NCBI GenBank assembly: GCA_013375395.1 | Contig: JABXJW010000001.1 | Location: forward strand, 1 to 63,283 | DNA from: Desulfobacterales bacterium | GTDB lineage: Bacteria > Desulfobacterota > Desulfobacteria > Desulfobacterales > C00003060 | Reading direction: 5' to 3' | DNA: 63,283 nt | Shown here: in pieces, positions 1 to 63,283 of the stretch | Numbering within the stretch: the first letter of the stretch is position 1 | How the letters are laid out: each line of letters starts with the position of its first letter | Made by a program: the position numbers and the translations under genes | Notes under the pieces: generated by a model | What the model was told of the DNA's origin: nothing | The model's database searches: none | What the model saw: the letters and a program-made list of their open reading frames with translations, nothing else

Positions 1-372
1 TGAAAGGGTGAAGGAGCTTGGCCCGGCAAAACACTTGATTAAGAAGACGGCGTATGATTCACCGCCCGTTCGTTTCACTCACTCGAGGCGCGAAGTTCGC
101 TGAGAATCCATTTTTTCATTTGCCGGGAGATGACGGCAAATGAAAACGACTCCACCGCTTTTGGCGGTAAAGGCACGTTTCGGGCAAGGGAACGACAGAT
201 CTTGCAGGCATGATGGCTCTGGGGATGTTGCCCGAAGGGCTGAGCGTTTTTCCCTGATCGACATCTCCCGATCAGGGAAAACTAACCCTCCTCTGCGCCC
301 TCAGCGTCTCGAACGAGCGCAGCGAGTGGGCGGTTAACAAGATAGATTTTGCAATAAAGTAGGAATACTCCC

Positions 373-1323
373 GTGCTGAACTACACCTCAAAGATTCGCG
401 AGACTGCAAGGCGGTTGCTCACAGATCAACAAGTGGACGCTGTGATCGGATTTAGGCGGGGCACCGTGCCCATGATGTCTCAGCCCGTGTTGATCACCAG
501 GCCGGAAGATGCCGACACACTCTGCTGGGACAGTTTCTGCGGGATGAATCTTGCCAACTATCTGCCCAAGCGCCAGGGGCGTATCGCTGTTGTGGCCAAG
601 GGGTGCGATTCGCGAAATATAGTAGTGCATATTTTGGAAAATCAGATCAAGCGGGACCAGCTCTTTGTCATGGGGATCCCCTGCAAAGGGATGGTGGACC
701 GGCACAAGGTTGCGAATGCCTTGAAGGGTCAAGAACCCCTTAAGGTGATAGAAGATTCCGAAAAGATTACGGCAAAAGGAGAGGGCCTTGAGGAGTCTTT
801 CAACAAGGCTGATGTGCTCCAGGAAAACTGCACCATCTGTATCCACCGCAACCCGGTGCTCTATGACGAGCTCATGGCAGAGCCTGTAGATGAACAGGAG
901 GGCATCGAGCGGAATGCGGATGTGAAAGACGTTGAGGCGATGAGCACTGATGAGCGCTGGAAGTACTTTTGCGATTTGGTAGCTTCGTGCATCCGCTGCT
1001 ATGCATGCCGGGATGCGTGCCCCCTTTGCTATTGTCCCACCTGCTTTGTGGATGAATCGCGGCCCCAGTGGCTGGGAAAGAGTATTGATCCGACGGATAC
1101 CCTCACGTTTCACTTGCTCAGGGCGTTTCACTGCACGGGTCGCTGCACGGATTGCGGAGCGTGCGAGCGGGCCTGTCCGATGGGTATCAGGGTTCGGCAG
1201 TTTACCAAGAAGCTGGAAAAGGATGTGCTCGAGCTTTTCGACTATGAGGCGGGCATGACTCTTGAGGCAAGACCACCGCTTGATGCATACCGGCCGGATG
1301 ACCCAGGAGATTTCATTAGATGA
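373..1323 (+). CDS. Fe-S oxidoreductase subunit (FrhB-like / 4Fe-4S ferredoxin-type)
   Basis: 316-aa ORF with a GTG start. Cys clusters CIRCYACRDACPLCYCPTCF and CTDCGACERACP. Sits directly upstream of an AsrA/HydB-like gene. Confidence 0.6.
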   Translation: MLNYTSKIRETARRLLTDQQVDAVIGFRRGTVPMMSQPVLITRPEDADTLCWDSFCGMNLANYLPKRQGRIAVVAKGCDSRNIVVHILENQIKRDQLFVMGIPCKGMVDRHKVANALKGQEPLKVIEDSEKITAKGEGLEESFNKADVLQENCTICIHRNPVLYDELMAEPVDEQEGIERNADVKDVEAMSTDERWKYFCDLVASCIRCYACRDACPLCYCPTCFVDESRPQWLGKSIDPTDTLTFHLLRAFHCTGRCTDCGACERACPMGIRVRQFTKKLEKDVLELFDYEAGMTLEARPPLDAYRPDDPGDFIR

Positions 1324-1381
1324 TATTTATGACTAAATCTCTGCGTTCTTTGCGGCTCTGCGGTGAGACAATACAGGTAAA

Positions 1382-2449
1382 ATGAAAGTGCTAAAGATCG
1401 CAAAAGAAAGGTTCCCCGATTTCCTGGACAGCCTGAAGGACGCCTACCGGCTCTTCGGCCCGGTGCGGCAGGAAGACAGAGTCGATTTCGTGCCGATCGA
1501 AAATGCCGCTCAGATAGATCTTTCTTTCCAAAACAGCCTTCTTTCTCCCAAGTCTCTATTTCTTCCTCAGTCCGAGCGGATGTTTGAATACAGCTTGGAC
1601 CCTGCCGCAGAGGACGCAAATATCCTAAAAGAAGCGCCAAAAGACTACTTGCCCCGCGCCGTTATTGGCATCCGCCCCTGCGATGCAAAGGCTTTTGAGC
1701 TGGTGGATGTAAACTTTGACACGCAACAACACCGAGACCCGTGGTGGGTGGGTTCCAGGAAGGCCGCCACCCTGGTGGGACTGGCATGCACTGCGCCCTG
1801 TTCCACCTGTTTTTGCACATCAGTGGGCGGGGGGCCATTTGATGAGGCAGGGCTGGACGTTTTGCTGGTGGACATTGGCGAGGCCTTTTTGGCCAAGGTG
1901 CTTACAGAAAAAGGGGAGAAACTGTTTGGTGTTGCAAGAACCGCAACCCCCTCCCAAACCCTAACCATTGAAGCCGGCGAAGAAGATCTGATTCAAAAGG
2001 CTGTCGCCCTGCACGATCAAGCAGAAGCCAAGATCGTTTCAAAAGTGAACACATCCAGACTTGCAGAACTTGACACCCTGGCGCTTCACGGGGCCGACTT
2101 CTGGGAAGAAGTGCAATTTGCCTGCATCAACTGCGGGGTTTGCACCTATCTTTGTCCTACCTGCTGGTGCTTTGACATTCAGGATGAGACTTATGGCCGT
2201 GCCGGTGACCGGATTCGAAACTGGGACTCTTGCATGTTTCCCCTTTTCACTCTGCATGCCTCAGGACACAATCCTCGAGGAGAAAAGATCCAAAGAGTCC
2301 GCCAGCGCTTCATGCACAAACTGAAATACTATGTAGACAAATACAACAACGGAGTTGCCTGTGTCGGTTGCGGCCGCTGCGTCCAGCACTGCCCGGTGAA
2401 CATTGACATTCGCGCGGTCTGCCGGATGATGAACGAGCATAAGAGTTGA
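1382..2449 (+). CDS. AsrA/HydB-like 4Fe-4S protein (anaerobic sulfite reductase A / sulfhydrogenase beta family)
   Basis: 355 aa. Motifs CINCGVCTYLCPTCWCFD and CVGCGRCVQHCPVNIDI. The N-terminal half is typical of the family. Confidence 0.7.
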   Translation: MKVLKIAKERFPDFLDSLKDAYRLFGPVRQEDRVDFVPIENAAQIDLSFQNSLLSPKSLFLPQSERMFEYSLDPAAEDANILKEAPKDYLPRAVIGIRPCDAKAFELVDVNFDTQQHRDPWWVGSRKAATLVGLACTAPCSTCFCTSVGGGPFDEAGLDVLLVDIGEAFLAKVLTEKGEKLFGVARTATPSQTLTIEAGEEDLIQKAVALHDQAEAKIVSKVNTSRLAELDTLALHGADFWEEVQFACINCGVCTYLCPTCWCFDIQDETYGRAGDRIRNWDSCMFPLFTLHASGHNPRGEKIQRVRQRFMHKLKYYVDKYNNGVACVGCGRCVQHCPVNIDIRAVCRMMNEHKS

Positions 2450-2455
2450 GTTGCG

Positions 2456-2570
2456 GGTTACGAGTCAATGTCATCAACTTAAGAGTCCAATCTCCCCCCT
2501 TTGCCAAAGGGGGGTCGGGGGGGATTTTCAGTGGTCATATTCCTTAAGTTAATGACATTGGGTTACGAGT
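2456..2570. mobile_element. MITE-like insertion (about 95 bp) with a 10-bp target-site duplication
   Basis: Inverted repeats caatgtcatcaacttaag (2466-2483) and cttaagttaatgacattg (2543-2560) are flanked by the direct repeat GGTTACGAGT (2456-2465 and 2561-2570). The core contains the hairpin cccccctttgccaaagggggg. Confidence 0.6.
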
Positions 2571-2615
2571 TGCCGGTCAACGTCTGGTGGTTAGCACTAT
2601 CGTAGGGGGCCCCAA

Positions 2616-2763
2616 ATGATACGAATATACACTCTTCTCTGGATCGGACTTTTTGCCCTTGCCGTCTTAAATGGGGCAATTCGAGAGATTTTTTACAAAG
2701 AGGCTCTCGGGGAACTCGCTGCTCACCAATTATCCACCCTTACAGGCTGCCTGCTCTTTTTTC
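2616..2763 (+). pseudogene. truncated small membrane protein
   Basis: Hydrophobic N-terminus MIRIYTLLWIGLFALAVLNGAIREIF...STLTGCLLFF. The reading frame runs straight into the inverted-repeat element that starts at 2764 and then becomes non-membrane-like. Confidence 0.3.
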
Positions 2764-2924
2764 GGGAGCATCCGCAGTTTCTGACTAAACCGTTTCAGAA
2801 CCAAAAAATGTACCCTGAACCGGATTTCCTCGCCTGTTCTTGAGGTAAGCTCATCCTTATTTCATTCAAAAATTGGGCTATGGCGTCCTTAAAACCCTAT
2901 CGGTCAGAAACTCCGGATGCTCCC
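2764..2924. mobile_element. 161-bp element bounded by 22-bp inverted repeats
   Basis: gggagcatccgcagtttctgac (2764-2785) matches the reverse complement of gtcagaaactccggatgctccc (2903-2924) at 21 of 22 positions. Confidence 0.5.
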
Positions 2925-3541
2925 ATCTTCTTGTCTGAATCGATGTAGCTCCAGGCACGCTTCAAAGCCCCTGCAATAGTCGTACAAGTGGTCCGGCTAA
3001 TACGCCAAGGGCTGAAAAGACCTCCTTGGCCACCACAGCAATACCTTGATCCTTCATAGAGAAACTAAGGAAACCAAGCGTCCCGGATTTCTACACAAAA
3101 ATGGCCTCCGCTACGGCTTGCCTGGGCAGTTCATATTCCACGGGGGCCTGGGTGGAGTGTTCGCGCGTACCGACCGATCGAGCAACCTTGGACATAACAA
3201 AGTCCACGGCCCGGTCCACCAATTCAAAGGCGGTACCCTTGAAAACCTAGTAGGACGGTATGGGCTTCCGGTTCCCTAATCACCCACAATTAAACAAAAG
3301 CCATGGCACAAAAAGCTGCATGTGATCCGTGACCAGATCTTCCGCCTCTTACAAGTCCGGCCACAGCAAGAATTCATCCATGGCCGCTATCAGGGCAAGA
3401 TGGACAAAAGCCTTTTCAGCAAAGACCATGAGTTTGTCGATCAATCGGTCATGGGCATCGCCGAGCCGTCACCAAAGCAGATCATCTGGTGGCCTTGCCT
3501 TGTTCAGGCAACACTTCTTATGTTTTTTGCCGCTTCCTCTA

Positions 3542-4687
3542 TTAACCATCCAATCCCACATTTTTCAGGCGTCTGACAAAACTTGGTTTCCGGCTGTGTT
3601 TTTCGCGAATACTTCTCAACCTTTCCTTAAATATCTTGTCCTTACTAATCTTTTTGCTGAGATCGCGCAGGTCAACAAGTAATGTAACTGCTTCATCATA
3701 ATTGGACGGCAGAGTTGTTTTAATGAGTTCATGTACTTTTTCCCAAACCATATCTTCACTTTTGGCAAGATCATTCAGGTGTTTTTCGCAAATGATCACC
3801 TTTTCCCGTTCTTTTCGAGCCCGCTCTTTGGCTTTTTGCTCAGCGATTCGATGTTCTCTTGCGGCTGCGGATGCCTCTGCTTGTGTGATCAGTTCTTCAA
3901 CTGTGCGAGGCTTCTTCCCCGATGCATAATTATTTTCAACCGAGACTATATTTTGAAATCGTTGCATTAATTCAGTTCCAAGATGAGGATCACGGCCTTT
4001 GACCAGACGGAACAATATTTCATCTTTTTCACTTTCAGGGAAATTGTTGATCCAGCATTTCAACTCTTTCCGATCCGTCTCCTTGTTTTCAGAAGCGCTA
4101 TTTTCTGCTGCAACAGCGATAAAGTCTGTGTCGATCCGCATAAAGTCGACAAAGCTTTTTAGCGGCGCATTCAGGTTATCTAAATTTGGCGGTACCGGCG
4201 GCTCCGGCTCGTCGTCTTCAAAATCACCTGCCTGAGCACAATAGAGCCAGCCAAGATACAGGCATCTGTAATCACCGCCTATGATGTCTGATCGCAGTGA
4301 GATTAACGATGAAAGCCAGCCTTCGCCTTCCTCCCATTCATAATCATCTGTTTCGGAAGTAAACTCCAGAATCAAATATTCCCCTTTTTCATATACGGCC
4401 GCACTTTCTCCAATACAATATTCTTTTGTCAAATCAACATTGATCAATTTTCGCGGAATCCGCAACATGAACCTATGTGTCCCCCAATTGGCGACATAAA
4501 GAAAGGTATCGAAATATTTTTCCATCAATGACAATGGATTACCCCTAAAATCAGCCCAATTGTACGTGTTCACAAAGCTGGTGGGGGTGATCTGCGCTCT
4601 TGAAGACAGTTTTCTGAGCGCCTGAATGCCTTTTTCGTTTAATGGCTTATCAATTGCTTGAAACTCGTAATATTGATATTCACTCAT
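3542..4687 (-). CDS. conserved hypothetical protein (acidic middle, Lys/Glu-rich helical C-terminus)
   Basis: 381-aa intact ORF beginning MSEYQYYEFQAIDKPLNEKGIQALRKLSSRAQITP. No catalytic motif recognised. Confidence 0.65.
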   Translation of the reverse strand: MSEYQYYEFQAIDKPLNEKGIQALRKLSSRAQITPTSFVNTYNWADFRGNPLSLMEKYFDTFLYVANWGTHRFMLRIPRKLINVDLTKEYCIGESAAVYEKGEYLILEFTSETDDYEWEEGEGWLSSLISLRSDIIGGDYRCLYLGWLYCAQAGDFEDDEPEPPVPPNLDNLNAPLKSFVDFMRIDTDFIAVAAENSASENKETDRKELKCWINNFPESEKDEILFRLVKGRDPHLGTELMQRFQNIVSVENNYASGKKPRTVEELITQAEASAAAREHRIAEQKAKERARKEREKVIICEKHLNDLAKSEDMVWEKVHELIKTTLPSNYDEAVTLLVDLRDLSKKISKDKIFKERLRSIREKHSRKPSFVRRLKNVGLDG

Positions 4688-4815
4688 GGTTCCTCAACAT
4701 TGACCGGTTTTGTCAAATGTGCAGGTCTGGTACCTTGCTTTTTGCTTAGCACAGGGCTTTCCGTGAACCATACCCTTCTTGCCGTCCGCTGGATGAACTG
4801 GTTACCTATTGCAGA

Positions 4816-5181
4816 TTACCAATGGTGTGCCAAAATCAACCCTGTCTCCTCAAGGTTTTGAAGCAAGTCACGTCTTTCTCTTGCGAGGACCTTCAGACGG
4901 CGCTTCTTGTATGGCTTGACTCGCGCGACTTCATGGACAATGCTTGCAAGCTCTGCGATTCTTGGATTGGAGGATGACGCGAGCACCCTTAGTCTGGAAA
5001 CATTCTTTTTCGATATGTGGGATTGCTTCAAGTAATTGAAAATTTCCTCTTGCTGCTCAATAACGTCCCGTTCCTCTTTTGGCTTGCGGGCGCACTCCTT
5101 ACACACATGAATCCTATGGCCTTTACCCGAAAACTTCTCATTGGGGCGGGTACGCCCGCAAATCCTGCAATAATGTCCCAT
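4816..5181 (-). CDS. zinc-ribbon protein
   Basis: 121 aa. CRICG...(15 aa)...CKEC at the N-terminus, followed by a basic helical tail. Confidence 0.55.
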   Translation of the reverse strand: MGHYCRICGRTRPNEKFSGKGHRIHVCKECARKPKEERDVIEQQEEIFNYLKQSHISKKNVSRLRVLASSSNPRIAELASIVHEVARVKPYKKRRLKVLARERRDLLQNLEETGLILAHHW

Positions 5182-5293
5182 AATACTCTTGTATCCTTAG
5201 AATTGATACCCGCTCTTGTTCGTTATATGCATCGACTATGATTTCCATAGGGATTCGATGCTCTCGATCCTTATCTTCCTTGACCTCAGACAT
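5138..5293 (-). CDS. small ORF (51 aa) overlapping the zinc-ribbon gene start
   Basis: A GGAGG sits 4 nt upstream of the ATG at 5293. Sequence MSEVKEDKDREHRIPMEIIVDAYNEQER... It overlaps the next ORF by 44 nt in a different frame. Confidence 0.4.
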   Translation of the reverse strand: MSEVKEDKDREHRIPMEIIVDAYNEQERVSILRIQEYYGTLLQDLRAYPPQ

Positions 5294-5486
5294 TAAGCCT
5301 CCATGGGCTTGTGTTGGATTTCTTCCCATGTGCCAAGCCGGAATGCCGGTTCAGCCCGGCATTAGCGAAAGCTATGAATCAAAGCGAGCCCCCCGTGCTT
5401 CAAGACGACTTCGGAATCTGTAGCCCCTGTAACGTGTCTCGATGGCATCAACCATATACTTGCAGTCCTCCTGACGTGCTCACTTG

Positions 5487-5544
5487 CTGGAGCTGAGAGG
5501 CGGCGAGTTTACGAGCCGTCCAGCTCCAGCGACGGGTTAGCTGG
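5487..5544 (-). repeat. attC-like imperfect palindrome B
   Basis: Minus strand reads CCAGCTAAC-cc-GTCGCTGGAGCTG...TCTCAGCTCCAGC. It shares a framework with element A and overlaps the last 12 codons of the 238-aa ORF. The 3' GTTRRRY box is absent. Confidence 0.4.
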
Positions 5545-6225
5545 CAAATGTATGAGATAGGAATTTTGTATGCTATTGATCCTGCTCACAAATCCCAATA
5601 AATTCAGGAAGGATTTTATCAAATCTTGATACAGCTCATGAAAGAGCATCAATGAAGCCAACAATGGCTTTGTCCCAATCGGCTCAGCCATTACGGCATC
5701 GACGCCTGACGTTAAATTCAAGCAGCCCTGCTCCCTTGAATCGCCATAGGGCAGATACACCCCAGCCCAATTTGGGTGTGTGAATTCACATAATGAAAAA
5801 TAGAGCTCTTCGAATGCCTTACTTCTTTTTCCCACATGTTGAACTTCGGTTAGAGCATTATAGTGCTTCACCGTACCTGTTCCATCACGGCTACCGAAGA
5901 GAGCCTGCATCAGAAAATCGTCCGTCGTATCAATAACGCCTGTATTTAGAGTTTTGCTTAACTTTTCATAGCAAACATAAAACATTGCCACTGTTTCCAT
6001 AACAGCTCTAGTAAGGATAAACGCGGGTATGTATTTGCCGTGCTCGTATTGCTCATATGCAGCTCTGCTGACATCAACAAGTCGATATTGGTACAACTCT
6101 CGGAGTGAAATGAGTTTGAACGGGACTTTTGATATGGAACTGGTATCTTCCTTAGTGACTTTTCTCAGGCCGCGGGCTGAAAAGGCTTCTATCAGGTTGC
6201 CTATAGTTTGAAGAGTCTCCAACAT
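5509..6225 (-). CDS. hypothetical protein
   Basis: 238-aa intact ORF in AT-rich DNA. Contains the motif CEFTHPNWAG. No family recognised. Confidence 0.6.
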   Translation of the reverse strand: MLETLQTIGNLIEAFSARGLRKVTKEDTSSISKVPFKLISLRELYQYRLVDVSRAAYEQYEHGKYIPAFILTRAVMETVAMFYVCYEKLSKTLNTGVIDTTDDFLMQALFGSRDGTGTVKHYNALTEVQHVGKRSKAFEELYFSLCEFTHPNWAGVYLPYGDSREQGCLNLTSGVDAVMAEPIGTKPLLASLMLFHELYQDLIKSFLNLLGFVSRINSIQNSYLIHLPANPSLELDGS

Positions 6226-6241
6226 TTCAATTTACCACAGG

Positions 6242-6664
6242 TTAGCCTGTTACCCCGAGTAGTTCTCTAAAATCAGATTCAATGACTTGCTTTATCTTCT
6301 TATTCTGAGATTCAAAAGTATCTCGTTCTTCGTAAAAAGCTTTTATAAAATCATTTATATTTTCACGCTTTGATTGGTAATAGATATCAATAGAAAGATT
6401 GAACAGCAGGGTGTTTAATTCCTTTATCTTATTCGTAAGATCTTCTGAGAAATAGATTGCGTGATTCTCAACGAATGAATGTAGGTCAAAAAACGTATCA
6501 ATAAGATTATCTGTCTTTTTCCTCAACTCCTGATAATCGTCCATTTGAAATTCAGCTATAAGACAGGCTGCGGATTTTTCGAGGGCAACGATTTTCTTGT
6601 AGAGCTGTTCGATTGCGTCTGCTCTTCGATCATGAAGTTTTGAGAACCTAATTTGATGTGTCAA
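6242..6664 (-). CDS. hypothetical helical protein (TTG start, or the 3' part of an interrupted gene)
   Basis: 140-aa ORF. It is in frame with the upstream 49-codon TM ORF across a single TAA at 6703-6701. Confidence 0.5.
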   Translation of the reverse strand: MTHQIRFSKLHDRRADAIEQLYKKIVALEKSAACLIAEFQMDDYQELRKKTDNLIDTFFDLHSFVENHAIYFSEDLTNKIKELNTLLFNLSIDIYYQSKRENINDFIKAFYEERDTFESQNKKIKQVIESDFRELLGVTG

Positions 6665-6700
6665 GGCTTCAATATTAAGCGATGATTTAAGTGTTTCGAG

Positions 6701-6850
6701 TTATTTATCGGCCCCCCTTTTTAAGTCCAATTTATATTTTTCTATATCTTTCGTGAGCAGGTGAAGAATTAACGACCGAACAAGCCAAGCGACAACAGTT
6801 AGTAAAACTGCCCCGCCACCGACGAATTTGAGCAACTCTATCCACATCAT
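6701..6850 (-). CDS. 49-aa single-TM ORF (below the ORF-track cutoff)
   Basis: MMWIELLKFVGGGAVLLTVVAWLVRSLILHLLTKDIEKYKLDLKRGADK followed by a stop. Starts 16 nt after attC-like element A. Confidence 0.35.
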   Translation of the reverse strand: MMWIELLKFVGGGAVLLTVVAWLVRSLILHLLTKDIEKYKLDLKRGADK

Positions 6851-6866
6851 AGAATTTATCCTGCCA

Positions 6867-6939
6867 GGCTAACGCTGGAGCTGAGACGCGGGAAACGCGT
6901 CAGCGTTTGCCCGTCGATTCTCCAGCGACTTGTTAGACC
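6867..6939 (-). repeat. attC-like imperfect palindrome A
   Basis: Minus strand reads GGTCTAAC-aagtc-GCTGGAG...GGGcAAACGC/GCGTTTCCC...CTCCAGC-GTTAGCC. It begins immediately after the TAA stop of the 139-aa ORF and ends 16 nt before the next ATG. Confidence 0.45.
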
Positions 6940-7359
6940 TTAAGCCTTCGCTTTCATTTGACATCTCTTAATTATTACGATTTCTTCAAAGAGAGTGGGT
7001 AGAGTTATTGTTGCGATGAAAATGGTTAATATTAATCCAAGAAGCCCTTCAGTTTTGATAAAAAAGAAAATTATGGCGATAATAAAACCAACAATCATCG
7101 CAGAAAATATCACGTAAGCTCTTTTAGCCACCGAATCTTTCCCAGAATATTTATCCCATTTTTCTTCATCAATTTCATGAGTCGCCGCTGCTCGTAACGA
7201 TACAATGCTTTTCAAAACAAAAAAGACGAAAAGAGAACTTAATACCAAGGCTCCAGGTAAGATGAAATTGAGTAGTAGAATAGGCGCAAGAAATACATAT
7301 GCGCCGTACTTGAATCCATTTGCGGTCTTCATACTTGGATACCAAAAAAAGTTTATCAT
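6940..7359 (-). CDS. integral membrane protein (about 4 TM)
   Basis: 139 aa with four hydrophobic stretches. No family recognised. Confidence 0.6.
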   Translation of the reverse strand: MINFFWYPSMKTANGFKYGAYVFLAPILLLNFILPGALVLSSLFVFFVLKSIVSLRAAATHEIDEEKWDKYSGKDSVAKRAYVIFSAMIVGFIIAIIFFFIKTEGLLGLILTIFIATITLPTLFEEIVIIKRCQMKAKA

Positions 7360-7624
7360 CTTTTTTATATTATGAGGTCTAACCAGTTAGTATATAGTTT
7401 CTAAATAATACCAAATATTTAAAAAACTTGACACCGCCGTTTTGAAGTTTACCAGGGTTTTCTGGCTGGATAATTATCATTTTGTAATGTTATAGGGAAA
7501 TCGGATAATTTCATATGATAAAGACACCTTCAGAATTAAAGACTCAACCCTGGGGCTTTTTGAACTATGGGGGTCATTGACCGGTACGCTCCCCGCAAGC
7601 CCCGCCCTTCAGGGAGAGGCTTCA

Positions 7625-8077
7625 CTATTTTTTCCCCTTCTCAGATACGGAATATCCGGTCTGCGGCTCACAGACTTCTATCTGATCAGCAGGCACTTTA
7701 ACCACTTTGCCGTCGCGCCAGATCACAATCGAATCTCCGGTGCGCTTGAGATCGGCATAGGTTAGGAAGCCCCTTCTTGAAACGGCGGTGGACAACGTCC
7801 TCCGGAACATTGTGCCCGCCTCTCCGTACACGGTCTCCGATACGTTCGAGGGCAATATCGATACTGGAAATCCACTGAAAAAAGATGATTCTTGGGTCCC
7901 GAGCTTCTTCTTTTGTTTGCTTTTCTTTTTCGAGTTGGCAATGGAAACAAAATAGGAGCTTACGCGGCGGGCTTCTGCGATCTCGTTGGTGATGCCCTCT
8001 TCGGAGAAGAGAAAGTGCCTTCTTGGTTCTTCAAAGGGTGAGTTGATGACCGGGTTTTCTATGACAACCTGTTTCAT
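7625..8077 (-). pseudogene. chimeric remnant: N-terminus of a type III restriction Res-like helicase fused to unrelated sequence
   Basis: The first roughly 55 aa, MKQVVIENPVINSPFEEPRRHFLFSEEGITNEIAEARRVSSYF, match the conserved Res N-terminus. The helicase body is missing and the ORF is only 150 aa. Confidence 0.5.
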
Positions 8078-8568
8078 TCATCCTTACCCTATGTTTGTGT
8101 AGTGGGTACGCCGGGCTGGGCCTTGCACCGCAGTATCCGGGACGTAAGATCATAAATCGCCCCTCCCAGCACATCTACATCACGCGGACCATGGCCAGGC
8201 TGAGGAGATGCATGACAAATTGGGGCTTAGCTCTATTTCGGACCCTCCTTGCTGAACATCACGTACCACTTTGATTCATCGGTCACAAGGGAAAACCGCC
8301 TTCTTGCGCGGCAAGTCCGGCTACAGTAGCGCCCTGCTTTCGGGACTCGATGGCCCGCAGAATACGCCATTGCCCGGCCAACCGGATTGTATAGGAATTT
8401 CCCTTGGAATCTGAACGCTTAAGAATATTCAGGGTAATGGAGAATTCCGGGGACATAATATATATCTCTTGTGTTTCGTGTTTTCGATCTCAGTCAGCCG
8501 GAACAGGACACAATTAGCTGCCCGTAAGTCTTTCTCCTTCACGAACAAAACTCATCACCGCCAATAGT

Positions 8569-8721
8569 GACGGCTTCGTAAAAAGTCCAACTTCTACGTT
8601 GCGCTGCATCCTTCGTCATTGCGGCGTACCATAAGTAGGCATCATTCCTCAGGGTTTGCGCGCCTTGAATTTGGAGCTTTTTACTTTGCCGTCTAATTTG
8701 GACTTTTTACGAGACCATCAA
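8569..8721 (+). repeat. REP/MITE family A, copy 1
   Basis: Termini gacggcttcgtaaaaagtcca ... tggactttttacgagaccatca are inverted (18 of 21). Homologous to the copies at 13544-13697 and 17575-17760. Confidence 0.8.
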
Positions 8722-9851
8722 TTATGCTTCAAAAAATGGCTAAAATATGAGATGGGATCTATAACTCTCACGCGATTCTTGTCATAGGGTCGTTTGATTT
8801 TGCCAACGATCTGGGTAGCCTTTTTGGGTCTCAGCCGCTGAGAGTAATAGAGAAGGGATTTTGATATGTTCTCATCAGAATGCTTGACCTCGATCAACTC
8901 CTCCAATTCACCTTCTTTTACAATAGCAAAATCGACTTCCCGGCCCTCCTTGTCACGGATGTATCGCAGTTCATAGCGATAGCCGTCCCGGTCTTCAAGA
9001 AAGTGCAATCGCTTGAGCAAAGACGTGGCAACAAGGTTTTCAAAACGAGCGCCCTCGTCCCCAAGGACATCACCATTATCGAAAAAATATACTTTGGGAG
9101 GCTTCAGCACCGCACGAGACAAAGACTTGGTGTAGGGGCGAACACTGAATACAAGATACATCCTCTCCAACACTTCCAGCCACGACTTAGCTGTCTTGTG
9201 AGAAATCTGCAAGTCAGTGGCAAGGTTGGATAGCCTAATCAGCCCTCCCACCCGATGTCGCAACGAGTCAAGGAACAGGCCAAGCAGTTGAATGTTGCGA
9301 ATGGATTCCAGATCGCGGATATCCTCCCGCAAGACTCTATCAAAGCGCTCTCGTCGCCAGCGCCGTGCCGCTCGTTCATCTCCATCAAGAAACGGCTCGG
9401 GGAAGCCGCCGACGGTCATAAGGCGATCAAGAGCCTTCTTGGCAGAGATGCCTTTTGGGATTTCATCCAGCGTAAACGGGTGCAAACGCCAGTAATGATA
9501 CCGGCCCATTAGTGAGTCGCCTCCTCGACGATAGATGTCGAGACGAGCAGAGCCCGTGATGAGAAAAGAATGGATTTCGTGTGATACGTCGTAAATGCCC
9601 TTGATCCATCCCTTCCACCGGGGGAATTTGTGCAATTCATCAAATACGAGCAACGTATTATCCGTACTCCATTTTTTCTGTAGAATATCCTGCCGATCTT
9701 CATCGAAATCCCAGTTCAGGTAGCGACCGTCAGGGAAGGCCTCAGAGAGGATAGCTTTAGCAAGTGTGGTTTTACCCACCTGACGAGGGCCTCCCACGAA
9801 AACCATCTTCTTTCCCAAATCTTCAAGAACATACGGTGCAATATATCGCAT
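8718..9851 (-). CDS. AAA+ ATPase with DUF4143-type C-terminal domain
   Basis: 377 aa. Walker A GGPRQVGKTT, Walker B LLVFDELH. Overall architecture typical of the ATP-binding/DUF4143 family. Confidence 0.8.
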   Translation of the reverse strand: MRYIAPYVLEDLGKKMVFVGGPRQVGKTTLAKAILSEAFPDGRYLNWDFDEDRQDILQKKWSTDNTLLVFDELHKFPRWKGWIKGIYDVSHEIHSFLITGSARLDIYRRGGDSLMGRYHYWRLHPFTLDEIPKGISAKKALDRLMTVGGFPEPFLDGDERAARRWRRERFDRVLREDIRDLESIRNIQLLGLFLDSLRHRVGGLIRLSNLATDLQISHKTAKSWLEVLERMYLVFSVRPYTKSLSRAVLKPPKVYFFDNGDVLGDEGARFENLVATSLLKRLHFLEDRDGYRYELRYIRDKEGREVDFAIVKEGELEELIEVKHSDENISKSLLYYSQRLRPKKATQIVGKIKRPYDKNRVRVIDPISYFSHFLKHN

Positions 9852-9857
9852 ACGGCT

Positions 9858-9885
9858 ATTTTAGGCTGTAGTCCAAAATAGTCAA
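9858..9885 (-). promoter_or_regulatory. sigma70-like promoter giving a near-leaderless transcript
   Basis: Minus strand reads TTGACT-16 nt-TAAAAT-agccgt-ATG. There is no SD. It lies inside the 14-bp-arm palindrome gtagtccaaaatag/ctattttggactac (9868-9901). Confidence 0.4.
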
Positions 9886-10021
9886 GGCTATTTTGGACTA
9901 CGATAACAATCAGACTGTTTTGGAGTATGCTTATGCGGTTTTGTATGACGGCTTACGACATTCCCGCTCAATTCGTTTGGAATGCCCTGCCCGAAGCCAT
10001 CCTTTCACGAGTCGGCCGGAC

Positions 10022-10049
10022 TAAAGTTTCTTAGTATAAACTCCGATAA
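10022..10049 (+). promoter_or_regulatory. sigma28 (FliA)-type promoter
   Basis: TAAAGTTT (10022-10029), 13 nt, then CCGATAA (10043-10049). The E. coli consensus is TAAAGTTT-N11-GCCGATAA. It lies 41 nt upstream of the flgE-like ATG. Confidence 0.5.
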
Positions 10050-10090
10050 ATAAGTGAGTGTGTGTGTAACAAATTCAGGGGGAGACAAAG

Positions 10091-11503
10091 ATGATAGACG
10101 GTATTTGGCCTGCAATATCAGCGTTAAAGACCATAGAGAAAAAGCTGGACGTTTCCGCCAACAACACCTCCAATGTCAATACACAGGGATTCAAAACCAG
10201 CAGCGCCAGCTCACAGGAGGCATCCCCTCAAGATGTCTCTGCCGCCTGCGGGACATCACAGGTAGGACAAGGAACAGACCTGGCGGCAATTTCGCAGGAT
10301 TTTTCTTCCGGAATGTTCGAATCTACCACCTCTCCTACCGACATGGCTATTGGGGGTATTGGATTTTTTATGGTCAAGGACACAGGAGGCGGGGACTACT
10401 TTACAAGGGACGGCCAGTTTCACTTTGACAAGAACGGCCGGTTTGTGACGGCTGCCGGCCACGTAGTCCAGGGGTGGAAGCTTGACCCGATTGCCGGCCA
10501 ACCGCAAGGGGCAATCCGGGGTGTGACATTGTCCTCATTTACTTCTCCCCCGCAAGAGACGACTCATGGAAAAACGATCATAAACCTTAATTCAAATGCT
10601 CAAGACAAGTCACCCGGCTCAGACGCTCTTGCAAGTGCATGGGACGGAGACAATCCCGATGGGAGCTATATCGGCGACAATGCATACGAATACCGCACAT
10701 CAATAAAGGCATATGATCGTGTCGGCGGCACACATGACATTACATTCTATTTTGACAAAGCATCTGCCCGTTCTACATGGGAATATATCGTCACTGCCAA
10801 CCCGGACGATGACCTAAGATTGGGGGCTGCAGGCGACGACCTTGGATTATTGGCCAGGGGAACCTTGACATTTGACGATTCCGGCGACATTTCAGATATG
10901 ACCATGGACATTGATGATGGGGCCGGCAACTGGATAGCTCAAGATGTTGCCACGGATCTTGCCAATGGTCGTTTCACGTACCATCCAGACTTTCTGGGCG
11001 CAGCAGACGGCTCCACTCAAATGTCTATTCAGCTCGATCTCGGCTCTTCTTATGATGGCTCATCATGGGTTAAGGACTCCCTTTCCTCTACTCAGCATGG
11101 CGCGGCGTCGAATGCCGTCCATTACTTTGCAGACGGATACGGGGCAGGCGATCTTCAGTCGGTCAGCGTCAGCGGGGACGGAGTCATTAGCGGCAACTAT
11201 TCCAATGGTCAAGCCTTGAACCTGTTTCAGGTGGCGATTGCGAAATTTAATAATCCGCAGGGCCTAAATAAAATCGGCAATAATCTGTATGCAAAAACCA
11301 GCGAGTCGGGCGACGCCATTGCCGGCCGGCCGGGGACAAACGGACTGGGCGGTATTGTCCCCAATGCACTGGAGCAGTCGAACGCTGACATGGCAAAAGA
11401 GTCCGTGAAATTGATACTGATGAGAAGGAGTTTTCAGGCAAATCTTGATGTGATTCGCACCAAAGACGAAATGACAGGAGATCTGGTCAATATCATTTCG
11501 TGA
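10091..11503 (+). CDS. flgE: flagellar hook protein FlgE-like
   Basis: 470 aa. N-terminal LDVSANNTSNVNTQGFK. C-terminal rod/hook domain NALEQSNADMAKESVKLILMRRSFQANLDVIRTKDEM. Upstream RBS GGGGGAG. Confidence 0.8.
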   Translation: MIDGIWPAISALKTIEKKLDVSANNTSNVNTQGFKTSSASSQEASPQDVSAACGTSQVGQGTDLAAISQDFSSGMFESTTSPTDMAIGGIGFFMVKDTGGGDYFTRDGQFHFDKNGRFVTAAGHVVQGWKLDPIAGQPQGAIRGVTLSSFTSPPQETTHGKTIINLNSNAQDKSPGSDALASAWDGDNPDGSYIGDNAYEYRTSIKAYDRVGGTHDITFYFDKASARSTWEYIVTANPDDDLRLGAAGDDLGLLARGTLTFDDSGDISDMTMDIDDGAGNWIAQDVATDLANGRFTYHPDFLGAADGSTQMSIQLDLGSSYDGSSWVKDSLSSTQHGAASNAVHYFADGYGAGDLQSVSVSGDGVISGNYSNGQALNLFQVAIAKFNNPQGLNKIGNNLYAKTSESGDAIAGRPGTNGLGGIVPNALEQSNADMAKESVKLILMRRSFQANLDVIRTKDEMTGDLVNIIS

Positions 11504-11515
11504 CGGAAACACGCA

Positions 11516-11718
11516 GGCCCTGTGGCAAAGATCAAACAATTTTCAGGACTCAATGGATCTGCCTGCTGCGGGTTCAGTCCGGCCAGGAGATATGATCCAA
11601 GCCCTTTTCCGCCAAGAAATCGTCGCAGTATGTCCTCTTCGATCCCTTCAAGGCAAAAGGACTGCTGCGTCAGATCGATCACCAAGATCCTGCCGTAAAA
11701 TCCGTACATGCTCTCCAA
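11516..11718 (-). pseudogene. aldehyde:ferredoxin oxidoreductase (AOR), N-terminal fragment only
   Basis: MYGFYGRILVIDLT...FLGGKGLGSYLL...DPLSPENCLIFATGPA matches the AOR N-terminal domain. Similarity ends about 13 nt beyond the flgE stop. Confidence 0.7.
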
Positions 11719-12041
11719 TAAAACCTCTTTTCTCGTCGGTAGTTTACCTTTCGGGGCAAGTGAAATGCTGAACGTAGGCCCACAACCATTTCCACAGAGA
11801 GGTTCGTTATTCGTGAATCGTTATTCGCGGCTCGTAACGTCTTCCGTTCGATGGTTACCGGCACAAAGCGAAGTTTTTGCGCTACACGAACTGCGATTTC
11901 CCGTTCCCGGTTCCCGGTTCAGGTGTATCCTTAAATGCATTGGGACCGAAGACAATCACTAGGCATAGCAGCGCTACGTCAAGAATAGAAACCTGCGGAG
12001 AACGCAGTATCGGGACAAAAGATGCCATTTCTGGATGGACA

Positions 12042-13148
12042 CTAGTAATCTTCCCCCAACATATGCACATTGCCTATTCGGGTGCGCCGGAGGCCGGCCT
12101 TTTGGGCAATTTCCCGGCAACGCAGGGCATGGCTTCGGGAAGTTGTGGGAAGGTCGTGTAAGTAGAACTGCGGATAAAACGCCAAAAGGCTGTACGGGAT
12201 GTCCGGATTCAAGCTGCTGATGTATCGGGAAAGACCGTCGACCTCTCGCTCATCCACGTAACCGGGCACCAAGAGGGTGCTCGCGATCAAAAACGGGGGC
12301 TCGGGCCGCTGCCGGACCAATTTGCTCAACTCCTTGAAATTATCCAAAGTATTCTTGTTTGTCACCCAGCACAGGGCCTTGTGAAGTCTCTCATCCCAGG
12401 CCTTGAGGTCAAACTTGATGCAGCCGCCTGATTGCAGGGAAACTTGGGCCATCATGTCCAGATAAGGCCGGCCGGCGGCGCCGTTTGTCTCCCAGCATAT
12501 CCTCAAGATACGGTCCGGATTTCTCTTCAAGGCCACCCTGGACGCCTTTAAGGCATGCAGGACCTGGGGGCCGGGGTCTCCTCCAAAATAGCAGATACAG
12601 CTCGTCGCCTCATCTACGGCGCCTGCCAGCTCTGTTGCGCGAAGTTTTCTTTGGGAAAACGTTTTTTCCTTAAAATGGTAATTCTGACAGTAGAGGCAGT
12701 TAAAGGAACACGCATGATAGAACACAGCCAGGTTCTTGTAGCCGCGTTCAGGGCCTCTCGTGTAGGCATAGCGTGGGTATCCGCAGCCGGTGCCTGCCGG
12801 GCACACGAAATCGGCCACACAATTGGTTGGAAGGGGATCATAGTAGTAGGAAAGGTTTCCCTCATGGGGCCGCCCGCCCACCAGTTTGCCGTCCCTGACC
12901 CTGCGAAGACCGCAGAAACCGGGCTGGCCCTCCGGGATACTGCACTTGTTTGCACAAAGGTTACAGGAGACGCCATGCGGATCATGAGGAGGTTCTGTCG
13001 GAAGGCCGTAAGCCTTGCGGCTTTTGGCATGCACTTTGGCGATCTGTGGCCACACCTCGGAAAAATGACCGCGGATGCAATCTGCACAAAACCCGATGAC
13101 ATCTGAAATGGTCTTGCCGGACCTTTCACAATAGCCGCAAGTGCCCAT
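12042..13148 (-). CDS. radical SAM protein (PflA / AmmeMemoRadiSam-like) with N-terminal zinc ribbon
   Basis: 368 aa. CSFNCLYCQN (CxxxCxxC), CNLCANKCSIPEGQPGFCGLRR, and N-terminal CGYC...CADC. Confidence 0.75.
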   Translation of the reverse strand: MGTCGYCERSGKTISDVIGFCADCIRGHFSEVWPQIAKVHAKSRKAYGLPTEPPHDPHGVSCNLCANKCSIPEGQPGFCGLRRVRDGKLVGGRPHEGNLSYYYDPLPTNCVADFVCPAGTGCGYPRYAYTRGPERGYKNLAVFYHACSFNCLYCQNYHFKEKTFSQRKLRATELAGAVDEATSCICYFGGDPGPQVLHALKASRVALKRNPDRILRICWETNGAAGRPYLDMMAQVSLQSGGCIKFDLKAWDERLHKALCWVTNKNTLDNFKELSKLVRQRPEPPFLIASTLLVPGYVDEREVDGLSRYISSLNPDIPYSLLAFYPQFYLHDLPTTSRSHALRCREIAQKAGLRRTRIGNVHMLGEDY

Positions 13149-13197
13149 GTATCCAGGCTATCTCGCCCCTGCTCACAAGTAAATAGTAAAGCGTTGC

Positions 13198-13539
13198 TTA
13201 CTCCGCCTCAATATGGCTGATTTCAAGCTCTTTTCCGCAGATAATCTCGGCCGCGATTTCGCCACATTCCGGGCAGAGAAAAAGGGCACTATCCACCTTG
13301 AAGTCGATGTTGCAATTCCGGCAGCGCCCCACGGCAGGCACGACCTCTATGTTAAGCTCGGCGTCTTCTGCCACCGTTCCCTTTGTAATGACCTCAAATG
13401 CAAAGCTCAGGGCTTCCGGGACAACGGTTGAAAGGCTCCCTATGCGAACATGCAACTGGGTGACCCTGGAGACCCCGTGCTTGTCGCTTTCATCCTCGAT
13501 GATCTTGAGCATACTTTGGGCAATGGAGACTTCGTGCAT
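13198..13539 (-). CDS. hypA: hydrogenase nickel incorporation protein HypA
   Basis: 113 aa. MHEVSIAQSML at the N-terminus and CRNC...CPEC zinc site. Confidence 0.85.
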   Translation of the reverse strand: MHEVSIAQSMLKIIEDESDKHGVSRVTQLHVRIGSLSTVVPEALSFAFEVITKGTVAEDAELNIEVVPAVGRCRNCNIDFKVDSALFLCPECGEIAAEIICGKELEISHIEAE

Positions 13540-13543
13540 CGAT

Positions 13544-13697
13544 CAATATGGTCTCACAAAAAGTCCAAATGGACGGCAAAGTAAAAAGCTCCAGATGCAA
13601 GGCGCGCGAGTCTTGAGGAATGAGGCGTACTTAAAGTACGTCGCAATGACGAAAGATGAAGCGCAACGCAGCAGGTGGACTTTTTACGAAGCCGTCA
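13544..13697 (-). repeat. REP/MITE family A, copy 2 (reverse orientation)
   Basis: Reverse complement of copy 1. Fills the hypA-ppiD intergenic space. Confidence 0.8.
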
Positions 13698-15590
13698 ATC
13701 AAGAAAACCTTCTTCGATCATGATCTCGCTGTCTTGGCGCAACCGAGCGAACCATTCCTCCATAAGCTTCTGCTGCTTCTGAAACATGACGCGAGATTTG
13801 ATCTCTGATTTGCGTGCTTCGAATTGCGCTGGATCTGCTTGCTGTCGATCCTTCAAACGAATCACATAGTAGCCTTGCCTCCCTTTGATCACGGATTCCG
13901 GCAAAGGGTTCGAGGGGCTGAGCGAAAAGGCAATATTTCGATCGCCCTGCCCAAAATCGAGTTCGGGAATCGATGCAAATCGCTTGAAAAAGTCCGTGCT
14001 TTTTGCCTTTAGTTTTCGGCTGTCGGCCTCTTTTTGAAACTCGGCGCCTTTCTTTATGGCGCTCAGGAATGCCTCGGCATCCTTTTTGGCAAGTTCCTCT
14101 TGTCTGGTGCGGAGCAGGTCATGGCGAACCTTTTCCTCCACCGCCTCCAACTTGGGAATCTCGGCAGCCTTCCTGTCAATCACACAAACAATGTAGTATC
14201 CGTCTGCCAGCTCCAGGGGCTCGCTCACCACATTGTCGCCAAGCTCAAAAGACACCTTGGCGACTTTTCCGGCTTCCTTAATCCCATCCACAGGGCCGGT
14301 TCGGGAAAAGAAGCCGGTCTCGCGCACCTTAAGTTGACGGCCTGCCGCCACATCGGCCATTTGCTCGGCCCCGTAACACGCCTCATAGATCTCCTCTGCC
14401 TGATCATAGGCAATGTTTCTTGCCGCCTCTTTCAACAGCTTGGTGCGAATCTTGTCCGCTGCTTCGGAAAGGGCCGGCTTCTTGGCTTCCTGGACTGCCT
14501 CTACCTTGATAAGGTGCCACCCGAAAGGTGTCTTCACGGGTTCACTGATCTCGCCCTGCTTCATGGCAAAGGCAGCATCAGAGAATGGCTTCACCATCTC
14601 ATCTTTGGTAAAAAATCCCAGATCGCCACCCTTGCTCTTGCTGCCCGGATCATCAGAATATTTCCTGGCCAGCCCGGCAAAATCCGCCCCGGACCTTGCC
14701 TGGTTTAACACCTTCAGGGCTTTATTGTGCGCATCTTCGGTTTCTTCCTTCTTGGCATCCGGCGCCACCCTGAAGAGGATATGGCGCGCACGAAGCTTCT
14801 TTGGTGTGGCATAGTCTTTTCTGTTGACTTCAAAGTGCCGGGTGATCTCTTCTTCTGAGACCTCGGCTTGTGATTCGAATTCCTTGAAACCAAAACGCAG
14901 ATATTGAATCTTCACTCTTGGGGGTGTTTTGTAGGAATTCTTGTGGCCGGAAAAATAACTTTTGATTTCTTCTTGCGTCACTTTCACATCCTCGTACGAA
15001 GACGGGGCAAAGGCCACATAGTCAAGGCTTACCCTTTCTTCAAGCCACTTGAAGTTTTCCAATGCCTCGCTGTCTGATACCTTGACGCCGCCCAAAACCA
15101 GACCCTGCAACCTTTCCAGGAGCAACTCCTCCTTTTTTCCCTCCTCGTACATCTCGGGATTCATGCGATTGCGGGCCAGGACCCGTTGATATTGCTTTGG
15201 ATCAAATTGGCCGTTTGTCTGAAAGGCGGGTACCTGCCGGATGGCTCCGGCCAGTTCCTCCTTGGTTACACGCAGTTTGAGCCGGCTCGCCTCCTGGAGA
15301 AGGAGCCGGCGGTTGATCAATTGGTCAAGGGCTTTTTTCCTGAGACCAAGGGTCTCCATAAACTTTTCGTCCAGGACACCCCCGAACTGCCTGCGGTACT
15401 GCTCCATCAACTGATCATGTACACTGCGGTACTCCCCCAAGGAAATGGCCGTACCATTGACAACTGCAATGCGGCTTTTTCTCTGTTCCCGGTAGCTGCC
15501 GACACCCCAGAACACAAAAACCACTACAATGGCGCCAAGGGCCACTTTAATCAGCCAGGAGCCGGCATGTTTCCTCATCAAACTCAGCAT
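13695..15590 (-). CDS. ppiD: periplasmic chaperone / peptidyl-prolyl isomerase PpiD-like
   Basis: 631 aa. N-terminal TM anchor, SurA-N-like region, and a parvulin domain (ARHILF...GGDLGFF...FGWHLIKV). Confidence 0.8.
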   Translation of the reverse strand: MLSLMRKHAGSWLIKVALGAIVVVFVFWGVGSYREQRKSRIAVVNGTAISLGEYRSVHDQLMEQYRRQFGGVLDEKFMETLGLRKKALDQLINRRLLLQEASRLKLRVTKEELAGAIRQVPAFQTNGQFDPKQYQRVLARNRMNPEMYEEGKKEELLLERLQGLVLGGVKVSDSEALENFKWLEERVSLDYVAFAPSSYEDVKVTQEEIKSYFSGHKNSYKTPPRVKIQYLRFGFKEFESQAEVSEEEITRHFEVNRKDYATPKKLRARHILFRVAPDAKKEETEDAHNKALKVLNQARSGADFAGLARKYSDDPGSKSKGGDLGFFTKDEMVKPFSDAAFAMKQGEISEPVKTPFGWHLIKVEAVQEAKKPALSEAADKIRTKLLKEAARNIAYDQAEEIYEACYGAEQMADVAAGRQLKVRETGFFSRTGPVDGIKEAGKVAKVSFELGDNVVSEPLELADGYYIVCVIDRKAAEIPKLEAVEEKVRHDLLRTRQEELAKKDAEAFLSAIKKGAEFQKEADSRKLKAKSTDFFKRFASIPELDFGQGDRNIAFSLSPSNPLPESVIKGRQGYYVIRLKDRQQADPAQFEARKSEIKSRVMFQKQQKLMEEWFARLRQDSEIMIEEGFLD

Positions 15591-15620
15591 AATAACCTCA
15601 CATAAAATCGCGTAGCGATT

Positions 15621-17546
15621 TTATAACTTGAAATGGTTCAGAAGCCCGCCTGCAAGTACCACACTTCTTTCTCTCTCATCCAGATCGATGCCTGCCTCAA
15701 AACTGTTCCCCTGCGTTGCATTCACAACACGAATCGTTGTCTCCCCGCCTTTCAGCAAGCTTGCAGCCCGGTCCACAATGAACTGATCGCCTGGCTGGAT
15801 CCGTTCAAGATCCCCGGCCTTGGAAAAAGTCATGGGGAGTATGCCGAAATTGATGAGGTTTGCACGATGGATCCGGGCAAAGGAGAGCGCGATCACCCCC
15901 TTGACCCCCAAGACCATGGGAGCAAGGGCGGCATGCTCCCTGCTTGAGCCTTGTCCGTAGTTTCTACCGGCCACAATAAAGCCTCCTCCCTTCTCCGTCG
16001 CCCTTTTTGAAAACTCGGGATCACGCTGCGAAAACACATATTGTGAAATGGCCGGGATGTTTGACCGCAGGGCCAGGATATGGGCGCCCGCAGGCATGAT
16101 GTCGTCTGTGGTAATATCATCGTCCAGGCGAATCAACACCTCGCCCTTCAAGGTCTCCGGCATTGTGCCGGCCATTGGAAGTGGCTTGATATTCGGGCCA
16201 CGCACCACCTCCACGGCGGAAGGATCGGCAGGGGGTTGAAAAAACAGATGATCCATAGCCGGAAAGACTTCTGGCATGGCGACCTTCACCGGCTCGCTGA
16301 ACGATCTGGGATCAGTGAGTTCGCCCTTCAGGGCGGAAACAGCGGCCACTTCCGGGCTGCACAGATAAAGCTTCGCACTCAGGGTTCCGCTGCGGCCCCT
16401 GAAGTTTCTATTGAAGGTCCTCAGGCTTACCCCATCCGTAGGGGGAGACTGTCCAATGCCGATGCACGGCCCGCAGGTACATTCCAGGATTCGTGCTCCT
16501 GCCTCTATCATGTCCTTCAGGGCGCCTGTCTCTGCCAGCACGGCCATCACCTGCCTGGAACCCGGTGATATCACAAGGCTTGTCCCCGGATGCACGGATC
16601 TTCCCTTCAGGATAGCAGCAACGGTCGCAAGATCCTTGTAAGAAGAATTAGTGCAACTGCCGATCGCCACCTGATCAAGGTTCAGCCCTTCGATCTCTTT
16701 TACCGGACAAACACGATCCGGCATGTGAGGCTGGGCGACCATAGGTTCCAGTTTGCCAAGATCAATTGTTATGACGTCAAAATAAGACGCATCCTGGTCT
16801 GCCGAAAGGGGTTTGAAGCTCTTTTCTCTTCTCTGGGATTTAAGAAAGGACAACGTCGCCTCATCACTCGGAAATATGGAGCTGGTAGCCCCTGTTTCCG
16901 CCCCCATGTTGGCAATTGTAGCCCGCTCCGGCGCCGAGAGCGTTTCCACCCCAGGGCCGCCATATTCAAACACCCGCCCAACGCCGCCTTTAACCGAAAC
17001 GCGGCGCAGCAATTCCAGGACGATATCCTTGGCTGTCACCCAGGCAGGCAAGGCCCCTTCGAGGCGGACCAGGACCACCTCAGGGCAGGTCAGGCCGAAG
17101 GGCCGGCCTGCCATTGCCATGGCCACGTCAAGGCCGCCGGCCCCGATTGCGAGCATTCCGATGCCCCCTCCCGCAGAGGTGTGGCTGTCTGAGCCCAGAA
17201 GGGTTTCGCCCGGAACGCCAAACCGTTCCAAGTGAACCTGATGGCATATGCCGTTGCCGGGACCGGAAAAGACAATTCCGTACCTGGCGGCAAAGGACTT
17301 GAGAAATCGGTGGTCATCACTGTTTTGAAAGCCTGCTTGGAACGTATTGTGATCAACATAGCCGACCGATCGCCTGGTGTGCACCCGTGGCGCCCCAAGG
17401 GCCTCAAATTGCAGACAGGCCATCGTGCCGGTGGCATCCTGCGTGAGAGTCTGGTCAATCGGAAGCTCCACTGGATCCCCTGGCCGGGGAAGGGGGTCCA
17501 ACCCGTGAGCCTGTACGATCTTTTCAAAAAGGTTCTTGCCTGACAC
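15621..17546 (-). CDS. aconitase-family hydratase (fused large and small domains, Aquifex-type putative aconitate hydratase)
   Basis: Motifs DQTLTQDATG, GSDSHT, GSCTNSS and the swivel domain. The start is moved to the GTG at 17546, which has GGAGGA 4 nt upstream. The longer ORF reads into a REP copy. Confidence 0.8.
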   Translation of the reverse strand: MSGKNLFEKIVQAHGLDPLPRPGDPVELPIDQTLTQDATGTMACLQFEALGAPRVHTRRSVGYVDHNTFQAGFQNSDDHRFLKSFAARYGIVFSGPGNGICHQVHLERFGVPGETLLGSDSHTSAGGGIGMLAIGAGGLDVAMAMAGRPFGLTCPEVVLVRLEGALPAWVTAKDIVLELLRRVSVKGGVGRVFEYGGPGVETLSAPERATIANMGAETGATSSIFPSDEATLSFLKSQRREKSFKPLSADQDASYFDVITIDLGKLEPMVAQPHMPDRVCPVKEIEGLNLDQVAIGSCTNSSYKDLATVAAILKGRSVHPGTSLVISPGSRQVMAVLAETGALKDMIEAGARILECTCGPCIGIGQSPPTDGVSLRTFNRNFRGRSGTLSAKLYLCSPEVAAVSALKGELTDPRSFSEPVKVAMPEVFPAMDHLFFQPPADPSAVEVVRGPNIKPLPMAGTMPETLKGEVLIRLDDDITTDDIMPAGAHILALRSNIPAISQYVFSQRDPEFSKRATEKGGGFIVAGRNYGQGSSREHAALAPMVLGVKGVIALSFARIHRANLINFGILPMTFSKAGDLERIQPGDQFIVDRAASLLKGGETTIRVVNATQGNSFEAGIDLDERERSVVLAGGLLNHFKL

Positions 17547-17574
17547 AACATCCTCCAAGCATATACTGAAATTT

Positions 17575-17760
17575 GACGGCTTCGTAAAAAGTCCAACTTC
17601 TGCGTTGCGCTGCATCCTTCGTCACTGCGGCGTACCATAAGTACGCCTCATTCCTCAGGATTGCGCCTGACGGCTTAAAAAGAGGTGCGCGCCTTGAATT
17701 TTGGTCCGCCTTCGGCGGATTACTTTGCCGTCTAATTTGGACTTTTTACGAGACCATCAA
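17575..17760 (+). repeat. REP/MITE family A, copy 3 (with an internal insertion of about 35 bp)
   Basis: Same termini as copy 1. Immediately upstream of the aconitase gene. Confidence 0.8.
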
Positions 17761-17978
17761 ATTTGGCTATCACTATGCAGGTGGCCCTTAACACTAAAGG
17801 CCGGGTTCGTCAATGCCGAGACCTGCTCTGATTTTCCGGTCGCTTGCTTTCATGGCGCCCCTCCAGGATACCTGGTCTACTAAGCTTTTGCACAAGAGTT
17901 TGAAAAATGTTATGATACTAATTTCATATTTGCAATAGAATTGTCTGGTTGATAAGTATTGTAAAAAAGTAAATTTTT

Positions 17979-18223
17979 GGTAACAGTTTAGGTCTTTGAA
18001 AACACGGTCGCTCCAATGACGATCAGATTTTGAACCGTGTAAAACTCGGGTCTAAGTGAGCCTAAAGAAAGAACGGTATTCACTTGTTAAATTGTACTGA
18101 GAAGGTTTGCTCATTGACGAATGCGTGGGCACGATCCTCTAACTTCCCGTTCTTTCTCGATGCTCACTAAGACCCTCAGACAGTTACCCTGTTCAAAATC
18201 TGATCGTCATTGGAGCTCCGTCG
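17979..18223. repeat. about 245-bp nested-hairpin element (family B)
   Basis: Perfect 25-bp arms ctccaatgacgatcagattttgaac (18012-18036) and its complement (18191-18215). Inner arms gggtctaagtgagc...agaaagaacgg and cccgttctttct...gctcactaagaccc. Confidence 0.7.
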
Positions 18224-18256
18224 AACCCATTTGTTTCATTAGGAAAAGTTGCCGAG

Positions 18257-20179
18257 ATGGTACCGTTAAAGCTTGTGATCATTGAAGATGAAGAAGCGCA
18301 CTTTCAGCTCATGAAACGGGCTATTGAAAAGGCCTATCCTCTTGCCTCGGTCGATTACTTCGCAAAAGCAGAGGCTTGCCTTGAAAGGCTTGACGAGATC
18401 AGCCCGGACGTCATTATCACCGATTACCTCATGGACGGCATGAATGGTATTGAGTTCTTAGAATCTTTAAATAGAGAGAAAACCGATATCCCGGTCATCA
18501 TGATCACCGGCCAAGGGGATGAGAAGATCGCGATCCGGGCGATGAAATTGGGGGCATGGGATTATTTGGTAAAGTCCGGCGATTTCTTTACCCTATTGCC
18601 CGGTGTCATTGAAAAGGTGGTCCGCGAGCGGAAACTAAAGGCGTCCCTGCAACGGTCAGAGAAGAGATTCAAAGAGATTTTTTCACAGTCGCCCGTCGGC
18701 ATTGGGCTGTATGATCCAAACGGCATATTGGTTGATGCCAACAAATCTTTTCTCAACATATTCAGTGTATCTGACCTTGCTCATATGAAAGGCATAAAAC
18801 TGCTTGATGATCCAAATATGTCACCGGAAGTGAAGGCAAGACTCCTTAAAGGGGAGACGGCAAGATATGAAGCCCCCTTTGATTTTGACATGGTCAAGAA
18901 ACTCAAATTGTACGAAACAGCAAGAACGGGAACTGCTTGCCTTGACGTTGTAATCACTCCCATGGGCTCTGGAACAGATCATAGTGCAGGCGGATATCTG
19001 ATTCAGATTCAAGATATCACTGAACGCAAGGTGGCGGAGCAAGAGAAAAAGGAACTCCAAGCCCACAGGATGGAAATCATTTCAACCCTGGCCAGCGTGA
19101 TTGCGCACGATTTTAACAATGCATTATCGGGGATTACCGGAAACATAGAACTGCTCAAGATGAACCTGACCGCCAAGGAAAACATAAGTCGACATGTTGA
19201 AGCGATGTACAATGCCGCCCAACGGATGGCCCACCTGACCAATCAATTGCTGGCTTATACACGAGGGGGAAAGTACTGGCCAAAAAGCATATCCTTAAGC
19301 AACTTTGTGGAAGACTCGCTGCCGATGATCCAGCACAAAATCGATCCTGCCATCCGCGTGGAGACGGATCTTGCGGAAAATATTCTCAATATAGAGGCCG
19401 ATATGACCCAAATGCATATGGTGCTGTCGGCAGTGTTGACAAATGCGGCAGAGGCTATAGAAGGCACGGGTTGCATAAAAATAGTCACCTCAAACGAAGA
19501 GATCGACGAGGAGTTTGCAACACACCATCTCAGCCTCAAGCCCGGGCCATATGCCTGTCTTACGGTTCAGGATGACGGAAAAGGTATGGACGATCAAACA
19601 AGGCGTAAGGTATTTGAGCCGTTTTTCAGCAGAAAATTTCACGGTCGTGGACTTGGCATGGCCGCAGTGTACGGCATCGTCAAAAACCACAATGGCTGGA
19701 TTTCGGTTGATTCCAAATTGGGCAAGGGGGCCGTGGTCAGAATATATTTGCCCGCCGTCGAGGCTCGGGCAAAAGAAGCAGAAAAGCCAAAAACCGAGTT
19801 GGCCAAGGGGACAGGCACTATTCTGGTTGTCGAGGATGACGGGGGTGTCATGCATGTAACACGGACAATACTGGAAAAGCTGGGTTATGATGTTTTGACG
19901 GCCGGAACAGGGATGGAGGCCGCAAATATCGCCAGGACCTTTGATGGGGATATTGACTTGGCCATTCTCGATATCGGGTTGCCCGACGTGCGAGGCGACA
20001 CGGTGTATAAACTCCTCATGGAAGCGCGCACGAACCTCAAGGTGATCGTTTGTAGCGGTTATGCCGTTGATGGCCCTATTCAGGAAATCCTGAATTCAGG
20101 TGCTCAGGGCTTTATAGAAAAACCTTTTAGCTTTGCAGGCTTATCAGCGGAGATTAAGAAGGTATTGGAAAACGCATGA
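18257..20179 (+). CDS. hybrid sensor kinase (REC-PAS-HisKA-HATPase-REC)
   Basis: 640 aa. N-terminal receiver (DVIITDYLMDGMNG), H-box IAHDFNNAL, G-boxes, and a C-terminal receiver (LAILDIGLPD). Confidence 0.85.
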   Translation: MVPLKLVIIEDEEAHFQLMKRAIEKAYPLASVDYFAKAEACLERLDEISPDVIITDYLMDGMNGIEFLESLNREKTDIPVIMITGQGDEKIAIRAMKLGAWDYLVKSGDFFTLLPGVIEKVVRERKLKASLQRSEKRFKEIFSQSPVGIGLYDPNGILVDANKSFLNIFSVSDLAHMKGIKLLDDPNMSPEVKARLLKGETARYEAPFDFDMVKKLKLYETARTGTACLDVVITPMGSGTDHSAGGYLIQIQDITERKVAEQEKKELQAHRMEIISTLASVIAHDFNNALSGITGNIELLKMNLTAKENISRHVEAMYNAAQRMAHLTNQLLAYTRGGKYWPKSISLSNFVEDSLPMIQHKIDPAIRVETDLAENILNIEADMTQMHMVLSAVLTNAAEAIEGTGCIKIVTSNEEIDEEFATHHLSLKPGPYACLTVQDDGKGMDDQTRRKVFEPFFSRKFHGRGLGMAAVYGIVKNHNGWISVDSKLGKGAVVRIYLPAVEARAKEAEKPKTELAKGTGTILVVEDDGGVMHVTRTILEKLGYDVLTAGTGMEAANIARTFDGDIDLAILDIGLPDVRGDTVYKLLMEARTNLKVIVCSGYAVDGPIQEILNSGAQGFIEKPFSFAGLSAEIKKVLENA

Positions 20180-20230
20180 GGAAAATCGGACAGCGAACTC
20201 ACCGCGTTGTACAAGGAGCACCGCGTCTCT

Positions 20231-21697
20231 TCAATGGCTTGCCCCACCTTCTTCCCTGCGCAGGGGCACTTGGGTAAAGACCGAATCATCTATCGCCACC
20301 GGCCCATCGTGATCCATAGTCGACAGTTCGTTCAGAGCTTCACGTATTTCCCGAGCCCCCTTGTCAAAAACGCGGCTCACGGCGTGGTACTCCTGCTTAA
20401 CTTCCCTGAGCGAAAATCGCCCGCCCGTCTTTTTCAGGTAAACATACACAAGGTCCCGGACCGCCTGCCAACTGTCGCGCCTGGTCTGATTCTCTATCGG
20501 CGTCAGCCTGTCGAAATCATTCAGACAATCGCGGTGAAATGCGGAGACAAAGTATTTCTTCAGCACCGTCATCCAGAAAAACACGACCACCAGTGCGACA
20601 ACCCCTCCGGCGCCGACCTGCACACGCTGGTCTATGCCGGCAAAAGCACTGGTCATCATCATTGCAAAAGCCGCCACACTCCCACACAGCATGCTGACAA
20701 CAAATCCGGCCAGTGCATGCTTGATGCGAAGCATGCGAACACCCCTGCGATAGCCAATCAACGCTTCGAGCAAATGAGAGATGCGTTCTGCGTGGGTCTC
20801 AACGAATGTGGCCAGATGATCGAGGCGGCGGCAGGGGGCCTGCAAAATGGCCTCTTTCAATTCCTCACGCTGGTTTTCGAGGTAGCGCAGGTAACCGGTA
20901 TCGCGCCCCGATCCGTTAGTGGAACCGGCCGTAGCATGCGGCGAGTACGTCAGACGAATCAGCGGGATGTCTTTGCGCCCGGTGATTTGTGACAGGTTCC
21001 AGCAAAGGGTTCCGTACACGCGTAGCAGGTCGATCAAGGAAGCGCATTCATCAATGCGATTCAACACAAACAGAACCCGGTCCTCGAATGTGTGGGCCGG
21101 CAACGTCTCCCTGATGCTTACATATGCCTCGCGGATCGTTCCCGCCTTGTGGGGGTCAAAAATCACAAGTACAAGATCGGCAATCTGTGCCAGGTCGCCG
21201 ACCACTTCCTGGTAATTGTAACCGCGATCCCGTTCGGTAATGCTATCGAGCATTCCGGGAGTGTCGATGAGAACGAGGTTTTCCAAAAACGGCGAGTTGA
21301 CTTTCTTAAGGCGAAAGTGCGAGGCGAATCGCTGTCCGTGTTTTTTTAGAATTTCAAAGGGGTACTCCGGGCTGTTGAGCAGAAACTTGCCGTCCCGCTC
21401 CTCGGTAATACGCACCGTGCTGTCAGCGGATGCCGTATCTTCATAGGCAATAACCGTGAAAGAATCGTCCGTGGGCGCCTGGCCTGTAGCCTGGATGTCT
21501 GCCTCGAGAAATTCGTTGATCAGCGTTGACTTGCCCGACGAGTAATTGCCCAGCACCAGCACCAGGGGGCGCCACTTTATATTGGCCTCGAGCGGCACCT
21601 CGCTGTATCCGTAGCGCAGAGCCACCGGCGTCAAGTGGTCCGACACCATCTGGACTAGTTCCGCCCTGAGCGAATTGATATAGTTTTCTCGATACAT
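20231..21697 (-). CDS. dynamin-superfamily ATPase, EHD-like, with C-terminal TM hairpin
   Basis: 488 aa. P-loop GNYSSGKST, DTPG, NRID. RVYGTLCWNLSQITGRKDIP resembles the EHD signature. Two hydrophobic helices at about aa 335-385. Confidence 0.65.
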   Translation of the reverse strand: MYRENYINSLRAELVQMVSDHLTPVALRYGYSEVPLEANIKWRPLVLVLGNYSSGKSTLINEFLEADIQATGQAPTDDSFTVIAYEDTASADSTVRITEERDGKFLLNSPEYPFEILKKHGQRFASHFRLKKVNSPFLENLVLIDTPGMLDSITERDRGYNYQEVVGDLAQIADLVLVIFDPHKAGTIREAYVSIRETLPAHTFEDRVLFVLNRIDECASLIDLLRVYGTLCWNLSQITGRKDIPLIRLTYSPHATAGSTNGSGRDTGYLRYLENQREELKEAILQAPCRRLDHLATFVETHAERISHLLEALIGYRRGVRMLRIKHALAGFVVSMLCGSVAAFAMMMTSAFAGIDQRVQVGAGGVVALVVVFFWMTVLKKYFVSAFHRDCLNDFDRLTPIENQTRRDSWQAVRDLVYVYLKKTGGRFSLREVKQEYHAVSRVFDKGAREIREALNELSTMDHDGPVAIDDSVFTQVPLRREEGGASH

Positions 21698-21835
21698 TAA
21701 CTTCTCCCGTAACAGACTAATATAGTTCCAGGGACCCCATCATGAATCTTTGGCCGGCCTTACGTTTTGCCATGGCGCCCCTCTTCCGTCCCCCTGAAAT
21801 CCGGCAAAGCAAATGACATCGGCAAACACTACGAA

Positions 21836-24568
21836 CTAGTCTGCAACCACCGGCTCCCTGAGAATCATGCCAATGGCGTCAATAGCGCTCCTGGCGATCG
21901 CAGGATAGACTTTCCTCAAGGAGGCGATCTGTCTCAGGTTGTCGGCTGTCCTGGAAACAAGCATGGAAAGGTCTCCTTCTGCCATCCCGGCAATCTCCAG
22001 GGCCATCTCCCAGGGCTTCCCATTGGCCCATGCATAGATCGTAGCAGCGGGCCACAAGGCTATCGGCTTCACTTCAAATCCCCGCACCACCTTGCGCTCC
22101 ATGAGGGGGGTGAGCGCTTTTTTCATCTTCTCGTAGGCCGTCAGAAGCCGCTTGGGCACTGAGGATTCATCGAGCCTTGTTTCCATTTCCCGATCGTGTA
22201 CAAAGGGCGCCACCAAGGCAGCCAGCAGGGCAGGATCAGTACCAGGCAACAAGCCGGCGCGAAGCCCTTCTGCAATCATCAGCGGCTGATCGAGCCTTAG
22301 TTGGGCAGCCCAGTCGCCATCAGGGGTTAGCCTGTTGTCTTCTGTGACAAAGCCTTCTTCTTTCAAGAATTCAAGGCGCCTTACAAAGTCGTTCCACAGT
22401 CGCATGCGCACGGCATTTGCATTGTCCCACATAAAGGCGAAATCTTCAAGCACCGGCCTAAAAAACCGTTTGGACTTTCCGTGACATGTTTTGAAGTGAC
22501 GACACCGGCTGCAGATCAGCCCGTCAAGCTCCTGTTCAAGAAAAAGCGCGCGGCCCCTGAGAGGTTTCAGTTCCGAAGACTCCTTTTCTCCCAGAGGCAA
22601 AGCATCCAAGGCCCGCGGCTCCTTTGTTTCATGCACGATTCGGGCCAACAACCCCCTGATTTTGTACGGATCATCCAGGGGCGGCATGTCCAGCACACGG
22701 TCCAGAATCTGCGAAACCCTTTCCGGCCGAAACCACCTCAACATCAACCTCCCGGCGCGCGCACGCATGTTCCCTTTTACACGGCAAGCCAGCACGCCAG
22801 CCTCATTCCGCCTCACCTGCCGTTTGACCACACAGTACATCCTGCCGCGGCGATCCAAAAAGAGCCGTCCGGGTACAAGATTTGCCGCCTTGGAAAGCCT
22901 GGATTCAAGCCATTTCAGGCTGCGCCTCAAATGGGCGACCTCGCCGATCATAGCCGCCCGCTTCCTGGTCAGATCCAGCACCATCTCAGGCCCGGCACAC
23001 AGAGCTTGAGGCAGCAATGCCATCAAGCCAGAACCCGCCTGTCTGAGCTTTTGATCGAGCCCCGGCTGTTGGCGCAGCACATTGAGGTATGTTGCAAAGG
23101 ACCTGTGAAAGATCTTTTTTATCTCCTCGGGGCTGTGAGATTGAAGGAGGTTTAAGACCATAGAAAAATCGACCTTGATTTGACTCAACACATCTTCGGG
23201 CGGGGTGCTGCAAAGATTTGCAAGAAGGCGCACGTCCATGAATTTTCCGGGAATCACTATGGCAAAACCGATAAAGTCCTTTCCTCGCCTGCCGGCCCTG
23301 CCCGTCATCTGATGAAACTCGGTGGCGTTCAGCGGCACAAATTCATGGCCGTTGTATCGGTCCGAGTTCAGGAACACTACGCTTCGGGCCGGGAAGTTGA
23401 CGCCAGCAGCCACTGTGGATGTGGCAAAGACCGCATCAAGCAAGCCCTCGGTCATCAGGTGTTCGACCAGGAGTTTCCATGCAGGAAGCTGACCAGCGTG
23501 GTGAGCCGCCACTGCCGCAATTCTCAGGTGCCGCAATTGCCGGTGGTCTGCCAGGCGAGGATGCCTTTCGATCAGCCCATCAATTCTTTCGTTCAACTCC
23601 ACACTCTCTATTGCCTCCCGGCTTAAACTATCGACGCAGCGCTCAAGGGCGGCATCGCAGTCTGCCCTGGATTTGAGAAAAAATATAGCAGGAAGCAGAT
23701 CGTACTTTCTCAAGACACCCATGACCTCCCCAAAGGGGGGAAGGCGTCGCGGTGTGACAAGTAGCGGTGGATTGGGGCTGTTCAGATAGGCCCGGACCTT
23801 GCCGTCGATCCCCTTGGAATCTATGAGTGGGAGCAGCCTGCCTGAAGGGTGGAAAAACAGGGGGTAAACCGGCACAGGCCGGCCTGTTTCTTCCACCACT
23901 GCACACGTCTTTGAACGTATCGATTCCAGCCAATCTGCAATCTCGCGGGCATTCTTTACGGTAGCAGAAAGGAGCAGGAGGTGGACTCGCACAGGGAGAT
24001 AGATCATGATCTCCTCCCACACTACGCCACGATCTTCGTCTCCCAGGAAATGGGCCTCATCCAGGATGACGAGGTCTGCCGCCAGATCCATGCCCTCGTG
24101 CATGGCATCATAAAGCTGATTGCGCAGAATCTCGGTGGTCCCCACAATAATGGGAGCATCGGCGTTCTCCCTGCGGTCCCCTGTCAATATGCCCACATGT
24201 TCAGGGCCGAATTCCTCGCAGAACTCAAGGTACTTTGAATTGCTCAGGGCCTTCAAGGGCGAGGCATACCATGCGCTGCCGCCTTTTTTGTGAACACGAC
24301 GGATCGCCTCCTGGGCGATCCAGGTCTTTCCCGAACCGGTCGGGGCTGAAACCAGGCAATCCGTGTGGCGAATAGCGGCTAAGGCTTTCAGTTGGAATGG
24401 ATCTGGTCTGAAGGGCTCTTTGGGGGGGACTCCGATCCTGGCAAATACATTCTTCAGCCGGGCATCCGCGCCCGCCTTTATCCGGGGAATTTCCCTCCCG
24501 TGAGCGCTCGGCACTCGCCGGCCGGCAGGACCGCCCCGCAGCATCTTTCCGATCGAACGTTTTGGCAT
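21836..24568 (-). CDS. Ski2/HelY-like DExH RNA helicase with DSHCT-like C-terminal domain
   Basis: APTGSGKTW, DEAH, SAT, HHAG, MTGRAGRRG. C-terminal YAWANGKPW...EGDLSMLVSRTADNLRQI. The start is set at ATG 24568. The longer ORF would overlap dtd. Confidence 0.8.
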   Translation of the reverse strand: MPKRSIGKMLRGGPAGRRVPSAHGREIPRIKAGADARLKNVFARIGVPPKEPFRPDPFQLKALAAIRHTDCLVSAPTGSGKTWIAQEAIRRVHKKGGSAWYASPLKALSNSKYLEFCEEFGPEHVGILTGDRRENADAPIIVGTTEILRNQLYDAMHEGMDLAADLVILDEAHFLGDEDRGVVWEEIMIYLPVRVHLLLLSATVKNAREIADWLESIRSKTCAVVEETGRPVPVYPLFFHPSGRLLPLIDSKGIDGKVRAYLNSPNPPLLVTPRRLPPFGEVMGVLRKYDLLPAIFFLKSRADCDAALERCVDSLSREAIESVELNERIDGLIERHPRLADHRQLRHLRIAAVAAHHAGQLPAWKLLVEHLMTEGLLDAVFATSTVAAGVNFPARSVVFLNSDRYNGHEFVPLNATEFHQMTGRAGRRGKDFIGFAIVIPGKFMDVRLLANLCSTPPEDVLSQIKVDFSMVLNLLQSHSPEEIKKIFHRSFATYLNVLRQQPGLDQKLRQAGSGLMALLPQALCAGPEMVLDLTRKRAAMIGEVAHLRRSLKWLESRLSKAANLVPGRLFLDRRGRMYCVVKRQVRRNEAGVLACRVKGNMRARAGRLMLRWFRPERVSQILDRVLDMPPLDDPYKIRGLLARIVHETKEPRALDALPLGEKESSELKPLRGRALFLEQELDGLICSRCRHFKTCHGKSKRFFRPVLEDFAFMWDNANAVRMRLWNDFVRRLEFLKEEGFVTEDNRLTPDGDWAAQLRLDQPLMIAEGLRAGLLPGTDPALLAALVAPFVHDREMETRLDESSVPKRLLTAYEKMKKALTPLMERKVVRGFEVKPIALWPAATIYAWANGKPWEMALEIAGMAEGDLSMLVSRTADNLRQIASLRKVYPAIARSAIDAIGMILREPVVAD

Positions 24569-24829
24569 ATCTACAATCTGTTGACATTGTAGATATTTTT
24601 TTGTTTGATTGCAAGCTCGGATATTCCATCCAGGGCCCCAGGATCTGGACCCAAGAATCACCCTTTTACTATTGAAGAACATTGGGATAAGTGGTAGAAG
24701 ATGTCCTCGGCTCAACATCGCATGCCATGGCTCAAAGAAGGGGTTTTGTATCATTTTGGCCTTATGAAACCAATGGGTTCGATGGAGCGACTGTGTTTCC
24801 AAGGACCTAAATTGTGACGGGGGTTTCAT

Positions 24830-25270
24830 ATGCGGGCTGTTGTTCAACGGGTGAGTTCCTCCGGGGTTCGGGTCGGCGATAGAACGGTGGGGCAGATCGG
24901 CCCGGGGCTCCTCGTGCTATTGGGGATTTCGGGCTCTGACAAGGAAAAAGACGCAGACTACCTGTCGGACAAGGTCGTTCACCTGCGGGTCTTTGAAGAT
25001 GATAACGGCAAGATGAACCGCTCTCTCATTGAGACAGGCGGCGAGATAATGGTCGTTTCCCAATTTACCCTGTTGGGCAACTGCCGGAAGGGTCGGCGGC
25101 CATCCTTTGTTGAAGCAGCCCCCCCTGAGAGGGCTGAAAAGCTTTACGAATACTTTGTTGATCAGATTAGATCGAAAGGGGTGACCGTGGCCACGGGACG
25201 GTTTCAGGCAAAGATGACTGTGTCTCTGGTCAACGACGGGCCCGTCACGCTGATCCTTGAAAGCAAATAA
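24830..25270 (+). CDS. dtd: D-aminoacyl-tRNA deacylase
   Basis: 146 aa. MRAVVQRV...LLVLLGI...VSQFTL...GRRPSF. Confidence 0.9.
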
Positions 25271-25434
25271 CACCTGCTCCGGACGAGCCGGAGAAGCTCA
25301 AAGCTCAAAGCAAAATTTGAATCTTAGGCTCTTAGCCTCTCTTCCTTTCAGCTTTGACCCTTCACCTTTTGTCTTTCATAGCACGAATTTCATAATCAAC
25401 TGATCAACAGTTCAGGGAGTAAGGAACACAGCTC

Positions 25435-25917
25435 GTGGGCCGGCAAGAACAAGTGCTTCCATCATGCATGATATATGTGGATAAGGAGGGGTCTTGGTTC
25501 CACAAGGGCGCCCCCATCATCCACCGCGAACTCCTCTTCCTCTTTTACCGATGCCTTCGGGTGAACGAGCAAGGCGACTACATCATCAAGTTCAAAGACC
25601 AAGTCTGCCGCCTGGATGTTGAGGACACACCATTTGTGGTCCTCAGGACCGACTTTATCCGTGCCGGAAGTAACGGCGAGAAAGACCTCTTCATCCTCCA
25701 CCTGATAGACGATACCAAGGAAGAGCTTGTGCCCGAAACGCTCTCGGTCGGCCCGGACCATGTCCTTTACTGCAAGATCCGGGGAGGCAAATTCAGGGCC
25801 CGTTTTTCGCGCCCCGGTTATTACCAGCTTGCCGAACACATCCGGGAAGAGCCTGAGACCGGTCGATACTTTGTTTTGCTAAGCAACGAGAAGTATTACC
25901 TAAAAACTGACAAGTAA
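25435..25917 (+). CDS. DUF1285-like protein
   Basis: 160 aa. YVDKEGSWFHKGAPIIHRELLFLFY...DYIIKFKDQVCRLDVEDTPFVV. Start uncertain (GTG 25435 or ATG 25468). Confidence 0.6.
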   Translation: MGRQEQVLPSCMIYVDKEGSWFHKGAPIIHRELLFLFYRCLRVNEQGDYIIKFKDQVCRLDVEDTPFVVLRTDFIRAGSNGEKDLFILHLIDDTKEELVPETLSVGPDHVLYCKIRGGKFRARFSRPGYYQLAEHIREEPETGRYFVLLSNEKYYLKTDK

Positions 25918-25921
25918 ACGC

Positions 25922-26662
25922 ATGCACGACAGGAAAATGACAACAAGGCTGTGGGCAGCGCTTTTACTCATTGCGGTAGCGACCTGGTTTGGGTGTGCGC
26001 CCAAGTTGCGGGCGTATCGCGCCACGCCCGCCGAAGTCTCCTCCGCAGGCATCCGCACACTGGCCGTCCTTAGATTTGACGGGCCGTACGGAGAGACCGT
26101 GCGCGGCCATGTTTACAATAGACTTGCCAAGGTTGAACATTTCAGGCCTATCGACGCCCTTAAGGTTCACGGCCTAAACAACGTGATGTATGACCAGGTG
26201 GATGATCCCGGGTTTTTGCGTGCCATTGAAAAGCTGAAGGCCTATGCCGTACTGGCGGGGAGAGTCACTTCCAGAATTCACGATATTCATGGCGCCGATC
26301 AAGTTGAGTCGCAGGAAGGAACCGGTCATTACAAGAAGGGAAAAGACCTGTCAGGCCGGTGGGTTAACGTGGAGATCAAGCGGGCTGTGGTCAAGCCCGT
26401 GCCACATATCATTCGACAGGCATGTGTTGCCACAGAGTACAAGCTGTTCGATCTGAAGACCAAGCTGGTCATTGCCTCCGGGAAGCTGAAAGAAATCTAC
26501 GATGAAAAGTTCGGAGGCGACAAGGAGCAAGCCTCCTGCGAGCATAAGTTGAGCGATCTGCCCGCTCAGGATAGTACCATGGACGAACTGGCCGCCAAGC
26601 TGGCCGCCAAGCTTGTTGAGAAGATATCCCGGAGGCTAAATTCGAAATCCGACACGGAGTGA
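25922..26662 (+). CDS. putative lipoprotein
   Basis: 246 aa. Signal peptide with lipobox ...ATWFGC. Confidence 0.6.
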   Translation: MHDRKMTTRLWAALLLIAVATWFGCAPKLRAYRATPAEVSSAGIRTLAVLRFDGPYGETVRGHVYNRLAKVEHFRPIDALKVHGLNNVMYDQVDDPGFLRAIEKLKAYAVLAGRVTSRIHDIHGADQVESQEGTGHYKKGKDLSGRWVNVEIKRAVVKPVPHIIRQACVATEYKLFDLKTKLVIASGKLKEIYDEKFGGDKEQASCEHKLSDLPAQDSTMDELAAKLAAKLVEKISRRLNSKSDTE

Positions 26663-26670
26663 AGGTGGCT

Positions 26671-26717
26671 AGAGAAAAAACGGCATCCACTTGTTAAGTT
26701 GTACTGAGAAGGATTGC
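26671..26717 (+). repeat. partial copy of family B element
   Basis: 41 of 47 identical to 18064-18110, including cacttgttaa[a/g]ttgtactgagaagg. Sits directly upstream of the aminopeptidase start. Confidence 0.6.
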
Positions 26718-26725
26718 GGAGACAT

Positions 26726-28147
26726 ATGAAAAAGAATATGAGCAAAAAAAAAGTGGAAGAACTCAGAAAACGGCTTGTACGCAAGCCACAACTTGTGTGG
26801 GATGTCGCAAAGCCGGCGGAAAAAAAGAAGGTCTTTGAGTTTGCCGAAAGGTACAAGGGCTTTCTTGATGCCGCCAAGACGGAACGCGAGGCAGTCCGGG
26901 AGATCGAAGGTTTTGCCAAGAAAAAAGGGTTCAAGGATATCACCAAGGGCGACAGAGGAAACAAATTTTACAAGATCAACAAGAACAAAAACATTGCCCT
27001 GGCCGTTCTCGGTAAAAGGCCCCTTGTAGCGGGCCTCAATCTCATAGCGTCTCATATTGACTCCCCCCGGCTCGATCTCAAACAAAATCCCGTTTATGAA
27101 GAAGTGGACCTCGCCTTTCTTAAGACCCACTATTACGGCGGCATCAAAAAGTATCAGTGGCTCGCCCGCCCTTTGGCTATCCACGGCACCGTGCTCAAAA
27201 AAGACGGCAGCAGTGTGAATCTTGAGATTGGCGAGGCCGACGATGACCCCGTGTTCACCATTGCCGACCTTCTTCCCCACCTTGCACGCAAGGTCCAGAC
27301 CGACAAAAAGGTATCAGACGCCTTTGCGGGGGAGAAGTTAAATGTCCTGGCCGGAAGCCTGCCCCTTGGCGACGAGGAAACCAAAGAACGATTCAAGCTC
27401 GCGGTTCTCGAATATCTCTTTTCAACATACGGTCTTATTGAAGAAGACCTGATAAGTGCTGAAATAGAAATCGTCCCTGCGGGAAGGGCCCGCGATGTGG
27501 GCTGGGACAGAAGCCTTGTCGGCGCTTACGGCCAGGACGACCGCGTGTGCACCTATGCCGCGCTTGAGGCCGCAGGAGAGACCAAGCCCCCCCAGACAAC
27601 GGCGCTCGCCCTTTTCATGGATAAAGAAGAGGTCGGAAGCGACGGAAGTACAGGGGCAAAATCTCGTTTTCTGGAGGACTTTGTAGCGGATCTTTTGGAA
27701 ACCACCGGCCAGGAGGCCAGCGCAAAGGCTCTCAGGTCTTGTCTGATGGCCTCAAAGGCCCTGTCGGCAGACGTGAACGGAGCCCTGGACCCGGACTACC
27801 AGGAGGTCCATGAAAAGCGCAATGCAGCCAGGATAGGATACGGGGTTTGTATCACAAAGTTTACCGGCTCCGGCGGAAAATACGGCTCAAGCGATGCCAA
27901 TGCGGAGTATTTGGCCCAAATACGAAAACTCTTCAACGAAAACGGAGTGGTCTGGCAGACCGGTGAATTGGGAAAGGTGGACGAAGGCGGCGGCGGCACG
28001 ATCGCCAAGTTTCTTGCCATCTACGGCATGGAGGTCCTGGACTGCGGCACGCCGCTTCTTTCCATGCACTCTCCTTTCGAGATCGCAAGCAAGGCCGATA
28101 TCTACATGACCTATAAGGGATATCGGGCGTTCTTTGGCAGCAAATAG
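26726..28147 (+). CDS. M18-family aminopeptidase
   Basis: IASHIDSPRLDLK, KTHYYGGIKKYQW, GQDDRVC, EEVGS. ATG 26726 preferred, with GGAG 4 nt upstream. A TTG lies at 26714 in the track. Confidence 0.8.
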   Translation: MKKNMSKKKVEELRKRLVRKPQLVWDVAKPAEKKKVFEFAERYKGFLDAAKTEREAVREIEGFAKKKGFKDITKGDRGNKFYKINKNKNIALAVLGKRPLVAGLNLIASHIDSPRLDLKQNPVYEEVDLAFLKTHYYGGIKKYQWLARPLAIHGTVLKKDGSSVNLEIGEADDDPVFTIADLLPHLARKVQTDKKVSDAFAGEKLNVLAGSLPLGDEETKERFKLAVLEYLFSTYGLIEEDLISAEIEIVPAGRARDVGWDRSLVGAYGQDDRVCTYAALEAAGETKPPQTTALALFMDKEEVGSDGSTGAKSRFLEDFVADLLETTGQEASAKALRSCLMASKALSADVNGALDPDYQEVHEKRNAARIGYGVCITKFTGSGGKYGSSDANAEYLAQIRKLFNENGVVWQTGELGKVDEGGGGTIAKFLAIYGMEVLDCGTPLLSMHSPFEIASKADIYMTYKGYRAFFGSK

Positions 28148-28149
28148 GT

Positions 28150-28992
28150 TCAGTACTCCTTTGGCAGGGTGTTGAGTCTGGCCAGGCTGAAGACAGGCCC
28201 GTCCTTGCACACGAACTCCTGGCCCACATTGCACCTTCCGCACATACCGATACCGCATTTCATCCGGTTCTCCAAAGACATGATGATGGCCTCGGGCTGA
28301 AAGCCCACCTTTTCCAGCACAGGCTGGGTAAACTTTATCATGATGGGTGGGCCGCATACGATAGCCATACTGTTTTCGGCACTGGTGATTTTCTGCTCGC
28401 AGATGCCAGGCACAAAACCGATGTGGTACTTGCAAAAAGGATCATCGCTGCAATCCACGGTAATGTGCATATGAACGTCACTGCGCTCCTGCCAGGCAGA
28501 AAGCTCATCCTTGTAGAGGAGCATACCCTCGCTTCGCGCGCCGTAGACCACGGATATCTCCCCAAAACGCTTGCGGTTCTCAGGGTCCAGCATGTAGACG
28601 AGGGTTGAGCGAAGCGTGGTGAAGGCAAAGCCGCCGCCGATAAGGACCACATTCTTTCCTTCCATCTCCTCAACAGGGTACCGGTTACCCAACGGTCCCC
28701 TCACCCCCATGATGTCTCCTTCCTTCATGTTGTGCAACTGTGTGGTCACAACACCTGCCTTGTTCACAGTAAACAGGAGAAATCCGGACTCCGTGGGAGA
28801 TGAAGCAATCCCGATGGGGCACTCTCCCTTGCCTGCCACCGACAGCTCGGCAAACTGACCGGGACGATATTGAAAGGCTTTTTCGTCTTCAGGGTCCAGG
28901 AAAGCCACCTTGAAGGTCTTCAGATTGCGGTCTTCTGTTTCGATGGTAATCTTTTCGATGCGTACAGGGTAAGGAAGATACGGATTTTCCAC
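28150..28992 (-). CDS. AsrB/HydG-like FAD/NAD(P)-binding oxidoreductase with C-terminal 2Fe-2S site
   Basis: 280 aa, GTG start. RPGQF, GGGFAFTTLRS, and C-terminal CGIGMCGRCNVG. Confidence 0.75.
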   Translation of the reverse strand: MENPYLPYPVRIEKITIETEDRNLKTFKVAFLDPEDEKAFQYRPGQFAELSVAGKGECPIGIASSPTESGFLLFTVNKAGVVTTQLHNMKEGDIMGVRGPLGNRYPVEEMEGKNVVLIGGGFAFTTLRSTLVYMLDPENRKRFGEISVVYGARSEGMLLYKDELSAWQERSDVHMHITVDCSDDPFCKYHIGFVPGICEQKITSAENSMAIVCGPPIMIKFTQPVLEKVGFQPEAIIMSLENRMKCGIGMCGRCNVGQEFVCKDGPVFSLARLNTLPKEY

Positions 28993-29105
28993 GGCGCCAC
29001 TCGCTTTTTAACCTCGTAATGCACTTGCTCGAAGGAGATATACCTTGATAGCACAGCCCCACATCGACTTCAAGATCCTCGGTTACAAACAGAAGGAGCC
29101 TTGAG

Positions 29106-31304
29106 CTATCTTTTCCTTCGGCAAAGCGAAAAAAGGCCCACCGGAAGCAGCATAAAAAAGACAAGGATGGCTGAGGCAAGTATCGGGCCGAAATGAAGTG
29201 TGGAGTAGCTGAAAGCCACCAGGGGTAGAAGGCAGATGCGAACCGCGCCACGGAGGGTTTCATGCGTTGCAATGAAATCGGCTATTGGTGGCGAGTATGC
29301 ATAATAGGTCTTCACAAACATTCGTCCCGGCGCAAAGGGAAGAAGGTATGCATCCCTGAAATTCCTGAGTGCGGCGACCTGAGGCTCCATAAGCGACCCG
29401 TAAGCTGCTGTTGCAATAAAACAGTCGTCAGGTGTTTTAGCCCAGGCTTCGTTGGAATAGGCCGAATAGCCCTCGTCGTTGTAACCACTCACACGATAGT
29501 AATAAGTGATATAGGGCTCCACGGTATCGTCGCTGTAAGTGGCTACATTGGCGCCCACAGTAGATATCTCGGCATAGGCCTCCTCAGATTCGCTCTTGCG
29601 TTCGATACTGAAGCCCGTTTCTCCCGAGGAATTATCCGTCCAGGAGAGATCAATTTCGGTGCTGGAGACTGCCGTAGCCGATAGATCGCTTGGTGCGCCA
29701 AAATGGGTGGTAGCGTTAACCTCATCGCAATAGCCGGAGTTGCCATCGCTGTTATATGCTCTTATGCGGTAATGGTAAGTGGTAGAATCATCTAAATTCG
29801 TATCGGCATAGGTTTTAACATTTGCGGCAACCCTGGCTCTTTCCTCATAGGTTACATCAGATTCGGTCTTACGTTCGATACTGAAGCCCGTTTCTCCCGA
29901 GGAATTATCCGTCCAGGAGAGATCAATTTCGCTGCTGGAGACCGCCGTAGCCGACAGATCGCTTGGTGCGGCAGGATAGGTGGTAGCGTTAACCTCATCG
30001 CAATAGCCGGAGTTGCCGGCGCTGTTATATGCTCTTATGAGGTAATAGTAAGTGGTAGAATCATCTAAATTCGTATCGGCATAGGTTTTAACATTTGCAG
30101 CAACCGTAGCTGTTTCCTCATAGGTTACATCAGATTCGGCCTTACGTTCTATACTGAAGCCCGTTTCATCATAGGAGTTGTCAGTCCAGGACAGATCGAT
30201 TTGGGTATCTGATACAGCCGTTACAGCAAGCTCGCCTGGGGTTTCAGGCACGGATGTGCTGCCGATGAATTGGCCGAAACTGGCGGGTCCATTTTCCTTA
30301 TAATCATTGACGGGTTCAGCGCTGTAATCATCACCAGATCTCCGAATGACGTACACCCCGCCGCCATCCACCCCTCGATTGGTTACATAAACATAAGCTC
30401 CATCAGGTGTGACCGACACGCCAACGGGGTTTTCCCCAACTCCGACATGTTGGAGGACATCGTAGTCAACGGGGTCCTCAGAGGTTCGGATGACAGATAC
30501 CGTATTATCCCCTTGATTGGCCACGTATACATATTTTCCGTCGGGCGACACCGCAAGACCGACGGGATCAGTCCCAACTGTAATGCGCGTATAGCATCCT
30601 GTTACTTCTTCCATGTTATCGGTGTCGATGACAGATACCGTGTTATGCCCTCGATTGGTCACATAGGCGTATTTTCCGTCGGGCGATACCGCCACTCCAG
30701 TAGGTTGTTTTCCAAGGTTGTCAACCATCCAAACAACTTGGCCGCTAGAGGCAGCGATGGCATATAACGAGCCATTCTCGGCATCTTCTGTCTCCCCATC
30801 ACGATTTGCCACATAAACAACGTGCCCGTCAGGCGATACTGCCACACCCGTGGGGGCATGCCCTGCCTCAATGGGTGGGCCGATCACTGTCGGGGTATCG
30901 GTACCGATAAATGCTGTGTCAATAACGGATAGCGTATCATCCCCATAATTGGTCACATAGACAAAACGCCCATTAGGCGACGCTGCCACGCCGACGGGTT
31001 TTTGGCCAACATTTTCAACCCTATGCAGAATCTTCTTAGATATATCGTATACATAAACGGCGTTAGCGACAGGGTTTGCCACAATCGCATATCCGTCAGG
31101 CGTGATTGCCGCGCCAAGAAACGGGCTGCCCCCAAGCGTCTCACCGGTCTTAAAATCGTAGACTTTTTGGTCAAAGACCCGGATGAACGATACTTTCGTA
31201 CTATAATTTGCTATACAGGCATAAGTGGCTCCGTCACATTGACCGGGTCGTGCCAAACAAAGTAAGACGGCAGCAGCAAAAAAAACAAACCATGTGTTTT
31301 TCAT
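29106..31304 (-). CDS. secreted YVTN beta-propeller plus three FN3 domains, with [10 protein letters not shown]-terminal anchor module
   Basis: Signal peptide from ATG 31304 (RBS AGGGGAAG). Repeated YVYVTN/[13 protein letters not shown] blades. Three FN3 repeats of about 91 aa. C-terminal [10 protein letters not shown]...LRNFRD plus TM helices. Confidence 0.8.
29430..30250 (-). repeat. 3 x about 273-bp tandem repeat (FN3-coding)
   Basis: For example, ggtggtagcgttaacctcatcgcaatagccggagttgcc recurs at 29706 and 29979. Long near-identical DNA stretches between units. Confidence 0.85.
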
Positions 31305-31536
31305 AGCTTCCCCTACAAAAGCCCTCCGATGAGGTGCAAACAAAGGTGCAGAGCGGTTTGCTTCTCACCAGGAGAGCAAGAACCGTGCACAAACCGTCAT
31401 TTAGAACAGTTCTTCTTGGATTTCGGTTGGTTATATAGAGTTTGCCTGAAAGCGGCAGCGAGGAAGTGAGTAACAAAAGTTATATATTGGGAAGATAATT
31501 GCCCACAAAAGGGCTGGATGTGAAAACAATTTCCGT

Positions 31537-32436
31537 TCATTTCTCTTTGTTGATATACCCATGGGACCTACCTTCATCTTCAATCTTATATTTCAATTCT
31601 CTCCTTCTGTTTTCCCACAACCCTGATTGCACGAAGATAACATAAGGATGGCTCTGTTTTAGATTACTATCCCTTTTGTCAACCAACACCGTATTATTAT
31701 GTGGGATATAATCCTTTTTGGTATTTACATCTATTATATTTTCTCTATGGGCCAGGCCGTCGATACCACCTTTTTCATCAAATCCCATTTTGTTGGCAAC
31801 AACTGCCCGGACTATTACCTTGTTGTCTCTAAGACGCCTTTGGATATCCTCTCTATCCAGAAATAGCTTAATTGCTGTCCCGCTATTGCCGGAAACAATC
31901 ACCAGATTAACAGCCGGGGGGAAGAAATTATACACAATCTTTTTCAAGGGACCCGCCTTGTCCATCTTTTCGTCCCTTATCCGCTTAAGCGCTTCCATGG
32001 CATTTTCATTTAACCTAAGATGAGGAATAACATCATCCTTTAGTTCCTCAAGGCCATGCGAGTACCTGAAAATCTTACTTAATTCAAACAGATTCTCTCT
32101 CCATTTATAGTGGTGTATATACTTCAAAAAGATACTAGGGACTGCTGTCTTTTTCCTCTTAATTATTGCCCTTGCCCAAAGGTGTTGTGATGACTGTTCT
32201 ATCATAGCCTCGTCAAAATCGGTAAAAGTCCAATCCCGATTCAGCCCCATTGCCTCCAACTGACTCTTCACCTCTTCAGCAGGAAGAGCTTCCAGGTAAA
32301 AGATTTCCCTCTTAAGATAGGAAATAAAGCCAAGAGCACAGGACCTTAGGAAATAGATTTCCCTTAACAACCTGCGACTAGCTTCACTTTCAAGCACTCT
32401 AATTATATTCTCAACAAGTTTTCTGCTAAACCTCAT
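31537..32436 (-). CDS. hypothetical protein (orphan, AT-rich)
   Basis: 299-aa intact ORF in visibly AT-rich DNA. There is a weak HAD-like hint (TDFDEA, VIVSGNSG) that I do not trust. Confidence 0.55.
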   Translation of the reverse strand: MRFSRKLVENIIRVLESEASRRLLREIYFLRSCALGFISYLKREIFYLEALPAEEVKSQLEAMGLNRDWTFTDFDEAMIEQSSQHLWARAIIKRKKTAVPSIFLKYIHHYKWRENLFELSKIFRYSHGLEELKDDVIPHLRLNENAMEALKRIRDEKMDKAGPLKKIVYNFFPPAVNLVIVSGNSGTAIKLFLDREDIQRRLRDNKVIVRAVVANKMGFDEKGGIDGLAHRENIIDVNTKKDYIPHNNTVLVDKRDSNLKQSHPYVIFVQSGLWENRRRELKYKIEDEGRSHGYINKEK

Positions 32437-32596
32437 AGAGTCTCAACGATCAAATCAGTGGGAAACTGTCATGGAGTTGCATCTTCCCCTGGCTAGATAA
32501 TGAAGTGGTTATTATTCCCGGACCATCCTCTGTCATGCCAGCAATTCCGTATCATCATGTGAATACGCCAGTGAACAATCGGATTAACCCGAAATA

Positions 32597-33220
32597 CTAT
32601 AGCAGCTTATCCTGATCAAATAGTAATAGGCTCTCCGACTTATTGGAGATCATGTCTCTCGAAAAACCTTTCTTGACGAATAGGGCATAGGTAATCTTTG
32701 GACTCTTGACTGGAAGGGCTTTTTAGAGAAGCAAAGCCATGCTCTTTAGCTTCTTGAGCTCTTCATACGACACGGGCTGATTAGTCCATTTGCATTCGCC
32801 GACCAGTATATTGCGAGAGTGGGTGTCTATAGCCACCAGGTCAATCTCCGCGTCCTTAGACCACCACCTACCGAAGGAAGTAAAATTGATCCCTACAAGC
32901 CCCTTCCTCATGTGGTATTGCAATATTTCCATGGCCACATTTGCATAAACAAGAGAACAAAACATTCCAAAGTTCTGGCGTATGTTTTCAAGAACCAGTT
33001 CGTAGTTTCCCAGCTCAACGTGCGACATATTGGGGAAAATAAATCGGAACCAAAACCTGAAAAAATTATCCTTGATCCTATACAGCCCTTTCTTACTTTT
33101 GTGAGGATTCTTTTCCGTTATGGGAACATCCCTGCCAACAAGATCAAGCTCTTTTAGCGTTTCGAGATACTTATTCAACCCCTGAACCTTTGTTTCCAAT
33201 CGTTTTGCAATACCACCCAC
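32597..33220 (-). pseudogene. DUF234/archaeal-ATPase-family gene remnant
   Basis: Only the C-terminal part is present (LYRIKDNFFRFWFRF..., ...GECKWTNQP...). The ATPase domain is missing. An in-frame TAA at 32725-32723 is followed by the family-typical tail ITYALFVKKGFSRD. Confidence 0.6.
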
Positions 33221-33274
33221 TTTGTTTTCACCATGGGCTATGGATGAAAGAATAGAGAAGTAAGTAGTGAATGA

Positions 33275-33679
33275 CTATTTGGCCCAGTTTTCGATCTTCA
33301 AGGATGAGACACGACTGAACTCGCGTTCGTTGTTTGTGGCAAGTGTGCACTTGAGGGAGAGCGCATGGGCTGCAATGAGCATGTACATGGATACTATGGG
33401 TATTCCTTGTCGTTCCAGAACTGCGCGAATCCTCCCGTACTCCTGGGCAGCCATGTCGTCGTAGGAGAGGATTTCGAGGGGGGCAAGAAATTCGGCCAGG
33501 GCAATTCTGTTCTGATCGGGCCTTGAACTCTTTGCTGCTCCGTATTCAAGCTCGCTCAGAGTGATTGAGGAGACTCCGATATCGGAAACACGAGCGTTCT
33601 TTAGCCGTCTGATCACCTGTTCCGGTTTTTTTTTGATGATGTAGATGCAAATGTTGGTGTCGAGCATGTAGGTGATCAC
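33275..33679 (-). CDS. vapC: PIN-domain toxin VapC
   Basis: 134 aa. MITYMLDTNICIY. Overlaps the antitoxin stop by 4 nt. Confidence 0.85.
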   Translation of the reverse strand: MITYMLDTNICIYIIKKKPEQVIRRLKNARVSDIGVSSITLSELEYGAAKSSRPDQNRIALAEFLAPLEILSYDDMAAQEYGRIRAVLERQGIPIVSMYMLIAAHALSLKCTLATNNEREFSRVSSLKIENWAK

Positions 33680-33903
33680 AGTTCATCCCTTGACTGATGC
33701 TCTGGCTGTTCCCTGGTAATCATGAAGTCGTCGGAGAAATGGTTGAGGCTGTTTACGAGCGATGCCCACGGATCGTCCTTAGGAATGAGCATGACCACCC
33801 CGTGGAGCTTTTTGATGTAAACATCAGATCCCGAAAATCGGCAATCCTTGGGTAAGCGAACCGCTTGGCTGCGGCCATTAACAAAAAGGCGTGCTGTTTT
33901 CAT
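33676..33903 (-). CDS. vapB: AbrB/SpoVT-type antitoxin VapB
   Basis: MKTARLFVNGRSQAVRLPKDCRF. The start is taken at the internal ATG. Confidence 0.8.
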   Translation of the reverse strand: MKTARLFVNGRSQAVRLPKDCRFSGSDVYIKKLHGVVMLIPKDDPWASLVNSLNHFSDDFMITREQPEHQSRDEL

Positions 33904-34422
33904 GTGAACCTCCATTATATCATTGATTATTTGTCATGTTACGGTATATACCATGGCATCTATCTTATGTCAATGTAAAAATGATATTATTTCATTGCGT
34001 CGAACCTGGAAATGGGGACGGGCATGCATATCACTGCCTCCTCCGGCTCCATACTGGATGGAACTGTACCGGCAACTTCTCACGGAACCGGGCATCGATA
34101 CAGCCAGTTCATCCAGGGCCGTTTTGACCTGAGTGATAAAAAGGGAGATTAGGCAACAAAAAACATGAATTTCAGAACTACCGGGCAGCCCCAATGCCGG
34201 TATGCATGGCAATGGCGGGCAGGAAGTATCCGACAGCTATCATCGCGAGCCCTTGCGAGCGATAGGAAATGACGCCTTTACAAACTAAAACCGATGGCCT
34301 ATTATGGACTTATCAGGTTACTAAGTATCAGGGAGCCGGCAAGATCTCCGTTTCAGACAGAATGCCGGGAGGCTAACTGGTTTCCATCCAAAAAAGGCTC
34401 TTTTTTCATCAAGGAGTTATCC

Positions 34423-34878
34423 ATGAACTACATCAAGATACGCTTTGGAAAGGATCTCGGGCACATGCACAGCAGGCTTCAGAGGACCATAGACGAGATG
34501 TTTCAGCAGGTCAACCCCATGCTGGTGCTGCCCGAGCAGGCCTGGCGCCCCCAGATGGACATATACGAAACGCCCGAAGAGATCATCGTCGTTGGAGAAG
34601 TCTCCGGGGTGGAAAAGGAAGATTTGGAAGTGGAACTCGATCAGAATGCGGTAAAGATAACCGGAGTGAGGCGTGAGGCGCCGCGTATTTCGGGTACCAA
34701 ATACCATCTGGCCGAAATCGCCTATGGCAGGTTTGAACGGATCTTACTCCTGCCGGTGCCGATAAATCCAGACAATGTCAAGGCCACTCATTTCAACGGT
34801 CTTCTCAAGATCACCATGGCAAAGCAGCTACGCGAGCAGGTCCGTCAGATTCCTATTTCAGATTCAGATTCCTGTTGA
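34423..34878 (+). CDS. Hsp20/alpha-crystallin small heat-shock protein
   Basis: AAGGAG lies 6 nt upstream of ATG 34423. Alpha-crystallin core [30 protein letters not shown]...GLLKITMAK. Confidence 0.85.
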
Positions 34879-34910
34879 CGAACAAATCGAACGATCAGGA
34901 GATTAGGGTT

Positions 34911-37274
34911 ATGATGCCGGAGCCGGACAACCAATCTTACCTACAATCAGAGGAGGCCGGGGAGACCCCGAAAGTCTTGCCGATCTTGCCGGTCATGGAT
35001 CTGACGCTCTTTCCCAGGATGGTCCTTCCCATTGTGGTTCACGGAGAGGAATCACAAAAATCGGTGGATGACGCCATGGCCAAGGACCGTCTCATCGGGG
35101 TCGTTGCATCCAAGAAGAAAGACCTGGAGGCTTCCCACAAGCCAGAGGACCTTTACCGGGTGGGCACTTCCGCCTTGATCTTGAAGATGTCCAAGCCCGA
35201 CGAGAAAGGGACTCAACTCCTTGTTCAGGGCATCGGCCGGTTCCGAATAGAGGAATACCTTTCGGACAAGCCGTATCTTCGTGCCAAGATCGAGCCCATC
35301 CCTGAGCTAACCGTCAAGGACATTGAAATAGATGCCATGATGAGCAACCTGGTGGGCCTCTTTCAAAAGGTCTTGGATCTTTCTCCATACCTTCCAAGGG
35401 AGTTGGCTGCTTTGGCCAAATCGCTCGACGAAGCCGGGATGTTGGCCGACCTCATTGCATCGAGCCTGAACATAGTCAAAGAAGACAAACAAAAGATCCT
35501 TGAGACTCAAGACGTAAAAGAACGCCTCAAAGAGGTCATGCGATTGATAAACCGAGAGCTTCAGGTCCTTGAGTTGGGACAGAAGATCCAGTCTCAGGTC
35601 AAGCAGGATATGGACAAGGCCCAGCGTGAATTCTACTTGCGGCAACAGCTTAAGGCGATCAAGGAAGAGCTTGGCGAAAAAGACGAAGGCAAGGTAGATG
35701 TTGAGGAGTACCGGGCCAAGATCAAAGAGAAGAATCTGCCCGAGTTGGCCAGGAAAGAGGCCGAACGGGAGCTGGAACGCCTGGGTCGCATGCACCCGTC
35801 TTCATCCGAATACACCGTCGCTTCCACCTACCTTGACTGGCTGACCATCCTTCCATGGAACGAAGGCACGGAAGACGTCTTGGACATAAAGAGTGCCCAG
35901 AAGGTCCTGGATGAAGACCATTACGATCTGGAAAAAGTCAAGAAGCGGATCATAGAATACCTGGCTGTTCGAAAGCTCAAACCCGACTCTAAAGGTCCGA
36001 TACTCTGCTTTGTAGGCCCACCAGGCACCGGCAAGACCTCCCTGGGGCGTTCCATTGCCAGGGCACTGGGCAGAAAGTTTGTCCGCATATCGCTGGGCGG
36101 GGTGCGGGATGAGGCCGAAATACGCGGCCACCGTCGGACCTATGTGGGCGCCCTGCCCGGACGAATCATCCAGGGAATCAGGCGTGCCGAGAGCAATAAC
36201 CCTGTCTTCATGCTGGATGAGATCGACAAAGTGGGGGCTGATTTTCGGGGCGACCCTTCTTCGGCCCTCCTGGAGGTGCTCGATCCGGAGCAGAACTTTT
36301 CTTTTTCCGATCATTATCTCGACGTACCATTTGACCTTTCCAAGGTGATGTTTATTACCACCGCCAACATCCTGGACACCGTCCCCCCGGCCCTTCGAGA
36401 CCGTATGGAGGAACTGAGCCTGCCGGGCTATACGCAAGACGAAAAGGTGAAGATCGCTCAACGCTATCTCACCCCTCGCCAGTTGGAGGCACACGGCCTC
36501 ACACGGCAACAGCTTGCCATCACCGCAGACGCCATAAGGCGCATCATATCAGGCTATACCAGGGAGGCCGGGCTCAGGAACCTGGAACGCGAAATTGCGG
36601 CCATATGTCGCGGCGTGGCCTGCAAGGTTGCGGAAGGGGCCCAGAAGCTTGCACACATCAAGGCAATGGACCTGCATAAATTCTTGGGACCTGTCCGGTT
36701 TCGTTCCGAGGTAAGCGAGCGAATATCAGCACCCGGTGTGGCAGCGGGCCTGGCCTGGACCCAGACAGGCGGCGACCTGCTATTTGTAGAGGCGACCAAG
36801 ATGAAGGGGAAGCACGGCTTGACACTGACCGGTCAGCTCGGAGATGTCATGAAAGAATCTGCTACTGCGGCCCTCAGCTTCATCCGTTCCCATGCCAAAG
36901 AACTCGGCATCCCCGAAGACTTCTACGATAAGCAGGATATTCATATCCATGTTCCGGCCGGCGCCATCCCCAAGGATGGCCCGTCAGCGGGGGTCACCAT
37001 GCTGGCCGCCCTGGCCTCTCTCCTTACTGATAAGACCGTGGACGGCAACCTGGCCATGAGCGGTGAAATTACCTTGAGGGGCCTGGTCCTTCCGGTGGGA
37101 GGAATCAAGGAGAAAGTGCTTGCCGCGCACCGCGCCGGAATCAAGAAGATCATCCTGCCGAAGTGGAACGAGAAGGACCTCGAAGATGTGCCCAAGAAGG
37201 TCCGCAAAGCGACTCAGTTCCATTTCGTCGAAACCATGGACGAGGTGTTGAAGACCGCGCTGCCCAACAACTAG
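34911..37274 (+). CDS. lon: ATP-dependent Lon protease
   Basis: LON N-terminal domain, GPPGTGKTS, and protease site DGPSAGVTM. Start either ATG 34911 (AGGAG upstream) or TTG 34875. Confidence 0.9.
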
Positions 37275-37533
37275 GCAAAGTCTCAGAGGGGTCTCCAGCG
37301 GCCATTGTTGACCCGGATGTCGCCCGCACTTTACCCTTGCAAAATCCGGCGCCGTTGTGGTAAATGTCGAGCCTAACAGCCACAAAGCAACCCCTGCCCT
37401 GAAGGTTGGGTGATGCTTCGAACCAAGTTTTAATGCAAATATGCAAGGGGGGTATTCAGATCTTGCTGGATACCCTTTTTCTGTACGCTTTGGCGCTAAG
37501 AAGCGAATAGACGAAAAAGAAAGAGGCTTGTTT

Positions 37534-39363
37534 ATGGCACAATGGGATGAAGACAGGGGTGTCTTGGTTCACACACACTCCAAGTTCTGGCAACATCGGA
37601 TACATGAGGTCGATGAACCGAATTTGCAGCGGGATGTGTTCCCGTATGACGAGGTAGCGCGTATAGACTTTGATCTCAAGATTGTCACTCCCAACCCTGC
37701 CAGGGGGTTCTTTATCACGGACTCCACCTTCAGGGACGGGCAGCAGGCTCGCCCGCCATATACTGTTGAACAAATTGTCCATATCTTTGAGTTGCTCCAC
37801 CGCCTTGGAGGGCCCAAAGGGGTCATCCGGCAGAGTGAATTTTTCCTCTATAGCGACAAGGACAAGGAGGCAGTGGAGAGGTGCCGTGAGCTGGGACACG
37901 CCTATCCGGAGATTACCGGCTGGATTCGAGCCAACAAGAAGGACCTGGCCCTGGTTAAGGATCTGGGGCTCCGCGAGACAGGGATACTGACCTCGGTATC
38001 CGACTATCACATCTTCTACAAGTTGAATATGAAAAGGTCACAGGCAGCCGATTTCTATCTGGGGGTGGTCAAAGAGGCCCTTTCCGCTGGCATTGCACCA
38101 CGTTGCCACTTTGAAGACATCACCCGATCGGACATTTACGGGTTCTGCATACCATTTGCAATCGAACTCATGAAATTGCGGGAAGAAAGCGGCATTGACG
38201 TGAAGATACGCATGTGCGACACCCTGGGCTTCGGTCTGAGTTACCCAGGGGCCTCCTTGCCCAGGAGTGTGCCCAAGCTGGTGCGTGTTCTTATTGAGGA
38301 AGCAGGGCTGCCCGGCCGCCTTCTTGAGTGGCACGGTCATAACGATTTTCACAAGGGCTTCATTAATGCCACCACCGCATGGCTCTATGGATGCGGGGCA
38401 ATTAACGGAACGCTGCTCGGATTTGGAGAAAGGACCGGCAACACCCCGGTTGAAGGATTAATCATAGAATACATTGGTCTTACCGGAAAAACCAACGGGG
38501 TCAACACCAGGGTCATAACAGAAATTGCCGACTATTTCGAAAGTGCCCTGGAGTATCATATTCCACAAAACTATCCTTTTGTGGGAGCAGACTTCAATGC
38601 CACAAGTGCGGGCATCCATGCCGATGGCCTGATAAAGAATGAAGAGATTTACAATATCTTCGACACAAGGAAGATGCTGGATCGGCCTGTTGATGTGGTA
38701 GTAACCGACAAATCCGGCGCAGCCGGTATCGCCCACTGGATAAACACCCATCTGGATTTGGCCGAAGGTGAAAAGGCAGGCAAAACTCATCCCGGTATAA
38801 TAAAGATCCACAAGGCCGTACAGGAACAGTACAAACAGGGACGAGTCACTTCCATGTCCAAGGAGGAGATGTCACACCTGGCCCACAAGTATCTGCCGGA
38901 ATACTTTGTCTCTACCTTTGACAAATTGAAGACCGGAGCCTATGATCTGGCTGCCCATCTGGTGGAAAGGCTGATACAGTTGCCTGAAATACGCTCCATG
39001 GGCCCGGCCAAACAGGAGCCCATCCTGGAAGCCGTACTGGAAAGGCATCCTTATGTTCAGTTCATCTACATCACGGACAAGGAGGGCTGCCGCACCACCA
39101 AGAACATTACTGACATCGTTGACAAGGCGAAATATAAGGGTGCAGTCATAGGTGAAGACCTCTCCGACCGTGACTGGTTCATCAGTCCGGTAAAGGACGG
39201 CAAGGTCCATGTTACTAATTTTTACATTTCAAAATACAGTAGATATCTGTGCATTACCGTATCGGGCCCCATACACGACGAGCAGGATGAAATCGCAGGG
39301 GTGCTGGGCGTTGATATAAGATTCGAAAACCTCATGAAAATGGAAAAAAATGGTGAGCTTTAA
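37534..39363 (+). CDS. homocitrate / Re-citrate synthase-family (HMGL-like) enzyme with a C-terminal Cache/PDC-like domain
   Basis: ITDSTFRDGQQ, EFFLYS, PRCHFEDITRSD, EWHGHNDFH, GFGERTGN. The C-terminal roughly 170 aa contains DLSDRDWF...ITVSGPI...GVLGVDI. Confidence 0.65.
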   Translation: MAQWDEDRGVLVHTHSKFWQHRIHEVDEPNLQRDVFPYDEVARIDFDLKIVTPNPARGFFITDSTFRDGQQARPPYTVEQIVHIFELLHRLGGPKGVIRQSEFFLYSDKDKEAVERCRELGHAYPEITGWIRANKKDLALVKDLGLRETGILTSVSDYHIFYKLNMKRSQAADFYLGVVKEALSAGIAPRCHFEDITRSDIYGFCIPFAIELMKLREESGIDVKIRMCDTLGFGLSYPGASLPRSVPKLVRVLIEEAGLPGRLLEWHGHNDFHKGFINATTAWLYGCGAINGTLLGFGERTGNTPVEGLIIEYIGLTGKTNGVNTRVITEIADYFESALEYHIPQNYPFVGADFNATSAGIHADGLIKNEEIYNIFDTRKMLDRPVDVVVTDKSGAAGIAHWINTHLDLAEGEKAGKTHPGIIKIHKAVQEQYKQGRVTSMSKEEMSHLAHKYLPEYFVSTFDKLKTGAYDLAAHLVERLIQLPEIRSMGPAKQEPILEAVLERHPYVQFIYITDKEGCRTTKNITDIVDKAKYKGAVIGEDLSDRDWFISPVKDGKVHVTNFYISKYSRYLCITVSGPIHDEQDEIAGVLGVDIRFENLMKMEKNGEL

Positions 39364-39367
39364 AGAC

Positions 39368-39823
39368 ATGAATACTTTTGAGCTAACGGTCGGAGGCAAA
39401 GCTTATAAGGTAGACGTCGAGAAGTTCGACGGCAAGCGGGCCCTGGTCAAAGTAGACGGCAAGCCTTATGAGATTGACGTCAAAAAGGCCGCAGGGGCTG
39501 CCGTGCCGGGGACTCCTGGACCAATGCCTCCTACGCCTGAGATACAATGGCAGGCTCCGTCGGCGCCCGAGCCCCCTCTGGCGCCCGTCGCCTCGGTCCC
39601 TTCGGGCGGTCAGGTCATTGCACCCATGCCGGGCCTGGTATTGGAGGTCATGGTTTCTGTTGGCGATAGCGTGGCAGCCGGCACACCAGTAGTTAAGATC
39701 GAGGCCATGAAAATGGAAAATGAGATCCCTGCACCTGTAGACGGCGCCGTTAAGGAGATTCTGGTCAAGGTGGGCGATAGCGTGTCAACCGACGATATCC
39801 TCTTGGTGATAGATCAAGGATAG
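39368..39823 (+). CDS. biotin carboxyl carrier (biotinyl-domain) protein
   Basis: C-terminal EAMKMENEI biotinylation motif and a Pro/Ala linker. Confidence 0.8.
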
Positions 39824-39858
39824 GCCGGGTCGTTATACGAAAAGTGGAGAGACGATTC

Positions 39859-41409
39859 ATGACGAACGAAGATAAGATTCAAACATTGCTTGAAAAACAT
39901 GCCGAGGCCGAACTCGGTGGTGGTCAGGATCGGATCGATACCCAGCACAAAAAGGGGAAGCTGACGGCGCGGGAACGAATTCATCAGCTTGTCGACAAAG
40001 ACAGTTTCGAAGAGATGGACAAGTTTGTCCTCCACCAATCCACAGATTTCGGCATGGACAAAAAGAGGTTTCCGGGTGACGGGGTCGTAACCGGATACGG
40101 CCGCATCAATGGCCGCCTGGTCTATGTCTTTGCCCAAGACTTCACCATCTTGGGAGGATCTTTAAGCCTTGCTGTAAGTGAGAAGATCTGCAAGGTGATG
40201 GACCTTGCGCGCAAAAACGGAGCCCCGCTCATCGGCCTGAACGATTCAGGAGGCGCTCGCATCCAGGAAGGGGTCTCCAGCCTGGCCGGATACGGCAACA
40301 TATTCATGAGAAACGTCCTTTCCAGCGGCGTTATCCCACAAATTTCAGCCATTATGGGACCGTGTGCCGGCGGGGCGGTCTATTCCCCCGCCCTGACCGA
40401 TTTTGTCTTCATGGTAGAAAATACCAGCTACATGTTTATCACGGGTCCCCAGGTGATCAAGGCCGTGACTCACGAGGAGGTTACCCCTGAAAAGCTGGGA
40501 GGCGCCTTGACCCACAACGCTACGAGCGGGGTCGCCCATTTTAGCGGAAAAGACGGCCCGACTGTGCTGGCCATGATTCGTGAGCTTTTGAGCTTCCTGC
40601 CTCAGAACTGGCGAGAGCTCCCCCCGGATGTTGAACCTACAGATGATCCTGACCGAACCGATATGGGGCTGCGAGAAATCGTTCCGAAAAACCCCAGGCA
40701 ACCCTATAACATGCGCACGATTATCGAGTCCTCGGTTGACAACCATTATTTCTTTGAGGTGCAGGCCAGGTATGCACCCAACATCATTATCGGTTTTGCC
40801 CGCCTGAACGGGAGGACCGTGGGAGTGGTGGCAAACCAACCCTCATTCTTTGCGGGGTGCCTCGATATCAACGCATCCATCAAGGGCGCCAGATTTGTTC
40901 GATTCTGCGATTGTTTCAACGTTCCACTCATCACTTTCTGCGATGTGCCCGGGTTTCTCCCCGGCACGGCTCAGGAATTTGGGGGAATCATAAAGCACGG
41001 TGCAAAGCTTATCTATGCATACTGCGAAGCCGTGGTGCCAAAGATTACCGTTATCACGCGCAAGGCATACGGTGGGGCATACATAGTTATGTCGAGCAAG
41101 CACCTGTGGGGAGACATCAATTTTGCTTACCCCTCGGCAGAGATAGCCGTGATGGGGCCGGAAGGGGCTGTGAACATCGTCTTTAAAAGGGAGATCGGTG
41201 CTGCCGAAGATCCGGCAAAAAAGGAAGCCGAGATGATCGAAGAGTACCGCAGAACTTTTGCCAGTCCGTATCGCGCGGCAGAAAGAGGCTTCATCGATGA
41301 GATTATCCTGCCGGAGCAGACGCGCCCCAAGTTGATCAGGGCACTGGAGTCCCTTGGAAACAAGCGAGACCGCATGCCTGCGAAAAAACACGACAATTTG
41401 CCTTTGTGA
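39859..41409 (+). CDS. acyl-CoA carboxyltransferase (PccB / methylmalonyl-CoA decarboxylase alpha / 12S type)
   Basis: About 516 aa. [25 protein letters not shown]...GCLD. GGAGAG lies upstream of ATG 39859. Confidence 0.85.
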
Positions 41410-41497
41410 AGGGGTATGTATCATTCCAGAAGAAGATATTCCTCATTCAAAGGAGTACTGACAACTTTCAACGGACAGTCCCGCCAATTGAATAGAG

Positions 41498-42244
41498 ATG
41501 TTTAGGTCCTTCAACTTGCCGTTTCCAGCTTGCGTTGGCCTGCTGTTCTTTTTGTTGAGCTGTGCCGCGCCGGAAAAAAGGCCGTCCCCGCAGCCTGGAT
41601 ATCCTGCTCCATACAAGATCGGCAAGCGATGGTATCAACCCATGAGACATGGCAACGGCTTTCGCCAAAGAGGGATGGCATCGTGGTACGGGAGGGAGTT
41701 TCACGGTCGGAAGACATCAAACGGCGAGGCTTATGATATGTATGCCTGCACAGCGGCTCACAAGACCTTGCCCATGGGAACCTACGTCAGGGTTCATAAT
41801 TTAACGAACGGCAGGGAGGTGGACGTCAGAATAAACGACCGGGGGCCTTTTGTACGGGGGCGGATCATTGACCTGTCGTATGGATCTGCAAAAAAAATTG
41901 GTTTGGTAGGCCCCGGCACCGCCCACGTGGAGATCGTTGTATTAGGCGTACCGAATGAGACCACGGTCAACGGCAAGGTTCAGCGCACATTCGTCTCCGG
42001 CAATTACTACGTCGGCGATTTTACCATCCAGGTAGGATCCTTCAGGGATAAAGAGAACGCGCTTAGGCTCAAGAACAAGCTGGCACAGACATACGAAGAC
42101 GCCTATATTGTCGTCTATGATGGCGGCAACGACACCTTTTACAGGGTGCGGGTTGCAAGATGTACAACCCTTGATCGGGCTAAGCAGTACGAAAAGATGC
42201 TGGAAGCGGATGGATATCCGAACACTATTGTCGTGGCGCGTTAG
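41498..42244 (+). CDS. rlpA: septal-ring lytic transglycosylase RlpA (DPBB + SPOR)
   Basis: GMASWYGREFHGRKTSNGEAYD...TAAHKTLP...RINDRGPF. C-terminal SPOR-like domain. Confidence 0.85.
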   Translation: MFRSFNLPFPACVGLLFFLLSCAAPEKRPSPQPGYPAPYKIGKRWYQPMRHGNGFRQRGMASWYGREFHGRKTSNGEAYDMYACTAAHKTLPMGTYVRVHNLTNGREVDVRINDRGPFVRGRIIDLSYGSAKKIGLVGPGTAHVEIVVLGVPNETTVNGKVQRTFVSGNYYVGDFTIQVGSFRDKENALRLKNKLAQTYEDAYIVVYDGGNDTFYRVRVARCTTLDRAKQYEKMLEADGYPNTIVVAR

Positions 42245-42525
42245 GGCGAGTTAATCTTTTTTCTTAACACGCCCGAAGTCTTAAAGACGACTACCCTTCG
42301 GGCGCGCAACTGCAGGTCCTTACGCGTCTGCGGGTTGCGCCCCCTGCGGGCCCTCTTTTCTTTGACGACAAATTTCCCAAAACCACTTATGAGAAGGTCT
42401 TCACCACTTTCCAGGGTGCGCTTCATGATTTCCATGAGCTGCTCGACTACTTGTCTTGCGTGGTTTTTCCTTAGGCCAAGTTTCAGGTAAACGTCATTGA
42501 TGATCTGGTCTTTGGTTAGGGCCAT
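42241..42525 (-). CDS. IHF/HU-family DNA-binding protein
   Basis: MALTKDQIIN...GFGKFVVKEKRARRGRNPQT. AAGGAG lies 8 nt upstream of ATG 42525. Confidence 0.85.
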   Translation of the reverse strand: MALTKDQIINDVYLKLGLRKNHARQVVEQLMEIMKRTLESGEDLLISGFGKFVVKEKRARRGRNPQTRKDLQLRARRVVVFKTSGVLRKKINSP

Positions 42526-42635
42526 AAGGTCAGCTCCTTTCGCGCCGATTGGTAGTCGTTGTTGCGTGACATTAGCCTCGTAAAATTGTATATGCATCAA
42601 ATTCAATAGGATGTCAAGTATCTATTGCTGCAAGG

Positions 42636-43214
42636 ATGAAAAAAGTGAAGGTTATTTTTCTAGACAGAGACGGTGTTATCAACAAGGAGCGCCCGGATTA
42701 TGTGAAGGGTTGGTCTGAGTTCGAATTTTTGCCGGGCAGCCTTGAGGCAATGAAGCTCTTGACCCTCAACGGGTACTGCATCATTGTGATCACAAATCAA
42801 TCTGCGGTCAATCGAAAAATGATCACAGATGCCGAGCTTCAAGAGATCCATGATAAGATGACCGCAGATTTGGCCGCCCGTGGCGGCAACATAGAAGCCA
42901 TCTACTATTGTCCTCATCTTCCCGAGGACGACTGTAGCTGCCGCAAGCCTGAACCGGGCTTAATTTACAGGGCACAAACCGACTATGGGCTGAATCTTTC
43001 CGAAACCTGCGTGGTGGGGGACAGCCTTAAGGACATGCGCATTGGCCGTCTGACAGGTTGCGGAAGGATAATACTGGTTCGCACGGGTCACGGTGAGGAG
43101 ACGGAACGTATTTGCCAAGATGCCGGTATAACGCCTGATTATGTGGCCGATGACCTCATGGCCGCTGTGAAATGGCTTCTTGATGAAGGCTCAAAGTTGA
43201 AAGCTCAAAGTTGA
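42636..43214 (+). CDS. gmhB: D,D-heptose 1,7-bisphosphate phosphatase (HAD-IIIA)
   Basis: FLDRDGVIN, TNQS, YYCPH...CSCRKP, GDS. Confidence 0.8.
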   Translation: MKKVKVIFLDRDGVINKERPDYVKGWSEFEFLPGSLEAMKLLTLNGYCIIVITNQSAVNRKMITDAELQEIHDKMTADLAARGGNIEAIYYCPHLPEDDCSCRKPEPGLIYRAQTDYGLNLSETCVVGDSLKDMRIGRLTGCGRIILVRTGHGEETERICQDAGITPDYVADDLMAAVKWLLDEGSKLKAQS

Positions 43215-43265
43215 AAGGTTGTATGTGTGTGAAGCTCTTGAACTATACACTTTGAGCCTTCAGCT

Positions 43266-44027
43266 TCAATACAAGTTTGCCAGGCTGTTGATTAGGGCCG
43301 CAATGTAGCCGGCGCCGAAGCCATTGTCTATGTTTACCACGCTTACATTGGAAGCGCAGCTGTTGAGCATGGCCAGCATGGCCGTGATCCCGCCGAAGCT
43401 CGCTCCGTAGCCCACGCTGGTAGGAACGGCAATCACCGGTTTGTCTACAAGCCCCCCCACGACACTGGGAAGCGCACCCTCCATGCCGGCTACCACTACA
43501 AAGACCGAGGCCTTGCCCCAGAACTCATCCCGACCCATTAAGCGATGGATTCCGGATACCCCCACATCGTAAAGGCTCCTCACCTTGTGTCCCATGGTCG
43601 TTGCAGTAACAACCGCCTCTTCGGCCACGGGAATATCCGAGGTGCCTGCTGCAATCACCATGATAAGCCCCTTGCCGGCAGGCTTGGCAGGCAGAGATCT
43701 ACGCACCAGCACGCGTGCATCGGCGTGATAGGCGGCATCGGGATATTCGGCAGTTATGGTTCCGGCCTTTTCCGGGGAAAGGCGAGTAACCATCACCGTG
43801 TCCCCTTGCTTGACCATGGCCTTCATAATCCCCAAGATCTGCTCGGGTGATTTGGATTGCCCGAAAATAACCTCCGGGAAGCCCTTTCTCAAAGAACGGT
43901 GGTGGTCCACTCGCGCATAAGCCAGATCTTCAAAGGGGAGGCGCTTTAATCTTGAAACAGCATCCTCTATGGTTGTACGGCCGCAAGCGACCGATTCCAA
44001 GAGTTGTCTTAGGGCATTGAGATCCAT
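43266..44027 (-). CDS. larB: nickel-pincer cofactor biosynthesis protein LarB (PurE-like)
   Basis: 253 aa. ARVDHHRSLRKGFPEVIFG and AGTSD...VAGMEGALPSVV. Confidence 0.8.
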   Translation of the reverse strand: MDLNALRQLLESVACGRTTIEDAVSRLKRLPFEDLAYARVDHHRSLRKGFPEVIFGQSKSPEQILGIMKAMVKQGDTVMVTRLSPEKAGTITAEYPDAAYHADARVLVRRSLPAKPAGKGLIMVIAAGTSDIPVAEEAVVTATTMGHKVRSLYDVGVSGIHRLMGRDEFWGKASVFVVVAGMEGALPSVVGGLVDKPVIAVPTSVGYGASFGGITAMLAMLNSCASNVSVVNIDNGFGAGYIAALINSLANLY

Positions 44028-44173
44028 CGCGATTGTCGACTATCTAACATCGGAGCCTTAAGCAGTCAATAAGAATAGTAAATAGCACAAGCGGCTTGAT
44101 TTACAACCCAGTTGTGCTATTTAAGCTGATGGTAGATATTTTGTGCACAGCTCACAGGCAATGAGATGTTTGC

Positions 44174-44620
44174 ATGGAGGACGCAGATCGCATAGTGGCA
44201 TCGGAGTTTACGGCAGGCCGCTCTATGATGGGGAGGCTCCCCTGGGGCAAGGACCTCATCAAAGCCGTAGAGGATTTTTGTGCGGATCATTCCATTAAGA
44301 CCGCTGTATTCTCCATTGTCGGATCTGTTACATCGGCCACCCTTGGATCATTCGACCATAACCAACAGGTATACGTTACTTTCAAGAAGGAGGAGGCGCT
44401 CGAAATCGTCCATTGTACCGGCAATGTTTCACTGAAAAACGGCAAGCCCGCCGTCAACGGCCATGGCGTGTTTGCCGATATTGACGGCCGGACCGTAGGA
44501 GGGCACATTTTCTCGGAAACCATGGTCTATGCAGCAGAGATATACTTTCAGGAACTTGTGGGAGGGTCTTTGACAAGGGAGTACGACGAGCAAACAGGAC
44601 TTTTTCTATGGAAACTTTGA
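44174..44620 (+). CDS. PPC (DUF296) domain protein
   Basis: 148 aa. Pattern of IVGSVTSATLG...LEIVHCTGNVS...HGVFADIDGRTVGGHI. Confidence 0.6.
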   Translation: MEDADRIVASEFTAGRSMMGRLPWGKDLIKAVEDFCADHSIKTAVFSIVGSVTSATLGSFDHNQQVYVTFKKEEALEIVHCTGNVSLKNGKPAVNGHGVFADIDGRTVGGHIFSETMVYAAEIYFQELVGGSLTREYDEQTGLFLWKL

Positions 44621-44654
44621 GCTTTGTGTCGGACCGGAAAGAGGGAAACGGGAA

Positions 44655-45725
44655 ATGGAACTGAGGATAGAAAGGGTTAAAACACCCGGGAAACGTCCGG
44701 GTGATTCGGAGTTGAGGTTTGGGCAAATCTTTTCCGACCACATGTTCAACATGGACTACACGCCGGAGTCCGGATGGCACAATGCGCGCATAGAACCTTA
44801 CGGCCCCATTGTCATGGACCCGGCCACCATGGTCCTTCATTACGGCCAGGCCATCTTTGAAGGCCTGAAGGCATACCGAGCCGGCAACGGCAAGATCCAG
44901 CTATTTAGACCTGAGCGCAACATGGCCAGGTTCAATCGATCGGCACGGTTTGTATGCATCCCCGAGGTTGATGAGACGTTTATCCTGAATGCCATAAAAA
45001 AGCTTGTCGCAATTGACAAAGACTGGGTTCCAAGCGCCCCTGAAACCTCCCTGTACATTCGTCCTTCTATTGTTGCCATGGACTCCTACCTGGGGGTGCG
45101 CCCCTCGCGCACCTATCGCCTCTTTGTCATTTTATCTCCGGTCGCAGCCTACTATCGAGAGGGGTTCAACCCTGTAAAGATATGGGTTACAAACAAATAC
45201 GTTCGAACAGTGCGCGGCGGTCTGGGCGAGGCCAAGACGGCAGCCAACTATGCGGCCAGTCTTTATGGCGCCGAGGTGGCCAAGCAGGCGGGTTACACCC
45301 AAGTGTTGTGGCTGGATGCCATCGAGCATCGCTACATCGAAGAGGTGGGCACCATGAATATATTCTTTGTAATTGATGGGCAACTCGTGACTCCGCCTCT
45401 CGGTGGGAGTATCCTGGCGGGAATTACACGCGACTCCGTTCTTGAGCTGGCAAGACACTGGGACATTCCTGCATCTGAACGACCCATCACAATTAATGAG
45501 GTCATGACAGCGCAGAAGAACGGAAGCCTTCAAGAGATATTCGGCTCCGGCACTGCTGCCGTCATTTCTCCGGTGAGTTATCTCGCATGGCAAGATGAGG
45601 TGATTACGGTGGGCAATGGTGGAGTTGGCCCCATGGCCCATAGATTTTATGAAACTATCACGGACATTCAGTACGGCCGGGCCGAGGACCCCTTCGGCTG
45701 GGTGGTGCCGGTCGAAGTTGAATAG
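44655..45725 (+). CDS. ilvE: branched-chain amino-acid aminotransferase
   Basis: 356 aa. Class IV fold signatures: HYGQAIFEGLKAY, AKTAANYA, GTAAVISPV. Confidence 0.85.
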   Translation: MELRIERVKTPGKRPGDSELRFGQIFSDHMFNMDYTPESGWHNARIEPYGPIVMDPATMVLHYGQAIFEGLKAYRAGNGKIQLFRPERNMARFNRSARFVCIPEVDETFILNAIKKLVAIDKDWVPSAPETSLYIRPSIVAMDSYLGVRPSRTYRLFVILSPVAAYYREGFNPVKIWVTNKYVRTVRGGLGEAKTAANYAASLYGAEVAKQAGYTQVLWLDAIEHRYIEEVGTMNIFFVIDGQLVTPPLGGSILAGITRDSVLELARHWDIPASERPITINEVMTAQKNGSLQEIFGSGTAAVISPVSYLAWQDEVITVGNGGVGPMAHRFYETITDIQYGRAEDPFGWVVPVEVE

Positions 45726-45748
45726 AAAAATGACGGGTGTTGCAAAAG

Positions 45749-46399
45749 ATGATTATCAAGCAGCTCAAAGTAGGGCCTATGGAGGTGTTTTGCTATATCC
45801 TGGCATGCAAGGCCACCCAAAAGGCCCTATTGATCGATCCCGGAGGCGACGAAGGGCGCATCATCGATACGGCTCGCGCCCTTGGCCTTACCATTGAATC
45901 GGTGGTGAACACCCACGGTCATCCTGATCATACCTGCGGCAACCGCAAGATCGTGGAGCTCACTGGGGCGAAGATATATATGCACGCCCTGGACGATCGG
46001 CTTTTCAATACGCCCGATGGGCAATCCATGGCCAGGCAGATGGGCTTTGAGTCGTCTCCTCCGGCAGACGTCGTCTTGCAGGATGGGGATACCATCGCTT
46101 TTGGCGAAAAGGAACTCTCCGTGTTGCATACCCCTGGTCACAGCCCCGGCGGAATCTGCCTGCACGGGGAAAACAATCTTTTCACCGGAGACACGCTTTT
46201 TGTAGGTGCGGTGGGGAGAACCGACCTGCCGGGCGGCTCTATGGAGACGCTGTTGCGCTCTATTCAAGAGAAGATACTCTCTCTTCCGGATGATACCATT
46301 GTCTGGCCGGGCCACAATTATGGAGGGAGCCCCTCTTCAACCATTGCACTTGAAAAGAACCACAATCCCTATATCACAGACTTTCAACTGATACGGTAA
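45749..46399 (+). CDS. MBL-fold metallo-hydrolase (glyoxalase II-like)
   Basis: NTHGHPDH, HTPGHSPG, GDTLF. Alternative GTG start at 45737. Confidence 0.8.
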   Translation: MIIKQLKVGPMEVFCYILACKATQKALLIDPGGDEGRIIDTARALGLTIESVVNTHGHPDHTCGNRKIVELTGAKIYMHALDDRLFNTPDGQSMARQMGFESSPPADVVLQDGDTIAFGEKELSVLHTPGHSPGGICLHGENNLFTGDTLFVGAVGRTDLPGGSMETLLRSIQEKILSLPDDTIVWPGHNYGGSPSSTIALEKNHNPYITDFQLIR

Positions 46400-46409
46400 G
46401 GCATGCCCC

Positions 46410-46970
46410 ATGATATCCCCGGAGCAGAATGCGCAGATTGACTTTACACCCAGCAATTTCCTGGGCAGTCTTTTTCTCGTAGTAAAGACCGTTCTACTTT
46501 CTCCGGGATTCTTCTATGAGAAGATGAAAACCGAAGGGGGGCTGCGAAATCCGCTAATCTTTCTCATCTGCTGCGTCCTTATCCATACTTTAATTGTCAG
46601 CCTGTTTGTTGCCAAGCCAACCATTATAATCTTTAATTTAATCAATGGGATACTGATGCCCTTTGTGACGGCAGGCATTCTCTTTTTCATCATCACAAGG
46701 CTTTTCAAGGCATCGGGCACATATGAACTCTCCCTCAGGGTAAACGCCTATGCAGCAGCCACGGCGCTGTTTTCCTGGATTCCCGTCATAGGCCTGCTCT
46801 TGCAGCTTTACCGGTTTTATCTGATCGCCCTGGGGCTTAGCCGCACCTTTTCTATCAAGCTCTCCCAGTCTTTTTTGGCCATCGCCATAACGGTCGTCAT
46901 ATACATAGTCACTCTTGGGCCTATCATGAGCTATATCCTTGGCGGCCAGCCGCCACCCCCTGTTCCCTGA
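46410..46970 (+). CDS. Yip1-like multi-pass membrane protein
   Basis: 186 aa with five hydrophobic helices. Confidence 0.55.
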   Translation: MISPEQNAQIDFTPSNFLGSLFLVVKTVLLSPGFFYEKMKTEGGLRNPLIFLICCVLIHTLIVSLFVAKPTIIIFNLINGILMPFVTAGILFFIITRLFKASGTYELSLRVNAYAAATALFSWIPVIGLLLQLYRFYLIALGLSRTFSIKLSQSFLAIAITVVIYIVTLGPIMSYILGGQPPPPVP

Positions 46971-46988
46971 AACACGGAGCAAGCCGCC

Positions 46989-48428
46989 ATGAAAAATCAC
47001 AATCAATTGGAGGCAGAAACGGCTAAACAGTTTCAACCGTTTGCCGAGAAAATGGAAAGAAACGGCCTGCCACCAATCGTTGTTGATACTTTCAGGCATT
47101 ATTACACGCTGTTGGTCAGAGGTGAAACCGGGCTCATCTCAAACGCGGACATCGATCCGGTTGCAGAAGGTGAGATCGCTGATGTGGAAAAGCTTACCGG
47201 GCTGAAGGAAGCGGGGCGGGCGGCTGTGGGAAAATCGGTCGTCATCAAACTGAATGGGGGGCTCGGCACGAGCATGGGCCTGTCACGGGCCAAATCGCTC
47301 CTTACTGTCAAGGACAACCTTGCCTTCCTGGATATCATTGCAAGGCAGATCCTTATCTACAGACAAGAGTATGGGGTCAGGCTACCCGTGGTTTTCATGA
47401 ATAGCTTCAGCACCGAAGCAGACACCCTTGAAGCCCTTGCCTCATACGGCGATCTTGCTGCCGGGCCTATCCCCCTGAGTTTCTTACAGCACAAATTCCC
47501 CAAGGTGTTTCAGGAAGGGCTGACCCCTGCCACATGGCCTGCTGATCCCGACCTGGAGTGGAATCCGCCCGGCCACGGAGACATATACACTGCACTGGTG
47601 ACATCGGGAATGCTCAAAAAGCTGCTGGATGCGGGCATTCTTTATGCGTTTATCTCGAATTCGGACAACCTTGGCGCCGTCATGGACGAGACCATTCTGG
47701 GCTATTTTGCCGAGAATAACTTTGCCTTTATGATGGAGGTGGCGGACCGAACCGAGGCTGACAGCAAAGGGGGACACCTTGCCCGTCTTAAGAACGGCCG
47801 GCTCACGCTGAGGGAAATTGCCCAGTGCCCTGAAGACGAGTTAAGTCAATTCCAGGATGTCAAAGTATACAAGTATTTTAATACGAACACCATCTGGATA
47901 AATATGGCGGCCCTCAAGGAATTGCTCGATGCGCATAACAACGTGATTCGCCTTGACATGATCAGAAACCCCAAAACGGTCGATCCTAAAGATGAATCCT
48001 CCCCGCCGGTCTATCAACTGGAGACCGCCATGGGATCGGCGATTTCCGTTTTTGAGGAGGCTGCAGCAATACGGGTGCCGAGATCCCGGTTTGCTCCCGT
48101 CAAGAAATGCCAGGACCTTCTTGCCCTCTGGTCCGATTGCTATGTGCTCACAGATGACAGCCGTGTGATCCAAAATCCGAAAAGAAGGCTGGGCACACTG
48201 GTACTAAGGCTTGACAGCAGGTACTATAAGAAAATCGACCAGCTTAGGGCCCGTTTTCCCCATGGCGCCCCTTCCCTGCTCGAGTGTGCTGCTCTAGATG
48301 TCAAGGGCGACGTTACCTTTGGCAAAGGGGTTTCGATCAAGGCAAAGGTGGCAATTGCCAATCGTACGGACAAGCCGGTCGCTGTTGCCGATGGAAGCCT
48401 GATAGAAGAGGATATGGTCTTTGCATAA
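46989..48428 (+). CDS. UDPGP-family UTP--glucose-1-phosphate uridylyltransferase (eukaryote-type)
   Basis: KLNGGLGTSMG, NSDNLGA, PPGHGD. Confidence 0.8.
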   Translation: MKNHNQLEAETAKQFQPFAEKMERNGLPPIVVDTFRHYYTLLVRGETGLISNADIDPVAEGEIADVEKLTGLKEAGRAAVGKSVVIKLNGGLGTSMGLSRAKSLLTVKDNLAFLDIIARQILIYRQEYGVRLPVVFMNSFSTEADTLEALASYGDLAAGPIPLSFLQHKFPKVFQEGLTPATWPADPDLEWNPPGHGDIYTALVTSGMLKKLLDAGILYAFISNSDNLGAVMDETILGYFAENNFAFMMEVADRTEADSKGGHLARLKNGRLTLREIAQCPEDELSQFQDVKVYKYFNTNTIWINMAALKELLDAHNNVIRLDMIRNPKTVDPKDESSPPVYQLETAMGSAISVFEEAAAIRVPRSRFAPVKKCQDLLALWSDCYVLTDDSRVIQNPKRRLGTLVLRLDSRYYKKIDQLRARFPHGAPSLLECAALDVKGDVTFGKGVSIKAKVAIANRTDKPVAVADGSLIEEDMVFA

Positions 48429-48436
48429 CGGGCGGG

Positions 48437-49321
48437 TCAAAGTCTTACGGCCCTATAGAGATCTCTTGCATGATAAGAACTCCGCACAAACGGCGCACTG
48501 GCAACTTCTGAAAATCCCATTTCAAGAGCTGTATCCTTCCAGTTGTCAAATTCTTCCGGGCGAATAAATCGCTCAACCCGTAAGTGCTCCCTTGTGGGCT
48601 GAAGATATTGACCAAGAGTCAGGATGCGGCAACCGGCATCAAGAAGATCTTGCAGCGTTTGTTTGAGTTCTTCTGCAAGTTCTCCAAGGCCGAGCATAAT
48701 GCCTGATTTCGCTGGGATGGCACGATCGTACTGTGCGGCTCGCTTTAGCAGTTCGAGTGAGCGACGGTAGTCGGCCTCTGGCCGAACCAACGGATAAATA
48801 CGCAGGACGGTTTCAATGTTATGGTTCAAAACATCCGGACGGGCCGCCATGACTGTGTGAAGCGAATCTGTGTCGCCCTGAAAATCGGGTATCAAGACCT
48901 CCACAAGCGCATCGGGGATCCTTTTGCGGATCTCTTTAATTGTTTTTGCAAAATGTGCGGCGCCACCGTCGGCAAGATCGTCGCGGGTAACAGAGGTAAT
49001 GACTACATAGCTCAACTGCATCCTTTGCGCAGCTTCGGCCACCCTGGCCGGTTCTCCGGGATCGGGCGGGCCCTGGGGCCCGTGTTCCACCGCGCAGAAA
49101 CGGCAATTGCGCGTGCATGAGGGGCCCATAATCAGAAAGGTTGAAGTCTGTTTGGAAAAACACTCCCAGATATTGGGACATTTTGCTTCCTGGCACACGG
49201 TGTGAAGCCTGCTTTTGTTCAGCAGCCCCCTCACTTTTTCGCATGCAGGCCCCGCCGGGAGACTCCGCTTCAGCCAGCGTGGTTTTCGTGTGTGCATTTT
49301 CGAATTCTGTTGCTCAATCAT
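48437..49321 (-). CDS. lipA: lipoyl synthase
   Basis: CPNIWEC, CTRNCRFC, SGIMLGLGE. Confidence 0.9.
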   Translation of the reverse strand: MIEQQNSKMHTRKPRWLKRSLPAGPACEKVRGLLNKSRLHTVCQEAKCPNIWECFSKQTSTFLIMGPSCTRNCRFCAVEHGPQGPPDPGEPARVAEAAQRMQLSYVVITSVTRDDLADGGAAHFAKTIKEIRKRIPDALVEVLIPDFQGDTDSLHTVMAARPDVLNHNIETVLRIYPLVRPEADYRRSLELLKRAAQYDRAIPAKSGIMLGLGELAEELKQTLQDLLDAGCRILTLGQYLQPTREHLRVERFIRPEEFDNWKDTALEMGFSEVASAPFVRSSYHARDLYRAVRL

Positions 49322-49412
49322 TTCGTTCTCTCGCCCGCTCCTTTGACTCGCCCGAGCACACAGAGATCCCTGAGATAATCTTTTTGCCCCGATTTCTTGA
49401 GACGGTGAACAG

Positions 49413-50114
49413 TCAGCTTTTCAAATGACCCTGCAATTCTGCCAGGCTTGTCATGACAAGCTCAACCCCGAAAAGCGCCTCCACATGCCGTTTTACGCTG
49501 TTGCGTACTTGATCCATTGATACTTTATGTGAAAGCTCCTGGGCCATGGACGTCGTGCCGGTATCCTGAAGACCGCAGGGGTTTATCCAGCCGAAAGGCT
49601 CCAGCGAGAGATTGACGTTGAATGCCATGCCGTGGAAGGAAATCCCATGGCGAACAGCTATGCCGACGCTGCCCAATTTATTATTGCCTACCCATATCCC
49701 CCTGTTGGCAGAATTCCTCTCAGCCTTGATCCCCCAGTCTGAAGCAGTTCGAAGCATGACTTCTTCGAGATTTTCAACATAATCGGTCACTGTCTGCCTG
49801 GGAGAGTGAAGATCGATTATGGGATACATAATGAGCTGGCCGGGCCCGTGAAAAGTAATGTTTCCCCCCCGTTGCACCTGAATCACCCCGATGCCTGCTT
49901 TTGCCAGAAAACCCCTCGACACCCTCAGGTTGTCCAGCCCGCCCCTGTTGCCGATGGTAAAAACCGGCGGGTGCTCCAACAATAAGACAACATTTGTGTC
50001 AATGCTTCTGTCTTTTCTTGCATCCACAATGCTGACCTGAAGATCCCACGCCTCCCTGTACTCTGTGGCAGGAAGCTCAACGCAAAGCCATCTTTTGTCA
50101 AATCGCGCGAGCAT
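49413..50114 (-). CDS. lipB: octanoyl/lipoyl transferase
   Basis: RGGNITFHGPGQL and GNNKLGSVGI. Confidence 0.85.
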   Translation of the reverse strand: MLARFDKRWLCVELPATEYREAWDLQVSIVDARKDRSIDTNVVLLLEHPPVFTIGNRGGLDNLRVSRGFLAKAGIGVIQVQRGGNITFHGPGQLIMYPIIDLHSPRQTVTDYVENLEEVMLRTASDWGIKAERNSANRGIWVGNNKLGSVGIAVRHGISFHGMAFNVNLSLEPFGWINPCGLQDTGTTSMAQELSHKVSMDQVRNSVKRHVEALFGVELVMTSLAELQGHLKS

Positions 50115-50177
50115 CAGTATGGTTGGTATTAGTCCGTTAGTTGTGAAACTCGTGTTTTTTTATGAAACAACCGGATT

Positions 50178-50218
50178 CGTTGGAGCGACCGTGTTTTCAA
50201 CGACCTAAATTGTTACGA
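50178..50218 (-). repeat. partial copy of family B element
   Basis: The reverse complement is 37 of 41 identical to 17979-18019. Confidence 0.6.
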
Positions 50219-50241
50219 TTTTTGCAGCTAAGAGACCATTA

Positions 50242-51660
50242 TCAAGTAGACGGCAAGAAAACCTTTTTGCATTTTTTTGGAGGGAGCCGGAGTCTCTTGA
50301 GGCCGATCTCTGCGACCTGCGAGATAGGATCATACATCTGTGAGACAGGCGGACTGTAGGAAAGTTCGGCGTCCACAAGGTCGTAAAGCGTCATGCCGCC
50401 ATGCACGGCAAGGGCAAAGACGTTGATTCTCCAGCCGGCCCCTTCTTTTCCCACAGCCTGTGCGCCCAGGATCTTGCCGTCCTTTGCATCGACGATGACC
50501 CTAAGATTTATCTCTTTTGCATCGGGCATGTAATGTGGCTTTGTGTCTCGCTTGGTAGATACTGCCTTTGCATCATAACCCAGGCTCTTTGCAGTCTGTA
50601 GAGAATATCCGGTCGAGGCGATTTCCAGGCCACCGATGAACGCAACAAAGGTATTCAGCGCCCCCGGATAAAAGGTGTTTCCTCCGGCAGCATTTATTCC
50701 TGCCGTCATCCCTTGCCGATAGGCTGATGTGGCAAGCTGCATCGTAGCAGGAGTCTCATCTATGCGGGAATAGGTTTGGACAAGATCTCCAACAGCATAG
50801 ACATTTTCAACGGATGTTTCCATCCTGTTGTTCACCACGACCAGGCCTTTTTCAGTTTTCGCACCAACGATGTCGGCCAGCTTCGTGTTCCCGCTCACCC
50901 CTGCGGCCATGACGACTATGTCGCAGCCGATGGTCTCCCCGGCGATCTCCACAGATTCCACTCTCTGGGCACCGTTGATCCGGTCTATGCCTTTTCCGAA
51001 AAGAACCCTTATCCCCAGTTTTTCCAAATGCTCAACTACAATCTTTCCCATCTCCGGGTCCAGGTTGCGGGGAAACGGGTCCGGGGTCCTCTTGGTGACT
51101 GCGACATCGAACCCCAGTCTCTTTAGTGCCACAGCTACCTCAAGACCCACAGCGCCTCCGCCCACAACTACCGCACTCTTTTTCTTCGATGATCTTGCGG
51201 CCTTAAGAAGGGCATTGCTGTTTTCTATGTTCGATACAAAATGGACACCTTTCCCCAAAAGCTCCTTTGCGCCTGGGAGCGGCAGATTGACGGGGGATGC
51301 ACCGGTTGCAAGTATGAGCGAATCGTATCTGATCTCCTTTTCTTCTGAAGTGGCAAGGTCTGCAGCCTTGACTGTCTTTTTCTTGCCGTCAACAGAGACA
51401 ACTTCATGATGAAGGAGCTTGGTAAGCTTGTCTCCTATTTCAGGCACATCGTACTTTAGCTCCTCAAAGTCTTTGATTACCCCCTCGATGACAAAGGGAA
51501 GTCCGCAAGGGGAGAACTGATCAAAGTCCCTCTTTTCAATAATTGTTACACGGCATTTCCGGTTAAAGCCAAGCGCGCTCTTTGAGGCATAAAGCCCACC
51601 CACGCCGAGCCCGACGATTACTATTTCTAAAGGGGTGTTCCTGGTTGCGGCTTCGTTCAT
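50242..51660 (-). CDS. Nox/CoA-disulfide-reductase-type FAD-dependent pyridine nucleotide-disulfide oxidoreductase
   Basis: 472 aa. GLGVGG, single redox Cys in FSPCGLPF, and a second Rossmann fold VVGGGAVGLE. No CxxxxC disulfide of Lpd type. Confidence 0.75.
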   Translation of the reverse strand: MNEAATRNTPLEIVIVGLGVGGLYASKSALGFNRKCRVTIIEKRDFDQFSPCGLPFVIEGVIKDFEELKYDVPEIGDKLTKLLHHEVVSVDGKKKTVKAADLATSEEKEIRYDSLILATGASPVNLPLPGAKELLGKGVHFVSNIENSNALLKAARSSKKKSAVVVGGGAVGLEVAVALKRLGFDVAVTKRTPDPFPRNLDPEMGKIVVEHLEKLGIRVLFGKGIDRINGAQRVESVEIAGETIGCDIVVMAAGVSGNTKLADIVGAKTEKGLVVVNNRMETSVENVYAVGDLVQTYSRIDETPATMQLATSAYRQGMTAGINAAGGNTFYPGALNTFVAFIGGLEIASTGYSLQTAKSLGYDAKAVSTKRDTKPHYMPDAKEINLRVIVDAKDGKILGAQAVGKEGAGWRINVFALAVHGGMTLYDLVDAELSYSPPVSQMYDPISQVAEIGLKRLRLPPKKCKKVFLPST

Positions 51661-51714
51661 ATTATCAGTCTCGTAGCAATTTAGTCCTTTGAAAATTCGG
51701 TCTGATGCATCCGG

Positions 51715-53172
51715 TTATCCCGCCAAACATGGCTTCCTGGCAGCGGTTACCTCATCGAGTCTTTTTACTTTGCAGTTTTTTGGCGCCCCGTGGAGCAAGT
51801 CCGCACTTTGTCCGGCCTCACGTGCGATGGCCTTGAATGCCTCAATAAACTGATCAATATTCTCCTTGGACTCTGTCTCGGTCGGCTCCACCATTATGGC
51901 GCCGTGTACTACCAGAGGAAAATAGATGGTGGGCGGATGAAATCCGTAATCCATGAGGCGCTTGGCCATATCAAGGGTTGTGACATTATCGGCGGCCTGA
52001 TCTTTATCTGAAAAGACGCATTCGTGCATGCAAGGCCTGTCATAGGGAAGATGCAATGTCCCTTTTAGCTTCTCTTTGACATAGTTTGCATTCAATACGG
52101 CAAGCTGGCTTGCCTTCTTCAAATTCTCAGGCCCCATACTGCATATATAACTGTATGCCTTTATCATCACCCCAAAACTTCCGTGAAAGGCTTGCAGTTT
52201 GCCTATCGATTCAGGATAGTTTTCCGAAAGCGCGTATTTGCCGTTTTCCTCAACCACCCGCGGAACAGGAAGAAACGGTTCAAGATGCTTGTTGACACAC
52301 ACAGGACCGGAGCCGGGCCCTCCTCCCCCGTGCGGCGTTGAAAAGGTCTTGTGCAGGTTCAGTTGCATCACGTCAACCCCGGTCTCGCCCATTTTTACAA
52401 TACCCATAACCGCATTGACGTTTGCGCCGTCACAATAGACCAGCCCACCTTTGGAATGGACGATTTCGGCTATTTCCCTGATATTTTCTTCAAAAAGGCC
52501 GAGCGTGTTTGGGTTGGTCACCATGATTCCTGCCGTGTCTTCGTCCATGAGCTCGGCAACGGCCTCAGGGGAAAGCATCCCCTGCTCGTTAGATGTCACA
52601 GGTACGGGCCGGTAGCCGAACAGGGCTGCACTGGCAGGGTTTGTACCGTGCGCAGTATCAGGCACTATGATCTTTGAACGTTGCGACCCCTTGCTTTTGT
52701 GGTATGCGTGAATGAGAAGCATCCCGCAAAGCTCCCCGTGGGCCCCTGCCGCAGGCTGAAGGGTGATCGCGTCCATTCCGGTGATCTCTGCAAGATATTG
52801 CTCAAGCTCGAACATCATCCTGAGCGCTCCCTGGCACAGATCAGCCGGAAGCAGGGGATGTGCTCCGGTAAAGCCAGGAAGGCTTGCCTGTTTTTCGTTG
52901 GTCTTCGGATTGTACTTCATGGTGCATGAGCCCAACGGGTACATGCCTGTATCCACCCCGAAATTCCACTGGGAAAGCCTTGTGTAGTGGCGGACTATGT
53001 CAACCTCGCTCAAATCCGGAAAGTCAGGGCCTTCGCCGGTAAGCTCCCGGTCAAGAGGGCGTGGTTCAACGTCACGTCTGGGAAGTGAAAATGCACACCT
53101 TCCCTTTTTCCCTTTTTCCCAAAGGAGCGGTTCATTAAGCATCAGACCTGTGGCGCCCAAAGGTTCTTTCAT
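51715..53172 (-). CDS. gcvPB: glycine dehydrogenase (decarboxylating) subunit 2
   Basis: PLGSCTMKYN and NLHKTFSTPHGGGGPG. ATG 53172 overlaps the gcvPA TGA as ATGA. Confidence 0.9.
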   Translation of the reverse strand: MKEPLGATGLMLNEPLLWEKGKKGRCAFSLPRRDVEPRPLDRELTGEGPDFPDLSEVDIVRHYTRLSQWNFGVDTGMYPLGSCTMKYNPKTNEKQASLPGFTGAHPLLPADLCQGALRMMFELEQYLAEITGMDAITLQPAAGAHGELCGMLLIHAYHKSKGSQRSKIIVPDTAHGTNPASAALFGYRPVPVTSNEQGMLSPEAVAELMDEDTAGIMVTNPNTLGLFEENIREIAEIVHSKGGLVYCDGANVNAVMGIVKMGETGVDVMQLNLHKTFSTPHGGGGPGSGPVCVNKHLEPFLPVPRVVEENGKYALSENYPESIGKLQAFHGSFGVMIKAYSYICSMGPENLKKASQLAVLNANYVKEKLKGTLHLPYDRPCMHECVFSDKDQAADNVTTLDMAKRLMDYGFHPPTIYFPLVVHGAIMVEPTETESKENIDQFIEAFKAIAREAGQSADLLHGAPKNCKVKRLDEVTAARKPCLAG

Positions 53173-54500
53173 GACTTGACCTCCCTGACCAGCTTGTCCA
53201 TATCTTCCTTGGACATGACCTCCGTCACACATAAGAGACAGTGGTTGGCAAGCTCAGGATAGTAGGAAGCCAAGGGCAGACCTGCTACTATCTTTTTCTC
53301 AAGTAAACGCTTGTATGTGGCCTTAAAGCCTTCGGGGAATTCCACCACGAATTCGTTGAATGTGGGCGCGCCAAATGGAATCTTGAATCCAGCCTTCTTG
53401 AGTTCGGATTTAAGGTACTCGGCCTTGTCATGGTTGAGACCGGCAAGCTCCCGTATGCCGGCGCCCCCGACAGAGGCCATATACATTGCAGCCGCCAGGG
53501 CACATAGGCTGTTGTTGGTGCAGATATTGGAAGTCGCTTTTTGCCTGCGAATATGCTGCTCGCGGGTTGCAAGCGTCAGGACAAAGCCCCTTTTTCCGTC
53601 CAGATCCTTGGTTTGGCCTACCAGGCGGCCGGGCAGGCTGCGCATATGCTTCTTTCTGCTTGCAAGCACCCCGAGCGCCGGTCCTCCGAACGAACAGGGG
53701 ATGCCGAGGCTCTGGCCTTCTCCGCATACAATGTCTGCGCCTTGACTGCCGGGGGGGTTCAGGAGCCCGTAAGAAAGGGCTTCCGTAAAGGAAGCTACAA
53801 AAAGGGCCTGTCTGTCATGAGCCTTTTCCCCTGCTGCCTGGAGGTTCTCAATGCATCCGAAAAAATTGGGCGACTGAATTGCAACGGCTGCAAGATCGTC
53901 CATGCCATCGGTTGCGGCAAGATCTGTCAGGCCGTTTTCAAGATAGCCGAGTTCCACAACCTCATAGCTGGTGGGCTTAAAATAGGTTCGAACCACTTGA
54001 CGATACAGGGGATGAATCAGGCTTGAAACAGCGACTCTTCTTCGTCTTGTCACGCGAATTGCCATAAGGAGTGATTCGGCTAGGGCCGTGGCGCCATCGT
54101 AGTGCGATGCGGTTGCCACTTCCATGCCGACAAGCCGGGCGGCAAGCGTCTGATACTCATAAATCGCCTGAAGCGTCCCCTGGCTCATTTCCGGCTGATA
54201 GGGAGTGTATGATGTTACAAACTCAGAACGGCCCAAAAGGTAAGACACGGAGGCGGGAATGAAATGTTCATAGCTTCCTGCCCCAATGAAAACTTTGTAC
54301 TCAGGAGAGACGGCCATTGTGTTGGAAAAGGCGGCCATACGGTCATTTAGTTCCCACTCGGTCAACTGCTCCGGCAGATTCAGATCTCCCTTGAAACGGC
54401 AATCCTCGGGGACGGTGGCAAAAAGATCATCCAGGTCGGCAACACCCACAACCTGAAGCATTGAGGCAATATCTTCACTGGTATGAGGCAAGTAAAGCAT
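53169..54500 (-). CDS. gcvPA: glycine dehydrogenase (decarboxylating) subunit 1
   Basis: 443 aa. Motifs TYTPYQPEMSQGTLQ and SFGGP. Confidence 0.9.
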   Translation of the reverse strand: MLYLPHTSEDIASMLQVVGVADLDDLFATVPEDCRFKGDLNLPEQLTEWELNDRMAAFSNTMAVSPEYKVFIGAGSYEHFIPASVSYLLGRSEFVTSYTPYQPEMSQGTLQAIYEYQTLAARLVGMEVATASHYDGATALAESLLMAIRVTRRRRVAVSSLIHPLYRQVVRTYFKPTSYEVVELGYLENGLTDLAATDGMDDLAAVAIQSPNFFGCIENLQAAGEKAHDRQALFVASFTEALSYGLLNPPGSQGADIVCGEGQSLGIPCSFGGPALGVLASRKKHMRSLPGRLVGQTKDLDGKRGFVLTLATREQHIRRQKATSNICTNNSLCALAAAMYMASVGGAGIRELAGLNHDKAEYLKSELKKAGFKIPFGAPTFNEFVVEFPEGFKATYKRLLEKKIVAGLPLASYYPELANHCLLCVTEVMSKEDMDKLVREVKS

Positions 54501-54905
54501 CTACTCCGCTCCTTTCAGCTTTTCCAGGTAATCTTTGTTAGTCATGAGGGCGTCCAGCTCAGACGGATCATTGAGCTTGACCTCAACGAACCATCCATCG
54601 CCGTATGGGCTTTTGTTCACCAGCTCAGGCGATTCTTCAAGGGCCGTGTTTACGGCTGTAATTTCTCCGCCCACCGGCAGGTAGCATTCGGAAACGGCCT
54701 TGACAGATTCTACGGTTGCAAATTCTTCCCCTTTCTTAAAGGTGTCACCCACCTGTGGTAGTTCCACGAAAACAATGTCTCCGAGTTGGTCCTGGGCATA
54801 GTCGTCAATGCCGGTCCTTATCTTGTCGCCTTCAAGCCTGGCCCACTCGTGATCCTCTGCATAGCGGATATCATCGGGCAGATCGAGTTCGCTGATTTTC
54901 TTCAT
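54501..54905 (-). CDS. gcvH: glycine cleavage system H protein
   Basis: 134 aa. Lipoyl-lysine motif TVESVKAVSE. Confidence 0.9.
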   Translation of the reverse strand: MKKISELDLPDDIRYAEDHEWARLEGDKIRTGIDDYAQDQLGDIVFVELPQVGDTFKKGEEFATVESVKAVSECYLPVGGEITAVNTALEESPELVNKSPYGDGWFVEVKLNDPSELDALMTNKDYLEKLKGAE

Positions 54906-55023
54906 GAGCGACTCCTCCTCTTCATGTATAAGATTTTTCGGTCTAGCGGACGAGGTGCATAACGACTGAAAGGTTTAGCGCTTATCACATACCACATTTG
55001 TATGCAAATACCGCATTGCAAAG

Positions 55024-55052
55024 TTGACGAAAACCCTCGAGCCTGCTAATAT
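55024..55052 (+). promoter_or_regulatory. sigma70-type promoter for the gcvT fusion gene
   Basis: TTGACG (55024-55029), 17 nt, then TAATAT (55047-55052). Confidence 0.55.
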
Positions 55053-55062
55053 GCTCTCATTC

Positions 55063-55112
55063 ATGATGAGACCTCCTGTTGATGGGACTTCTTGACAGGA
55101 GGATTCTTTTTT
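55063..55112 (+). promoter_or_regulatory. leader: 10-codon uORF plus CCUCCUGU/ACAGGAGG hairpin plus U-tract
   Basis: uORF ATGATGAGACCTCCTGTTGATGGGACTTCTTGA (MMRPPVDGTS). Stem 55072-55079 pairs with 55095-55102, followed by attctttttt. Confidence 0.35.
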
Positions 55113-55124
55113 ATGGGGTGACAT

Positions 55125-57776
55125 ATGAGCAAGCTTCAACGAACGATTTTCTACGACCAACACGTGGCCATGGGCGCCAAGATAGTCGAATTCGGCGGCT
55201 GGGAGATGCCGATTTTCTACCCCACCGGCATTGTGGAGGAGCATCTGGCCACCCGCAAGGGGGCTGGGCTTTTTGACGTCTCACACATGGGCCGGTTCAT
55301 CCTCCGTGGCGCCGGGGCAATAAAGTTTCTCCAGCACGTCTTGAGCAACAACGCACAGGCCCTCGATAGAAGAGAGACAGGCGCTCAGTACACGTTCATC
55401 ACCAACAAATCCGGCGGCGCCGTAGACGATGCATATCTCTATCAATTCATAGACGATGAATATCTGCTGGTAGTCAACGCCGCCAACCGCGACAAAGACT
55501 GGAATCACCTCCAGACACTTGTGAAGGACTTTGGTGATGCTGAACTGATCGACCGTACCAAAGAAATAGCCATGATTTCGCTCCAGGGGCCCAAATCGCG
55601 CGACCTGCTGGAAGAGATAATAGGGTCCGGCCGGCTCCCTGAGCCGATTCGAAACGCCGTGAGCATGGTGACGATCTCGAACGCCGAGGTGAAGTTGGCC
55701 CGCACCGGCTACACGGGGGAGCCGTTGTGTTTTGAGCTTTTTGCCGACCGAGGCGACGGTCCGATGCTGTGGGACCTGATCCTCGCCAAGGGCGCCACAC
55801 CCATCGGCCTTGGCGCAAGGGATACGCTCCGCCTGGAGGCAGGGCTGCCCCTTTACGGTCATGAGCTGGGTGAGGACCCGGAGGGCAAGGAAGTTCCCAT
55901 CATGGCCTGTCCTCTGGCAAAGTTTGCCGTGAGTTTTTCGCCGCTAAAAGGAAATTTTCTAGGCCGTGCAGCGCTGACCACACAGCACGAAGCGTTCAAG
56001 AAGTTTGTTTCCCGCGACTACTCTCTTATCCATAACCTGCCTCGCATGATCAGGCCGATCGCCGTGGCAGGGCGTGGCATTGCCCGAGAAGGAGCCAGGG
56101 TGTTTAAGGACGACAAGCACGTCGGCTACGTCACCAGCGGCACCATGGTCCCGTTTTGGGTCTTTGAGGGTAAAGGGCTCGACTCCGTGCAGACCGACCG
56201 GCACCAGCTAAGATCGATCTGCCTTGGATACATCGACAGCGACCTCATTGAAGACGATAGGCTAACCATAGAGATTCGCGGCAAGGCGGTTGATGCCGTG
56301 GTGGTGCCTTTCCACATGCGCACCGAGGCCCCGCCGTATGCCCGCCCGATCGTGTTCGATCACGAAATGCCGGAAGAAGAACCGCCGACAGGTGACGTGC
56401 CGGCCAAAGTCCGCAGGCTCCTGGAAAAGACCGTGGAAAACACGCTGTGGCGACAACGCGAGTGCATCAACCTGATTCCCTCGGAAATGACGTTTTCCCC
56501 AATGACCCGGCTGATTTCGGTGATGGACCCTGCTTTCCGCTATGCCGAGCACAAAGAGTCCATGGCATTCTACGACACCGAAATCTTCTATTACCAGGGA
56601 ACCGGTTTCATTGGCGAAGTGGAGCGGATGCTGGAAAAAGAGATGCGAAAATTCCTCGGCTGCGAGAATGTCGAAACGCGCCTCCTCAGCGGACAGATGG
56701 CCAATACCGCCGTTTTCAGCGCAATGGTCGACTACATCAATCGCGCAGACCGCAAGTGCGAGCCTCGGCGAATTCGCCAAGTGATGAACAACCATATCGG
56801 AAAGGGCGGCCACCTCAGTGCCCAACCAATGGGCGCGCTAAAAGACTATGTGGCCCGGAGCCCGCGCACGGAGCGCCCTGCCGTGGTAAATTTCCCGGTG
56901 TTGGCGGAAAACCCTTACAAGATAGACGTTCCGGCCACGCTGGAATTGATCGCGGAATACCGGCCCGAGCTGATCATTTTCGGCAAGAGCATGGTCCTGC
57001 ACAAGGAGCCTGTGGCCGAGATCCGCAACTTTGTCGACGCCCAGAAGATCGATGCTGTGGTGATGTACGACATGGCCCACGTGCTGGGGCTCATCGGTCC
57101 GCACTTCCAGAAGCCCTTTGACGAAGGGGCCGATATAGTCACCGGGTCGACGCACAAGACCTTCTTCGGCACACAGCGCGGTGTGGTGGGAAACCGTTTC
57201 AAGGAGCACGAGGAGCGCTACGCGCTTTGGGAGGCCCTGGTTCGCCGCACCTTTCCAGGCTCGGTCTCAAACCATCACCTTGGCACATTGCTGGGACTGC
57301 TAATGGCTACCTACGAGATGAATCACTTCAAAGACGAATACCAGTCCCAGGTCATCGCCAATGCGAAGGTATTCGCCCCGGCCCTGGCAGACTGCGGGCT
57401 CGATGTGGCAGGAGATCCCGCCATCGATTTTACCGAAACCCACCAGGTGGTGGTGCGCGTGGGCTACGGCCGCGGGCCGGAAATAGCCGGCAGGCTAGAG
57501 GCCAACAACATCATCTGCAACTACCAGGCGGCAACCGACGAAGAAAGCTTTACCGCCTCCGGCGCCCTGCGCATGGGGGTTTCGGAGATGACCCGCTTCG
57601 GCATGGAACAAGACGACTTCCGCACACTGGCCGGGCTGATCCATGACGTGGTGGCAAACAATGCCGGTGTCGCAGATCAGGTCAAGGCGCTCCGGCAACG
57701 ATTTTGCGAACTGCGGTTCTGCTTCCGCGGCAACGAATATGCCGATCTGCTGCAAAAACTGCACGAGCTTCTGTAG
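55125..57776 (+). CDS. gcvT: fusion protein: aminomethyltransferase (GcvT) N-terminal half plus divergent serine hydroxymethyltransferase-like C-terminal half
   Basis: 883 aa. N-terminal GWEMPIFY, GLFDVSHMGRF, RTGYTGE. C-terminal LIPSEMT, GGHLS, DMAHVLGLI, GSTHKTFFGTQRG (PLP-Lys context), FPG. Confidence 0.8.
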   Translation: MSKLQRTIFYDQHVAMGAKIVEFGGWEMPIFYPTGIVEEHLATRKGAGLFDVSHMGRFILRGAGAIKFLQHVLSNNAQALDRRETGAQYTFITNKSGGAVDDAYLYQFIDDEYLLVVNAANRDKDWNHLQTLVKDFGDAELIDRTKEIAMISLQGPKSRDLLEEIIGSGRLPEPIRNAVSMVTISNAEVKLARTGYTGEPLCFELFADRGDGPMLWDLILAKGATPIGLGARDTLRLEAGLPLYGHELGEDPEGKEVPIMACPLAKFAVSFSPLKGNFLGRAALTTQHEAFKKFVSRDYSLIHNLPRMIRPIAVAGRGIAREGARVFKDDKHVGYVTSGTMVPFWVFEGKGLDSVQTDRHQLRSICLGYIDSDLIEDDRLTIEIRGKAVDAVVVPFHMRTEAPPYARPIVFDHEMPEEEPPTGDVPAKVRRLLEKTVENTLWRQRECINLIPSEMTFSPMTRLISVMDPAFRYAEHKESMAFYDTEIFYYQGTGFIGEVERMLEKEMRKFLGCENVETRLLSGQMANTAVFSAMVDYINRADRKCEPRRIRQVMNNHIGKGGHLSAQPMGALKDYVARSPRTERPAVVNFPVLAENPYKIDVPATLELIAEYRPELIIFGKSMVLHKEPVAEIRNFVDAQKIDAVVMYDMAHVLGLIGPHFQKPFDEGADIVTGSTHKTFFGTQRGVVGNRFKEHEERYALWEALVRRTFPGSVSNHHLGTLLGLLMATYEMNHFKDEYQSQVIANAKVFAPALADCGLDVAGDPAIDFTETHQVVVRVGYGRGPEIAGRLEANNIICNYQAATDEESFTASGALRMGVSEMTRFGMEQDDFRTLAGLIHDVVANNAGVADQVKALRQRFCELRFCFRGNEYADLLQKLHELL

Positions 57777-57839
57777 CTTGTCGCGAATAATCGCGCGCAA
57801 TTACTACCGAGAAACTGCAAGTAAATGGCGACGAATTTA

Positions 57840-57869
57840 AGGCAAAGCCGAAAATGGCTCTGCCTTTTT
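57840..57869 (+). terminator. rho-independent terminator
   Basis: ggcaaagcc-gaaaat-ggctctgcc followed by tttttt, 64 nt after the gcvT-fusion stop. Confidence 0.6.
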
Positions 57870-57915
57870 TGTCTGAGTGTCCGTATATTGCGGCAAATTA
57901 CTTATAGAAGTTGTC

Positions 57916-58407
57916 TTAAACCTGAAACGGCATCTCTTTTTTGCTTATTATTTTTTTGCCTATCATTGAAGTTTCCACATCTATTGCAGGATATTCGCCC
58001 AAGACTTCAGCGGTTTCACACAATTTAATTCCGTTGAGTTGCAAGTCAAAATCTTTGAGCAGCGAAAAAAACTCTTTGTATGTGACAGGACGTGTTTCAA
58101 GACTAATACTGTAATCTTTGCCTAGGTGATAAGTATTGGCGAAATGATGTATCAAAAGATAAAAACATGCGGCAGAGAGGTATTTGGATTCGACCTGTTT
58201 GGAGAGTTCCGGGCAAAACCTACTGACATGAATTTCTTTTGAATTCCTGTTCAAGGAGATAACAATTGCATAAGAGATCTGCTCTTTTGAGTCTTTATCT
58301 GTAATGAAGTATTCAATGCAATCGTCCTCCTTGTAGTAAGAAAGCTCATATCTGCTCAAAAGGCGAGGCACGTTCTTTTTCATGAAATTTGATTCTATCG
58401 AAGCCAT
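57916..58407 (-). CDS. hypothetical protein (orphan, AT-rich)
   Basis: 163-aa intact ORF in AT-rich DNA. No motif recognised. Confidence 0.5.
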   Translation of the reverse strand: MASIESNFMKKNVPRLLSRYELSYYKEDDCIEYFITDKDSKEQISYAIVISLNRNSKEIHVSRFCPELSKQVESKYLSAACFYLLIHHFANTYHLGKDYSISLETRPVTYKEFFSLLKDFDLQLNGIKLCETAEVLGEYPAIDVETSMIGKKIISKKEMPFQV

Positions 58408-58675
58408 TCTACCATCCCCATGAAAAGGCTGGTTTTCTTATGCGCGACACCGGGAGTCGCCGAGGACGCGCAGTCGCTCCACAGACTCCAAATGACGGAA
58501 TGACCAGCGGAGCAACATGAGCAGTTACCTCATATCAGGAGGAACGATGAGGTGCAGTTAAGAAGAGTGAGAATTGTTTTAGGCTAAGTCGCTTTCCCCG
58601 GCCAGCTTCGTATGCGTTCCATGCAATGGGTTGTGGAGCAAAAAATCCTAATAGTATGTCACCTATACGAAACGA

Positions 58676-59104
58676 TTAGACTATGTCGACCAGCCGGATA
58701 TGAAAAGTAAGATCCTTGCCTGCCAAAGGATGGTTGGCATCCAATGTCACACTCGCCTCCGAGACATCGGTAACAGTCACCAAAAAGGGGTTGCCGTCTG
58801 GTTGGCGGACTTGTAACTGCTGATCAACCTGTGGCTCCACATCCCCCGGCAATTCGCTTCGATTCACCACTATTACCATTTCATCACGGTATGGGCCATA
58901 GGCATCGTCTGCCGGAAACTTGGCGGTTTTCGATTCGCCGGGACTCATGTCAATCACCGCCTGTTCAAAGCCCGGGATTATCTGTCCCTGACCTATTGTA
59001 AATTCCAAAGGATCTCGGTCCGCTGATGTATCAAACACGGTTCCATCATCAAGCTTGCCAGTATAGTGAACCTTAACGGTATCACCATCTTTTGCCTGTG
59101 CCAT
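58676..59104 (-). CDS. FKBP-type peptidyl-prolyl isomerase
   Basis: VKVHYTGKLDDGTVFDTS...EFTIGQGQIIPGFEQAV. Confidence 0.85.
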   Translation of the reverse strand: MAQAKDGDTVKVHYTGKLDDGTVFDTSADRDPLEFTIGQGQIIPGFEQAVIDMSPGESKTAKFPADDAYGPYRDEMVIVVNRSELPGDVEPQVDQQLQVRQPDGNPFLVTVTDVSEASVTLDANHPLAGKDLTFHIRLVDIV

Positions 59105-59433
59105 TCTTTTCTCCTTTCAGTTTTTCAGGATGTCCCTAGCAGCTTTCGGCTATGTTAAAAAAAGGACAGCTCGCCTTGCCTCTACGAGATGCCCTGTAAC
59201 AACTTTGTTGATGCGAGTTAAGTCATTACAACGTTCCTGGCCCTTGGTCGCTCGCCCTGCGTCAAAGGTCACGCTGTCGCTTTCAGCAAGTGTCTTGAAC
59301 CGGACTCGCTGATGGTGGAGTGATGAAAAAATACGCCCTTCTCGCCCTCCTGCTCAATGAAGCCGGACACCCAATAAAAGACTCTTGAGAACCCGAGATT
59401 GGACTATATTCTTGAAAAATAAAAAAAATATAG

Positions 59434-59626
59434 CTAGTGCCCATCCATAAATGAATCTTTAGACGATTGGCACTAGCGTAAGTTTCCAATTCAGAAATGA
59501 GCAATTTTTCGCAAGGTCAAGGAAATCAAGGGATTGCGCGGAGACGTACATTGGTACGTCGCACAAGCGATCCCGCAGATTGACGCCGAGATTGCGTAAA
59601 AGGGCCATTTATGGATGGAAACTAAG
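59434..59626 (+). mobile_element. MITE family C, copy L (193 bp)
   Basis: Terminal inverted repeats ctagtgcccatccataaatg ... catttatggatggaaactaag. Homologous to 61876-62145 in reverse orientation. Confidence 0.7.
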
Positions 59627-60092
59627 TATGCACGTACTTGACCTTGGACCTGAAAGGATTAACCGTCAAGACCGGCACAGCGGCGTTTTTGATCACGTGT
59701 TCCGCCACGCTGCCCATTAAGGTTCGCTCCAGTCCCGTTCTGCCGTGAGTCCCCATGACAATCAGGTCAACATCCTGTTCCTCGGCAAATCTGACAATTT
59801 CCTGTCTGGGATCGCCGACAACCACTTTTTGCTCGTAATTCGCAAAATCGCTCAGGTACTTGTCGCAAAATGCCTGCATCTTGTCTTCTCCTGCCCTGGC
59901 AACCCGGGCAACCGTATTGGTGAGCAGGTCGGACTCAACATTGATTGTTGCCAGGTAAGAGATGTCTCTTGCAACGAAGAGAAGATGGAGTTTTGAATCC
60001 AATTTTCGAGCTATTTGCGCTACGTAGGGAAAGATACTTTCCGAACATTCTGAAAAATCTACAGGAAACAGTATTCTCCTGATCGCTTTCAT
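59622..60092 (-). CDS. universal stress protein
   Basis: 156 aa. ILFPVDFSE...DLIVMGTHGRTGL...GSVAEHVIKNAAVPVLTV. Confidence 0.85.
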   Translation of the reverse strand: MKAIRRILFPVDFSECSESIFPYVAQIARKLDSKLHLLFVARDISYLATINVESDLLTNTVARVARAGEDKMQAFCDKYLSDFANYEQKVVVGDPRQEIVRFAEEQDVDLIVMGTHGRTGLERTLMGSVAEHVIKNAAVPVLTVNPFRSKVKYVHT

Positions 60093-60119
60093 GATGATCC
60101 CCCTGTTCCATCTTGTTGC

Positions 60120-60446
60120 CTATTCGGTTTTGAGCACCTCAATGATGTGCCCCTTCTCGGTTGCCCTCCATTTCACTGCGACTCGATCTCCCACCACGAA
60201 ATCCGACAAACCGGCCGGTTGCCCACCCCTTTCCAAAACAGCGTCTTTAGAGAGTGGCCCGCCTACCGTAAACATTCTTCCTTTCAAAGGCACTTCGATG
60301 ACTACCGTGTCATGTGCCGGCTCAATAGCCGATATCTCCCCCCTCATTCGGTACATCTTTTCGCCCCCGGCGCTTGCGTGGCCAAACAAATACATGATCA
60401 AAACCACGGCCAGGAAGCTCACTATGAGACACCTTGACCTTTTCAT
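60120..60446 (-). CDS. small secreted protein
   Basis: AGGAGG lies upstream of ATG 60446. Signal peptide MKRSRCLIVSFLAVVLIMYLFGHASA. About 108 aa. Confidence 0.6.
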   Translation of the reverse strand: MKRSRCLIVSFLAVVLIMYLFGHASAGGEKMYRMRGEISAIEPAHDTVVIEVPLKGRMFTVGGPLSKDAVLERGGQPAGLSDFVVGDRVAVKWRATEKGHIIEVLKTE

Positions 60447-60551
60447 GGCATACCTCCTGATTGACAGCGTTTGCCGAGATCGTATTTGTCGTCGGATCTC
60501 GGAATTTTGTTTTTGCAAGGCTTCACCGGTGCAGATGAGAAATTGCCGGCC

Positions 60552-61001
60552 CTAAACCTTATAAGGATTAATGGTCAACACGGGCACCGCTGCTTTCTTC
60601 ACCACATTCTCCGCCACGCTGCCAAAAATGACATGCTCCAATCCTTTGCGCCCGTGTGTCCCTATGACCACCAGATCGATATCTTCAGACTCAATGGTTT
60701 TTAGAATCTCGGTGGCCGGGTCTCCGGAGACGATCCTTTTTTCAAGCCTGGGATGGCCCGGGAATTGTTCCTCGCAAATCCTTTCCAATACTTTAGCAGC
60801 CCCTTCTATGGCTTCCTTTTGAAACACATCCATGGAAGCATGAGGAATGTACGCCTTGCCCCACTTCTGAAGATCGTGAACCACATGCAGTACGCAGATT
60901 TCACTCTTGTACGACTCGGAAAACGAAAGTACATAAGGGACGATTTTTGACGTGTTTTCCGACATATCACAAGGAAAAAGAATCTTCTTGATTTCCGTCA
61001 T
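60552..61001 (-). CDS. universal stress protein
   Basis: 149 aa. ILFPCDMSE...DLVVIGTHGRKGL...GSVAENVVKKAAVPVLTI. Confidence 0.85.
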   Translation of the reverse strand: MTEIKKILFPCDMSENTSKIVPYVLSFSESYKSEICVLHVVHDLQKWGKAYIPHASMDVFQKEAIEGAAKVLERICEEQFPGHPRLEKRIVSGDPATEILKTIESEDIDLVVIGTHGRKGLEHVIFGSVAENVVKKAAVPVLTINPYKV

Positions 61002-61067
61002 CGCCTACACCTCCTTTTCGCCTAGGGTATCATTTTAGCCTTTAGGGATTGATGAATTCACCAGTCC

Positions 61068-61508
61068 TCAATTCACAATTCCTGAATTCTCCGCCTCAAG
61101 CCGATCCTGATTGGGCTTCTTCTTAATGCGTTGCGGGTACCACTTCAACAGCACGTCCGAGACCACTTGCTTGAAGGCGTCAATATTGTTTCCCTTTTTT
61201 TCCACAAAGGCTGCCGCCTTCTGTACGGTCGGATGGTTTGCATACTCGGCAAGGAGTGTATGGACCACGACCGGCACAGGAGGTTTGCTGTCCTGGAGCT
61301 GCTCCAAGATTGCAAGCCCGCTCACGTGCGGTATATCCAGGTCTAATATGAGAAGATCCGGAGGGTCGTCAGCATTGGTCATCATCACGACTTCACGTCC
61401 GTTCCTGGCCACCTGCACCCGGTAACCCTCTCCTGCAAGCTCCCGCCGCAGAAACTCTCGAACATGCGGATTGCGATCCGCGATCAAGATGTTGAATGTA
61501 TCTGTCAC
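61068..61508 (-). CDS. single-domain response regulator (receiver only)
   Basis: 146 aa. ILIADRN...DLLILDLDIP...VVVHT. Confidence 0.8.
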   Translation of the reverse strand: MTDTFNILIADRNPHVREFLRRELAGEGYRVQVARNGREVVMMTNADDPPDLLILDLDIPHVSGLAILEQLQDSKPPVPVVVHTLLAEYANHPTVQKAAAFVEKKGNNIDAFKQVVSDVLLKWYPQRIKKKPNQDRLEAENSGIVN

Positions 61509-61875
61509 AGCACTTCTCCTTCAAGCGGTTTACGACTGTCATGAGCAACGAGCATGCCAGGACAAAATGGGCAGGGGGATTGGACCAAGAGGCTGAAATC
61601 AAACAATAATGCCGGAGCACAATGCGGCTTTTGCCCGAGCCGCGAAAGAAAGCTTGTCAGCGTTTTTTACACATTGTAAAACCGTGGTTAGGCCCTTGAG
61701 CTGTTTTTCGGGAAATGTATTATCGGATTTGCTCGGCCAACAACCTGTTGACAAATGCAGGGCATCTAAATAGGCTCAAACAGGCTGTCCGCCAAACAGC
61801 CGTACATTTGTTGGCTGAGAAGCACAATTTGACGTAAACAATATTATGCTCTCCTTAATAACATTGGCAGGAAAG

Positions 61876-62145
61876 TAGGTAGTTTCCATCCAGAAATGGC
61901 CCTTTTCCGCAATCTCGGCGTCAATCTGCGGAATTGCTTGTGCGACGTACCAATGTACGCCTCCGCGCAAGCCCTTGATTTAACTCGGGGCATCCATGCC
62001 CCTCGCCCTTGCGGGCAGCCTGATGGCTGTCCAATTCCGCAGTCCTGCGGAATTGTCCTTGACCTTGCGAAAAATTGCTCATTTCTGAATTGGAAACCTA
62101 CGCTAGTGCCAATTGTCTAAAGATTCATTTATGGATGGGCACTAG
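61876..62145 (-). mobile_element. MITE family C, copy R (270 bp, carries an extra internal segment of about 77 bp)
   Basis: Reverse complement of copy L, with an insertion between ...cccttgattt and tccttgaccttgcg. Confidence 0.7.
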
Positions 62146-62235
62146 GTAGGACGGTATTCGGCAATGCCTCAGTTATAGAGAGTCTTGAAAAGGAGTTTTT
62201 CAACGCCCTCTTATGATGGGCAAATCGATCGACTA

Positions 62236-63283
62236 ATGTGGAAACGAATTAGCCTGCGCGTCCGCCTGTTCTTGATCCTGGCCGCTCTGGTTTTAATCAC
62301 GTTGGCGGGCGGCTCTGTCATGATGTGGTATACTTATCAAATGGACTGCCTTGTGGAAGGGCTCATCGAGATGGATCTGGCTACGCTCCAGGCAGCCGAA
62401 GCCCTGGAGAACGCCCTGGTGAACCAGAAGGGGTTTGTCTCCTATTACTTTCTGGACGGCAACCCGGACTGGCTCAAAAAATTGGGAAAGTATCGCGAGA
62501 AATTCGACATGCAACTGAAAAAGGTGCGGCAACTCGCTCACACCGCAACCGAGAGGGAGGCCATCGATCAAATCGAATCCGAATATGCTGAGTATATAAG
62601 AAACAAAGACCAAGTAATCTCCCTCTACATGGCCGGACAGCGAGAAGTCGGCAGCAAGCTCCATTGGGGGGTTCGCAGCCATTTTTTTAAGATCCGCGAG
62701 TTGTGCGAGGAGTACAAGGACGCTTATGCCAGAAGGATCAATCTCGCCCGTGTCAAGACTCACACCCAGACCAAGCGGCTCAGGCTTATTGCAGGCACAG
62801 CCATATGGACGGCAATTGTGCTTTATGCACTTTTGGCCGTGGTCCTGGTGACCCAGATCCTGAACCCGCTTCGTAGGCTGGCATTGGAAGGAGATGGGAC
62901 CGGAGGCCCGGTCGAATCAGGAAATGAGGTCAGCGCGGTAAGGCGCCGGGTTCGCAGCCTCATAGAAGACGTGGATCAAGCAAGAAGCCAGCTTGAGCGG
63001 AGCCAGGAGCATCTCTTGCAATCTGAAAAGCTGGCGATGATCGGCAAGCTTGCGGCAGGGATGGCTCATAGCATCAGAAATCCTTTGACATCGGTGAAGA
63101 TGCGGCTGTTTTCCATGGGACGGGGACCGGATCTATCTGCAACCCGGAAAGAGGACTTGCGCGTAATCTCCGAGGAGGTCCGCCATCTTGACAACATCGT
63201 TCAGAATTTCCTCGAGTTTTCCCGCCCCCCAAAGCTGAAGATGCAAGAAGTGAGTCCCTCGGACGTGGTGGACATGGCCCTTC
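62236..63283 (+). CDS. sensor histidine kinase, 5' partial (runs off the window)
   Basis: My own translation gives MWKRISLRVRLFLILAALVLITLAGG...(second TM)...EKLAMIGKLAAGMAHSIRNPLTS (H-box). No stop before 63283. The ORF is absent from the track because it is open-ended. Confidence 0.8.
   Translation, partial: MWKRISLRVRLFLILAALVLITLAGGSVMMWYTYQMDCLVEGLIEMDLATLQAAEALENALVNQKGFVSYYFLDGNPDWLKKLGKYREKFDMQLKKVRQLAHTATEREAIDQIESEYAEYIRNKDQVISLYMAGQREVGSKLHWGVRSHFFKIRELCEEYKDAYARRINLARVKTHTQTKRLRLIAGTAIWTAIVLYALLAVVLVTQILNPLRRLALEGDGTGGPVESGNEVSAVRRRVRSLIEDVDQARSQLERSQEHLLQSEKLAMIGKLAAGMAHSIRNPLTSVKMRLFSMGRGPDLSATRKEDLRVISEEVRHLDNIVQNFLEFSRPPKLKMQEVSPSDVVDMAL

Follow-up and report, generated by a model that had tools for sequence, protein, structure and literature searches.

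Two probable integron gene cassettes, one of them ending in a decayed attC site, in a Desulfobacterales contig without a nearby integron integrase

Introduction

The question raised by this locus is whether two G+C-rich inverted repeats lying at the ends of open reading frames are attC sites that bound integron cassettes and, if so, how such cassettes came to lie where no integron integrase is found. In its bottom strand an attC site forms a hairpin in which the R''/R' box is followed by unpaired spacers and by an L box carrying bulged bases, with a variable loop at the end, and the tyrosine recombinase IntI joins attC with attI, with another attC or with a genomic site. Crossover takes place between G and TT of the R' box (G|TT), so that TTRRRY stands at the start of the linear cassette and pairs with the R'' box of that cassette. 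The whole stretch of DNA analysed here (the window) comprises 63,283 nt. A preliminary description had proposed from its letters that attC-type sites bound cassettes in the absence of an integrase, and the matches to covariance models, the homology breakpoints at G|TT and the null result of the integrase search given below are in line with this. Our main reading, to which we give a probability of about 0.88, is that positions 7383-5477 (minus strand) hold a two-site CALIN, in which two integron gene cassettes lie without an integron integrase in the vicinity.

Results

An intact attC site and the family to which it belongs

The first element (A) and the cassette that it closes are composed as follows.

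attC-A, 6867..6939, minus strand: intact site, GGTCTAAC-AAGTC-GCTGGAG...CTCCAGC-GTTAGCC
R'' box of attC-A, 6939-6932: GGTCTAAC
5' spacer of attC-A, 6931-6927: AAGTC
L'', loop and L' of attC-A, 6926-6880
3' spacer of attC-A, 6879-6874: TCCAGC
R' box of attC-A, 6873-6867: GTTAGCC
139-aa ORF, 7359-6940, minus strand: cargo of cassette 1, with hydrophobic segments; stop TAA 6942-6940
Cassette 1, 6873..7382, minus strand: 510 nt; TTAGACC..., the 139-aa ORF and attC-A up to the G of the R' box
Left junction of cassette 1, 7376..7392, minus strand: ACTAAC-TG-G|TTAGACC, with the crossover between G7383 and T7382

Direct reading bore out the preliminary account of this region, in which the stop of the 139-aa ORF is followed by the element at 6939-6867 and then by an ATG: the R'' box of A starts 1 nt past the stop codon, and 16 nt separate R' from the next ATG (6850). 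The core boxes are GTCTAAC and GTTAGCC, position 6 of the R' box being C and not R. A scores 98 bits with covariance model R1 and 94.8 bits (E 8.5e-26) with the independent model R2, for which 28 sites, all of them in other genomes, served as input and elements A and B of the window were left out. The fold of A has an energy of -23.4 kcal/mol (z = -4.9 for the bottom strand and -4.1 for the top strand). It had been remarked that A lacks a spacer between L' and R'; this holds for the minimum-energy fold, which has no unpaired spacer on the R' side, but not for the canonical register, which has unpaired spacers of 5 and 6 nt, carries all bulges on the L'' arm and costs 3.3-4.6 kcal/mol more. Covariation within the family does not choose between the registers, the core being too constant (10 of 19 inner pairs are invariant, and scores are no better than those of shuffles). 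By eye, sites of the L055 and L052 types keep the canonical register, including a GCTG/CAGC to CCTG/CAGG change.

A genome scan gave 31 loci that share the 53-nt core, preceded by RYYYAAC-AAGTC and followed by GTT..., and over these 31 species-level genomes the core is almost invariant. Desulfobacterota-type MAGs account for 22 of the 31 loci, and the nine assigned to other phyla could reflect transfer or mis-binning. About nine family sites have GTTCG or GTTCT in place of GTTRR. Three of the loci (L032, L012 and L035) also carry integron integrases (474, 439 and 362 bits respectively with TIGR02249, for which the cut-off is 265 bits), which are divergent and lie 1-4 kb from the family sites; association with an integrase is thus a property found for the attC family and not within the window itself. 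The order in L035 is intI, G|TTATGC, a 304-aa ORF, GCATAAC and the family attC. The preliminary description had pointed to an attC model as a check on its reading, and the model matched by A and B is one whose members adjoin intI in these three loci. Over 192 kb of sequence surrounding family sites, a strict heuristic picked out another 29 attC-like sites; shuffled sequence gave 0. In its relaxed form the heuristic gave 38 matches over the whole window against 20-38 in shuffles and is therefore unspecific, so that only the strict version was used. A co-oriented ORF ends just upstream (within tens of nucleotides) of R'' in 25 of 29 sites, a count that takes in 27 family sites elsewhere together with A and B. 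By its model score and its surroundings, A is an intact member of a widespread, near-invariant attC family.

Cassette 1 has the same boundaries in unrelated contigs

The boundaries of cassette 1 were set by alignment with other contigs and by the complementarity of its 5' end with R'' (8/8): the R'' box of A has its exact reverse complement, GTTAGACC, at 7383-7376, and in the whole window GTTAGACC is present at just two places, one at each end of cassette 1. That each cassette begins with the complement of its own R'' box, as had been noticed at the outset, was found to be exact for cassette 1 and true of all but one base for cassette 2 (nine positions with one indel); the same relation is seen in L035 (GTTATGC with GCATAAC) and in L057/L058 (TTAGCAATT with AATTGCTAAC). 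As regards cassette-level variation at G|TT, also raised in the preliminary description, homology to cassette 1 in three unrelated contigs (L052, L053 and L054) starts exactly at G|TTAGAC and stops at the R'' box GTCTAAC, while the sequence upstream differs from contig to contig and is a family attC in L052. In L053 and L054 the upstream sequences are unrelated and look attC-like by eye. The 5' end co-varies with R'': GTTAGACC is combined with GGTCTAAC in three contigs, and GTTAGACT with AGTCTAAC in L054. Co-variation over about 500 nt would point to a circular cassette intermediate, which is the sole sensible reading that we see. Circular cassette 1 would show the junction ...CTCCAGCG|TTAGACC, and the cassette could be mobilisable by IntI supplied in trans.

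No Pfam family above cut-off was found for the 139-aa ORF, and the exact protein has no record elsewhere. Its homologues form 11 clusters, all of them metagenomic, three of which were seen within cassette arrays.

The half-site upstream of the left junction is not an attC; it could be genomic (attG-like), attI-like or a collapsed site. The 100 nt upstream of cassette 1 fold no better than shuffles (z +0.6 and 0.0), the covariance model gives the left junction 4.5 bits (E 7), and no attC, attI homology or intI remnant was found upstream of the cassette. A single promoter-like match (7434-7405) is within chance expectation. Neither 7384-7700 nor 4690-5485 has similarity to any fetched locus by blastn or tblastx, the intI-proximal regions of L012, L032 and L035 included.

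Cassette 2 ends in a degenerate relative of A

Cassette 1 is followed directly by a second putative cassette, composed as follows.

Cassette 2, 5483..6872, minus strand: about 1.39 kb; TTAGCCTGG..., an interrupted ORF, the 238-aa ORF and decayed attC-B
Interrupted ORF, first gene of cassette 2, 6242..6850, minus strand: a single in-frame TAA at 6703-6701
238-aa ORF, 5509..6225, minus strand: weakly DUF5677-like (Pfam E 9.7e-5, below cut-off); stop 5511-5509
attC-B, decayed, 5477..5544, minus strand: R'' region CCAGCTAAC at 5544-5536; spacer CCGTC
Inner and 3' parts of attC-B: L box GCTGGAG...TCTCAGC, TCCAGC, an AA insertion, and GTGAGCA (5483-5477) in place of GTTRRRY

That B shares the framework of A and overlaps the 3' end of the 238-aa ORF had been seen from the letters alone and was found again on analysis (5544-5477), as was the caveat that B has no GTT box: GCTAAC is kept, and R' reads GTGAGCA after the AA insertion, so that by its core boxes B alone does not qualify as an attC. 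The 5' end of cassette 2, GTTAGCCTGG (6873-6864), matches CCAGCTAAC in the R'' of B save for one base. B scores 30.3 bits with R1 and 26.3 bits (E 6e-5) with the independent R2, and its fold has z values of -2.6 and -2.0. An intact counterpart is found in L055/L056, where a homologue 71% identical to the 238-aa ORF is followed by a B-type attC with the R' box GTTAGGT, the L055 site scoring 42.4 bits. B is a mutated member of a sister type. Homologues of the 238-aa ORF are about 221 aa long, covering 84-86% of the query, and in the alignment with this region the stop of the L055 homologue precedes its attC; about 34 C-terminal residues of the 238-aa ORF read into attC-B, apparently because the ancestral stop was lost. 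The interrupted ORF is a probable pseudogene. The same in-frame stop is present in L001 and L002, where the ORF is called as genes of 49 and 100 aa. Because B is without GTT, cassette 2 would be fixed in place.

The pair within the window

A tblastn search of the 63-kb window found no IntI-like sequence (best E 0.27); the four queries were IntI1 and three IntI sequences taken from the fetched loci. A complete integron has intI, attI and a promoter beside the first cassette, and this set was not seen at the locus. The clustering distance of IntegronFinder is 4 kb, and A and B are spaced by 1.39 kb (covariance-model positions). Nothing beyond A and B reaches E <= 1 in the window with model R2, and exact GTCGCTGGAG and TCTCAGCTCCAGC are each confined to A and B within the 63 kb. 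G+C content is 40-47% over 3-9 kb as against about 52% in the rest of the window. A scan of the window with Rfam at gathering thresholds gave no match, nor did a scan for tRNA and tmRNA.

A third site that had been suggested at 4731..4808 (minus strand) was rejected, its fold being no better than shuffles (z +0.9 and +1.3) and no model matching it with filters off at E <= 10. The 381-aa ORF (3542-4687) was considered as a further cassette; no attC follows it and it was not counted. It belongs to a very large family of proteins of about 381 aa, with more than 6000 matches. A search for an empty site by synteny covered 80 metagenome loci with a gene for a relative of the neighbouring Fer4_22 protein (best identity 77%), none of which had the far flank.

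Are A and B attC sites?

The identity of A and B as attC sites is put forward on the strength of a family-specific covariance model and of context, and two other explanations of the inverted repeats have to be set against it. The palindromes might be a REP-like, terminator or regulatory-RNA family, merely attC-like and unrelated to integrons. They do sit right after stop codons as terminators would, and the 53-nt core is unusually conserved for attC; the lack of an Rfam match speaks neither way. We nevertheless regard this as very improbable: neither A nor B is followed by a T-run, and there are two copies only in 63 kb, a point on which the preliminary description, which had considered a repeat family dispersed genome-wide, is now checked for the window. 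It is contradicted, moreover, by the sites of the family, which lie beside intI and in arrays with other RYYYAAC...GTTRRRY hairpins, by the break of homology at G|TT, and by the co-variation of the 5' end of the cassette with an R'' box some 500 nt away. That the likeness of A and B is due to chance, the two being unrelated inverted repeats, would fit with there being only these two copies in the window and with the imperfection of B. It is the least probable explanation of all: against it stand the exact 10-mer and 13-mer matches at A and B only, with compatible spacing, and it is refuted by the E values from the independent model and the 31 near-identical sites in other genomes.

How did the pair arise?

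If A and B are attC sites, the pair would be a remnant or relocated piece of a longer array, or else an insertion at a genomic site. In the latter case the same cassettes would never have belonged to a local integron, a trans-acting integrase having inserted them at attG (consensus 5'-GWT-3'). Such insertion at GWT sites has been demonstrated experimentally, and of 2961 CALINs 1362 have two cassettes only, and most CALINs lie away from transposable elements and intI pseudogenes (Loot et al., bioRxiv 10.1101/2022.09.11.507474); the small cluster described here fits the origin that these authors propose for many two-cassette CALINs. In the window, likewise, neither intI nor an intI pseudogene was found over 63 kb, and the left junction is bare (...CTGG|TTAGACC), with no upstream attC or structured site. 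Against this, the right junction is G|TG and not GWT, with an extra AA, so that the original target is not reconstructable (the empty site would read ...ACTAACTG(G)|(T)GAGCAC...); ACTAAC-TG-GTTAGAC is more like an R''/R' pair than a random GWT site; and co-oriented ORF fragments on both sides, in a block of low G+C, resemble an eroded array or island. We consider insertion in trans possible though on the unlikely side, and slightly favour a remnant, because both flanks consist of co-oriented gene debris and B is already decayed.

Possible exchange of the inner part of attC

Between the window and L053 the gene of cassette 1 has about 90% identity, and neither the 5' end nor the R'' box (GTCTAAC) differs among the four copies of cassette 1. 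What follows R'' does differ: at least three inner attC sequences are found joined to the gene, homology stopping 1-2 nt from the AAC of R''. It is conceivable, if rather doubtful, that the inner attC (spacer, L'', loop, L' and spacer) can be swapped as a unit, the R'' box serving as a second point of crossover. Occasional IntI-mediated recombination of attC sites on the top strand (R'' side) would give this pattern. A gene could in that case exchange its recombination site, and with it its host range, while no new cassette is formed. The apparent swap bears on how cassettes acquire and change recombination sites and may deserve more work.

Discussion

The locus at 7383-5477, read as two integron cassettes without an integrase, is an already known and common situation and no new kind of element; CALINs and isolated cassettes are known from thousands of genomes, and it is otherwise ordinary. 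What it adds is a documented small cassette cluster lacking an integrase from an uncultured sulfate-reducer lineage, and it shows that raw sequence alone lets a first-pass reader spot integron cassettes. The conservation of the attC family and its spread in MAGs from anoxic sediment make it a handy sequence tag for recovering cassettes from metagenomes.

Comparison with known systems

A and B resemble attC sites or 59-base elements such as the aadA7 attC and the repeats of Vibrio cholerae in their core boxes, R'' being RYYYAAC and R' being GTTRRRY (decayed in B), with a 5-nt spacer after R'', a further spacer before R', and an imperfect L''/L' palindrome and a variable loop between the two spacers, in lying immediately past the 3' end of a co-oriented ORF without an obvious promoter, in the G|TT crossover with a cassette start that is the complement of its own R'', and in that all bulged bases are on the L'' arm (A, canonical register). 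They are unlike the aadA7 and V. cholerae sites in that GCTGGAG/CTCCAGC allows a more stable register without the R'-side spacer and in the near-invariance of the 53-nt core across 31 species-level genomes. In class 1 attC sites the first bulged bottom-strand base is G, whereas in A it is C in the canonical register.

Clusters of attC sites that have no integron integrase are known as CALINs (Cury et al. 2016, PMC4889954), and A and B, two attC sites 1.39 kb apart with no intI on the contig, correspond to this at the minimum of two nearby sites, B being degenerate. The CALIN described here is on a MAG contig of an uncultured member of the Desulfobacterales. As most CALINs reportedly do, the locus has only two cassettes and no recognisable intI pseudogene, and if B fails a general attC model the locus might count as a SALIN, which is a single attC site (Loot et al., bioRxiv 10.1101/2022.09.11.507474). 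It differs from the typical CALIN in that one of its two sites is decayed (GTG for GTT), and from the surveyed CALINs in that its host is an uncultured Desulfobacterales MAG and not a complete RefSeq genome. Taxon-specific attC models of sedentary chromosomal integrons include one for the Deltaproteobacteria (Ghaly et al. 2021, PMC8352920), and the family of A is like these in keeping sequence and structure within a clade, but unlike them in that A-type sites are usually single among unlike attC sites and do not recur as strings of one repeat. REP elements and intrinsic terminators share with A and B the form of G+C-rich hairpins just past stop codons; unlike these, A and B have AAC and GTT boxes flanking the hairpin, two copies in 63 kb and no T-run, and their family is tied to intI and cassette arrays, with mobile breakpoints at G|TT.

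Elements A and B in the contig

Reading of the minus strand bore out the coordinates that the preliminary description had given for the 139-aa ORF and for elements A and B. The 139-aa ORF stops at TAA (6942–6940) with element A directly after it, the first ATG beyond A lies 16 nt downstream (at 6850), and element B, which has the framework of A, spans the stop codon of the 238-aa ORF.

6939–6867, minus strand: element A, GGTCTAAC-AAGTC-GCTGGAG...TCTCAGCTCCAGC-GTTAGCC
5544–5486, minus strand: element B, CCAGCTAAC-CCGTC-GCTGGAG...TCTCAGCTCCAGC

A and B are the only places in the window with exact matches to GTCGCTGGAG (10-mer) and TCTCAGCTCCAGC (13-mer), and GTTAGACC occurs twice, once at each end of cassette 1 (7382–6873, minus strand, carrying the 139-aa ORF) in inverted orientation.

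A family of attC sites in other genomes

A single-pass scan of 185,579 species-representative genomes with the pattern GCTGGAG-N3-4-GACGG-N10-40-TCAGCTCCAGC yielded 49 stretches, 31 of which carry a 53-nt core near-identical to that of A, always with RYYYAAC-AAGTC on its 5′ side and GTT... on its 3′ side; the other 18 are chance matches of different lengths in G+C-rich coding sequence. These family loci lie mostly (22/31) in Desulfobacterota-type MAGs, the other nine including Nitrospinae, Pseudomonadota and the isolate Zooshikella ganghwensis. With a covariance model of 28 family sites, A and B excluded, the scores were 94.8 bits (E 8.5e-26) for A and 26.3 bits (E 6e-5) for B, with no other match in the window, and an earlier family model run with filters off over 2400–10100 found A and B alone. 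At about nine of the 31 sites (L006, L011, L018, L020, L031, L037, L038, L039 and L040) the R′ box reads GTTCG... or GTTCT... where GTTRRRY is expected; G+C-rich sequence follows some of these (e.g. L037), as it does GCTCG in L003 and GTTGG in L008, and such sites could be array ends or mark another adjoining element.

When IntI1 (used as a probe only) was the tblastn query, L032, L012 and L035 yielded full-length relatives and L039 a fragment. The three relatives are integron integrases by NCBIfam TIGR02249 (474, 439 and 362 bits respectively; cut-off 265), and in each locus the integrase gene is divergent and 1–4 kb from the family site, matching the canonical integron layout. The clearest case is L035, with the order intI, ...cactt-G|TTATGC, a 304-aa ORF, GCATAAC-AAGTC, the family core and GTTAGCC, so that the 5′ end of the first cassette is complementary to the cassette's own R″ box. 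In L012 there are five more RYYYAAC...GTTRRRY hairpins; four lie between ORFs on the stretch that leads from intI to the family site, and the fifth is past that site. A strict heuristic applied to the 192 kb of the 31 family loci detected a further 29 attC-like sites, against none in shuffled copies. A co-oriented ORF ends just upstream of R″ at 25 out of 29 sites, a set made up of A, B and 27 family sites from elsewhere. From the proximity to intI, the array context and these upstream ORFs we conclude that the family is an attC family, usually represented by one member among unlike attC sites.

Boundaries of cassette 1

Homologues of the 139-aa protein form 11 clusters, all metagenomic, and three were examined with their DNA context. 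The R″ regions compared were as follows.

Window 6927–6939: family-type attC after R″
L054:2228–2250 (array like that of L052, smaller): family-type attC after R″
L052:5811–5835 (array of 13 co-directional small ORFs): unrelated attC after R″
L053:3050–3075 (short contig): second unrelated attC after R″

The four DNAs can be aligned from GTTAGAC to GTCTAAC(A) and no further. Presence or absence of individual ORFs exactly at the G|TT junction had been proposed as a check, and homology does start there in L052–L054. What lies upstream differs from contig to contig: L052 has a family attC (87 bits), L053 and L054 have attC-like palindromes (seen by eye; missed by the heuristic and the models), and the window has AT-rich, unstructured sequence. 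L054 carries a compensatory change: its 5′ end is GTTAGACT instead of the GTTAGACC of the other three, and its R″ is AGTCTAAC instead of their GGTCTAAC. Some 500 nt separate these two segments when the cassette is linear; they pair only once it is circular and its attC is folded.

The most unusual feature is that closely related copies of cassette 1 have unrelated inner attC sequences: homology breaks off at the AAC of R″, to within 1–2 nt. Across the four contigs there is conservation of the gene, of its 5′ end and of the R″ box (GTCTAAC), with about 90% identity between window and L053. Taken as a lead, not a finding, the alignments hint that the inner attC module may have been exchanged at the R″ side.

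Cassette 2 and the decay of element B

The 238-aa protein has shorter homologues, about 221 aa in length, whose ORFs terminate ahead of the attC. The closest (L055/L056, 71% identity) is followed by AGCTAAC-CAGTC-GCTGGAG...CTCAGCTCCAC-GTTAGGT, an intact site of B type (42.4 bits). Relative to this site, B in the window carries an inserted AA and reads GTG where the essential GTT would be, and the stop codon of the 238-aa ORF has been lost, so translation continues into attC-B. Remoter homologues (L057–L059) lie in co-directional, toxin–antitoxin-rich arrays with different attC sites, and their cassette 5′ end, G|TTAGCAATT, is the complement of their own R″ box. The upstream ORF of cassette 2 is interrupted by one in-frame TAA at 6703–6701.

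Folding of the elements

Compared with shuffles, single-stranded A has a far more stable fold (z −4.9 and −4.1) and single-stranded B a moderately more stable one (z −2.6 and −2.0); a weaker third site suspected at 4808–4731 folds less well than the average shuffle and is not upheld. In the minimum-energy fold of A, GCTGGAG/CTCCAGC stacks straight onto the R box, which is the source of the earlier remark that A has no spacer between L′ and R′. That remark holds for this fold, but with the spacers forced unpaired (5 nt AAGTC, 6 nt TCCAGC) A takes a canonical attC fold at a cost of 3.3–4.6 kcal/mol, with the L box GCTG(G)AGA(AT)CG(A)CGGG... and all bulges on the L″ arm. By eye, the L055-type site keeps this register, as does the unrelated attC after the L052 homologue of cassette 1 (CCTG(G)AGTAG(A)CGGC with GCCGCTACTCAGG). 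A covariation count within the family favours neither register, because the core hardly varies.

Setting of the cassettes

The 63,283-bp contig, complete in the window, belongs to the NCBI MAG 'Desulfobacterales bacterium' (locus tags HWN68_...), and the same stretch is present in two further assemblies, L001 (window 1–13623, single mismatch) and L002 (identical). The sole difference from L001 across 13.6 kb is a C/T polymorphism in the R″ box of attC-A (window 6936, L001:6688, minus strand; GGTCTAAC versus GGTTTAAC). G+C content is 40–47% at about 3 to 9 kb and about 52% in the rest of the window, and all sizeable ORFs between 8456 and 3542 are on the minus strand, several of them fragment-like. 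Other features of the window are listed here.

7625–8456 and 5140–5460, minus strand: co-oriented ORF fragments flanking the cassettes
7625–8077: 150-aa ORF, chimera-like by eye (N- and C-terminal pieces unrelated), negative in a Pfam scan
5374, minus strand: truncation of a 27-aa ORF start (MVDAIETRYRGYRFRSRLEAR...)
3542–4687, minus strand: 381-aa ORF, no Pfam match
7405–7434, minus strand: promoter-like match (GTGTCA, 18-nt spacer, TG-n-TATTAT), some 20 nt ahead of the junction of cassette 1
8568–8721 and 17574–17760, opposite orientations: palindromic repeat of about 150–190 nt, arms of ~31 nt (GACGGC..GTAAAAAGTCCAA... pairing with ...TTGGACTTTTTACGA..CCGTCA)
2455–2571: 18-nt inverted repeat, CAATGTCATCAACTTAAG and CTTAAGTTAATGACATTG with 59 nt between, direct repeat CTCGTAACCC on both sides, single copy in the window
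2764–2785/2903–2924: 22-nt inverted repeat, 95% complementary, arms 117 nt apart, non-coding, downstream of a Fer4_22 gene

The ORF fragments around the cassettes, judged from their sequence, suggest decayed accessory genes. The 381-aa ORF belongs to a very large, length-conserved uncharacterised family (>6000 matches, mostly 380–388 aa), with many relatives in Deltaproteobacteria-type MAGs. The promoter-like match could drive the cassettes; such matches are no more numerous in the surrounding region than expected by chance. The palindromic repeat, which appears MITE- or REP-like, has a copy of 77% identity in a Desulfatiglandaceae MAG (L016:2350–2490) and no match in an Rfam search, and 2455–2571 resembles a miniature inverted-repeat element bordered by a target-site duplication.

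Origin of the locus and comparison with known integrons

The interpretation of A and B as integron cassette sites is supported by the family model, the link to integrases and the breakpoints at G|TT. Such cassettes might have been inserted directly at a genomic site, as integrases insert cassettes at genomic GWT sites, named attG (Loot et al., bioRxiv 10.1101/2022.09.11.507474), and a synteny scan for an empty site found no relative close enough to show one. The debris of co-oriented genes on both flanks and the mutations in B slightly favour a fragment of a decayed or relocated array over direct insertion.

With four IntI queries, tblastn found no IntI-like sequence in the window better than E 0.27, and comparison of the sequence preceding cassette 1 with all fetched loci, among them the intI-proximal parts of the three complete integrons (L012, L032 and L035), revealed no similarity. 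The locus therefore fits the published category of CALINs, attC clusters without an integrase (PMC4889954), nearly half of which have just two cassettes and most of which are not near intI pseudogenes (Loot et al., bioRxiv 10.1101/2022.09.11.507474).

Follow-up and report, generated by a model that had tools for sequence, protein, structure and literature searches.

In plant mitochondria, where GDC and SHMT operate in photorespiration, and in the reductive glycine pathway, glycine and serine are interconverted through a shared tetrahydrofolate (THF) pool according to 2 Gly <-> Ser + CO2 + NH3 + 2[H]. In plants, the coupling of GDC and SHMT depends on two distinct proteins of very high abundance, and synthetic biology attempts to optimise the same coupling in the reductive glycine pathway. 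Canonical T-proteins of the glycine cleavage system are monomers of 360-400 residues, and the active sites of SHMT are formed by residues from two subunits. GcvT-like domains are also known from sarcosine oxidase, dimethylglycine oxidase/dehydrogenase and TMAO demethylase, where they capture formaldehyde as CH2-THF, which is their usual role when fused to catalytic domains.

Here we describe a gene from a 63,283-nt stretch of Desulfobacterales DNA (the window) in which a T-protein and an SHMT-like enzyme are encoded as one polypeptide rather than as the two separate proteins of plants and of the reductive glycine pathway. Compared with GcvT (EC 2.1.2.10; T. maritima 1woo, E. coli 3a8i), the fusion has the common fold (TM 0.88), the catalytic Asp/Asn/Arg residues and the linkage to gcvH and gcvP, but its T-protein is longer by two insertions (~15 and ~20 residues) towards the C-terminus and is followed by a 30-residue linker and a 450-residue SHMT. 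Sarcosine oxidase alpha, dimethylglycine oxidase/dehydrogenase and Tdm likewise join a T-like folate module to a one-carbon enzyme, but there the module has diverged into a trap for formaldehyde or iminium and acts without H-protein, whereas the fusion combines a bona fide GcvT, linked to gcvH/gcvP, with a PLP-enzyme partner. Both enzymes are textbook ones; a natural covalent GcvT-SHMT fusion appears undescribed, as a full-text literature search returned no description of one.

A single reading frame encodes both halves

The sole stop codon in the translated gene (Table 1) is the terminal one, and the 883-aa product matched three Pfam domains, namely GCV_T at residues 9-251 (E 5e-72), GCV_T_C at 363-395 (E 4e-10) and SHMT at 435-839 (E 1.9e-32), with all three E-values well past chance level. 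An earlier note, made from the letters alone, had read the gene as an in-frame union of a complete T-protein and a divergent SHMT, and the motifs quoted there were all located in the translation. These were GWEMPIFY (25-32), FDVSHMGRF (50-58) and RTGYTGE (193-199) in the T-protein half, and LIPSEMT (450-456), GGHLS (561-565), DMAHVLGLI (649-657), the PLP-lysine motif GSTHKTFFGTQRG (674-686, including Lys678) and FPG (710-712) in the SHMT half.

The claim of a single in-frame gene held up in other genomes, with 59 independently assembled loci in which both halves formed one tblastn HSP in a stop-free frame. A database survey of the architecture, which the note had proposed, gave more than 120 protein clusters of ~883 aa at 78-83% identity, each with all three Pfam domains. 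Where fusion loci were incomplete, each was broken by a contig end or a 100-N scaffold gap, and an apparent ORF of 1537 aa in locus L031 was discarded as the result of a 100-N scaffold gap. The fusion was confirmed as genuine and not an assembly artefact.

Table 1. Positions of the fusion gene, its parts, its leader and the neighbouring genes in the window
Feature	Position	Strand	Basis or remark
lipA, lipoyl synthase	48437-49321	-	PF04055 with PF16881
lipB-like octanoyl/lipoyl transferase	49413-50114	-	PF21948
lpd, dihydrolipoamide-dehydrogenase-like flavoprotein, L-protein candidate	50242..51660	-	Pyr_redox_2, Pyr_redox_dim
gcvPB, P-protein subunit 2	51715..53232	-	PF21478, PF02347
gcvPA, P-protein subunit 1	53169..54500	-	PF02347, E 2.6e-125
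gcvH, lipoyl carrier H-protein, divergent from the fusion	54501..54905	-	PF01597, E 1.4e-42
Putative sigma-70-like promoter, TTGACG-17 nt-TAATAT with TG extension	55024..55052	+	Count of such sites in the region not above chance
Terminator-like leader hairpin (CCUCCUGUUGA / UUGACAGGAGG) followed by a U-run	55072..55112	+	Fold energy -23.8 kcal/mol, z = -3.0
Whole fusion gene	55125..57776	+	883 codons plus stop, ATG start; ORF listing, translation
T-protein (aminomethyltransferase) half, residues 1-400	55125..56324	+	PF01571, PF08669, NCBIfam GcvT models, PDB alignments, Foldseek
Pro/Glu-rich linker, residues 401-432 (EAPPYARPIVFDHEMPEEEPPTGDVPAKVRRL)	56325..56420	+	Conservation profile, pLDDT
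SHMT-like half, residues 433-883, fold-type-I PLP enzyme of archaeal type	56421..57773	+	PF00464, PDB match, Foldseek, active-site mapping
Codon of Lys678, predicted PLP Schiff-base lysine (E. coli K229)	57156..57158	+	Alignment to E. coli GlyA

The N-terminal half is a T-protein

The T half scored 242.7 bits against PF01571 and 39.8 bits against PF08669, and it exceeded the curated NCBI cut-offs for GcvT, with 309 against 300 for NF001567 and 254.9 against 235.85 for TIGR00528. An alignment to 3a8i placed D97, N113 and R223, which belong to the catalytic and folate site of the E. coli T-protein, at D101/D102, N118 and R232, and these residues were invariant across 26 diverse fusions, the archaeal ones included. 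Two family-specific insertions, at residues ~291-306 and ~344-362, appeared as gaps in the alignments to 1woo, 1yx2 and 3a8i. In the AlphaFold model this half adopted the three-domain T-protein fold, with a Foldseek TMt of 0.88 to 1woo and 0.83 to 1v5v. Membership of the sarcosine oxidase alpha or Tdm families was rejected, as the scores against the soxA model (TIGR01372, 91.7 of 1164 bits) and the Tdm model (NF053776, 116.4 of 1100 bits) were well under the cut-offs and the partner domain is an SHMT.

The C-terminal half retains the catalytic residues of SHMT

PF00464 matched the SHMT half with 112.8 bits against a gathering score of 27 and over profile positions 10-399 of 399. The score against NF000586, the NCBIfam model of canonical GlyA, was 234.9 and thus below the cut-off of 335. 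This low score of a divergent subfamily accounts for the fusion not being named SHMT in public records. The best PDB match was the M. jannaschii SHMT (MjSHMT; 4uqv/4bhd, E 3e-45), to which this half of the AlphaFold model had a Foldseek TMt of 0.88. Identity to MjSHMT is ~30%, and the two have THKTFFG.Q, FPG..SNHH and all PLP and substrate residues in common. The fusions differ from archaeal SHMTs in forming a separate clade, in having LIPSE(M/Q)T for LIASEN, in a 7-residue insertion after YAEH and in a Gln at E. coli position 347. MjSHMT, the closest characterised relative, depends on H4MPT and not THF (PMC3697235). The fusion presumably uses THF rather than H4MPT, since its clade is mostly bacterial.

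The active site was mapped onto the sequence of E. coli GlyA (EC 2.1.2.1), checked against 1dfo, in a sample of 72 fusions. E. coli residues S35, Y55, E57, Y65, S97, G98, G125, H126, S175, D200, H203, H228, K229 and R363 were conserved in 70-72 of the 72. The PLP site is made up of K678 (Schiff base; a lysine in 71 of the 72), D649 (pyridine N1), H563 (stacking) and S522-G523 (phosphate loop), each present in 70-72 fusions. R816 (Arg363) at the substrate carboxylate, S453 (Ser35), Y490 (Tyr65) and the catalytic cross-subunit E475 (Glu57) were found in 71-72. At the pterin site, E. coli Tyr64, Leu121, Gly125 and Leu127 correspond to Y489, I558, G562 and L564, and Asn347 is replaced by Gln801 in 70/72 fusions; other changes at or near this site are R235 to Q684 and GGP to S715-N716-H717. 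With equivalents of the PLP lysine, Asp200, His126, Arg363, Glu57 and Tyr65 in place, the same chemistry as in E. coli GlyA is expected, although the fusion is only ~25% identical to it, has archaeal-type loops and carries an attached T-protein. The exception is lineage P0135 (889 aa), in which the PLP lysine is changed to His, H126 to Leu, E57 to Thr and H203 to Gln, and in which the full-length ORF is kept in two assemblies.

After MjSHMT, the next-best PDB relative was the L-threonine transaldolase 7k34 (E 2e-28), with a match that spanned residues 179-454 of the SHMT half only and fell short of the MjSHMT match by 17 orders of magnitude. Membership of the threonine transaldolases was rejected, as the score against the fluorothreonine transaldolase model TIGR04506 (135.3) was well under the cut-off of 650.

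The linker was among the least conserved stretches of the protein (mean conservation 0.53 against 0.64-0.73 in the domains), with pLDDT values of 53-66 at residues 401-420, and was partly conserved across fusions (APPYxRP). The AlphaFold model of the whole fusion had a pLDDT of 88.8 and a pTM of 0.86; the high pTM speaks only indirectly for a fixed interface between the halves.

Distribution of the fusion and purifying selection on its halves

Fusions were found in many uncultured bacteria, from the Desulfobacterales (SEEP-SRB2 and Eth-SRB1 among them), Thermoleophilia and Planctomycetales, and in some archaea, from the Woesearchaeota. The architecture is widespread and ancient, with members in several bacterial phyla and in the Woesearchaeota. 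In a neighbour-joining tree, the SHMT halves of all fusions formed a distinct clade with a bootstrap of 100, sister to the archaeal SHMTs. The same clade contains stand-alone genes located directly after rpiB in loci L071, L073 and L074, with purD and purE following in L074. This rpiB-glyA order, the classical Firmicutes position of glyA, indicates that the clade includes working housekeeping SHMTs.

The T half had dN/dS values of 0.03-0.27 and the SHMT half had values of 0.04-0.24, which shows purifying selection on both; the SHMT half was constrained as strongly as the T half or more so. Pairwise divergences of the two halves correlated with r = 0.97, and the halves are co-inherited. Taken with the domain scores, the conserved active-site residues and the TM values of both halves, these results bear out the view of the earlier note that a complete T-protein is joined to a divergent SHMT, which is catalytically intact in its residues.

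Genes of the glycine cleavage system adjoin the fusion

In the window, the fusion lies head-to-head with gcvH-gcvPA-gcvPB-lpd-lipB-lipA. The true start of gcvPB is probably ~19 codons downstream of the listed ATG, as orthologue alignments start at residue 20. The arrangement gcvH-gcvPA-gcvPB(-lpd)-lipB-lipA also adjoins the fusion in most Desulfobacterales loci, and the order fusion-gcvH-gcvPA-gcvPB is co-directional in L038, L042 and L056; L041 has this order too, interrupted by a gap. Many loci, among them the Thermoleophilia loci and several Desulfobacterales loci, had no gcvH or gcvP within ~8 kb, and the two Woesearchaeota fusion loci had neither within 8-10 kb. No second gcvT or glyA was detected by tblastn in the 63-kb window, no canonical glyA was present in ~0.9 Mb of flanks of related loci, and neighbour annotation gave no further one-carbon or serine-catabolic genes in the rest of the window. 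In locus L010, a second GcvT-like gene lies inside the gcv operon, and the fused T-protein may therefore not always be the sole one. The gcv and lip neighbours support a role of the fusion in glycine-serine metabolism.

Proposed function and alternatives

We consider it likely that the fusion is a bifunctional, dimeric enzyme that serves both as the T-protein of the adjacent glycine cleavage system and as a PLP-dependent SHMT, with THF recycled between the halves. In the T half, the aminomethyl group would pass between the H-protein's lipoyl arm and tetrahydrofolate, with NH3 set free or bound and 5,10-CH2-THF formed or consumed. The SHMT half would interconvert glycine plus CH2-THF and serine plus THF, so that the THF product of one half would be the substrate of the other, and the net reaction of the module would be 2 Gly + NAD+ + H2O <-> Ser + CO2 + NH4+ + NADH. 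The protein is expected to dimerise via its SHMT halves, because the cross-subunit active-site residues are conserved, and the dimer would present two T-protein modules for docking of the H-protein. We infer that the protein has the two activities, that it forms dimers and that folate is recycled or channelled locally; THF as the carrier, rather than another pterin, and the physiological direction are inferred as well. Glycine breakdown or synthesis is probably coupled directly to serine in this way. The earlier note had proposed that the fusion would channel the one-carbon unit and be relevant to reductive-glycine-type metabolism. In the reductive direction, channelling gives no rationale for the fusion, because both domains consume CH2-THF; here the fusion would offer co-localisation and not a hand-over from product to substrate.

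A bolder version of this proposal, which we regard as speculative and rather unlikely, is an ancient self-contained machine in which one bound, probably polyglutamylated, folate shuttles between the T site and the SHMT site within the dimer and 2 Gly <-> Ser + CO2 + NH3 proceeds without release of CH2-THF to the one-carbon pool. In Woesearchaeota, with their reduced genomes, such a fusion might even dispense with the P- and H-proteins and serve as an SHMT that carries its own one-carbon trap. If true, engineered GCS/SHMT scaffolds for the reductive glycine pathway would have a natural model in this machine.

Among the alternatives, the leading one, though improbable, is a formaldehyde trap that needs no H-protein: the SHMT-like half would cleave serine by a pterin-independent retro-aldol reaction, and the THF of the T-like half would capture the formaldehyde as CH2-THF. 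The replacement of the pterin-contacting Asn347 by Gln, the weak similarity of the T half to the soxA and Tdm models and the Woesearchaeota loci with their lack of nearby gcvH or gcvP would all fit such a trap. However, the T half passed both the equivalog and the subfamily cut-offs for GcvT and reached only a small part of the soxA and Tdm scores, and in most loci the fusion adjoins gcvH/gcvP and is the only gcvT of the cluster. The E. coli folate contacts E57, Y64, G125 and L127 are also conserved in the SHMT half, and the stand-alone clade members at the glyA position have no T domain and so must load pterin themselves.

Less probable still is that the C-terminal half acts as an aldolase or transaldolase on another beta-hydroxy amino acid (threonine or allo-threonine) and feeds glycine to the cleavage system. 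SHMTs are known to act on the side as threonine aldolases independently of folate (PMC5958214), the half is divergent, and 7k34 ranks second among its PDB relatives. Against this, the 7k34 match was partial and far weaker than that of MjSHMT, the TIGR04506 score was low, Glu57 and the folate-site residues are conserved, and clade members sit at the glyA locus. An aldolase would also leave the folate-dependent fusion partner without a rationale. Very improbable, in our view, is a role of the SHMT-like half as a non-catalytic scaffold for T-protein dimers or as a regulatory sensor of glycine/serine: lineage P0135, full-length but devoid of the PLP lysine and of further catalytic residues, speaks for it, but the other 71 of 72 fusions have kept the lysine and essentially all catalytic residues, and selection on this half is at least as strong as on the T half. 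The idea that adjacent gcvT and glyA genes look joined because a stop or frameshift was lost through an error in sequencing or assembly found no support and is effectively refuted by the same continuous frame in the 59 assemblies, which come from different studies and phyla, by the many clusters of similar length and by a linker that is translated and partly conserved.

If both halves of the proposed bifunctional enzyme are active, glycine cleavage or synthesis would be hard-wired stoichiometrically to serine formation. Hundreds of database entries carry the fusion under no name other than GcvT or "hypothetical protein". For this reason, SHMT may be wrongly scored as missing, or the coupling overlooked, when the metabolism of Desulfobacterales (SEEP-SRB2 and Eth-SRB1, the ANME partners, among them), Thermoleophilia and Woesearchaeota is reconstructed. 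The fusion also defines a bacterial clade of archaeal-type SHMTs and offers a compact system for tests of folate channelling.

Leader region of the fusion gene

Upstream of the fusion gene, the window contains a putative promoter and a terminator-like hairpin (Table 1). The hairpin had no match to an Rfam family, and a search for a glycine riboswitch was negative across the window at the Rfam gathering threshold and in the leader at E <= 10. L010 and L034 have the same stem and U-run as the window, L028, L008 and L023 have variants of them, and the hairpin is possibly an attenuator. As for the promoter, such sites are no more numerous in the region than expected by chance, but the element TTGACGAAA...TGATA is found again ahead of the orthologous gene in many Desulfobacterales loci.

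An in-frame T-protein/SHMT fusion

The ORF listing gave the fusion gene as a single reading frame, and its 883-aa translation contains no internal stop. In Pfam searches, GCV_T covered residues 9-251 (E = 5e-72) and GCV_T_C residues 363-395, followed by an SHMT domain at residues 435-839 that spanned profile positions 10-399 of 399 (E = 1.9e-32). The T half scored above two NCBIfam cut-offs (309 against 300 for NF001567 and 254.9 against 235.85 for TIGR00528); the SHMT half scored 234.9 with the SHMT model NF000586, below the cut-off of 335. The earlier description of a GcvT joined to a divergent SHMT in one ORF was therefore accurate, and the motifs quoted with it were all found where they had been placed. 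The architecture was found again when protein databases were surveyed, which yielded more than 120 clusters sharing 78-83% identity with the fusion, all about 883 aa long and carrying all three domains. Their source names were only "aminomethyltransferase" or "GcvT", and the source annotations of fusion proteins ignored the SHMT half.

A locus survey in which each species was represented by one genome yielded 75 loci (L-numbers denote such related loci from other genomes), and in the 59 that covered the whole gene both halves lay in a single tblastn HSP, in one frame and free of stops. Every partial locus ended at a contig end or, in L031, at a 100-N gap. In L031, from the closed MAG CP070769.1, this scaffold gap joins the fusion to the next gene, and the apparent 1537-aa ORF was rejected as a longer variant because it is an artefact of the gap. 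Nei-Gojobori dN/dS for independent close pairs was 0.03-0.27 in the T half and 0.04-0.24 in the SHMT half. In 72 fusions, pairwise distances in one half correlated with those in the other (r = 0.97), and the SHMT half was slightly better conserved. Together, the continuous loci, the clusters, the dN/dS values and the correlated distances show that the fusion is genuine, of long standing and passed on as a unit, and an assembly artefact is effectively excluded.

Active sites and predicted structure of the two halves

Residues 1-400 aligned to the T-proteins of T. maritima, B. subtilis, E. coli and P. horikoshii (E = 1e-57 to 1e-46). Compared with these proteins, the fusion carries two insertions (about 291-306 and about 344-362). 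Asp97, Asn113 and Arg223 of the E. coli protein, its catalytic and folate-site residues, are matched by D101/D102, N118 and R232, which were invariant in an alignment of 26 fusions reaching down to 34% identity. In an AlphaFold2 model of the whole fusion (mean pLDDT 88.8, pTM 0.86), the T half superposed on the T-protein 1woo with a TM of 0.88. By every criterion that could be tested, this half belongs to GcvT. The linker (residues 401-432) is Pro/Glu-rich, is among the least conserved stretches and was modelled with low confidence (pLDDT 53-66 for residues 401-420).

The closest match to residues 433-883 was the M. jannaschii SHMT (4uqv/4bhd, E = 3e-45), about 24 orders of magnitude better than bacterial or eukaryotic SHMTs, and the modelled half superposed on 4bhd with a TM of 0.88. 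Active-site residues were mapped from E. coli GlyA, identical in sequence to 1dfo, and the conservation of each was counted over 72 fusions, where they were retained in 70-72 of the 72. With the E. coli residue in brackets, they are the Schiff-base lysine K678 (K229), the pyridine N1 contact D649 (D200), the stacking H563 (H126), H652 (H203), H677 (H228), the phosphate loop S522-G523 (S97-G98), the carboxylate-binding R816 (R363), S453 (S35), and the cross-subunit residues Y473 (Y55), Y490 (Y65) and the catalytic E475 (E57). The fusion differs from E. coli GlyA by a 7-residue insertion after YAEH, by N37 to M455, by the pterin contact N347 to Q801, and by R235 to Q684 and GGP to S715-N716-H717, the last two being common to archaeal SHMTs. 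By Pfam domain, fold and catalytic residues this half belongs to the SHMT family, with a score short of the NCBI cut-off for canonical GlyA. A structure search found no solved chain spanning both halves (best query-normalised TM 0.43).

Distribution and gene neighbourhood

Many Desulfobacterales/Desulfobacteraceae MAGs carry the full-length fusion, among them bins of SEEP-SRB2 and Eth-SRB1. It was also found in Actinomycetes (Thermoleophilia and others), in one Planctomycetales MAG, and in MAGs bearing the labels Fibrobacterota and Pseudomonadota. When the SHMT half was the query of an exhaustive, profile-free search, fusion clusters of 873-961 aa were recovered down to 34% identity. The deepest were in Candidatus Woesearchaeota archaeon MAGs (945-961 aa, 34-37% identity), where they were annotated "hypothetical protein" and had no gcvH or gcvP within 8-10 kb. 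In both of these Woesearchaeota loci, L077 and L079, there is a gene of the VKOR family a few genes upstream of the fusion (3.1 kb and 1.5 kb away, respectively), and the L077 contig carries a SufB gene into which a LAGLIDADG homing-endonuclease (intein-like) element is inserted.

In a neighbour-joining tree built on p-distance-derived distances, all fusions and eight stand-alone proteins formed one clade (bootstrap 100), sister to archaeal-type SHMTs. Of four stand-alone genes that were verified, three directly follow rpiB (L071, L073 and L074, the last with purD and purE downstream), which is the classical glyA site in Firmicutes, as in the B. subtilis gene order; their products are 49-55% identical to the C-terminal half in the window. 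Some MAGs, from Clostridia, Aminicenantes and other groups, appear to have a stand-alone member in place of canonical glyA, and the occurrence of these genes at the glyA position argues that the clade contains ordinary working, THF-using SHMTs.

The gcv/lip neighbourhood of the window recurred in most Desulfobacterales loci. The order fusion-gcvH-gcvPA-gcvPB was found on one strand in L038, L042 and L056, and likewise, with a gap, in L041; in many other loci, Thermoleophilia included, gcvH and gcvP were absent within about 8 kb of the fusion. The 63-kb window holds no second gcvT or SHMT homologue. As listed, the gcvPB ORF overlaps gcvPA by 64 nt; since orthologue alignments begin at residue 20, translation probably starts some 19 codons further in. 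In L010, a Desulfobacteraceae MAG, a second GcvT-like gene (33% identity to the fused T half) immediately precedes gcvH within the gcv operon, so this genome has two T-like proteins; an AsnC/Lrp-like regulator gene separates it from the fusion gene.

Coordinates of the features discussed, in the window unless a locus is named
Feature	Position	Strand	Remark
Fusion gene	55125-57776	+	883 aa, ATG start
gcvH	54501-54905	-	divergent from fusion gene
gcvPA	53169-54500	-	divergent from fusion gene
gcvPB	51715-53232	-	divergent from fusion gene
Dihydrolipoamide-dehydrogenase-like gene	50242-51660	-	divergent from fusion gene
lipB	49413-50114	-	divergent from fusion gene
lipA	48437-49321	-	divergent from fusion gene
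Promoter-like element	55024-55052
5' leader with hairpin	55072-55121
Mini-ORF	55113-55121		ATG GGG TGA
HMGL-like gene	37441-39363		transcarboxylase 5S-type
Biotin-carrier/carboxyltransferase cluster	37441-41409
DEAD/DEAH helicase gene	21836-24847	-	1003 aa
Dynamin-family GTPase gene	20231-21697
Region with second GcvT-like gene	L010 5368-7274		431 aa
100-N gap	L031 10448-10547
P0135	L081 3132-5801; L082 760-3429		889 aa
Woesearchaeota fusions	L077 4502-7339; L079 2147-5032
SufB gene	L077 15474-17339
Regions with stand-alone SHMT genes	L071 1497-3404; L073 7530-9437; L074 5903-7794

Proposed function and alternatives

Both catalytic modules are intact, under selection, co-inherited and linked to the genes for the H-, P- and L-proteins and for lipoylation. 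The most likely explanation, which we consider probable from these comparisons, is that the fusion is a bifunctional T-protein/SHMT enzyme. Such an enzyme would dimerise via its SHMT halves, since the residues that each SHMT site borrows from the other subunit (Tyr55', Glu57' and Tyr65') are all conserved. H-protein would dock on the T halves, and THF and CH2-THF would be exchanged between the halves, giving the net reaction 2 Gly + NAD+ + H2O <-> Ser + CO2 + NH4+ + NADH. Run oxidatively, the enzyme would make in its T half the substrate of its SHMT half, with THF passing the other way, and this hand-over would provide the clearest rationale for the fusion. CH2-THF is a central intermediate in Wood-Ljungdahl organisms such as these, and both halves would draw on it if the enzyme ran reductively, as a glycine synthase, so that the benefit of fusion would then be limited to co-expression and co-localisation. 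The high pTM is a hint of a defined interface between the halves. True channelling, as proposed in the earlier note, seems rather doubtful.

The N347Q change and the Woesearchaeota context would also suit a T half that traps formaldehyde, as happens in sarcosine oxidase or Tdm, here for an SHMT-like aldolase working without pterin. However, the T half passes the curated GcvT scores, folate-site residues are conserved, gcvH/gcvP linkage is seen and stand-alone members of the SHMT clade exist, and we regard the trap as very improbable. A threonine-type aldolase or transaldolase is disfavoured for the SHMT half, given a TIGR04506 score of 135 against a cut-off of 650 and the conserved Glu57. A non-catalytic SHMT scaffold fits only the P0135 lineage, in which the PLP Lys is replaced by His, the stacking His by Leu, the catalytic Glu by Thr and His203 by Gln; P0135 is full length in two assemblies despite this degenerate active site, and its SHMT half is possibly a pseudo-enzyme.

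A bifunctional T-protein/SHMT enzyme would be a natural example of hard-wired GCS-SHMT coupling and a tractable test case for folate channelling. Both parts belong to known families; their combination was undescribed in the full-text literature searched, which covered subscription journals incompletely. The annotation gap affects how the metabolism of sulfate reducers, Thermoleophilia and DPANN archaea is reconstructed.

Upstream region and other features of the window

In the 5' leader of the fusion gene a strong hairpin (CCUCCUGUUGA / UUGACAGGAGG; -23.8 kcal/mol, z = -3.0) precedes a U-run, an arrangement resembling an intrinsic terminator or attenuator. AGGAGG lies in the 3' arm, followed by a 2-codon mini-ORF whose stop is 3 nt upstream of the fusion ATG. 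L010 and L034 share this stem and U-run, L028, L008 and L023 have variants of it, and the hairpin was missing from most orthologous loci. No Rfam family, and hence no glycine riboswitch, was present. In many Desulfobacterales (L005, L007, L011, L013, L015, L018, L027, L030, L036, L040, L057, L062, L063, L065, L066, L070, L075 and L076) the region upstream of the fusion gene contains a conserved promoter-like element, TTGACGAAA-N(~11)-(C/T)TGATA, in which a regulator might bind the conserved GACGAAA that extends beyond the -35 hexamer.

The remainder of the window holds unrelated housekeeping genes. The HMGL-like protein of the biotin-carrier/carboxyltransferase cluster matches MCP-like PDC/dCache sensor domains at its C-terminal end (residues 521-633), an unusual combination, and the helicase, which has a C-terminal DSHCT (Ski2/Mtr4-type) domain, is encoded next to the dynamin-family GTPase gene.
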